Assembly (NCBI GenBank): GCA_964276515.1
Contig: OZ193909.1
Location: 11,656,001 to 11,720,000, forward strand
Length of the DNA stretch: 64,000 bases
Source of the DNA: Gordius albopunctatus
Lineage: Eukaryota
Reading direction: 5' to 3'
A program made the position numbers and the translations under genes. This document shows positions 1-64,000 of this stretch, one piece after another (the first letter of the stretch is position 1; each line of letters opens with the position of its first letter). The notes under the pieces are model-generated. The model saw only the letters and a list, made by a program, of their open reading frames with translations, had not been told where the DNA came from and did not search any database.

Positions 1-1728
1 GAACAAAGAAGGGGAAAAACTTCTCCAAGTATCCCAAGCATATGACATGGAGATCGTTAACACCTATTTTCAAAAACGAGAAGATCATATTGTAACCTAT
101 AAAATTGGGAAGAATTTTAGTCAAATCGACTATTTGCTTATACGGCGAAAGGACTTATGGAGTATCAAGGATTGCAAAGTATTACCGGGAGAAGAAATCG
201 ACAGGCAACATCGTCCCCTTGTTATGGATACCGAAAGAAGAAAGGTCTATGAACGTCGAATTCGATACGAAAGGCTAAAGAATACATCGACGAACAAAGA
301 ATACTATCAAAAAGCCTCCTCACTCTTGGCGGCAAGTAAGTTGCAAAGGAACGTAGACGACGATTGGGAGACGCCATCGTGTTCTAGGACAGACCAAAGG
401 AGGCAAAGCTATGAATAGGGAACTATGGTGGTGGGATCAATCGATCAAAGATTTCATGGAAAGAAAGAAAAATCTATATAGACGGTGGCATAAATCAAAA
501 ATGTTGGAGGATTATCAAGAGTACAGGTACGCAAAGAGGGCCCCAAAAAAGGCCGTTGAAAAGGCGAAGAATGCCGCGTACACCGAGATGGCAAACAAAC
601 TGGATCATAAAGGGCGCGATAGGCTTATGTACAAATTGGCCAAGATAAGGGATAAGAAAAGTCGCGATGTCGGAGTTCTTAAAATAGTTAAAGCGAGAAG
701 GGTCAAACCTTATTCAAGCTGAAAGAAGTGATGGAAAGGTGGAAAGGATATTTTAAGAAGCTTATGAATATTGCAAATGACAAGGATCCCCTTCCCGAAA
801 TTGAGCCAAATATAAGTATGGTCGAACTCTTTCAGGAGGATGAAGTTAGGACACAAATGAACAAGATGCAAAAAGGAAAAGCAAATGGTCCAGATGGAAT
901 CCCTATGGAAGCATTGCTCGGATGTCGTGAAGAAGGAGTCACCACCATGACGAACCTCATTAACAGGATATTGGTAGAAGAGCGTATCCCTAATCAATGG
1001 AGAGCAAGCACCATTATACCCTTATTTAAAGGCAAAGGAGACCCTCAGTACTGCGGCAATTACACAGGTATCAAGCTAACTTGCCACTCCTTGAAGCTTA
1101 TGGAAAGGATCTTAGTAACAAGGCTGAAAGACGAGGTGGAAATATCGGTTAGTCAATTCGGATTCGTGGCCGACAAATCCACAATCGACCCAATCTCCGC
1201 ACTAAGACAAATGATGGATAAGTACGGAGAAAATAGGAAAGACCTACATATGATTTTTATCGACTTGGAGAAAGCTTATGACATGGTCCCCCGCGATTTA
1301 ATATGGTGTTGCCTGAGGAAACAAAATATCCCTGATGCATATATACGGCTTATGAAAAATATGTATTAAGCCTCAAACTGTTGCGTTAGGACGACAGTTG
1401 GAGATTCTAAACTCTTTCTGGTTAATATTGGATTACATCAAGGCTCTGATTTAAGTCCCTCGATAATGAGGGACATTCAAAAGCCATCGCTATGGGCATA
1501 TACTAAGAAGGGTCACGGATGAAGTAAATCGAAAAGTACTGGACATGGAGGTACCGGGGAAGAAAGGAAGAAGATGACCCCGTGTCACGTGGAAAGGGCA
1601 AGTCGATAAAGTTATGGAAGCTAAAGAGATTAGTCAAGATATGACACTCACCCGGTCAAGATGGAAGAAACTTATAAAAACAAACCCCACCAATGTGGGA
1701 ACAAATAACTGATAAAGAAGAAGAAGGA
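1..1728 (+). mobile_element. RTE-clade non-LTR retrotransposon (LINE), frameshifted and internally deleted; endonuclease C-terminus, RT N-terminus and 3' end
   Basis: ORFs 47-1369 carry APE motif SQIDYLL and RT motifs [33 protein letters not shown], then GLHQGS. A deletion near 1500 removes YADD. Ends with RWKKLIKTNP and a (GAA)n tail at ~1714-1728. Confidence 0.92.
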
Positions 1729-2803
1729 GATAAGCAGTTGATTTGTCAAAAAAATTTGAATTTATGGGCAAAAAGCTTTTTAAAATATTTACTATCGAAA
1801 AACAAACTCATTTTGTAAAGTAATTAATTCAGTTCCTATCTAAAAAGTATCTAGTCCCAGGAGTCAGTATAACAACTCTATATAGCCTGTTTTAGACTTC
1901 ATTTTTTCTATTCAAAATCTTATGAGAATACTGTACAAAACTATGGTGGACATCGATATAAAACATTATATTCCCTCACTTATGGCAAACAAGCTGTTAT
2001 CATATTTAAATAAATTGGCCAAATATTTCCGGTATTAAGAATTTTGCCATGTTTTACTTGAAGATAAAAGATTGATATTTAGATAGCAAAAGTATATTTT
2101 AGATGCTACGCCGACTTCTGGCCAGCATCACAGAGAGGGGAAGGGGCAAACCAGCTTTTATGCTTTTTACGCCTACCCTACCACAAGTTTGATTAGAAAA
2201 ACTATAGTTAGTAAATCAAGAGCGTCTTGATTGTTATTTTCGTTCGCCTTGACATTTAGCTGGAAGTGGGGATGAAATTTCCAAAGAGACGTCAGCCCGT
2301 TTTATCTTAGGCTACCATTACCAAGCTGTGCTAGCCTGAAGCTCTTTAATCGAGATGCTTGAGTACCTAAGATTATCAAAAGCGTTAGCATTATCGCGCC
2401 ATTTAGTGTTGAACTTTGTTGCTCGTCTATTTACTTGACTCTAATAGCCGCGATATGAGTTGCTGACCTGTAATTTTTTCAAAGCTGACCTTTCTTAATC
2501 AAAAATTCATTCATTGGTTATTTTATGAGAGGTGCTTGGGTTAAAATTTATTCTGAGTTTAACTTGAAATATTAATAAGGTTTTGGGATCCTTATTCTCA
2601 CCTTATATTAAATCTTGCTCATAGATGTGTTGAATAAACTACTACGAATTCTATCAAGCTAGTAGAAAGTCTAAATAATTAGATAACTCAATTTAAATTG
2701 CAATTTTATTTCATTTATATTGTTAAGTTTTAACTATTAGCATCTCCCCGCTGATGGGAATAGCCTATTAAATACGCTATGTCTACTAGCACATAGTCAC
2801 TTT

Positions 2804-2942
2804 CATGGGCGTAGGGCAAAACCAGGTTTTGAATTAGGGGGGGGGCGAAACGGTTAAAATAAAAGTTCAATTAGGGAGGGGCAAAATAAAAAAAAATATT
2901 AATTTGTAAGGGTTTTTTTACATTGGAGGGGGGAGGGGGCGA
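2804..2942. mobile_element. Fragment of a hAT-type MITE (CATGGGCGTAG family)
   Basis: Start and internal sequence resemble the TSD-flanked MITE at 7121-7290. Confidence 0.55.
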
Positions 2943-3164
2943 GTTATTGATAAAATAAATGTAGAAGCAATGCAAAATATTCAAATTAAAGTCATACACT
3001 TAATTAAATTTATATTAAAATAAGTCGTAGTTAGATGGTAAGATAGGGCAAAAAAATTATACTCAGATTTATTTTAATATTTAATAAAAATAAAATAAAA
3101 AATTAAAAAAATTATTCCCAGTGTTAGCGCCGGTGCTATAGCTCTAGCGCATTTAAGTGCTATC

Positions 3165-3380
3165 GGCTATAGCTTTAGCGCCTCAAACCTCCCATCTCCT
3201 ATAGCTCATAGCACCTCAAACCTCCCATCTCCCATAGCTCATAGCACCTCAGATCTCCCATCTCCCATAGTTCTAGCACCTCAAACCTCCCATCTCCCAT
3301 AGCTCTAGCGCCTCAAACCTCCCATCTCCCATAGCTCTACCGCCTCAAACCTCCCATCTCCTATAGCTTATAGCACTTAA
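3165..3380. repeat. Minisatellite, ~30-31-bp unit (ctcccatagctctagcgcctcaaacctcccat), about 6 copies
   Basis: Tandem units visible directly, with degenerate tagc-rich flanks. Confidence 0.9.
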
Positions 3381-4931
3381 AGTGACTATGTGCTATAGTT
3401 TTAGCTCCTTAAAAACGCTATTTCCCCATCACTAGTTTTAACTATGATCCCTACCCTATTATGAGAATGAGCCACAGTTCCGATGTATTGACCCCTTTTT
3501 CTTATTTACCACATCATCCATCCCAATCCACAGACAATTTTATCCCAGATGCTTAGGTAATAGTCATAATAAAAATAATAATAATCAGCTTTAATTTAAT
3601 ATTTGTTAACATTTTTAATCAGGGCGCCAATAAGTCTGATCAAGTAAGGCCGTGAAGAATAAAAACATTTGGAATATATAACTAAGCATTGGCTCAATTC
3701 AAAAGACCACCTTGGAAAGCTTCATTTATTCTTATCGGCAAAATGACTCAGAATACTTAATGTTTTCGCGTTGCTGATACTGTCCACCTAAAGCAAGACG
3801 GATCTGGTGCTTATATACGTTAAGTCTACTGAGATGAATATGTCATTGTTTGAAATGGCTCTCCAAAAACATGATTAGCTGCGTCATCCGTATTTAACCG
3901 ATCTAAATATATATCAAACTTTAATCTTTAATATAAGAGAGTTATCTAACATCGAGAAGTCTATAAGGGTATAATTTATATTTTGTCTAAGGCAAATTCT
4001 CTTCAAAGAACTAATTTATTTATAAGAATTTTTAGAGCTTTATAAAATATTATTAGGTTGACATATCATCCAACAGGGATACTGAAGGATAATTCTTATA
4101 TAAACTAATTCTTATCACGATATTTTGTCATTTTTTGGTGCTCAGTGAAGGCAAAGGAATCGTGGTTGTTATACGAAGCCGCGAAAATTTAGGGAAATTT
4201 TATGTCATAAAAATGCCGTTAACCCATGTCACCGTGGCGGATCCTACCTTACAATGAAGGATTGGATGGCCCAACAATGGATTAATTGACTTTGCAAGAT
4301 CCACCTGTTGTTCCAAGCTTACTGGTAATTTTAATTTGGTATAATATTTGATTAAGGCTTTATATAATAATATTTTATTTACTAATGTTTGGTGCTTTAT
4401 ATTTGATGTCCATAATGACATTTTTGTCTTTTTAGTTACGGCTTAATTGGTTTATGTTTATTCATAAACGATAGAATAGAAGATAAATAAATATATATTT
4501 TATGTTTAAAGCTATACATTAAGCCGCCTTTATACCCCAAAAAGTTAATTTTAAATTTCTATTCAAACGGATTTACTAGATATGGACCCCCAGAAATGTT
4601 TCAAAATTGTTTAAAAATTGCCAATTCAAAAAATAGTCCACTTTGATCACGTTTTAAAATCTTTAAATAACAATTTTTAAGTTAAGTTTTTCTTAAATCT
4701 TTTTATCTTGAAAAACTTATATTAGGACCTACCATATACCATTTCTTTCCCATACGCCTCCCCCCCCCCCCCCTGCGCCGATTAAAATTAATATATTGGT
4801 GGGGAATTTTATCTTTCAAACGACGTGCCCTCATAAGGATTCTAGTATACCCAACTCGCAGAGTTCATCACGATCGCGTAATAAAAATGAAGAAAATTCA
4901 TCTACCACCTGGGTAATGGCAGCACCTGAAA

Positions 4932-6267
4932 CAGGCGCGTAGCCAGGATTTTCTCAAGGGGGTAGAAAATTTCCATTTTTTTAAACATTTTTATTTCAAT
5001 AATATTAATACAAAAGCGGTGTTTAAAAATAGTCGCTATAAAACAATTTTTAATTTTCTTTTGCTAAAAGATAAGACATCAAGAATTTCATTCGGAGTTG
5101 GGGCTAACTCCCGATGAATCGTTAAAAGCACCAAACCATTTAATCGATTGTTTGACATGGTATTCCGTATGTAGGTCTTAAGTCTTCTCAAAGTTGAGAA
5201 ACTTCTCTCATTTGTGCATGTAGTAATGGGGTCCAAAGCATTCTTGGGACGCAATTCTTCTGGCATCTGAGACAACGACATATAACAAATATCAAATACT
5301 GTCTTAATGTCAACATTTGTACCATTCAAGCCATTAAAGTAAAAATCCACTAAGTGATTTATTTTTATACGAGCTGCAGGCGAAACTTTCTAATCTTGAG
5401 GAAACAAAATTTGAAAATTTGCAATAATTTCCTTCTTGTTTAAAAACTTTTTATTGAGTGGAACAATAAAAGAATCAAGTAATGGTATAAAAATTGTGAT
5501 TTTATAATATTCCTCAACGGAGTCTGTTGGAATATTACTTCGGAAAGTTTGTTTTCTAGCCCATCTGGGTTTTACAAGATCAAACTGCTATAAGTTTGCC
5601 TTAGCTTCAGCCATTAAAAAAATTTGATGAAACTCTTCATCAACATTATTTCTCCACAATTTCATCGGATCAACAATGTTTTGGGCCATCTCGGTGACCT
5701 GCTGTAGGTCTAAATTTTTTTTGCAATTGCCTGCAAAGAATTGATGCATAACTGAAAAGTTTATGAAGAAATAATAGCGATATTATAAAGTCCGATTGCC
5801 GCAAAGAAGACAGCAAAGTTGCCGCCTCTGTTGCGGCATCGCGATCATACCAGGTAGAAATTTTTTCTAAAGCAGGATAAATCGCATCTTGAAGTTTTAT
5901 AAATAATATCAGATCAGTGAATAGAAAAATAAATCAACCATAGCAATTAATTATAAATAGATCAAGAAATTACTAGGTTTAGATGTACAAGGATCGGATA
6001 ATTTCATAGGGAAATAATGCTCCAAATTTCTTTTATCAATTGTAATGCAAGTGAATAAACGATAGCAGAAAAAGAAAATAATGGTTAATTGGCTTTTTGT
6101 CAAAACTCAATTCAGAAATAAAAAAGTATATATCGGTATTTATTTCTAAATGTCATTTTGAGTCAGTTACACAATCTAAAAATATGTTATTTTTTAATAA
6201 AAAAAATGATTAATTTTTACCAAGGGGGTAGAATTTCCCTTTTTCTACCCCCTTCTGTACGCCTATG
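4932..6267 (-). mobile_element. Internally deleted hAT DNA transposon (ZMYM1/THAP12-like transposase remnant)
   Basis: 8-bp TSD acctgaaa at 4924-4931 and 6268-6275. Imperfect TIRs (CAGGCGCGTA / CATAGGCGTA). ORF 5036-5350 has hAT dimerisation motif TTCTNERSFSTLRRLKTYIRNTMSNNRLNGLVLL. Confidence 0.9.
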
Positions 6268-7120
6268 ACCTGAAACAATACTTAAGAAAGAAGGATTGGG
6301 TAGCTATGAGTCCGAGCTGATGCGCGCTATAGGGAGTATTAGGTACACCGATTTTTTTCACATTTCCCCTCTCTTTAACTAAATAGGAGGCACTATTAGA
6401 ATTATACCAGGTATTTCTGCCGAAATCCGTTGTACAACTGTGTTACTCCCATACATTAGGAGCAGATGCCACTGTCCACGCACTCCGCACATTTGAGATT
6501 AAGTCTCTCTACTTATGGATAGTGAAATTTTTGTTTTTCTCCATTTCCCTTTAGCTACTGGTCGCACAGATGCCAAATTTGGCTCTTAAGGCGATCGCGG
6601 GCAGCTCATCGGCTTTGAGGAAAGCTTAAGAGAACCGCTCGCAATCGCGAACTTCAATTTTAGCAATATGCAGGACTAATTACTTCCACTACGCCCGATA
6701 GCAACAGGGGTGTTTGAGTAATTTCGATATCACACCTGATGATTTACTTTGTGTTTTAAGCCAGGATTGTTTCCTATTAAAATGTTTCACTTTCATTTGT
6801 GGCCTGAAAGTTCCATTTTATCAGGAGGCCGTTAGATCCACGAGGCCTCACTCAAAAATACAACTTATCAAGAATTCACCATCGCTCTGCGATTTTCCAA
6901 GTCTTAACCACTTTATTGTAATATCTACACCACTTTACCGGAGAGAAAGGCGTCAAAAAAGGTTTTGTCTTTTACGTCGACAAAAATTGTAAATTCTACC
7001 ATACAAAAGCATTGCCTGACAAGCAGATTAGAAAAACTATATTAAGTTTTGGAAAAAAGGCTTTAGCAGTCATAAATATTATTTTCCAAAATTCCGCCCA
7101 ATTGGAATAACATCGGCTAC

Positions 7121-7290
7121 CATGGGATCAGCCAGGTTTTGGATTAGGGAGGGGCAAATCGTTCAAAAGTTACATTAGGGAGGGGCAAAACATAAAATTT
7201 CTTAATTTGTAAGGGATTTTGCATTGAAAATATTTTTTCCGTCAATCAGGGGAGGGGCGGCTGGTCCTTCCCCCCCCCCCTACGCCCCTG
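7121..7290. mobile_element. hAT-type MITE upstream of dynamin
   Basis: 8-bp TSD tcggctac at 7113-7120 and 7291-7298. Termini CATGGG...CCCCTG. Confidence 0.85.
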
Positions 7291-7718
7291 TCGGCTACGA
7301 TAATTTAATCTTGCTTTTCACATTAAAAAAATTTACGTGTCATCATAGCTTTATAGTTTCATTCTCTAGAGCCTTATAATTGCATATTTTTTACCGTCTC
7401 CGCTCTTTAAATGCTTTATATATCCTAGGCCACAACACAGACTGCTTAGCAATATAACCGTTCTAAAATGTCTCTTATGCAACATTTTCAAGATTGCCGG
7501 TATAAGTATATTGGGTATAACCTTTTTATTGACCTTTTTTGAAACCCCGTTATCCATCTTAGTGAGTTTTATATAATTTAGTGCTTATGAAATATTTTTG
7601 ATATAAATTCCTAAATGTTTTCCTTGTGGTTCTTATTAGGAAGCTGATCACTTGCATGTGGTAGCATTAAATGGAATTATTTTTTTATTCTTGAGGATAG
7701 ATTACTTTTAATATCAAA

Positions 7719-22830
<15,112 letters not shown>

Positions 22831-23442
22831 AGACCCCGTCCTAGCCAAACTCTCACACCCTTGTCGCAAAATGAAGAACCGGTGTCATTACCTACAAATA
22901 CGCTTACCGCAGCATCACAGAACATTCCCTTAAATTAAATCACTGACCTAATACCATTACATCTAACACATTGTCCCTCTTAGTGTTGAGTCTTTGCTAG
23001 CCAAAACTTTAGCTCCGTTCGTTATTATAACCTCGTTGCCAAATTGCAGATTTATCGCTGACCCCATTTCCCCCTCCTTGATCTATTTTTATTCTACTTA
23101 TATACGTCATTCGTTATTCGTCGTCGTAACGGTGTTTCTGTTTCGTGATTTGTACAGTGCGTGCCTCCCTTCATTTGTAACACCATTAACTAACATGCGG
23201 CTCTAGTAGCCTTAGGAAATTTTATATGTGGGTGTTGTAAACGCGTAAGCTTAGGTTAACAAGTATCATCTAAATATCGTGCATCGTCTTCAAGTAAATT
23301 GGCAACATCATTTAATTTTTAAATACCATGCATGCGAATGATTTTTTGTATTAAAATGTGCTAACAAAATAAAATTTTGTTGTAATACCCCCATAAATAT
23401 TATTCTTCAAGAATGTAATTTAATATATACCGGTGATTTTTA

Positions 23443-24544
23443 CAGTGGTCGATAAAATTTCCAAGGGGGCGATGTCATGTTGCATTTTGGTTAATATTTT
23501 CAAACATTAAGTTAAATGTAAATAAATTTTCAAAGACATAAAATTAATATTTATAAATAAAATTTGAGAGTGAAGCTGAAGTGCACTATTCTATTTAACC
23601 CATAAGATTTAACTAGCAAGCACAAGATTTACATTTTCAATCATAAATATTTTGTTTGATTTTCAAAATACTAATAATAATAAAACCAATCTGATGAAGA
23701 AACAAAAATAATCAAATAATATAAATTATACATATCAAATTATCACGAAATTCAGCAATATTCGTCATAATTTTTCCGAGGTTGAGTTTCACATTAACTC
23801 ACAGGCGGTAACTCAGCTAATCGCTTTACCTAAACCTTTTCCACATAGATTTTTCCCACAAATCCGTGGATCAAGCAAGTAGGCGGCCAAATGTATTTCT
23901 AGACAATAATCTAGGATGATTTTCTTTCAATCGTGTATTTATCGAATAAAATGCTCAGCAACATCTGATAAAATGCTTGATCTCCCTCCATCTGCATTAT
24001 TTTAGAATTTAAAAGGCCTAAAAATGGTAAGGTGGTTCGAATCAAACTTCAAAAGTTATCATTGTCTAACAAAATTTGCCCTTTTTGTCTTTGTCATCGG
24101 AACCTTCACTGACGGATGTTTCTTGAACGATAGCCTTATTTGAAGTCAAGCTTTCAAGCATAATAACAGCACCACCCAATCTGGTAGGATTAAGAACTTT
24201 CAGTGAAATTGCCTTTCCTTTTTGCAATTGCTTTTCTTTCATTATAGTGTTAAGCATATAGATCTTGTAAATAAAGGAATAGATGAGAGAATAACATACT
24301 AAATTAGTGAGTATTCAAATCACATAAAAATCTTCACTTTTTAGTACAGTTTAACTTGGTAAGACCTCATTGACGCGATAACATACTATTTATTTATAAT
24401 GCTTTAGGGAGGGGCAAAATGATAATTTTTAGAAATTAAATCCATGATCATATTAATTTTGTTGGGAATTTCTGGATTTAGAATGGGGCAGCCGCCCCTT
24501 CCTTCCTCCCCCTGGCTGCATCCATGGCTCTGGCTACGTCCATG
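23443..24544 (-). mobile_element. Degraded hAT transposon
   Basis: Minus-strand peptides LKVLNPTRLGGAVIMLESLTSNK and YLLDPR. Right end tggctacgtccatg belongs to the CATGGGCGTAG terminal family. Confidence 0.6.
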
Positions 24545-24799
24545 TATTTTATTAGCATTAAGACGCATATATTTCTACAAGGTTTTGGCGTTTTATTGGT
24601 AAAAATGTTAAACCTAAAACTTAATTTAGATTTGTAAAATAATAGAAAATCTATCTAATTCAAAAAAATTCTTAACAGATGGTCAATAATAAATTGAGAA
24701 AACTGATACATTTATTAATTTTACAGAAATGTCGTAGTCATGGGCGTAGTGAGGGGGCAACTGCCTCTAAATGGATGGTTTGTTTATACAAATGGCGTT

Positions 24800-27560
24800 A
24801 AAAATACTAAACTACATGTCCACCAACAATATCGCAACTCAAAGATGGATTCATAACCTCCGTTGTGTCCGCGCCAAAACGCGACATTTCGTCGGCCAAA
24901 TGGTTTTTATCTCCTTTACGATATTTTAAGGTTAAAGTAAAATTACCTACGGTGACACTAAAAAATCGGGATTAGTTTTAATAAACAAAGAGAGCAATGG
25001 TTTGTGAACTGTATAAACACGATGAATGATTTTCCGACTAAATATTCTCTACACCGTTTCAGGCCATAAACCATTGCTAACGCCTCTTTCTCTATTACCG
25101 AATAATTGAATTCAGGTTTAGTTAATTTATGAAAAAAATATTACAGGGTGTTCTACACTGCCTTCGAATTGACATAATGCACCACCGATTCCATTATTAA
25201 ATGCGTCAACCCTTAAAACGTTTTCACCTTCCGGATCATAACATTTTAACATAGGCTGCCTTAATAGAACTTGTTTTACATAATTATAACATGCTTCATG
25301 CTCATCAGTCCAATTATATATGCTATTTATGCCAATTAAATTATACGATAGAGCTGCATATTTACTATAATCACTGATAAACTTGTTATAATAAGTCCTC
25401 AAACTCTTGCATTTTTGATAGCATATATCTTAGTAAGATTTGGTCTAACAACACAATCGTATCCTAATATATGTTCTAAATACATAACCTGTTCTACAGC
25501 AAAAACGCATTTCTTTGCAGCAATACGTAAACCTTTTGCCTTAATTAATTTTAACACAGTTATTAAACGCTTCTCATGTTCGTCCTTAGCGGAACCAGTG
25601 ATCAAGATATAAATTTGAAAACATTGAGGCCATTGTTCTTTTAAAAATTGCTAGCGATGTATATTTTTATATCCACTATCCCCGCTCCTCGAAATTATAC
25701 AAGATAATATAGAATGTGAATTACTATAGATTTTTAGTTGCCATTAAAGATACATAGAAAATCTCGGTAAACCTCAAAAATACTTTACCATTTTTAGTAA
25801 CCATTTTATTTATAAAAATTCTAGAATTAAATCGATTGTTATATCTCTTTTTGTAATCGCGTTCGCGTATCGAAGAATCGCGCCTATGATAATATATTAA
25901 ACATATATATATTCCGGAGTAGGCTAAACATTCTCCAATCCTGGTGACATATTTCATATCGTAAAAACGCGTTGCTTAAACGTTCTCTTACCGAGTGAAA
26001 GAAAACAACGCGTCTGCGTTCGTTAATTCTCCCTTTTTTGTTTACAAACAAACAGCAGTGCTGGTATCAATTGCAACATGGGAATGTTGCAAAACCTTTT
26101 AATGAAAAATGGAAAAATTGTGCTAATTAAAGATTTATACAACCTTAGAACAACTAACAAGTTTAACGTTAGCAAAAATGACTTAATTGATACACTCAAT
26201 GTAATTTATAATGATGGTGATGGAAATGTGGATGTGCCAGTTATCCAGAATGAATTTGCAGGGATTTTTTTCCAAACTAAAAAATAACAAAACATCTTTG
26301 CAAAATTCCCAGAAGTTTTGTTTGTGGATGCAACCTACAAACTTAATGTATTCAAGTTTCCTGTCTTTTTGTTGTTGGTAATAGATAATTATGGAATCAG
26401 TAGGATTGTAGGAACCTTTTTAGTTAAGTCTGAAAGTTTACAACAAATCTTGTATTTTTTGAACATTTTTAAAAATTTTAATCCATCGTGGACATCAACT
26501 CAAACAATTGCAGATTGTAGTTATGCATATTCCACGTATTGCAAATATCTAAGGGAGATCACCCCCAAAATAGGAGCATTACCGAAGTGCAATGCTCCAT
26601 AGTTCAAAAAATTTTAAAATCGTTGGTATATGCCAAATCTCCTACCCAATATGATGACTTCGTTCTTCTTTTGAACAATCTAAATTTCCCAAAAGTTACG
26701 ACATAGATTGCCTATAAGTTAATATTTGATAATATTAACATTTGTCCATAATTTAGTAATAAATATTGAGTTTCCATACTTAAGCCATTAATATATTAAA
26801 ATAGCTTGATTTTGATTGCTTAATACTAAATATTTGATATCAACATTTCTCTATACAACAATTTTTATTAGGCAAGCTGGTTTCATAATTCTCTTTTATT
26901 TACATGCCACCATGAGAAGAAATAAAATTTTGGAAATTATATATAGTATTAATTCTAAACTTTATTAATTCATACCAACAATTCTTTGAAGCTTTCTCTT
27001 TTTCAGGAATATTAGCTTGAGAACCTAAATAAATATAATTAAATTTAAAATTAATATACTTGTGAAATCCCAAGAAATAGATTTTAAGTTGTTTTTAGAC
27101 ATAAACATATTCGCAGTGTACAAAATAAATTAAATTTCTAATATATTGTATTACTATCTAAAAAATATATGACCAGAAAAAATTTGATTGAAATTATCAA
27201 GAAAAATGAAATGATACGTAAAAATGGCGCACTGCTGTTTGTTTGTAAACAAAAAAAGGGACAATTAACGAACGCAGGGGCGTTGTTTTCCTTCACTCGG
27301 TAAGAGAACGTTTAAGCAACGCGTTTTTACGATATGAAATATGTTACCAGGATTGGAGAATGTTTAGCCTAGTCCATATATTCCTGGTCATTGTTACACG
27401 ATCCAAATTCTTGTACTGTATAAGCAATCTGACATTCCATTTTCTTATTCAATCCAAAAAATGCTACGCCTTTAATCTACATCATTGTCTTAATTATAGG
27501 TGAAACGTTTTCATCTATATCTTTAAACAGTTTAGAGATTATTAATCAGTGGATTAAAAA
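24800..27560 (-). mobile_element. Ty3/Gypsy pol remnant (RT and RNase H), interrupted by a Mutator element
   Basis: Peptides EHEKRLITVLKLIKAKGLRIAAKKCVFAVEQVMYL, YYNKFISDYS, WTDEHEAC, LRVDAFNNGIGGALCQ...HPVIFFS, then EKEALA. Outer limits approximate. Confidence 0.8.
25916..27375 (+). mobile_element. Mutator-like (MULE) DNA transposon, internally deleted
   Basis: ~145-bp TIRs at 25916-26060 and 27229-27375. 9-bp TSD atatattcc at 25907-25915 and 27376-27384. Transposase motif FVDATYKLNVFKFPVFLLLVIDNYGISRIVG. Confidence 0.95.
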
Positions 27561-28311
27561 TTATATACATATAGGATATTTGATATGCATATGTTTTGTT
27601 TATATATGTTCAAGGAACAACTAAAAAAATAAACATAAAATTAATTATTATATTATACATAATCATTTAGTTAGCCATTTCTGGGCGGTCGGGTGTTTTC
27701 ACGGGAAATAAATGTTCAAAAAGTTTTTTTCTTACCAATTTTCATAATCATATTCGGAAATTTTACAATGCATTTTGTCAAAAATCACATTAAAAAATTG
27801 TATGTATATATTATGTTTCCAGGTTTTTATAAGTGTCTTATTGCTTTTTATACAACTAAACTATAATATTTTAACCCATTTAATCTAATTCATTAATTAA
27901 AAAAGTTTAAAGCGTTGGCAAGGGGGAGAGAAGTCCCCCCCACGCCCTCCCTTTTTTATTAACAGATTAATCCCATCAAACGTCTTTTAAGTCTTATTTT
28001 TTGCATAACCTTTCCATTTTTGTATGTTTTTAACATTATGTGCTTTAATTAATTACCCTTTAATGGCAAAAATATTTTAGTAAAATCAAAGTTTAAATTA
28101 TTTTGTTCAATATGCCCGAAAATACATAAAATTTTATAAATGAATAAAAAAATATACTCCATTTTGTTTTATAATTTATTTGAAATGAATACTATTTCAT
28201 TATACATCAGCAAGGATGAATGGACTTGATTATAATAATTAAGTGAAATGAAGTGTGCATTCTATTTAATCTTTCACTGCAAACTTCTCCAATACCATCT
28301 TAAATAGCCGT

Positions 28312-29273
28312 TCACATTGTTAGCTTATTCGTAAGAAGCAAATCATCCCATTTCAATCCTAAAAATAAAACAATTAATTGACTATATGTTTAATCTTTTA
28401 AAATTTTATAAATTTAACATTGGACATATTAATAAAAGGGATGCATAATGGCCGGTGCGCAAGTTGTTCTACTATTATATTCACCTCGGTAAATTTGGCA
28501 CCAAAAACATCTGTACTTATCAGGTAATTTCTGCGTTCAAATTTTAAATATATTTATTGTATAATTTTACCTTGTACAGCTTTACAAGAAGGTCGGGATC
28601 TAAGGTTTACAAACCTAATATCATTGCATACGCGCTATTATAAGAGTTGTGCTTTTCCATAAGTTCCTAGCAAAATCTAATATATATAATATAAATTGAA
28701 ATGGTTAATACCTCGATCACAGCTGGTAGGTAGAATAATCCTGATGCTCTATCCTTTCTTTTAAGGCTATATAAATGACGTCAAGTCCAATCCGTTAGCT
28801 ATGAAGAGCAGTATATTTTTATACCGTAATTAATATCTTACATCGTCAAAGTGCATCAGATAAGAATACAATCCAGTATGCTTTATTGCCAATTCACCAT
28901 TAATATACTGATTCCATTCACTCCTTATTTGAAAGTTTCTCAAACAAACGTTTATTCACTCTGTGCAGTAATGCCTGAAACCATAGTTGTTAAAAAATTA
29001 AAAATTATAAGATTACGGCTAGATGCTCGGAATCGAATTCTTAAAGGGAGTCATATACTGTTCCTTGACTTTGAAATCTTTGTAACTTTTAGGATGCTTT
29101 ATTACATGTTCCGTTTTCTTCACACATAGTTTCTCAACAAATTTCCAATTTTTTATGAATTTTATAATTGATAGCTTGTTTTATTAGTAGAAGTTGTTAT
29201 TTCGCAAAGAATTCATTCTGGAACCTGATATTTATACCTCTGCATTTGTCCTAACTAAATAACTGGGGATTAT
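28312..29273 (-). pseudogene. RasGEF (CDC25-homology) domain pseudogene retaining introns
   Basis: Spliced pieces 29017-~29273, 28842-28974, 28712-28798, 28571-28666, ~28420-28530, 28312-28358. They read EFDSEHLA|ALLHRVNKRLFEKLSNKE(fs)WNQYINGEL...YLMHFDD|LTDWT*RHLYSLKRKDRASGLFYLPAVIE|ELMEKHNSYNSAYAMILGL*TLD...|KLPDKY(fs)...PLCIPFI. Motif order fits RasGEF. Confidence 0.65.
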
Positions 29274-30235
29274 CTATAGGACTTTAAATTAACTCTATCT
29301 ACTAGATATAATATAAACTAAGTCGTGTTATTTTCAACATATAAATTCAAAATTTTTATGTTATAAGAACATTCAAATACTTTTCTAATTTGCCATAATT
29401 TTATTTTTATTTTAGTAAAATTTATGGTGGCTTAGAAAAACATGGTTCCGGCTGCCACATGTGGATAAAATGTATGAACAAACCATCTAGAAGGTCGAGA
29501 CTTTCGGAAAACATCGCACACAAACACAAAGAAACGCGCGTTTACATATTTAGATAATGCAATCATTACACCCTCGCCAATGGTTAAATACCTTGAATTG
29601 ACTCTTAAAGCGGAAAATACTCACACTACCTCATATCAAGTCAAAAATATTCAATTTTAACAATTGGTTTAGTTTTATTATTCAATCAAAGTTTATTTCC
29701 AAATAATTATGTATGTTATATGCTAAAATATATAAAATTAATAAGCTGGCATCGAGCCACAATGCCACAGAATGAAATTGCAAACAAATTTCCGAAACCA
29801 AAACTGGTTTATTCAAAATTTTGATCCTCTCCGTACTCCAAGACTGTGAAACTTACCTCAAGTTTCTTTCAATATTAATCCAACTAAGATTTGTTGATTA
29901 ATTGTTATCCACAAACCCGATACCTATAACCCACAGCCCATTTGAATAATATTCAGGATTTTTTATGTATGTTGAAATTTTGAAACTTGTATTTACATAA
30001 GTTTTCTTAAATGCCTTTATGATTATTATTAGAACTCTTTAATTTGTCAATATTCTCTGAATCTTTTTTCCGGATCATGACTCCTTGCTCTTTATGACAA
30101 TTACGTTGCGTGGGAGGTGGTGGGCTTGTGAGTCACAACATTTAGCCCTAACCTATTAACAGGTAAACCTTTGTCCTACTTTACAATTTATCATATATTG
30201 GATTGAACATTTCTGAGTATATAATACCTCACATG

Positions 30236-31030
30236 TAGAGCCTTGCAAAATGATTTTTCACCGGCTCGATGTTTCATATTTTAATTTGCCCGAGCCCATA
30301 ATGCTTTTTTATTTTTGGCCCGACCCGAGCCCTGCCTCTTTTAGGCAAATATAAAAATTGAGGAACTTGACCATATAAATTCAAATGAATTTGATTGTTA
30401 TTATTTTTAATTAAAACAAGTATAAGTTAGAAAAAAGAATACAATTTCTCTTGCTACAATCTCCCCTATAGTGACCACTACCCTTACAACAATAGGTCCT
30501 AAAACCCAAGCCCGTCTGAAGGAATTGGGACGCCGTATAACAGCCAATACCCCTGACAATAGGGAAACTTTTTTCATCACACAGAAAATCGGAATCATTA
30601 TTTGTCATTTCAACGCTATCGCAATTTTCGAATGTTTACCTCGCATATGATTTTTATAGTTGTTCATAGTTTCATTTAATAAATTTTTTTTATAAAATCT
30701 AATTTATATAATCGTAAAATCAACCTTTATAAAAATAAATTTTATTTAACGGCAGGGTCTAATAGCTACTATGGGTATATATAAATACTAGAATAAGAGA
30801 CAGGGGAAGTGGCTGGAGTTTGAAAACTTTATATGTACGCTGTACGAAGATTATTTTATATCGAGTTGGGTTTATTCATATCATATTTCATTGTTAGTCT
30901 TGGATTTTATACAGACCGGATTGGGGCGGACCCATCAGGCACGATTGCTTTATTAAATTTTGCTCGAACCCCTGTCGGACTGGAACGAACGACCCGTGCA
31001 TGGCTCTACTTACATGTACCCCTAGCCCTA
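30236..31030 (-). mobile_element. Degraded hAT derivative related to 31264-32605
   Basis: Begins tagagccttgcaaaat with gcccga subterminal repeats. Right boundary uncertain. Confidence 0.5.
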
Positions 31031-31263
31031 CAATTGTGACTAATAAATCCCCAAAAATAGAAGTAAAGGCTTCAAATTTATTTCTTTAAGCGACTGAAAA
31101 AGCCGCGATGATAAAATTTCTTGTTTCTATAAATGTTACATTTTTCCTTTTTTATTTTCCACCAAAAAATAAAATAATTAATTTATTATCAACGAGTGAT
31201 CGCGAGGTAATATAATATTAATAATCGCTAAATCATGGTAAAAAAATATATCTGTGTGTAAGC

Positions 31264-32605
31264 TAGAGCCCTGCAAAATTGAATTTCATCGGCCCGAGCC
31301 CGACCCGAGCCCGAAACCTTTTTTTTTTGTCCGAGCCCGACCCGAGCCCGATTTGTTTTTTTCAGTCAGGCCCGACCCGAGCCCGAGCCCGGCCTGACCT
31401 TTGTAAAAATGTAAATTTGTACCAATTTTATTTCAAAAATTTATTTATAAATATATTACGTATCGCGAATATTATGTGATTTAAAATATGAATAATTATG
31501 GTAAATAAATAAAGTGGAGTCTAATTTCTCGGGTTTTAACGAAGTCCTTCTCTCTTCGTAAGCTCGCCCAGCTGTAGAAAAGGCTCGCTCACTGCTAGCT
31601 GATGTAGCAGGTATTGCCGAATACTTTCTAGCCAAATTGCTCAAACATGGAAATTCACTCTGATGCATCTTCCACCATTCCAAAACTTCCATACCATCAA
31701 TATAATTCGTATTTAAATATTTATGTAATTCATCTTCCTCAGCTACATTATCTATTCTGGGCTCTTCCCAACTACTAAAATCTAAAAATTCTTCCTCCAT
31801 TATATTATCTAGAAAATAAGAAGTGCTCAATGCAAATTAAAAAATTACCATGCTCGACGGCTATACTAGGCTAGGCGTAACTGTATTAACCGGAGGATTA
31901 GCCTTAATATTTTCCTCCATAATTATTAAATTTCGTATATGATGACAAATGTCATCAAATTCATAGCGAGGCAGCATTATTAAATTTCGATACTTTGGAT
32001 TTAATAATGCGGATAATTTATGAATAATATCAAGTTCAAATTTTGAATTTAAAAACGAAAGGGCCTTTTTGGCCAAAGTGCTAAACTCTTCGCTAAAAAA
32101 GGGTTTTACAAACATTCGATTAGTCTGTAATATCATAAGAGTACCATGTTAATGGTCGGCTTTGCATCAGTCTCCAATTCATCACTAGCCGTTTTAAATG
32201 GCTTCAGAAATTTTATTAGGCTTTTAACTATTTCTATATCGATATTCTCTATAATTGCCGAATCACCCCGTGATTGCAAAACAGCCGATATATTATTATA
32301 TTGGTTGTATTATAGGGTTTAAAAACACGCAACGCGTCTAAATCAAAAACTTAAAATCAAACAAATTAATATATGGGGGGTAGTAAAATTCTAAATATTT
32401 ATTTGTAGGAGCATTATTTTGTATTGTAATTATATTTTGGATTAATATTTATTCAAATTATTTTTCGGGCTCGGGCCACGGGTCGGGCTGGCCCATCAGG
32501 CCCGATCCAAGCCCGAGGCCCGATCAATGTTTTAAAATTTGCCCGAGCCCGGCCCGAAAGCCCGTCGGGCCGGGCCGGGCCTCGGACGGCCCGTGGAGGG
32601 CTCTA
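31264..32605 (-). mobile_element. Ac/ZBED1-like hAT transposon, internally deleted
   Basis: TIR TAGAGCCCT...AGGGCTCTA. 8-bp TSD gtgtaagc at 31256-31263 and 32606-32613. GCCCGA subterminal repeats. ORF with LEWWKMHQSEFPCLSNLARKYSAIPATSASSERAFS. Confidence 0.95.
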
Positions 32606-33689
32606 GTGTAAGCGAGTTAAAAATAATAATCGCTAAATCAGGGTAATTAAAAACGATAAAGATGGGTAATAATAATCGTATCTATTTTTATCATAGATAT
32701 ACTAACAAATATGAATCATCATAAACGGAACGCGTATAAGTAGTGTACGTGTGTGTGGGGGGGGGTGAATGAATATATAAATTTTTGGATAGTGGACACC
32801 ACAGTGACCACACGTTCAAGCATGCTTAACTTCAGTAAAAGTTAAGAACATTAAATTTATATAATTTGTAAATTTATAACAGATTTGTTTTTCTAAAAAT
32901 TGAATGAATAGCGTTTAAGTTATTTTCAATCAAACATTAAAAATCTCAAATTTTTTCTTATCTTATAAAACATGGTAAGCATATTTTGCTGAGCCTCTAA
33001 TTTCACTCATAAGCACGATTGTCTAGATCTTCAACAAACCATTGAATATTAGAGATTTAGTCTGCTGTCAGTTTATGGCATGGGCGTAGCCAAGGGAGGG
33101 GGGCAGGGAGGGGCGGCTGCCCCCTCTAAATCCAAATATTTGTTAAAATTTCAAAAAATGTTCATTATACCCATCTCTAAATCATTATTGCCCTCCTCTA
33201 AATTTATAGCAACTTTAATTGGCACTAAGCAAGATTATATTTTTTGCATAAATATACTAAAATAGAGGAAAAAACAATGTGCCATGTATTTTATATCTTT
33301 GATAACAATAGAAAAAGATAAGTAACGTATCATTTATGTCTCTCACTTCGCTTTATATCTTAACTATTATATAAACGCGTTGTTATTCCTTTCACTTACC
33401 GCGCTCGCACTTTTTAACTTTACACTAATTAATCTCCATTATTTTTATGAGATCTGCATGGGGAGGCCCCGCCCGCGGATACGGACGGGCCAAACACTTC
33501 TATTAGCGTGCTTGGACGGGCTTTAAACTATGTAAAGGACCATGGAAACATTATTAGTTTCAACAATGCACAAACAGGCTTTTGAATAATTTATTTTTTG
33601 AATTCTTTTTATTTTCTTTATTATGTATTTGGTTTTGTTTTGTAAAGTTTTCTGCATCTTGATCGAGTAAAGGCCCTAATTATCGTCCT

Positions 33690-34200
33690 AGATTTCATAA
33701 ATTTGTCCACCTGCACTTTCCACGTAACTCGAGGTTGTCTTCTTTCTCTTTTTTCGGAACCTCCAAGTCCAATATTTTTCCATTTGAATCATTCGCCTCC
33801 CTTCTTACTATATAACAATACAATCGTAGGCGATTTTTGTTATTCAAATTCGCCATAGATCGATTGCCCATTTTTGCCCTGAAACAGTCATTCGTGATAT
33901 GGTCGAGCGTAGTACACCCAAGCTCCACCGTATCTCATCCCCGCGACTTCTAATAACTTTTCTTCCGTGGCATTGAATGTCCTTGTATCACTTCCACAGT
34001 GTAACACCGGTCTCATAATGGATTTGTAAGCTTTGCTCTTTAACCATATTGTCGCACATCATACCGGGTATACTTCGCCATTGGATCAGTGCATTGACTT
34101 ATTTTACGCAACCTCCCTGTTAATGTAACATCGATCCGAGGTAAATGAACCTGTCTATATGGTACTTTAGATTGTCATCCAGCGATGGTTTTATATGGAT
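33690..34200 (-). mobile_element. Old RTE LINE 3' fragment
   Basis: Minus-strand peptides WRSIPGMMCD, KAYKSIMRPVL and RLRLYCYIVRR resemble the RTE post-RT region. Confidence 0.65.
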
Positions 34201-35062
34201 ATTCCCAAACAAAAAAAATGTGATAACAAAATATATGATCAGATGGCCTTCTCGGGCTGGCTTTAAAGTCGAACGGGCACAGGCTGGCTAAAATGCGCAA
34301 AAAATTACGACGTTCTCAGGCGAGTCAAAAAGTTTTTAAAACATGTAAGGGAGGGCTGACCTCCTAAAACAACCCGTTGCAGATCTCTAATTTCTATATT
34401 ATGACATGTTGCAAACATAACATTTGGTTAAAAGAAGTAGTACAATTGTTATATAAAGCCATTCCTATAGATTGAAAAGTGCAAAATACATTAAAAATTT
34501 TAAAACAGTCTACTTAATGTTTTTAACTTTGTTGTTGAGTAACTTGAAAGCCCTTTTCGCTAAAATCACGGATAAAAGTGCAATATACCAAATATGTTAT
34601 CACTCTTCATTTATTCTATTACAATATTCTTTTATTGACAAAAAAATAAACCAAAGTAAAATTTTTTTACAAATTTTCATAAGTAAAGCCTCCATGCATT
34701 TTTTTGCCACCTTGGACCTGCATCGTTACGTTAAAACACAGGCAGCTCCCAAGCCTTAAGAGGCAATATAACCAATTCATCGGTATTTTATAGTTATAGA
34801 TCAATACCATCCTACACATTACAGCTTTCTTAGTTAGATTCATTGGCACTTTATATATCTCCTCAATTTATTCCAGACAGAATATAATAAAAACCGAAGC
34901 GAATCGAATTACAATTTTAATTTAAACTTTATACAGGCAAATCGAATAAAAATAGCATTTATACCCAAATGCAAACCAATATATTATTTTAACGCAATAC
35001 AAAAAGGAGGTTTCATACTATATTTAATTTAATCACAAATAATCGTTGCATCAAAATTTATT

Positions 35063-38000
35063 TTATAACAAGGCCGCAATTTGTTGTGGCGTTTTGAGTT
35101 GGTTTATAAGTGTCAGTAACGACCTAACGAATTGCTTCTCTAAATTAGCTTCACTGGTCAACTCTTTATAAATTAATTCGTAGGTTTGCAGTATTAAGGC
35201 GCAAGATTTGTCCAAAACAGTTTCTCTAAAAAATTGATGAAATATAAAAAAAATTATAGTGAAGATTTTAATTATTATAATGTTTTTGTTTAAATAATAA
35301 AATTTAAGCTAGTAATACTTATTATATGCCTTAACATTTTCATTGTTAATTAATCGATTTAAATCTTTCTTTCAAGACTTAGAAATAATTATGGTCAACA
35401 ATAAACTAAAGCAAGATTCTTATAATTAAATGATTGAAATTGATAAGCGTTTCAAGAGAAAAATTTCCAACTACATAAAAGGTATGTTGCTACCAACTAA
35501 AATATAATAAAATAATGACTTGATATCAATGTCTTGCAGCAGGGTAATATCGGATATAACATTTAAATCTGGGGCTGATAAGTATTGATCAAAGAGGAGC
35601 AACGAGGAACTCAGTACATTATACAATTCCTGTGTCAACTCAGATGACTGTCCTCCACCCAAATCTTGATTCAAATTTGATTGAACGTCAGAAAACTTTT
35701 GTTGCAACAATGTTAAGCCCGTCTTATTCAACACATAATGAGCTTGTTCTTGAGCTAAGCTTTCTATCTTATTGCCCACGTCAAGCTTGAAAATTAAATA
35801 GAGCGACTACATTGTAAACGATATGATATTATAGAAGGTTTATTGCAAGTAAGTTTAAAGGAAAATTTCTGCTATATTTTAAATTTTAAACTGATAAGGT
35901 CACGGGTAATAAAAATATTTTAGCCCTACATAAAAAATACCATAAAACTCTATCAAATAAGAACAAATAAATCAATTTTGCGACTCTACTGTTTTTAAAT
36001 TAAATTGCAACCATTTGAATGGTATCACATAATAGCCTTTCAACCTAAAAACTCTCTTTTATCATTGAAAAACTTTGCAGTAACCCTAAAAATTATCCTA
36101 TTTAACAACTATATTTTACTGGTCAGAAAACAGATTATATATGTGCAGGTATCATTTAATATAAAGCAGAATTTACCCGAATCTCTATGTTCTTGACAAA
36201 TTCAGTCGTATAATTATCGGATAGATTGGGTTTGAGGGTTTGGTAAAGGTGGTGAAAACAATTTAGCTGATAAACATTTTGTTGAATTGGATTTTCGAGG
36301 TAGTTTGAAGAAAGCTTTACTGTTTGCACCAAAGGATTTAATAATTTTTCCGTTATCTTTATAACAAAATATATTAAATAACATTAAGAATAACAAAAAA
36401 TCATTTTTGAATCTACAATTATCGAATTGGGCAACGATACAATTTATCTCTAATACTATAAATAAGGACACAAGCTTTCTAATGCAAAGTAAATCGCTAA
36501 AAACATACAAAGGCAAGCATTACCCCCCATCATCAATAGTCCACCTGTGTAGACTGCAATTACGCAAATTTTAATAAGCAACTATAAAATGTTAACTTAA
36601 CATTTGTTTCTATAATTCTTAATTTCTCAACAAAATTAACAACCAACTATAAAACTCTTGCCAGTACAAGAAATGTTAGGAAATTCATACAATGGTTTGA
36701 ATTAAACATTCGTAAAAACGATTTGACACTCTTTAAAGATAAGAGTTCTTGTTATAAAATTTGTACTTGACTTTCTACTAATAAATTATTCTATCTATCA
36801 ATATGTTATATTATTACTTATATATATTTAGATAAATTAAAACCTTATTCAATTCTCGGGTGCTTTCGTGCGTTATAGTTGTCATAAAGGTGGATTTGGC
36901 TGAGAGCATATCTTTGATGATGGACAAGATATAACTAAAATATGCCGTGGGGTAGAGGTCCTGGCTAGGATGGTCGCTCTTGATTCAAGAAAATAATTCA
37001 CATATAATGAAATGTTACACGGGATCTTCCTCCTATATCACAATTCAATAGTGAGTGCAAGGGGTTGGAATTTTTGCCGAAATATTTAGGACCATACACC
37101 ATTTCTAAATTTGGTATACCTATTACCCTAAACTAGACACACTGCTCGACCAAAGTGATATTTATACAGACATAATATATTGTTTGTTTATATTTTACTA
37201 AACTATTAAAATCTAAGCCATATTAGAATTTTTGACAGTGTATATTAACGAAGAATTTCCAACGTTTATTACCGAAAAGAACAAACTTAAATGTTAAGGA
37301 TAGCCTATGCTTACAAGAAATGTTTACCTTTTCCTCCAATTTTCGTATGTAAACCGAGAAGGAGGCAATCAATTTATCTCGTGTCAATTGGTCCATTTCT
37401 CTCAGCATACACACAAAATTTGATTTGGTCGGGAGGTATTCCACCAGGGTATTCACGTAGAATTGAATCATGTTTGCTAGCTTAAACAATATCACCTCTT
37501 TGGACTCCGAAACGATGATTTGTTCTATCCTCATCTAGAATAACAAGCAACGTATTTTATCAAAAGTTACGAAGCAAACAAATTTTGAATATATTCAATA
37601 CCGAAAGGGGCTCACTTTCAATTTTCCGAAGTCACGCCGAACGTGTCACGCACCGAATGTTTTGTCACGTTTTTATTTTTAATTGCTATGCAATTTTTAA
37701 TTTACCTAGTTTGTGGGTTCGAATCCCGGAGAGGCCACTTTTTTTAAATTAATATATTGTTCTTGTTAATACCATTGATAATATGACTTTATGGCCTTCC
37801 GTTGGCTGCTGACCAATGAATAAAATGACCATCGCCCAAATTGTGAATCAAAATTTTTTTTCGTTTTTTTTACTTTTATGTATTTATATCCACTTTTACC
37901 GTGTGCTGGCTGCTGACCAAAGGAAAAAATGACCATTGACCAAAATGTGAATCGAATTTCGAATCAACCTAGCGTTGAGATTATGTTTTGCTTACTCTTT

Positions 38001-41000
38001 AGCCTGGTTTATTCCCATCTATGATTTTTGTATAATTACTGTAAAACTACAAGCAAAAAGCGCATGAGCTTTAGTTTTTGCCAGTCACATTATTTGTTAT
38101 TAAATTATGACGATTCCAACATAAATTGCATAGCAAATATGCTTTGTTTTTACGAAGTATAAAAGAGTAATCGATGTGTATGAGAATTTGAAGCAAAGAT
38201 ATGTGAAGCAGGGACTGTCCTGAGTGAAACGGGGGTCTGGGGGCGAAGCCACCAGTTACGTCAGAAGGGCGTATTATATTGTCTTGTCAGAATTTTTTTA
38301 GATAATTCCAAATGTATAGGAAAACCGCAGTATTTTAGAATGCCTAAATAAATCACTTAGTCCAAATGAAAAACACACACATGACGAAGACGGACATAGG
38401 TTTTAGAGCATTTACTGAGTTCAACAACATTCCCAGTAAATATTGCCTTGCATAAATTATGCATTGGAGAATTATAACATTTATTTGTCAAACATTAAAC
38501 CGTGCGTTCGTAAACTTCTGAAGCAAACGGTAAACAAGTGGGAGTACGGGCCTTCGGGCTACCGATTCTCACTGGGGACGAAAGCCACAAGGCTCCTGAC
38601 TGGTGGAGCAAGATCAAGGACTTCCTCAAGGAGACACGTCGTCAGCTTTTTTCCCCTACACCGAACAACGATAATGACGACGACCAACTACCAAAACCAC
38701 CTCCACCACCGCCGGAGGTAGAATAACGCATCAACCCTACCAAGGAACCCACGGAAGGTGACGCAGGATCGGGGGCTATCCCGAACCTCATAGAGCAGCA
38801 TAAAACGCTCTTTAAATGGGGGAAAACCAGCACTACCCAAAAACCCACGGGAAAGCTGGACATCAGAACGTCCCGACTCAAACCACACCCATTGATGTCG
38901 GAATTCACACTCAAAGTGGCGTTCGAAGGGTTCAAACCTCCACTGGACCTGCCCAAAATACGGCAGAATGGCGGCTTATTCAAGCCAGACAGATGGAGGC
39001 GCACATCAAAAGGGTCGCCAAGCTACTTTACGACTATGAAAGAAGAGTCCGTTGTTTCCGAGACGCAAGCGCTCGCGGTCACGTCCTCCACCTTCTTCAT
39101 AGCTAAGAGCAATGGGGATGCCCGAGTAATCACCGATCTATCTGAAGCATCAAAGAACTTCAGACATCTTCCGGTCAAACTGGCAACAATCCCATTGACG
39201 TCTAAATCCCTGGCAAGAGCAAACTATGCCGCAAAAATTGACCTCAAAGCGGCTTTCTTCAGCATCCCGCTGCAGAACAACTACAAAAAATACTGCGGAT
39301 TCAAATGGAGAGGGAAGCTGTTCCAATACAACGTTTTACCAATGGGAGCTTCCTTCAGCCCGTACGTATTACAAACCATTGTGGCAAACCTCGTAAAAGC
39401 CTCGGTCAAGCACTGCCACTACAACGTCTACTTAGACGATATCCTCATCTTCGCACAAGATGAGGACGACGTAGCAAACGATCTGGGAGAAATAGCAGAG
39501 ATGGCCAAAGAATGGGGGCTAACGATCAATACGGCAAAATCCTCCATTATGCCTGAAAGGGCACTCAGCTACCTGGGGCTGTTACTCAACTTCGAAACGC
39601 ACACGATCAGCTGCTCGGTAGAAACGAAAGCAAGGCTTACTTACGCAGCTGACATCCTCTACCTGTACCTGTCAACAAACGTCCTCCCAGCCTTTGATGC
39701 TTCAGATAGATCGGTGATTACTCGGGCATCCCCATTGCTCTTAGCTATGAAGAAGGTAGAGGACGTGACCGCGAGCGCTTGCGTCTCGGAAACAACGGAC
39801 TCTTCTTTCATAGTCGTAAAGTAGCTTGGCGACCCTTTTGGTGTGCGCCTCCATCTGTCTGGCTTGAATAAGCCGCCATTCTGCCGTATTTTGGGCAGGT
39901 CCAGTGGAGGTTTGAACCCTTCAAACGCCACTTTGAGTGTGAATTCCGACATCAATGGGTGTGGTAATCATGTAAAATTGTATTGTGATTATCAACCTTC
40001 AGGGGCCTAGATATGCCTTCCATGATGTCTGCCAGCAAGGCTTTCATTTTATCGCTGAGTGGGTGTTGTTGCTCGGTTTGAGTCGAGCCATAGCTCCCAT
40101 TATCCTGTTTAAGGTCGCACGCATTGCTAGATAGAGAAGAGAGCAATTCGCTTTCGGACATGATGAATTGATGGACCCAAGCTAACATGTCCCCGACGTA
40201 ACGCAATGGGTCGTGGGCGTGCAATTCGATTGGTTTTGGTACGCCGCCAGGACCTGACCAATTTGAAAGGTACAAAAAATATTTTTAAAAGTGGTAAATT
40301 ATTTTAGAAAATTGACTCGAAAATCTTTTGTAAATAAGCTCAATGGGTATAATGTGCTTATCTATAGCAATATACGATAACCGTATAAGTTTGATTTAAT
40401 TTTAAAGGAGATTAATTATTGGACTTAAACAGGGCGCCATCTGTTATATTAGAAACTACTAAGATATATATAAAGTGTTGATGTTAGATGTCAGCGGTAT
40501 TTCAAAGTTACATGTTAAATTAACCTAGCCAGCGCTTATTTATCGATATTTAATAATAAATAAGAATTTAACTTGAATTTAATATCTTTAGCTATAAATA
40601 TTTGTGTTTTTTATACGCCTATGGGAAGCATTCAAGATTCGATTCGAATTCTTATGTGCAAATTTCGAACGAATCTTAACTTGCTGATATTAGAAAATTT
40701 AAATCAAATCTTTAAAAAAGATTTGAAAAATCATTTAATTTTTAATTTGTTTCAAAAGATGAAACGCATAAAATACAGCTTTTTTATCTTACCGCAATTT
40801 AGTTATATTTCCCACTATCCTTTTTTAATCTCGTAATCATAAACACACTTAATTTAATTTCATTTTGAAACATAATAAATAAATTCATTATAAATATTTT
40901 AACATATATTTATTTAAATTTATTTTAATATGATAAATCTTATGTCTTACATTCTTATATAGACAACATATTTTTTTCTATATCGAAATAAAAAGTAGTT

Positions 41001-44000
41001 GTGTGTAGTGATCACCTAACCCTAGATTAAGGTTTCCCGAGGTCCAACCTGAGGTCGGTTTTACGTTGTAAAAAACCTTATAACCTTTTTCAACACCCAA
41101 ACCTGAAGCTAAGATTGATCCCAAAAATCAGCCTGAAAACCCTTAAGGTCAATTATACACCCAACCTGAAACCGCATGATGACCTCATTGACAAATTCGT
41201 TATTTTTATTATGATAAATTTAGGTATGAATTTTATATTTTAAATATTTTCCTTTCTTCAGGATGCATTTTTTTCCATTTATTATTGAAGGAAAAAGATA
41301 TTGGTGTTAATATTAAAAAATTTTGAGAGATTATCAATTAATATATGTTTATGTATTTTATAAAAAAAACTCATCATTGTTTTATACGTTATTCTTAAAT
41401 TTAATAAATTCTTTACACGTTATTATATTTGTGCTGCCCAGTGTAACCTGTAGGTGACACCCCTTTTTTCTCAAAGTAAATAATTTTTTCGAAATTTTTC
41501 AATTGTTTAGCTTTATTTAGCATGTAAGAAAGCCCAGAAAAAAATTCCATAAACATTTTTTCGGCCGAACTAGTTTTGACAAGACAGTGTAACTTTTAGG
41601 TGACGCAGCTTTAAAACCACTTTTCTCAAAAACTACTGAAGATAAAAACATTTTTTAAATTAAATTTGAAAGAAAGAATTGCGATAAATCAGCTGATATA
41701 ATTTCATAACTCATTCTTCCTTCCTTCGTGAATTATTCTCATTCAAAAATCGCAAAATCTGCATTAATCTACCCGGAATAAATAATTTTGTTGAAGATGA
41801 CTATTTTAAAACAACTCTCAAAAAATATTTTAGTAGTGGGGCTATTTAGAGCGGGTCTATAATTATCTCTAATTCATTCATACATTAAAAACGGTGCAAA
41901 CTTACAAATGTAAAACAAATTTGTACGAGAAAATGAAATGAAAATAAACAAGTATTTTATCAATATATGGTCAAATTTGTTAAGGTTAGGTATTTGGCTT
42001 ATCAAATGGCAGTACAATTTAATTTATCAATGCCTAATTCATGGGTAGAATATGAATATGAAGATTGGTTTTCATCTTTTATTCAAAGACCTGATTTCAT
42101 TAAGGACTCTAGAACTAACATGATATTATATTTATATGCAATAAATTTAAATCTTAATTCCATTTCATGATTGTCAAGTTTATGTGACACCTTTATATTA
42201 ATAAAGCATTTAAATCAATGATTTCAACATAACAATCTCTGTAAAAACACATTTACCTTATAAATTTGTTTATGAAGCTTTATAAGCTATAAAAGACAAA
42301 CTTAATATTTAACAATATTATAAAATATCATAACGAAGATAAAAAATATGAATTTAAATAAACAATTATTATGGTGCAATTATACTATTTAGCAAAGATC
42401 ACTAAAATAATTTGACGACTTTTTTTAAAATTAAAATAATGATATTAAATCAAAATTTAAACCATGTGTATTTTTCCATAAGGCATAAGTAAAAAAATTT
42501 TTTGTTTAGAAAAAGCGATTTTTCGGGGCTATTAGTAGCCTTTAAATTTTTTTTTATTTTGCACATAAAATTTTTTTGGCTGAATATTTTGGATTGCTTT
42601 AACTTTTATATGCAAAATAACATCTTAAATTATTAATTGTTTATGAAAACAGGGGTCGGGGCTAGTCGGAGAGGGGCTGTTGCTAGCCATTTTTCATTGT
42701 GTCTTACAAATAAAAAGATTTAAAAAACAAAAAATTTTGTTTAATAATCTAACTGAGTGTTATTTGGAATAGAAATCGACTATGATTATACATTATAAAA
42801 TGACTAAAAGTTATTTTCCATTGCTAAATCCGTCTTTTAGGTGTTCCTAAGTCAGATTGTCATCTTGACCCTTTTTTATTTGTTTTATAAAAAAGATAAT
42901 CATATTACATTTGCATTTTCAACATTTTTCATAATGAAACAATATTTTTATTGATTTGAGTTAGCAGACACTAATAAGAAGTGAAAACGTCAGAGTTAAT
43001 CTAGCGGCTATGACTAGCCCCGGGCATTTTCAATTTTTTTGGATTTTTGTTTTTAACTTAATTTGTGAGAAAACTATTACTTATTTCCCTCCAAATTTTT
43101 TTCCTATAGTAAAAATAGATCTTAAAAATATATTCCAACAAAAAAATTGGAAAGATTGTTTTTAGTTTTTTTAAAAACTCGATTTAATTTTTTATGGCTA
43201 AAGTAGCCCCGGTCTCCCCTAGTTATATTATCCTTAAAATTAGTTAATTTAGGGGTTAAAGTCCGTTTACGCGGTTGTCCGTATTTTTTAAAATAATTTT
43301 TCACTATCTCTTTTTAAATTACATATTGTAATTTTCCCCTATTGTAGCAATATAGTAGCCATGCATTTTCGCATGCAGTATATCCTGCCCAAATGCAAAT
43401 AAAGGAAAATACCATTTTCTGCTGCTAAATGATAATCTAGTTGCATCCATATTTTAGTCAAAGCGGTCGACACCGCCCAAAAAACAATTAGACATTTTGA
43501 TCGTATGAGGATATTGAATTACAATTTTTTATATATTTTTTCCGCTTTCGTGATTCTTGCAATAGAGGTGATAGGCTTGACCCCATGGCAATTTGACAAC
43601 ACTGTGCCAATATTATTATCATTCCATCGGATCAAATAAATGTTTTTTGATAGAAACCCTCGTTCATTTACATCGATGATCAGGCATTTTAAACGATTGA
43701 CTCACACCATTCCTGAGTCCCCAATATTTGTGGCTCGTAAAAAAATTATCGAAATTTCTAAGTGGTAGTTGATTTACTAAGTATAATATGACCGCTCCTC
43801 CTAAACTTATTTCGTTTTGTCGAGTTACGGAAAATTTAGCCCCCTGGTAAGGTTGAAATGTGACAAGGTAACCATTTTTTATTGCAGCACAACACATATT
43901 ATGGCCGAAACGAAAAGGCTTGCCTTTTAAAAATTGTTTTGCATTATGGTGCCCGAAATAAAGATCCATACACTCTTCCATGGATATGTGAGAAGAGCTA

Positions 44001-47000
44001 CGATGTTCAAAGTTGCTTTTGAACTTTTCATTTAAAAGATCCATATAATCTCGACTTTGAAAAAGTGTCAACCTTTACCAATTTACTCTTGTCGGTCAAA
44101 TGTAAATATTTAGTAATTTCTTGGAAGCGATTCTACGCATTCCATAAGATACCATTTGGTTAAAACAGTCAGCTCTGAGCTTCCAAAACATTTTAATATT
44201 TTTAGGAAACAAGTAGCCCGTTTAAAAGAGAATTGAGATATAGACTTTAAATTCATTAACATTTAAATTGAGGTTGTAGTTATGCTGAGAAGCATATAAA
44301 TTACTAATATTCACCACATACAAAATAACATCATCTGAGAAAAATTGTTTCAAGTGCCATCGATATATTAAAAAAATTTCATAGAGTGGGTTGGAATTCG
44401 AGCCCTGCATAGGTGACCCGACTAATTTATATGATTCCAATGTTAAACTTAATTGAGATTTTTTAGAACCACAATACCGTAGAAGTTCCTAAGGAATTCA
44501 CTATATCTCAGAGCCTCTTTTTTACGGTATTATCGTTTCTCTCGCGCAGGCACAACCTCTGCCACTCGTTGCCATAAAATTTATATCCCCTTTCTCCCTG
44601 CCATTGTATATGCCCAGAAAGGTTCCCTCTAAAAGTGTTGATAATATTGCCCTTAACAAATTCTTCTCTAAGTACACTTCCCAAATCAACACCCCCGGCA
44701 ACATGAACTCCCCCAATGATAAAGAGTCCGTCACGGCCAGAACAGGAGGCAACGCCACAGATTCAGCGATGAGGCTGATCTTGAATAGGCTAGCCGAAAT
44801 GGATGCCAAGATTGACAATAGACTCCTGGGAACTAGCGGAGAAACGATCAATGCGGATGATCGGCCGCATTGGGCGCCTACTGCGCAGACCGAGTCAGTG
44901 ACCATGACTCGAGCCGAATTGGATGCTCTCTTGGCCAGTGAAAAAGCTAGGGCTGCCAATGTTCCCACTTCAAGTGGAGAAATTTTGAAACTTCGCCTCA
45001 AAGGCCTGAGGGAGGCTATCGAGACCAACTATTCTATGCCAGCGCATCAAAAGCACGAGGCGGAATTCCTCCTCAGCCTTGGCGATACCATCAATGACTA
45101 CGATAAGACTATAGACAAATTCTCGGACAGAGTTCGCACCATCGCCATGGCCTCATACTATGGATGGCAAGCGGTGACGGGGAAATCCAAAGACTGGGCC
45201 GAAAAAATGGGAATGGGGCAATATACGGAGCCCGTTCAGCTTTTTCGGCAAACTCCTCGCTTCAATGCTCGAGGAAGAAGGGCTCTTACCAAAAAGGGCA
45301 GGCTCCGTCTAGGACGGAGCGAACGTAATAACGTAAGGACGGTAGCGGCGACCCTCGGCAGCGGTGTTAACCCGCCGAGGTCGGCGAGGGATGGTACTAC
45401 CCCTCCATGGCTTAATAACTACACTGCCATTGCAAGGAGTATCGGTTTAAACACCATCTCTCCCGACGATGGCCCGGAGTTGGAGGAACCGATTCACCCT
45501 TCCGACACGCCGCTACCTGAACGTACGAATGTGCCGGGGCATCTCCTTGATCAATGGACGGAGGTGGGTTTGGATAGCGACAACCCACCTATCATTAGCG
45601 AGCCGTCCAATATTCCCTCCTTCCCCTCCCACCCCCTCTCATCATTCACCAATTTTAACCAACCATTATCCATCCGAACCTCCATCCTCAAACCACATTA
45701 CATGCAATCCCGCTTCACACGGAACATTGCGAAAAAAGGGTTCAAGCCCAGGCTTTCCCGAGTGGCCATTGCAGCTAACAATGGAAGGTATCATATCCCC
45801 CGTTACGTCAAAGCAATTCCAACCGAGCACAAGAGACTGATGGGGGCCAGTTTCTCCCCATTCGTCCTTCAACAAATCATGCTCGACCTTTGCAAGAAAG
45901 CGGTTACAAAAAGCAAATACAATGTCTACTTGGACGACATCCTGATTTACGGACGTTCAAGCACCATGGTAAAAGCGGACACACGTAGATTCCTGTATAT
46001 GTCCAAATGCTGGAATTTGACGATCAACAGGAACAAATCATCGCTGGAACCAGTAAAAGTCATCGACTATCTAGGTATCAACGTCGATTTGGAAAGTCAT
46101 ACTCTTCGGGTCAACCCCAATTCATCACCAAAATCGATGCCGCAATCTAAATAATGAGCCACTTCATTCTCACAGGAACCAAGCCACACCCGTTAGTTAC
46201 ACAAACTTGTCTGGGTATTCTCACTCACTATATTTACATGTTAACCGGGTGGTCCACACCTGCTTACAACATCATGCTAGCTGGAGAACCCACCACGTTC
46301 AATATGGACTGGCTGTTGAAGAAGATCTTTATGATCCAAAATCACTTGTCCACTCCATTCGCCATAAAACACAGTCCCAACGGTTTCACAGCCGGCGACG
46401 CCTCCACCTCTCATATTGGCTTATTCTACAGAGGATCTATCCTCTCCATCGCCAAAGGAGATGCGTTGGCCATCTTCGGCTGCCACGATCTAATCCCCAC
46501 GATCAATCTCTTGGAACTCGTCGCAATCCCACTGGCGTACATCAAGGCCGCGGTTGATACCCCTCACATCACTCCCAAAGTCATTACCGACTCCAAAACA
46601 GCGTTTTACATAGTCAAAAAAGGGGCAGCTCACGCAATACACTTGGAGCTTGCTTTCGGCATAATCTGACACACTATGGGCCTCGACCATATGTTACGAA
46701 TTAAACAGAACCTGGAATGGGTTGGTACGGATCACAATCCGGCTGACGTTCCTTCTAGAGAAAGTTTCTTCGACGACGACCAATTAGGAAGGCTGGTGTA
46801 TTGGGCACGCTCGAACATTTCATCCCGACAGAACAACACCTCATTTGCTTAACCACAATACCGTAGAAGTTCCTAAGGAATTCACTATATCTCAGAGCCT
46901 CTTTTTTACGGTATTATCGTTTCTCTCGCGCAGTCACAACCTCTGCCACTCGTTGCCATAAAATTTCTCGCGCGCGATTTATTCTTAGATGTCTTCACAT

Positions 47001-50000
47001 TTTTCTTGGAGTTGACCCGAAGAGTATGACTTTCCAAATCGACGTTGATACCTAGATAGTCGATGACTTTTACTGGTTCTAGCGATGATTTGTTCCTGTT
47101 GATCGTCAAATTCCAGCATTTGGCCATATACAGGAAGCCAGTTTCATTAAAAAAATTTAAGAATAGATCAAAAAATTACGAAAATGTGACAAAATTTATG
47201 ATTTTGAGCCAGACAGTTCGAACAGAATTAATAAATTGGGCATTAGAATGGTTTGGGTTGGCCCCGGGCAATTTCGTTATTAAAACCATGATGGGTTCAG
47301 GCAGAAAAATTTATAACAAATAATTAATGATAAGGGCATTAATTATATGTATAGAATAAGCAACGTTATAATAAATAGTCATTTGTTTTTCATTTGCCCA
47401 GCGCTGTTTACAAAAACTGAAGGAAGGTTTAGTCACTTGATAAATTAAATATTTTATATGATTTTTTTAACTGCTCTATAAGCTTGTTTTAAAATAAAAA
47501 AATTAAATATATTTTCTTTATCTTTTTTAGCTCTTCTTTAAGCTTGAATTATTTACCTCTTTTATATCATTAATGAGATCATAATTACACACGACTATTA
47601 CAATTATCTTTTATTCAACGATAAATTATCCAATGTATCAAAACAAATTAAACCATTTATATTTATGAATTCTGTGCCCAATTATTATGGCATAGAAAGT
47701 CTTGATCTCTTCTTTGTAACAATATCGCCCGCTTCGACAAAACTTTTTCCGCAGCTATAAAGGATGCTTGTTGACAGAAAAAAGACCGAACCATTTTACT
47801 TAGATTTGGCAATTTAATAGGGATCACCACGAATTCGAATTCTGGCTTTTTGCGAGTAGAGATTTCATCAAATCCCATATTAGAATCTAATCTAAAGAAT
47901 TACAAGGTATTATAAATCAATTTATATTACGTTTTTTGGTCCTTTCGAGTTTTGATATTATTTATGTGTTATCCACAACTGCCTACCTTTTTTATATTCG
48001 GTTTCCAAAATAGTTTTAAATTTGAAATGATGACTTTCTAATGTAGAGCTACTGGCATAATTTCATTCTTGATCCTTGGATCCAAGAACATGCGTAATTA
48101 CCAAAATTAGCCACATGTCTTATCTAACTATTTAGCCTTTTAATCATTATATCCGCGGCTGTTTTTATTAAATCGTTCTCTATAATTACTTTCCTACCTT
48201 CTAAATCTTCAATCATATTTTTATTTTCAAAATAAAGTAACACTGATCCCACAGTATTTGTTTTCTGCGAAGACATTTACTCCGTATCTTCGTTAGAAGA
48301 TCCTCTACTTCTGTTAAGATACCCATTTCATCTTTGAAAGAATCAAGTCCTGATTATTTATCTTTTTATAAATAATTAAATAGATTTATAATGTGGCACG
48401 CACATATAGGGTGATAAAGCTTTTATCATCAAGTCAACAGCCGCGTTTTTGTTGGCTGCGTTGTAAGTCGTTATGGAAATTATATTTGGAGGATATTATA
48501 GAATCCATGACATTTTTCATTTCTTTGTATAATTATATGGAAGTGTGAGGATAGGTGTTTTCCAAAATATCAAGAAGTATCGAAATATACTGCCAAGTTC
48601 GTGTATAAAGTGCGAGTAATATATGAATCTCCAATCAACCGCAGTTATTGATTTTTTAAATTTTATTTGTTTAAAATAAGTTCAACTTTGTTCTACCGTT
48701 CTGAAAACAAACTGCTCAATTCATTTTTCGCACTATTTTTTGATCAAATTTGAATATTGGCATTTATATGTTGAAGCAGGCCCGAAATATTTGGGCAATC
48801 AAAAACCTTGATTGTAAAATTGTCATTAATTACGAAATTTTTAAAGTTTTGGGTCATAATGACCCCCTTTACTATCCTTATCAGTATTTTGACATCTACA
48901 AGGGGTTAATCAACTTATATTTGAAAATTGGAAAGCTTTCCTTTTAATTTTATGTCATTTTAAGATTGGGGTTCGATATAGCACACAAATCTGACAAAGT
49001 TAGATATTTGCACAAGTACTCTCGAAGGCTAAAATTTTATCCATTTTAATCTAGCTAAAATTAATGTGTCGCCATTAAATAGTATGTGTATATATACCAA
49101 CTTCTAGTAATTATTATTTATCAACCCCTAAAAATTCAAGAAAAAAATGCGCCAAATGTTCAAAATATTTAGCGCAAAAACTTCTTCAAGTATAATATTT
49201 GTCGCAATTTAATTAAATAAATTTTTAATTATCAATTCCAATATGAGTTTATATATATATATATTTGCTAGGTAATATTAAAGAACATTTTGAAAAGCAT
49301 CATGGGAAAATCTTTCTTTCGAATAATAATTTTTTAAGTAACAAACTTCTAACCAAAGATCAAAATTTATCAATAAATCAAAAAATTTTGAATTTCGTAA
49401 TTAACGATAACTTATCCATAAAGGTTTTTGAAAGTCCTAATTTTCGGATCTGCTTTTACACATAAATGCCAATATTGAAATTTGGTCAAAAAATACTGCA
49501 AAATATATTAAGCCGTTCGTTTTCAGACAAGCAGGGTAAAGTTAAAATTATTTGAACAACTTAATTTCAAAAATATCCATAACTACGGATGTTTGGAGGT
49601 TTATAAATAATCGTTTATATGTAGCTATTACCCCGCACTTTATAGATGAACTATGGAAACCTATTTCGATACTTCTCGATATTTTCGAGACTGTGAAAAG
49701 TGTCCCGGAAAATTATAATATACTCCAAAATATAATTTCCATCACGACTGACAACGCGGCAAACGAAATCGCTGCTGTTGACTTGATGATAAAATACATG
49801 AAAGAAAGAAATATCGATATTTACCGCAATAGATGTGCGTGCCACATTATAAATCTTGTAGTTAAAGAGGGGTATTGGAAATTGATGCACCGTTTAAAAG
49901 AAATATATTATGTGGTTCGGTTATTACGAAAATCTTCTTTTTTAAGTGAGGAGTATTACAAAAAGACGAACAAACAATTACCCGTTGGAACTCTACCTAT

Positions 50001-53000
50001 ATTATGTTAGCTGCAGCTAATAAAGTATATTGTCGATATATAAATTTAATAATCTTTATAGAATATAGCATGCTTGAATTTTATTATTGATAAAAAAAAT
50101 AAATAATCAGCACGTGGTATTTTTAAATGATGAAATTGGTATCTTAAGGGAAGTAGAGGGCCTTCTAAAACTTTTCTACGAAGATAAGGACGAAATGTCG
50201 TCACAGAAAACATATACTGTGGGATCAATGTTGCTTTATTTTGAAAATATGATTGAAGAGTTAGAGAGTAGGGAAATAGTCATAGAGAACAATTTAATAA
50301 AAACAGCCGCGGATAGAATGATTACAAAGCTAAATAGTTACATAAGACAGGTGGCTAATTTTAAAAATTACGCATATTCTTTCTTGGATCCAAGTATCAA
50401 GAATGAAATTATGCCAGTTGGCTTCACAATTAAAATGTCATCATTTCAAATTAAAAACTTCATTTAAAACCCAATATAAAAAAGGACAGGCAGTTGTGGA
50501 TGACACAAAAATATCAAAATTTGAAAGGATTGTTACCAAAAAAAGTAATATAAATTGATTTATAATACCTTGCAATTATTTAGATTAGATTCTAATATGG
50601 GATTTGATGAAATCTCAGAGTGTTCGCTAAAAGCCAGAATTCGAATTCGTGGTGATCCTTACGCGTGGTGGGCCGTCAATGGCGTTGAATGGTATTTTCT
50701 CTGTCAACAAGCATCCTGCGTAGCTGCTGAATGAATTTTTTCGAAAGCGGGGGATATTGTTACAAAGAAAAGATCTAGACTTTCTTCTGGTACTTTAGGT
50801 TATATATTATGCCTTAATTATTGTTCGCAGAAATTACAGATATAAATGGTTTTATGTTGGATAATTTATAGTTTAATAAAAGATAAGTAAAAGTCGTGTG
50901 TAATTATGTCCCATTAATAAACACAGGTCTACACAAAAATTAACCTGCAATCAAACCTAAAGTCCTGATAGAGAATTTTGCGCTGAATAATATTTTTTAG
51001 TTTTTTTCCATAACTTCCAATTTTGTAGATAAACGAGGTTGAAGATGCAAAAATGTCCATTTTACCCTTTTTCGAGAGGCTCAATTGTTACATTTATAAT
51101 TTATATACAAAAATATTTAAAGTCCATTATTTTATTCTTTATATCACCCTTATATTTAAATTTATTCGCTTAAGAATTGTATAAGAAAACAAATAAGGGT
51201 GAGGATTTAATTTCCACGCAATTAAAAGGATCTTTTTATTATAAAAATTTACTTAAACTTATACATAGCAATATATCACTTATCACAACAATATTATGCA
51301 AATCCCTTTTTTTAATTATTTATTAATTGAGTTAAAAATATTTCGCTATATCACAATATAGATTTTTTTGTTAGATATTAATTAAATTTTACTAAAATAT
51401 CTTAATTATTATATTTAATAAATTACATGGAACCAAATATCTTGTGTAAGTTATTTATACTTAATTCATAATAATTTTAAATAAATTTCATCAGTTATGA
51501 CCTATTTTTTAATATTTCCTAAGATAAAATTCATGCTATGGTTTAAAATTTTTTCGATTCTATACGATATTCCTTTTCGTTTCTCCCTGCTCCCTCCCCT
51601 ATTCATATTTAGAAAATAAAGTGTGATTTGTCTATTGGGCAGCAAACGTTCTCTGGTGTTTTTCTAATAATCTCGCTATGTGACCCAGAGACCAGATTGC
51701 CCGGCCCACCTAAATTTTTATTTTCGGGCGGGCCCGGGCGGGCGGCACGAAGATAGGATTCTGGCAATTCGGGCTTAATAAGATTTTTTAAATAGTGTAT
51801 TATTTTGTTACTTTTTATTTTATTGCATATTAAAATGCTAAAAAAGTTTAAAAACTTGATTTCGCCATCACAAAGTTTCTCCAATTAACTTTTATTATTT
51901 CCTTATTATTCGTCGCTTTCGTTAAATTACTAGTTATTTTCATGATAAAAATTTCTATACCTTTCTTTTTTTGCTTTAAGTTAAAAGAATTATCCATAAA
52001 TTGCATTTAAATTCTATTGATAAATTATTGTCTTTTTATCAAAAAAGTAAGTTTTAACAGAGCACAGATTGACTAATTCAACTAGTTTTATTCATTAAGA
52101 AGTTTATTTATGGGTAGGGCAAACGGGTTAACTCAAAAGGGGAGTATAATTTTGTTTATTGTAATATTATTTATTAAATATGTAAACTTTAAAGTTAATT
52201 AAAAAATTTCTACATAAATATTTTCATGGACTTGTTTTATGCCATTAATTTAATGCTTATTTTTTAATTGTTGTTGTAGAATTTGAGATCGTAAAATTTC
52301 GGGCCTAACAGGCAAATTTAATATTTCGGGCCGGGCAGCTTTAATGTTTCGGGCGGGCCCGGGCTGGCAATGAAGTTAAAAAATTGAACCGGGGCGGGTT
52401 CGGGCATAAAATTCCTAAAAAATCTGACCTCTGATGTGACCCGTTAAATTCATTTTTCTGCTTTTGTAATAATAGTGTGTTTATTTCTGTGATTTTACCT
52501 GTTCCACATCTTTTAACGCTAATTCTATCAATTATTCATTTCAACATACGCATACTACAACATATTTATAAAGTAATATAGTAATATTATTGGAAATTTA
52601 ATTAAATAACTTTTTATCACTTATAAGTAGAGCTGTTAAAGTTCATCTTAGATATGAACTAGTTCAAGTTCATCCAAAAAAAACGAACTAGTTCAGTTCT
52701 TGGTTCAAATTTTACAAAATTAATTAGTTCAAGTTCAGTTCATTTTTTTTAATATTATAGAAATTTAATCAAGTTGAAAAACGTTTTATCTGATCCAAAA
52801 TTAGTTTTTTAATCTAAGTCTAATCAGTAATTATACAATTCTATGAATCAAATATTATTTGATGATGAAGTTTAATTATTTTAACCTATTATTATTTATT
52901 TTAGATTAAAAATAGTCTATTATAAAATCCAATTTAATTAACAATTTCATATAAAGCTTTTTTATACACAACTAAATAAGCTACATGTATAAAACCTTTA

Positions 53001-56000
53001 TTTTTCATTTCAAACAATATAATATATAAAATTACAATTTATAATAGAAATCAGAGGGAAGTAGATGGAAATTGGACTTCAACAACATATTATTTTCAAA
53101 ATTATCATTTAATAAAGAAGAACGTCTATCCCCAAATATGAGTTTTCCTAAGCTGAAAAGCCTTTCAACAGGAGCACTAGATGGGAGGCAAACGTTATAT
53201 TTAAAAAAAAATTATTTGAAATGGGGGAAACTAGTTATATATTTCAAAAGATGTATTGTTTAGTTTTACAAAGTTCTCAATGATCTCTTTATTTGAATCT
53301 TCCCGTCTGATGTCAAGGAAATCCAACCCATTGTAAGTTTGGGGGTTCACATTTTCTGCATTCAATGGCAAGATAGAATTAATAGCTTTTAAGATTCTAT
53401 ATTTCTCCTCCTGATTTTTTGATAATCTTATCCAAGCCCAATCTGTTTTGAACATTGGATGCAGGACAGGTGCAATAATGTTGTCATCATCATACTGCCT
53501 TTAAATCTGCAGAGATGTGCCAGCAATTTTATAATCATATTTAAATTGAATTCAAGATACCAATAAGATTCCTTTAAATGTTTCCAATAGGTGATTGGAA
53601 TGTGTGGTTCTTTATTTACATTGTGAAGGAGTACAACTTTAAGGCTGTTTTTAAAAGCAATAAATCGACATGCATTCTCGTCGAAATATTGGCCAATTTA
53701 TCCAGATAACAAAAACACAAGTTTTTCGTGCACCTCAAAATATTGTTTGATAGTTGCATTCCGATTTTGAAGGATATCTTGAGCCCCGGGACAAGAAATG
53801 AACTCTAATGAACCCCGTTTCCAGACATAGTGGGATGAATTTTAATATGGAGTTTACGTAAGCGCGAATAAATTTAAATGGGGGTAAAACAAAAAATAAA
53901 ATAATGGACCTATAGATGAAATTTTATTCTACATGAATATTTTTCACTAAATATTAAAAATGCCGTGGCAATATAGCCTAAAAAACCTTGTTTATCTAAA
54001 AACCTGAAGGTTTTGGGAAAAAACTAAAAACAGAAGTGCAAAATTCTCTATCAGAATTATTGGTCTGATTGTGGGATGGAATCACAAAGTCAATATTTGT
54101 AGACCCGTGTTATTAATATATTATAAAATAACACGGTATTATCTGGGCAATTGAAAACATCAATATTTAAATGCCATCTTTTTCTAAAGCGAGTAAGTAT
54201 GTATTTGAAATTATTTTATATGAGAAAGCGTAAATTTGTAGTATATAATGTTTTAACTGAATCAAACTAAAGATGGATCTCGGATTTGCATCGTTTTCAA
54301 TTAAAAAGATATACACGGGTAAATATCAGGGTTGGCCTGCAAAAAACTTTGAACGAATTGTGATACCGTTCAAAGCGAGTGTTGGTCCTCACTTCTGCCA
54401 CATTTCATGGTAAGAAACAATAAAGGAGCCTATTCAGTTATTATAAATTCAGGTTAAAAAAGATTTATGTTTAGCACGAGGGTGACATTAAGGTTTTTGC
54501 CAAAAGGCTCTATAAATGAGCACAATATTTTCAATTTTGAATTAAAATAGAAACAAACACTCACACCATTTTCATTCTGTGAGGATCTCTAAAATAATCT
54601 CCTTCAAGTCTAGCCGATAGATCCTTATGAACAAGGCCTTGGAGTATAATCGAAGTGGCGCCCTTAGGTAAAAAAAACTTTACGAATTCTGTCGAGACGA
54701 TTTTCCGATGCCGTTATAAAATCTTGTTCTATTTATCACATTAATTTCCACTTAAGGGTGCTTGTTCCATTTTTCCAACGCCATGTTGAGAACGATTGAG
54801 CGCTTAGAATTAGAGGGCAACTTTTTTATGATAAAAAAACTTTTTTTAATATTTCCAAGATTCAGCATTGTTTTCGATCAGCTGCTGCATTTTTACACGC
54901 AGATATCCTTAAATTATACGAATCCATAGTTAAAAATCTCCTAGAAAAAATTCTAAACTTATCTTTCAATGATACTAGCTGGTTACAAACCACTCTTCCA
55001 ACTAAATTTGGAGGATTAGGAATAAGGTCACCCTTGACCATTAGCCTAGTTGCCTTTCTCTCGTCTTACAATTTAGTGAAAGATCTCGTTTTTAAATTGA
55101 CCACCCATACGGAAGATTTCTTAACGCAAACAGCTTTAACATCATGGCTTGAAAATGTAATGCCAGGAACCATTATTCCAAATTCAGTCAAACAACGAGA
55201 CTGGGATGCCAGTATAGTGTCACGCTCCGCCGCTTACCTTACTTTCGAGTTGTGACGCCGTACAGCACTTCAATCTCAGGTCACTAACGACTGACTCTGG
55301 TCACGAATGGCTGGAATGCATTCCGAGCAAGTTCTCTGCGCTCTTAGTCTCAAACCCCGAAATTACTTACGCGATCGCCTTGAGACCGGGGATCCCAATT
55401 TGCAAGCAATTGACTTGTAAAAATTGTAAGAAACAAATTGATGTTTGGGCCCATCACCCCTTACATTGTAAACTCAACAAATTCCGTTTCATTCGCCATC
55501 AAAAGATCAACCTTTTGATCCAAACCGCTTTACTAAAAGCCGGCTTCCCTTCCATTCTCGAACCATCAGAACCCACTCTTGAGGGTAGAATGCGCCCCGA
55601 TGGAACATCCACAATTCCATGGGATGATGGTAAGTTCCTATTTTGGGACTTTACCTGCATCGACGTATTTGCACCCTCTAACAATAAAGCTGACCCACTA
55701 GCTCTAGCGGAAACAAGCAAAACCAATAAATACCGTGATATAATCCCTTCTAAAATTTTTATCCCTATCGTGGCTTCCTGTTCCGCTACTTTTGGCAAAC
55801 AGGCATTAGCCTTTTTTAAATTGATAGGAAAGAGATCTCCCGAAGGAAAATACTCCGCAAGCTTTCTTTTGCGCCAAAAAATAGGAATTTTAATAGCCAA
55901 ATACAACTATAAGGCATTTTCCGACACCTGGCCCTCGATGAAGATGAAGAGTAGCCACGCATTTTATTTATTTATTGATCGTGTTTTATATTTTTATTAT

Positions 56001-59000
56001 ATATAGACTTCACCTAATAAAGATTTATATTAAAAAAAAGAAAAAAAATATATATATAACATTTTCAAAAATGGTTTGGAGAGTGTCGTCAGGCTATCCT
56101 TTTTAACGTATTGAAGATGTCGCTACGGTTTATATAGCTGGTTGAGAATACCCTATTGTTTCCTAACATGCTAAACTACGCGTGTTTTTACATATATATT
56201 TACAATATATGAGTTGGCCCCTCTGCCATTTCTTCCATATAAAATGTGGCAGAGTTATATGGGTGTTAGTCCTAGGAATAATAATCACCTCGATGGGTAC
56301 CACAAAATCCCACCCCGATATTTACACTTGCATATCCCTTTTAAATGAAAACAATGCAGTAGCCGAAATAAATCTTATTCAGATTGATCAAGCTAAAATA
56401 TTATAATCTACATATAAATGCGATCGCGAACAAATTTCTCAAATACACACTTTGCTCACGTTATACATTGATAGTCCGCCTATTGTTGACGTCTTAATTT
56501 TGATAATATAGCAAGCTTTTATCTTATAGTTTTAATTCGGATTAATGGAATTTTCTAAACTGACAATTTAAAATCGCATTATAACCATAAATCGCTCGTT
56601 GACAATATAATGAAGATGGAGATTTGAATCAATCATGGAAGTATTATGTAAAAAATATTAAATTCAAATGAAGATCTACAATAAATATTTCTAGATACTT
56701 TCAATATTTTTTACTGAGCCCATAAAACATAAATTTGATGACTAACATTTAGGATATATTTATAAAATAGCATTCTGCCAAATAAGGTGCTGTGCGTACA
56801 CTTACATTATTGAGCAGCATCAGGCATACTGAGAGACAGAAAAATAAATGAATATATAATGCCCACTAAACTATACTACTAATTCCATTAAAAGCTTTGT
56901 TTTTACTTAATGCCTCTTTACTAATATGTCCCACCTAGCCAGGGACATATTACTTTCTTTTGATTTAAAAGTTGTTCCCATTTTAACGATGCAAACCTCA
57001 AATAAATATACTAAAAATTATTATAGATGGAACAAGAGTAAACCTTCTAGCGTCATGGCGTTTATGAACAAATTGTTGACGCTATTTTTCCGAGCCATCA
57101 CGAGTTCTTGATAGATTTCTTCGCTAACCGCTTCGGGCTGCAACAAGAGGAGAGCCTTTTTGAGCAACGGTTTAATGTACACGTTATCGCCAATTAGTAA
57201 CCGACACTGATCTATGTGAAACAAATTTTCAAATCATTCGTTCGTAAAAAAATAAAAAGTACTTTGGAGCAAGAAGAAAACCCTAAAAATTCTATAATTG
57301 TTTAACAAAATTGATTAGTGATTTACTAAGGATTAGGAGTTATCAATAATTTACAGGTTCGATACAATTTTAACGATTAATAACAAATTTAATCCAAATT
57401 TGTGGCCTAGATAGAACCTAAACCAGTGGATACCCAACCTATTAGGCGCGTTATCTTGACATTAATATTGCCTTAAATTTTAATAAAATGCACTCATACA
57501 AACAATAAAGCATATATAGAGAGAAATTATATCAATTTATTAAAAATTTAATTACAGTCATCTTGACACATTCTTATATAATTTAAATAAAATTATCATG
57601 AGAGAACAACACATTTTATAGCATAAATAATAAATAGATGTAATATTGCCTGTTCATTTGTTTTCATTTCAAGCAATACCATATTTTGCACGATTTTTGA
57701 CGAAAATTATGAATTAGATGTGTCTTATGCAATCACAATTAATGTTTAATCTATTCTTTAACCATGCATTTCAAAGGTATCTGTACAACTGACTTAAACT
57801 AATTTTGAAAAATTGCTTAAGAAAAAAATGCCAGAATTTTTATAATAAAATCAAAAATACTTTAAAACAATATATATTTATATCAAAAAACGAAAGAAAA
57901 GGCCAAAAGTATTACAAAGTCACTTCTAACCTTAAGGTTTAATAACACATGTAATTTGAAGAAAAGATTCAAACAGGTCCCACAATTACTATGTTTAAAT
58001 CATTAGAACATACACTTAACTGGGTTAATATTCTAGAGAGCATACAATTTTGCTGCAATAAAAATGGCATTCACAAGCTTGGGTATCAGTTTTTTGACTT
58101 TTAGCTAATAAACTTACATAATCTTTTTACCCGGTTTGATGGGACCTTAGGATTATTAAACAAAATTTAACTTATGTATTAATATTTGCTGTTCCTTAAC
58201 AAATTTTAATGCTAAAGGCCTATCATAAAGTTTTTTGTTACCTTTAGTCCACTTTGTTAAGGTGTCCAGAGCTTTGTTGTAATTATAAGAGTTTTCCTTA
58301 GCAATATGATTCACCATATCTTGTGATAAATTGTATTGGTACAAGGAATTCTGGCTTTCAGCATTTATGCAAATAATTTTTTTAACAACGTTTATAAACT
58401 CCTAATTTTAAATAACACACGTATAGAAAATAAATAAATCAAAAAAATTATTTGGTTTCTATCTTTAAATTTTTCTATTAATAAACAATTTGCCCTTTAT
58501 AACATCTTTTAATGTTCATTTATTATATTTAACAAGAATAACATGTTATATTCAATTGCTATAATAGACATTAATTAAAAAATTTAGACATCAAAATTAA
58601 ACATAAAAATAGTTTATATGATTAATTGATTTCAACTTGAAAATATTTTTGTTTTTTACAATTACTGAGATCAATTTGTTTAATTTATCAAAAATATGTT
58701 GAACTATTAATTACAAAAATAATATAATGGAGGGAAAGGGGGGTGGAAAGTGTAAAATTCCCCCCCCCCCAAGAAAAATTAAAAAAAAGATTAATATTTA
58801 AATTAAATGGGTTGAATTATCATATTTTAGTTGCATAAAAGATTTTAAGACATTTATAAACACCCGTAAAGATAATACATACATATCCTATTCTTTATAT
58901 AACAATTTTTTAATCCATCAGATTAATAATATCTAGATAATACCCTGAATTTATCCAATAACATAGATAAAAATGGCTCACTTATCTATAAACAATTATG

Positions 59001-61375
59001 TAGATCAGTAGCATAGCCAAGCCCCCCCCCCCCGCCCCCAATCAAAAAAAAATATTTAAAAAAGACGTCACCAAACTGAAACCACCCAAAAGGAATGGAA
59101 TTTACCACTGATAGCACGCTCTGTAGCTTACCTCTCTTTGAACTACCTATCTTTGGGAAATCTCCACTTCAATTGGGCATCCTCCTGGGGTTACAAATGG
59201 CTCGAGGCCCTACCAAGCCAAAACCTAGGGTTACACTTGTCAGGCAAAGAACTTTGAATAGCTGTAGGCCTAAGCATCGGCTGCGACATTGTGTCCCCAA
59301 TCAACTGTGACCTCTTTCGCCAACCCGTTCTAGCAAACGGCCATCATCCTCAACACTGCCAATACAGCAAGGGGCAGCATCCCCGTCATGCCACAATAAA
59401 TAAAATAATCAAACAATTTTTGAAGAAAGCCAGCTTTCCCAAATCAATGGAACCGACTAGCCTAAGCTCCACTGATGGTAAAAGACCCAGAGGTGTAACA
59501 ATCATCCCGTGGGCCCGAGGCCTAAACGCCTGCTGGGACTTCACTGCAGTGGATATATCTACCAAATCTAACGCCTCTCCCAACCTCATCTCTTATACTG
59601 AGAGAAAGAAAGTGGAAAAATACAAATACTTCAGCAATATAATTTTTGTACCAGTAGAAGACACGACCCTTGGTAATTTAGGTCCCAAGGGCAGCCAAAT
59701 CCTTATAAAAACATCAAAATTTATAACCTCCATCACACACAATCCCATATAATTTTTCTACATCAAGCATAAAATCACCATGGAAATTGTAAAATCTAAT
59801 ACAATCCATAGCTCGATGCCAGCTTATTTATTTAATATCTTTTAGCATATAACATACATAATTATTTGGAAATAAACTTCTATCAATCAAAAAAATTAAA
59901 TTTATTAAAAGTATTTATAGTCAAAAAAAGACTAAGACACTTAAAAATACCTAGGGCTTATATATATACCCTTTATTTTTAAATTAAATTTTTGGCAAAA
60001 AAAGCTTTAACCACACTTTTTTGGCTCCCCAACACTTCATGCATCAATTATTGAAGGCTTATTCAGAAAATAAGATGTCTAGATATCAATGAAATGAATT
60101 GGCAATATGAAAAAACCATGGGTAATGCTCCTATTTCAGGTAAAATCTAAAAGGACAATTCCTGGGCATATGAAAAATCAGATAATTATGTATTAAAATG
60201 TTCCACATTCAATGCACTTGATTATATTTGTCTAAATTTTTCTGCCAGAACCAATAATGGTCTGATACCTAAATTGCTGGCCAGAGCCCTTGCAAACCCT
60301 TCTAAGAGTACGTTGGAATATGTGCAATTTTTGTTACTGTTTTATTTAAAAAATTCAAGAATTAAAAAAAAATATGATAAAATGCCTTAGATTTATTATT
60401 TTGGGCACAGTAGTAAGCCCATATTGCCTCAATCTTGTTATAATGCCTGCCCAGGTTTACCTAAAAATCAAAATTGACTTTTTGGTTGTTTAATCATTAT
60501 TTTAATTATAGATATAATTGTTCTTAAAAAATTTGCGGTCTTCCCCCCCCCCTCTAAGAAAACCTGACTATGCAGCTGATTTGCATATAATTAATAGTAT
60601 TTTATGTTAAAAATCTTTTGATAATCTTTTTAAAAATTTAGTTGGTCATATATATACATAATTTTTAAAACAATAATCACTTCATCCATGTTGTTTTCAA
60701 TAGTATCTAACTTCTTAAGTTCTTCAGGTGTTAGTAGATATTTTTTGAAAAACATTTTCACAAATGCACTTTTTTCTTTGAGGTTTTGTCTAAAAAAATA
60801 GATGAAAATGATAGCCATTTAGGGAAATAAATATATGCAATTATCTTTATTCTTTCATTATATGCAAACCTTTCAGACATCAATAGCTTGGCTTCATCAA
60901 TTATTTCATTTGTCTTTTTCTTTGTATTCTATAATTAGTAAACTCAGTAGTATCAAAAAGAAAGTTAGGAATATATATTAAACCAGATAATTCATTGCAA
61001 ATTATATTCATTTACATAAATCTGCTCTTCAATGTTACAACAATATTTTGCCATGGTCAAAATCTTGTTGTCAAAGATATCCATTAACTATAAAAAATGT
61101 TGTGCAAATGCATAATTATTTACATCTTTAATTTCTTTGAAGCCATCTAAAAATTTGAGACTTATATCTAAATTTTTGCTTTCAATGTTGCCTCTAAGGA
61201 AGCGTCGATTTTCCAAAGAATTTTCTTTGTAAAATTGACCCAATGCATGTAAAGCACTTTGTAACTCCTTACAATTTTCTTAAATATAAGACTTAACTAC
61301 CTTATCATCCAATAAATTAATTTGGAGGACTTTTTGTACTTTTTTATCCAAAGGGTTGTTATCGGGAAGGGCCAT
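35063..61375 (-). CDS. COG6: Conserved oligomeric Golgi complex subunit 6, 13 coding exons
   Basis: Exons on the minus strand, GT-AG and phase-consistent: 61375-61301, 61267-61124, 61087-61016, 60928-60870, 60789-60681, 58401-58242, 57211-57044, 40253-39997, 37534-37328, 36978-36844, 36356-36177, 35785-35520, 35225-35063. Motifs: [79 protein letters not shown]-terminal [10 protein letters not shown]. Confidence 0.96.
37596..38279. mobile_element. Probable non-autonomous Helentron/DINE-1-like element carrying a tRNA T-arm-like fragment
   Basis: Starts aataccg. Ends with GC hairpin ggggtctgggggcgaagccaccag and gcgtattata. Contains gtgggttcgaatccc at ~37713 and an internal ~45-bp duplication. 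Confidence 0.45.
38500..39965 (+). mobile_element. DIRS/hepadna-like RT retroelement, copy A (truncated at both ends, with terminal inverted duplication)
   Basis: GC-rich block. ORF 38892-39824 has [56 protein letters not shown]. 39692-39965 is the reverse complement of 38882-39155. Confidence 0.88.
41440..43221 (+). mobile_element. pogo/Tc1-mariner-like remnant(s)
   Basis: ORF 41967-42170 [20 protein letters not shown]...DWFSSFIQR resembles the CENP-B-type HTH. Terminus tagccccggtctcccct and internal GGGGCTA repeats. Left boundary uncertain. Confidence 0.55.
43260..44460 (-). mobile_element. piggyBac transposase remnant
   Basis: Peptides [46 protein letters not shown] and [21 protein letters not shown]. 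Confidence 0.85.
44467..44582 (+). repeat. Left 116-bp terminal direct repeat of copy B; first 71 nt form a hairpin
   Basis: Matches 46851-46966 with one mismatch (g/t). Confidence 0.95.
46851..46966 (+). repeat. Right 116-bp terminal direct repeat of copy B
   Basis: Matches 44467-44582. Overlaps the pol stop codon. Confidence 0.95.
47580..48800 (-). mobile_element. Degraded hAT transposase copy
   Basis: Peptide [16 protein letters not shown]. Sequence is a diverged reverse-complement relative of 49450-50920. Confidence 0.75.
49260..50920 (+). mobile_element. Degraded hAT (Ac/ZBED-like) transposase copy
   Basis: Peptides [31 protein letters not shown] and a dimerisation-region remnant. Confidence 0.88.
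51686..52433. mobile_element. Non-autonomous hAT (MITE)
   Basis: TIR CAGAGACCAGAT / ATCTGACCTCTG. 8-bp TSD atgtgacc at 51678-51685 and 52434-52441. TCGGGC subterminal repeats. Confidence 0.9.
52628..53800 (-). mobile_element. Degraded hAT transposon
   Basis: Terminus tagagctg with GAACTAGTTC repeats. Minus-strand peptides APVLHPMFK and [12 protein letters not shown]. Confidence 0.7.
54590..56048 (+). mobile_element. CRE-like non-LTR retrotransposon (restriction-like endonuclease type), 5'-truncated
   Basis: [11 protein letters not shown], zinc knuckle CKNC...HPLHC, RHQKIN, RPDG...PW...WDFTC (PD-D motif). AATAAA and an A-rich tail at ~56016-56048. Confidence 0.85.
59310..59895 (+). mobile_element. 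Second, divergent CRE-like non-LTR 3' fragment
   Basis: Peptides [46 protein letters not shown]-rich end. Confidence 0.8.
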
Positions 61376-61395
61376 ATGGGTTAAGCCTAGACTAC

Positions 61396-61568
61396 GGTGC
61401 CCTATCAACTCACCGAAAACCATCTCGCCGAATTTAATGTCCCCCGGCTAAAAAAGGTCCCCTTATTTAAAATCGCCCCCCATTCAATCAATCACAAAAT
61501 GGGGGACCTTTTTTTAACCGGGGACATTAAATTCGTCGAGATGGTTTTCGGAAAGTTGACGGGCCACC
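61396..61568. mobile_element. Fold-back MITE directly upstream of the COG6 start codon
   Basis: ~67-bp imperfect inverted arms (ggtgccctatcaact...aaggtcccc / ggggacctt...agttgacgggccacc) around a short spacer. Confidence 0.8.
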
Positions 61569-62254
61569 CTAATTTATAAATTAAAGAAAATAAGTAAATT
61601 AGAACAATAAATTATGCTGAATTCTATTGTTTGGTTAGAATTTCCCACAATATGTCGCTTGCTATATTTTCTGAAAAATTATCAGCTGTTCGGCAGTCTA
61701 TAGTTTTATTAGTCTATGGAAATATATAAATCGCGCACGTATTTATCAGTAAATGATATTAGTAATGATGAACATTTAAATTCAAGTTGATTCTCCTCAC
61801 TTAATCTTTCTCTTACCGTGCATATCCAAATCTCTTTCGAGGTAAATGAACTCCGTTTAATAGTTTCACTACAAATATATTTGATATTAAAAAAATATAT
61901 CTAAGTTTAGTAAATTTTATATATTTTTGAAAAAAAAAAATTTTGGCAATCATTTATCTAAGTATGATTGACCCTTAGGGTATGTGAATAATTTTATGAT
62001 ATATTTATCATATTTATTAAATATTTCAAATTTTAGGCTTAGAATGAGTTCTAGTAAATTTTACTAAAGCATATTGCAAGATGCGGTAATTATAAATTGG
62101 TAGTCAATCAATTTGAATAATTAACAAGTTAAGCTAATGTGGCCCAAGATTTTTGAGTGTTAAAAACCTTATGTTCTTAATCCTATAATAATGCTGCTTT
62201 TATAGTTGTATTATGATATTATCATTAAAAGTCACTCGCATATTGTGGTTTAGA

Positions 62255-64000
62255 AGGCCATAGTAAACAGCGGTCCCAAGTCCGTGTGCAAAAAGTGGAG
62301 GGTTGGCGTCAGGTCGAAAACCGGCCATAAAAACCAACTCTAAAATTATGATATTTTCAAACAAGATTTTACAAGAAAAGGCTAGGGCGTCCTCCACAAA
62401 CGAAGCACACTGCATACCCCGCCCGTGCAATGTGAAAAATACATTAGGGTTACTGCCTAACTCATAACTAAGGCGGTTAAGGAAACTACTTGTGAAAAGA
62501 ATGCAAATAGCTTGCTGGAATGTAGGAACGTTGACGGGGAAGAGCATCGAGGTCGCACAACTGCTAAAAATAAAAGGAAGGTGCACATCTCCTCCCTACA
62601 AGAGACGAGGTGGAAGGGAACCAAAGCCCAGGAGTTAGGAGAAGGGTACAAACTATTCTACAGTGAGTCATCAAAGCGTAGAAGCGGGGTTGGTATCGTT
62701 CTAAGCAAATCGTTCAAGGATAAGGTGGTCGAAGTCAAGCGTTGTTCCGACAGGCTAATGTGGGTGAAGATTGCCTACTAACCGTTATGTGCGCCTATGC
62801 TCCCCAAATTGGGTGTTTGAAATCAGAGAAAGACATATTCTTTGATTCATCGGAAAAGGAAATACAAGGAATAAGAATAAGACTGGAAGAAAGGCTAATT
62901 ATTGGGTCAGATTCCAACGCTAACGTAGGGAAAGATCGCCTCGGGTATGAACGCAATCATGGAGGCTATCGGCATGGTCTGAAGAATAAAGAAGGGGAAA
63001 ATTTCTCCAAGTATCCCAAGCATATGACATGGCGATCATTAACACATATTTTCAAAAACGCAAAGATCATATTGCGACCTATAGAAGTGGGAAGCATTTA
63101 GACAAATTGACTAATTGCTTATACGACGAAAGGACTTATTGAGTATCAAGGATTGCAAAGTAATACCGGGAGAAGAAATCGCCAGGCAACACCGTCCCCT
63201 TGTTATGGATCTTGACAGAAAAGTATTTCCCGAAAGAAGAAAGGTCTATGAACCTCGTTTTCGATACGAAAGACTAAAGGATACGTCGGCAAACGAAGAA
63301 TACCATCAAAAAGCCTCTCTCACTCTTGGGTGCAAGGAAGTTGTAAAGGGGCGTAGACGACGATTGGGAGACGCTATCTAATGACATTAATGAAACAGCG
63401 ATCCGTGTTCTAGGAAAGACCAAAAGAGGCAAAGCTATGAATAGGGAACTATGGTGGTGGGATCAATCGGTTAAAGATTTCATCGAAAGAAAGAAAAATC
63501 TATATAGACGGTGGCATAAATTAAAAAAGTCCCAAAATTATCAAGGGTACAGAGGCGCAAAGAGGGGCGCAAAAAAGGCCGTTGCAAAAGCAAAGAATGT
63601 CGCGTACACCGAGATGGCAAACAAACTGGATGATAAAGGGGGCGATAGGCTTATGTACGAATTAGCCAAGATAAGGGAGGAAAAAAGTCGCGATGTCGGA
63701 GTTCTTAAAATAGTCAAAAACACGAAGGGTGAAACCTTATTCAGCCGAAAGAAGTGATGGAAAGATGGAAAGGATATTTTAAGAAACTTATGAATATTGC
63801 AAATGACAAGGATTCCCTTCCCGAAATTGAGCCAAATATAAGTATGGTCGAACTCTTTCAGAATGATGAAGTTAGGACACAAATTAAGAAGATGCAAAAA
63901 GGAAAAGCAAATGACCCAGATGGAATACCTATGGAAGCATTGCTCGGATGTCGTGAAGAAGGAGTCAGCGCCATGACGAACCTCCTTAACAAGATATTGG
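62255..64000 (+). mobile_element. RTE-clade LINE, 5' portion (leader, APE endonuclease, start of RT), degraded; same family as 1-1728
   Basis: Peptides WNVGTLTGKS, LQETRWKG, GVGIVL, AYAPQIGC, DSNANVG. 62982-64000 aligns colinearly with window positions 1-972. Confidence 0.93.

Follow-up and report, generated by a model that had tools for sequence, protein, structure and literature searches.

Within a 64,000-nucleotide stretch of Gordius albopunctatus DNA (contig OZ193909.1, positions 11,656,001 to 11,720,000; hereafter the window) lies a compact retroelement, here termed element A, which is a damaged chromosomal copy within a multi-copy reverse-transcribing family. An earlier note on this DNA had described it with a single reading frame running through to RNase H; the analyses below describe instead one damaged member of that family. 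The explanation we place foremost, at roughly even chances, is that element A is captured DNA of a ~2.7-kb episomal, HEART-grade pararetrovirus-like replicon belonging to the HEART/hepadnavirus lineage.

Element A is delimited by a single simple pair of direct repeats (Table 1), 116 nt each, 99% identical and spaced by 2,384 nt, in agreement with the terminal repeats and 2384-bp unit originally described. Neither a B repeat nor an internal complementary region was found, and no word of at least 11 nt is common to the repeat and the element body. Also as described, the final stop codon (TAA 46850-46852) overlaps the start of the right repeat, by two bases. A 12-bp stem is predicted within the left repeat (44473-44484 paired with 44520-44531); the fold of 44467-44540 has a z score of -2.2, with 6 of 200 shuffles equally good, and an epsilon comparison against Rfam gave no match of the stem-loop above noise. 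The sequence CATAAA occurs at 44573, inside the same repeat.

Table 1. Coordinates of elements A and B and of neighbouring features in the window.
Feature	Position	Strand	Remarks
Next COG6 exon	within 37226-37534	-	PF20653 164-236, E 5e-13
Element B, second lineage	38504..39965	+	complete RT; cut after thumb by inverted self-copy
Host COG6 exon	39997..40253	-	PF20653 84-164, E 4e-26; edges inferred from AG/GT
piggyBac-type transposase remnant	43667..44350	-	PF13843; immediately left of element A
Left terminal direct repeat	44467..44582	+	116 nt
N-terminal helical gene	44703..45266	+	188 aa so far, then basic stretch; gag- or core-like by position only
Probable overlap of upstream and polymerase genes	45265..45331	+	one-base indel among copies; double stop in other frame
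Basic, then Pro/acidic spacer before RT	45270..45665	+	no terminal-protein or recombinase match
RT remnant	45666..46118	+	N-terminal half deleted at 45839/45840; motif B and YLDD kept
Connection and RNase H	46154..46852	+	separate frame after frameshift; broken by TGA
Right terminal direct repeat	46851..46966	+	pairs with 44467..44582
Filler	46967..47005	.	39 nt; short 8-9 nt inverted matches to right flank
Inverted fragment of element A's own RT	47006..47136	-	131 nt, copy of 45990-46120, 98% identical

Past the right repeat lie the filler and the inverted RT fragment, both of which, like element B, the earlier note had missed. The filler is not a copy of the pol 3' end; it has three 8-mer matches to the 100-nt right flank, a number reached by 19 of 2,000 random draws, where draws landing on elements A or B were skipped and the flank had been picked post hoc. 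The outer flank junction of the inverted fragment is covered by an identical contig (47094-47888, 0 differences). The reported lack of a TSD holds for 44467|47136, where none of at least 4 nt was found within 8 bases, and for 44467|46966 an off-register 4-mer alone was observed. Elements A and B both terminate in inverted pieces of themselves, and the junctions of element A look like end-joining rather than transposition.

The protein motifs quoted for element A are present in its translations. A single frame from ATG 44703 through RNase H, as previously proposed, is not: this ORF passes a frameshift at ~46120-46150 and ends at the stop 46152-46154, and the connection and RNase H region is itself interrupted by a TGA (46667-46669), its frame closing 30 residues past NPADVPSR. 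Moreover, the long ORF is probably an accidental fusion of two overlapping genes, since copies differ by a one-base indel at 45265..45331 (2 contigs in run X1, depth 436/982; 3 contigs in run X2, depth 1,517/4,495) and the double stop at 45326-45331 sits in another frame than the long ORF. The spacer ahead of the RT is a 137-aa low-complexity region. In the RT itself, Pfam RVT_1 covers only profile positions 121-205 of 205; ~105 residues that element B and the related proteins of Gordionus possess are gone at 45839/45840, among them the first catalytic motif. Over 93 columns, what is left of the RT has 51% identity with Gordionus P0009, and the connection and RNase H region is 30% identical to the same protein (E 5e-13).

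Other copies were viewed through assembled contigs from two runs (X1 and X2) of one study, the summed depth of which is not taken as copy number; no RNA run was among the matching datasets listed. Element A is matched by hundreds of diverged contigs; among the 16 of 1,356 pieces listed, none carries a tyrosine recombinase (YR) gene between RNase H and repeat, an arrangement that the earlier note had considered for other copies. At element A's RT gap, a further copy from these runs carries 325 letters (between 45839 and 45852), so the whole unit is estimated at ~2.7 kb (2,384 + ~313). With the deletion counted, the unit would thus have the ~2.7-kb size originally suggested for the replicon, although the span 44467..47136 is not the unit, as it takes in the filler and the inverted fragment. 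In an 82%-identical contig from X1 (92 differences in ~515 bases), RNase H is joined straight to a whole repeat with no gene between, and in diverged copies the repeat both follows RNase H and precedes the 5' leader. Deletions in other copies range from 63 to 599 bases; among the 15 of 40 contig joints listed, the sole large insertion is the missing RT piece and there is no circle junction. The copies have diverged under coding constraint, with variants concentrated at codon position 3 (10 of 14 listed in the connection/RNase H region, p 0.004; of 366 variants in all, the 40 with most support were considered). Positions 44380-44475 are not covered by any contig in run X1, and none of the listed contigs spans element A. 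Related DNA was sought in viral contigs, where one Gypsy-type locus was found and none was usable, and in metagenome contigs, where 0 of 127 candidates were confirmed.

The claims that element A lacks a recombinase and an integrase were borne out. A YR profile, made with the recombinase genes of related loci and seeded with a recombinase motif, matched nothing in the six-frame translation of the entire window (best E 3.8), and a Pfam scan of four element-A segments returned the RT alone, with no protease and no integrase. No methyltransferase follows RNase H in element A. Nor does it fit LTR retrotransposons or Ortervirales: neither protease nor DDE integrase (Pfam, segments scanned) nor TSD was found, and the lineage stands apart from Gypsy and BEL rows.

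Element B lies ~5 kb from element A and is 47% identical to it across the C-terminal half of the RT. It is truncated by a 274-nt inverted copy (39692-39965) of its own positions 38882-39155. Two flanking COG6 exons place it in an intron of that gene, antisense and 31 nt off the exon; no further COG6 exons were found among 200 minus-strand frames scanned.

The closest proteins are those of the horsehair worm Gordionus sp. RMFG-2023 (Nematomorpha), namely XP_065317776.1, XP_065315139.1, LOC135924076 and CAK9296137/8. Annotated as uncharacterised and compared here as proteins only, they resemble the element family in having RT-RNase H without a methyltransferase and in occurring as several copies on at least 5 contigs that differ in length, some with an 80-aa acidic tail past RNase H. 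The element B RT is 40-46% identical to them (E to 3e-50; next tier 6e-25), and in an RT-only tree, for which 26 of 60 long-tailed proteins were taken at random (one unanchored, two duplicated), elements A and B group with Gordionus at support 100. In trees of RT and RNase H combined, row labels denote 'DIRS' for a tail of at least 100 aa past RNase H, 'YR' for a match to our own YR profile and 'compact' for a short or missing tail, rather than named references; Blubervirales are represented by hepadnaviruses only, HEART, VIPER, nackednavirus and proto-nackednavirus sequences being absent, and one alignment lost 3 of 43 rows for want of anchoring. When Ngaro-type rows are left out, Gordionus, hepadnaviruses and 4 compact proteins form a group (97/94), and a 16-row group is set apart from DIRS-type and Gypsy rows (100/96). 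Upon inclusion of 10 YR-bearing, methyltransferase-less elements (together with 1 DIRS-type and 2 BEL-type rows, and minus 10 DIRS-type and 2 hepadnavirus rows), support for the hepadnavirus grouping is gone and the free tree places a YR clade as sister (53/68); a tree uniting Gordionus and hepadnaviruses is not rejected (0.88 above the free tree, p 0.52). A single clade of Gordionus and DIRS is not formally rejected either (p 0.052). The earlier note had offered an episome or a recombinase-less DIRS offshoot; the former is somewhat favoured, and the latter, taken as DIRS sensu stricto, is not supported by RT/RNase H, the two being separate in all trees.

Short motifs add to this comparison. 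The motif 2 form D-F-S-x-x-S-[KR], noticed post hoc, is present in 4/4 Gordionus and 7/7 hepadnavirus rows and in 0/10 YR-bearing, 0/13 DIRS-type and 0/14 compact rows, element B having D-L-S-x-x-S-K; the motif-B signature likewise occurs in 0/10 YR rows. The RNase H ending NPAD.PSR was dropped as a marker since YR loci carry the same ending, 42 of 80 metagenome loci having a YR gene next to it. Language-model neighbours were Euglenozoa clusters first (0.96), of which the top ones may be YR-carrying VIPER/TATE elements, followed by hepadnaviral P (0.93).

For the upstream protein, a search of proteins 103-329 aa in length gave no homologue even with E as high as 1; the ESM Atlas held no match, and PDB sequences none below E 0.39. 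Its single-sequence model is of low confidence (pLDDT 50.6) and uninformative on fold, showing generic helical hairpins only (best Z 7.7), and Foldseek returned nothing under E 0.001 with it. A candidate resemblance of its R..IA.A...GW..V motif to a YR-retrotransposon gag found no support, the motif having one viral-contig match and phmmer none. The best hepadnaviral core match (E 0.13) is equalled by 747 of 1,000 shuffles, the queries being cores of hepadnaviruses. Three of four core motifs, LP.DFFP, LW.H and W..P..Y, found in 21/21, 16/21 and 21/21 hepadnaviral cores, respectively, are absent from the upstream protein. By eye alone, its YGW (residues 153-155) and, further on, PxFN are similar to the FGW and PxFN that proto-nackednavirus cores carry (PMC12691608, data set S3). 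For the terminal protein domain there was no Pfam hit, and hhalign with a 6-sequence profile gave E 0.32 and 0.74. No DR1/DR2 pair was recovered by a script that recovers it in hepadnavirus loci, the longest word common to repeat and body being 9 nt on the same strand, with ~315 deleted bases outside this check; nine nucleotides of the repeat that resemble hepadnaviral DR1 were put down to chance, every hepadnavirus genome sharing some 8-10-mer with the repeat. Since these searches revealed neither a hepadnaviral core nor a terminal protein nor DR1/DR2, element A is not placed in Blubervirales.

Set beside known systems, element A shares features with several. Like Blubervirales, it is a small unit (2.7-3.5 kb) that is terminally redundant and lacks an integrase, its upstream and polymerase genes probably overlap, and RT motif 2, motif B and the RNase H end motif are common to both; in size it may be compared with nackednavirus genomes of 2.7-3.1 kb (PMC11551314). 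It differs from them in having no detectable terminal protein, core motifs or DR1/DR2, no YMDD and no surface gene, and in being seen as genomic copies only. Likeness to HEART elements is set by description; tick HEART RTs carry PFG in motif B, read IDN/LDN where element A has YLDD, and lack DFS..S[KR] (PMC12691608, data set S6). A gag-like gene with RT/RNase H, direct repeats and the RNase H end are shared with Ngaro-, VIPER- and PAT-like elements, and the Ngaro-type loci examined also lack a methyltransferase; compared with Ngaro/PAT-like YR elements, however, element A has no YR and no B repeats, and its RT motifs 2 and B differ from those of 10 YR rows, VIPER not included. The best database matches outside the clade, at ~30% identity, are DIRS-like elements sensu stricto, from which it is distinguished by the lack of a YR and of a methyltransferase tail (DIRS-type tails being 100-200 aa) and by direct rather than inverted termini.

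On the episomal reading, transcription of a small DNA circle would yield longer-than-unit RNA with the 116-nt repeat at both ends. Of the two overlapping genes, one would encode a helical packaging protein with a basic tail and the other a polymerase composed of spacer, RT and RNase H. This polymerase would take the RNA as template, the repeat would serve strand transfer and the circle would thereby be remade, with the predicted repeat hairpin as a putative packaging or priming signal. Host end-joining may insert linear by-products where chromosomes are broken, and the resulting copies would lack a TSD and contain deletions, inversions and filler. Against this reading, many copies per genome are expected of a transposon as well.

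The chief alternative, possible yet less probable, is that element A derives from a Ngaro- or VIPER-like YR retrotransposon that lost its recombinase, in which case the repeats would be A1 and A2 and circles would be inserted by a recombinase acting in trans, or by complete copies. YR integration is expected to leave no TSD, so the missing TSD fits. The weak placement of the clade beside the YR clade in the free tree, the Euglenozoan identity of the first language-model neighbours, and the RNase H end motif and very short tail of YR-bearing elements point the same way. So does gene layout: overlapping gag-like and RT/RNase H genes and split direct repeats occur in such elements (PMC6681497), and in TATE the RT/RNase H gene is the third ORF. 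What weighs against recombinase loss is that the window contains neither YR nor B repeat, that RNase H runs into the repeat in the 82%-identical copy as well, that the joints listed include no large insertion apart from the missing RT piece, that neither the motif-2 nor the motif-B signature is found in any of the 10 YR rows, and that the ragged inverted ends of elements A and B are unlike recombinase products.

It is unlikely that element A belongs to Blubervirales proper as a highly diverged worm virus of proto-nackednavirus grade, endogenised repeatedly. Size, two overlapping genes, a basic tail, terminal redundancy, common RT motifs and the by-eye YGW/PxFN likeness would suit such a virus, but YLDD replaces YMDD, DR1/DR2 and most of the core motifs were not detected, and a terminal protein, which all described proto-nackednavirus P proteins have, is missing. 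Less probable still is an accidental repeat, in which a longer element was inserted in tandem or rearranged form, or misjoined in assembly, and has its real ends and further genes beyond the stretch. The locus is plainly rearranged and contig coverage of its left edge and full length is wanting in the data noted above; yet an identical contig covers the right flank junction, diverged copies too have the repeat behind RNase H and ahead of the 5' leader, and a tandem remnant would still mean a ~2.7 kb unit.

HEART elements have been proposed as hepadnavirus ancestors, their mobilisation being stated as unresolved (PMC12440569, PMC12691608). No prior description of the present lineage was found in the literature on hepadnavirus-like retroelements, Nematomorpha retrotransposons or the Gordionus genome (Repbase and subscription journals lying outside this search); Gordionus and Nematomorpha are unmentioned across 10 supplements of PMC12691608, and the words DIRS, hepadna, retro and viral are all missing from the main text of the preprint on the Gordionus genome. 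The locus supplies the ends, gene order and unit size of a deep unnamed lineage near hepadnaviruses and HEART in the RT tree, and with these known and no integration enzyme found, the choice between an episome and a recombinase-less transposon becomes directly testable. A whole element would show the layout of such invertebrate reverse-transcribing elements, and bears on how hepadnaviruses arose from retroelements. More tentatively, the copies may represent an undescribed family of minimal, ~2.7 kb, horsehair-worm-type pararetroviruses with a capsid-like gene, RT-RNase H, a terminally redundant RNA and no terminal protein, a missing stage between YR retrotransposons and protein-primed hepadnaviruses; if so, that grade would also include, as free-living members, the similar proteins of 'spacer-RT-RNase H-stop' layout on metagenome contigs of 2.3-3.6 kb.

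Element A, the retroelement copy under study, is genuine but damaged and belongs to a still unnamed lineage of RT-RNase H elements that lack an integrase; it constitutes a GC-richer island within the AT-rich, transposon-rich eukaryotic DNA of the window. The terminal direct repeats described in the earlier note were recovered (116 nt each, 99% alike, 2,384 apart), as were the quoted protein motifs, the final RNase H stop codon overlapping the right repeat (by two bases), and the lack of a target site duplication, none being found when the flanks were checked. The single continuous frame claimed for the element did not hold: ORF1 ends early, after a frameshift, and the connection/RNase H part lies in another frame, itself interrupted by a stop codon. 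The Pfam RVT_1 match is limited to profile positions 121-205, and approximately 105 residues of the N-terminal half of the RT are missing in comparison with element B, a second, related element nearby, and the closest database proteins. Immediately 3' of the right repeat lie 39 bases of filler followed by an inverted copy of internal sequence. Weak hints within the repeat consist of a 12-bp stem (z -2.2) and a CATAAA close to its end, while the upstream protein is predicted, at low confidence, to be helical, and a search for homologs of it found none.

Positions of features in and around element A
Feature	Position	Detail
Element A	44467-47136	
ORF1	44703-46154	ATG 44703; stop 46152-46154
Double stop	45326-45331	another frame of element A
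RT deletion	45839-45852	12 letters in element A
Frameshift	~46120-46150	
Source of inverted copy	45990-46120	copy lies beyond the filler
Stop, connection/RNase H frame	46667-46669	
Element B	~38500-39965	38504-39965 including its inverted self-copy
Nested inverted repeat	47647-50855	arms 70-96% alike; encloses hAT transposase remnants; begins ~500 bases right of element A
Non-LTR-like remnants	54800-56006; 59258-59752	RPDG / DFT motif; no Pfam match; presumably non-LTR type with restriction-like endonuclease end
LINE-type element, two copies	12-1369; 62994-63703	about 90% alike; RT frame 692-1369
Tandem array, short	3144-3400	32-nt units

Other copies were surveyed in the assembled contigs of two sequencing runs (X1 and X2) from one study, which is possibly the window's own source and hence not independent support for the locus. 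Contigs aligning to 44380-47250 number 450 in X1 and 843 in X2, of which 356 and 561, respectively, are less than 95% alike. In a copy found in both runs, 325 letters replace the 12 of element A, and nine X1 contigs show loose ends before 45840; the RT deletion is thus specific to some copies, which would put the full unit at about 2.7 kb. Other contigs show indels of one base at 46120-46146 and near 45269, the latter carried by roughly one-third to one-half of the local depth. Together with the double stop, these suggest that two genes overlap here and have probably run together by chance in this copy. Third-codon-position variants account for 10 of the 14 listed in the connection/RNase H region (p 0.004); among those listed, neither the upstream gene (3/6) nor the spacer/RT (4/10) is clearly biased. 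These copy results rest on the listed 16 of 1,356 pieces, 15 of 40 joints, and 12 of 425 loose ends, and copies carrying a recombinase may exist beyond these.

Element B retains a complete RT and is 47% identical to element A over the C-terminal half. Like element A, it terminates in an inverted copy of its own sequence (274 nt), which truncates it, and it lies within a COG6 intron, antisense to the gene and between consecutive exons. Elements A and B are different lineages of one clade, lying no more than 5 kb apart, with inverted fragments ending both. When the element B RT was run through HMMER, unfiltered, against 1.84 billion representatives, the top three matches (E 3e-50 to 7e-43; next 6e-25) all derive from the horsehair worm Gordionus sp., whose proteins also match RNase H pieces of element A and make up 8 of the 44 matches of a profile search. 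These matches would make a nematomorph or a close relative a tentative guess for the host. Ten further RT-RNase H proteins, all unnamed, possibly represent small undescribed reverse-transcribing replicons. In most, no more than 25 residues follow the RNase H end motif (approximately 60 in P0059); several have a long acidic/Pro N-terminus, and seven come from contigs of 1.4-3.6 kb; P0201 and P0203, from contigs of 4.8-5.3 kb, both carry the hepadnaviral RNase H Pfam domain PF00336.

Phylogenetic trees, in which hepadnavirus genomes served as reference rows, were labeled by tail length after RNase H (DIRS-type, at least 100 aa; compact, short or none). In the quick RT tree, A, B, and Gordionus form one group (support 100) inside a larger one (93) that also holds the hepadnaviruses and 11 compact proteins; a careful RT+RH tree, YR (tyrosine recombinase) rows not yet included, groups Gordionus with hepadnaviruses and four compact rows (97/94), and a single group of Gordionus with DIRS-type rows is not rejected (p 0.052). 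Among the rows compared, motif 2 in the form D-F-S-x-x-S-[KR] is common to Gordionus and hepadnavirus rows only; element B has D-L-S-x-x-S-K, and the corresponding site of element A falls within the deleted RT part. The same form occurs in nackedna- and proto-nackednavirus rows in a portion of data set S6 of PMC12691608, and PMC6681497 reports a clustering of VIPER-like RNase H with hepadnaviruses. In the ESM Atlas ranking, Euglenozoa clusters come first and hepadnaviral P stands at 0.93.

As the earlier note held, element A lacks a recombinase (our YR profile has no match in the whole window) and an integrase, for which, as for a protease, the segments scanned with Pfam gave no match. Neither B repeats nor a methyltransferase tail after RNase H were found in it. 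A recombinase-less Ngaro/VIPER-like derivative, mobilized in trans, is a less probable alternative. In its favor, the RNase H ending occurs also in recombinase-bearing elements, a YR gene being adjacent in 42 of 80 loci, and with 10 YR-bearing rows added the Gordionus clade falls in an unresolved fork, weakly beside one YR clade (53/68). Constraining it to hepadnaviruses in that tree gives an equal or slightly better fit (p 0.52). Six YR-bearing elements form a clade of their own, with PMGWS in motif B and DAR/DCR in motif 2, separate from both DIRS and the fungal-type Ngaro rows.

A very divergent true blubervirus, to which motif 2 and the trees lend some affinity, is improbable: no terminal protein is detectable in element A by profile comparison, its upstream protein shows no hepadnaviral core motif set, and no DR1/DR2 pair was found. 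Because the defining features of each family were not detected, element A is placed in none of the YR retrotransposons, DIRS, LTR elements, or Blubervirales. 

Taken together, the trees, motif 2, the ESM Atlas ranking, and the VIPER-like RNase H grouping indicate a deep A/B/Gordionus clade that falls outside DIRS proper and within the range spanned by Ngaro/VIPER-type, HEART, and Blubervirales polymerases, inclining toward Blubervirales. That the repeat is accidental is very unlikely; one X1 contig, 92 differences from element A, runs from RNase H across the whole repeat, and two more reach 26 bases into it from RNase H, below the bridging rule.

The compact repeat-gene-polymerase-repeat organization, the ragged ends with inversions and filler, and a family whose numerous diverged copies show substitutions of coding type are set beside a reading to which we give an even chance, capture of an episome of approximately 2.7 kb. 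Such an episome would yield a terminally redundant RNA, packaged together with its own polymerase and reverse transcribed, the repeat serving strand transfer; linear products would then be caught at chromosome breaks through host end-joining. Matches of the filler to the flank are weakly consistent with templated end-joining. The likeness to HEART, retroelements proposed as hepadnavirus ancestors, is one of grade; HEART's own anatomy may already match the layout of element A, the main risk to novelty. Element A is most likely an endogenized episomal replicon of HEART/hepadnavirus grade.
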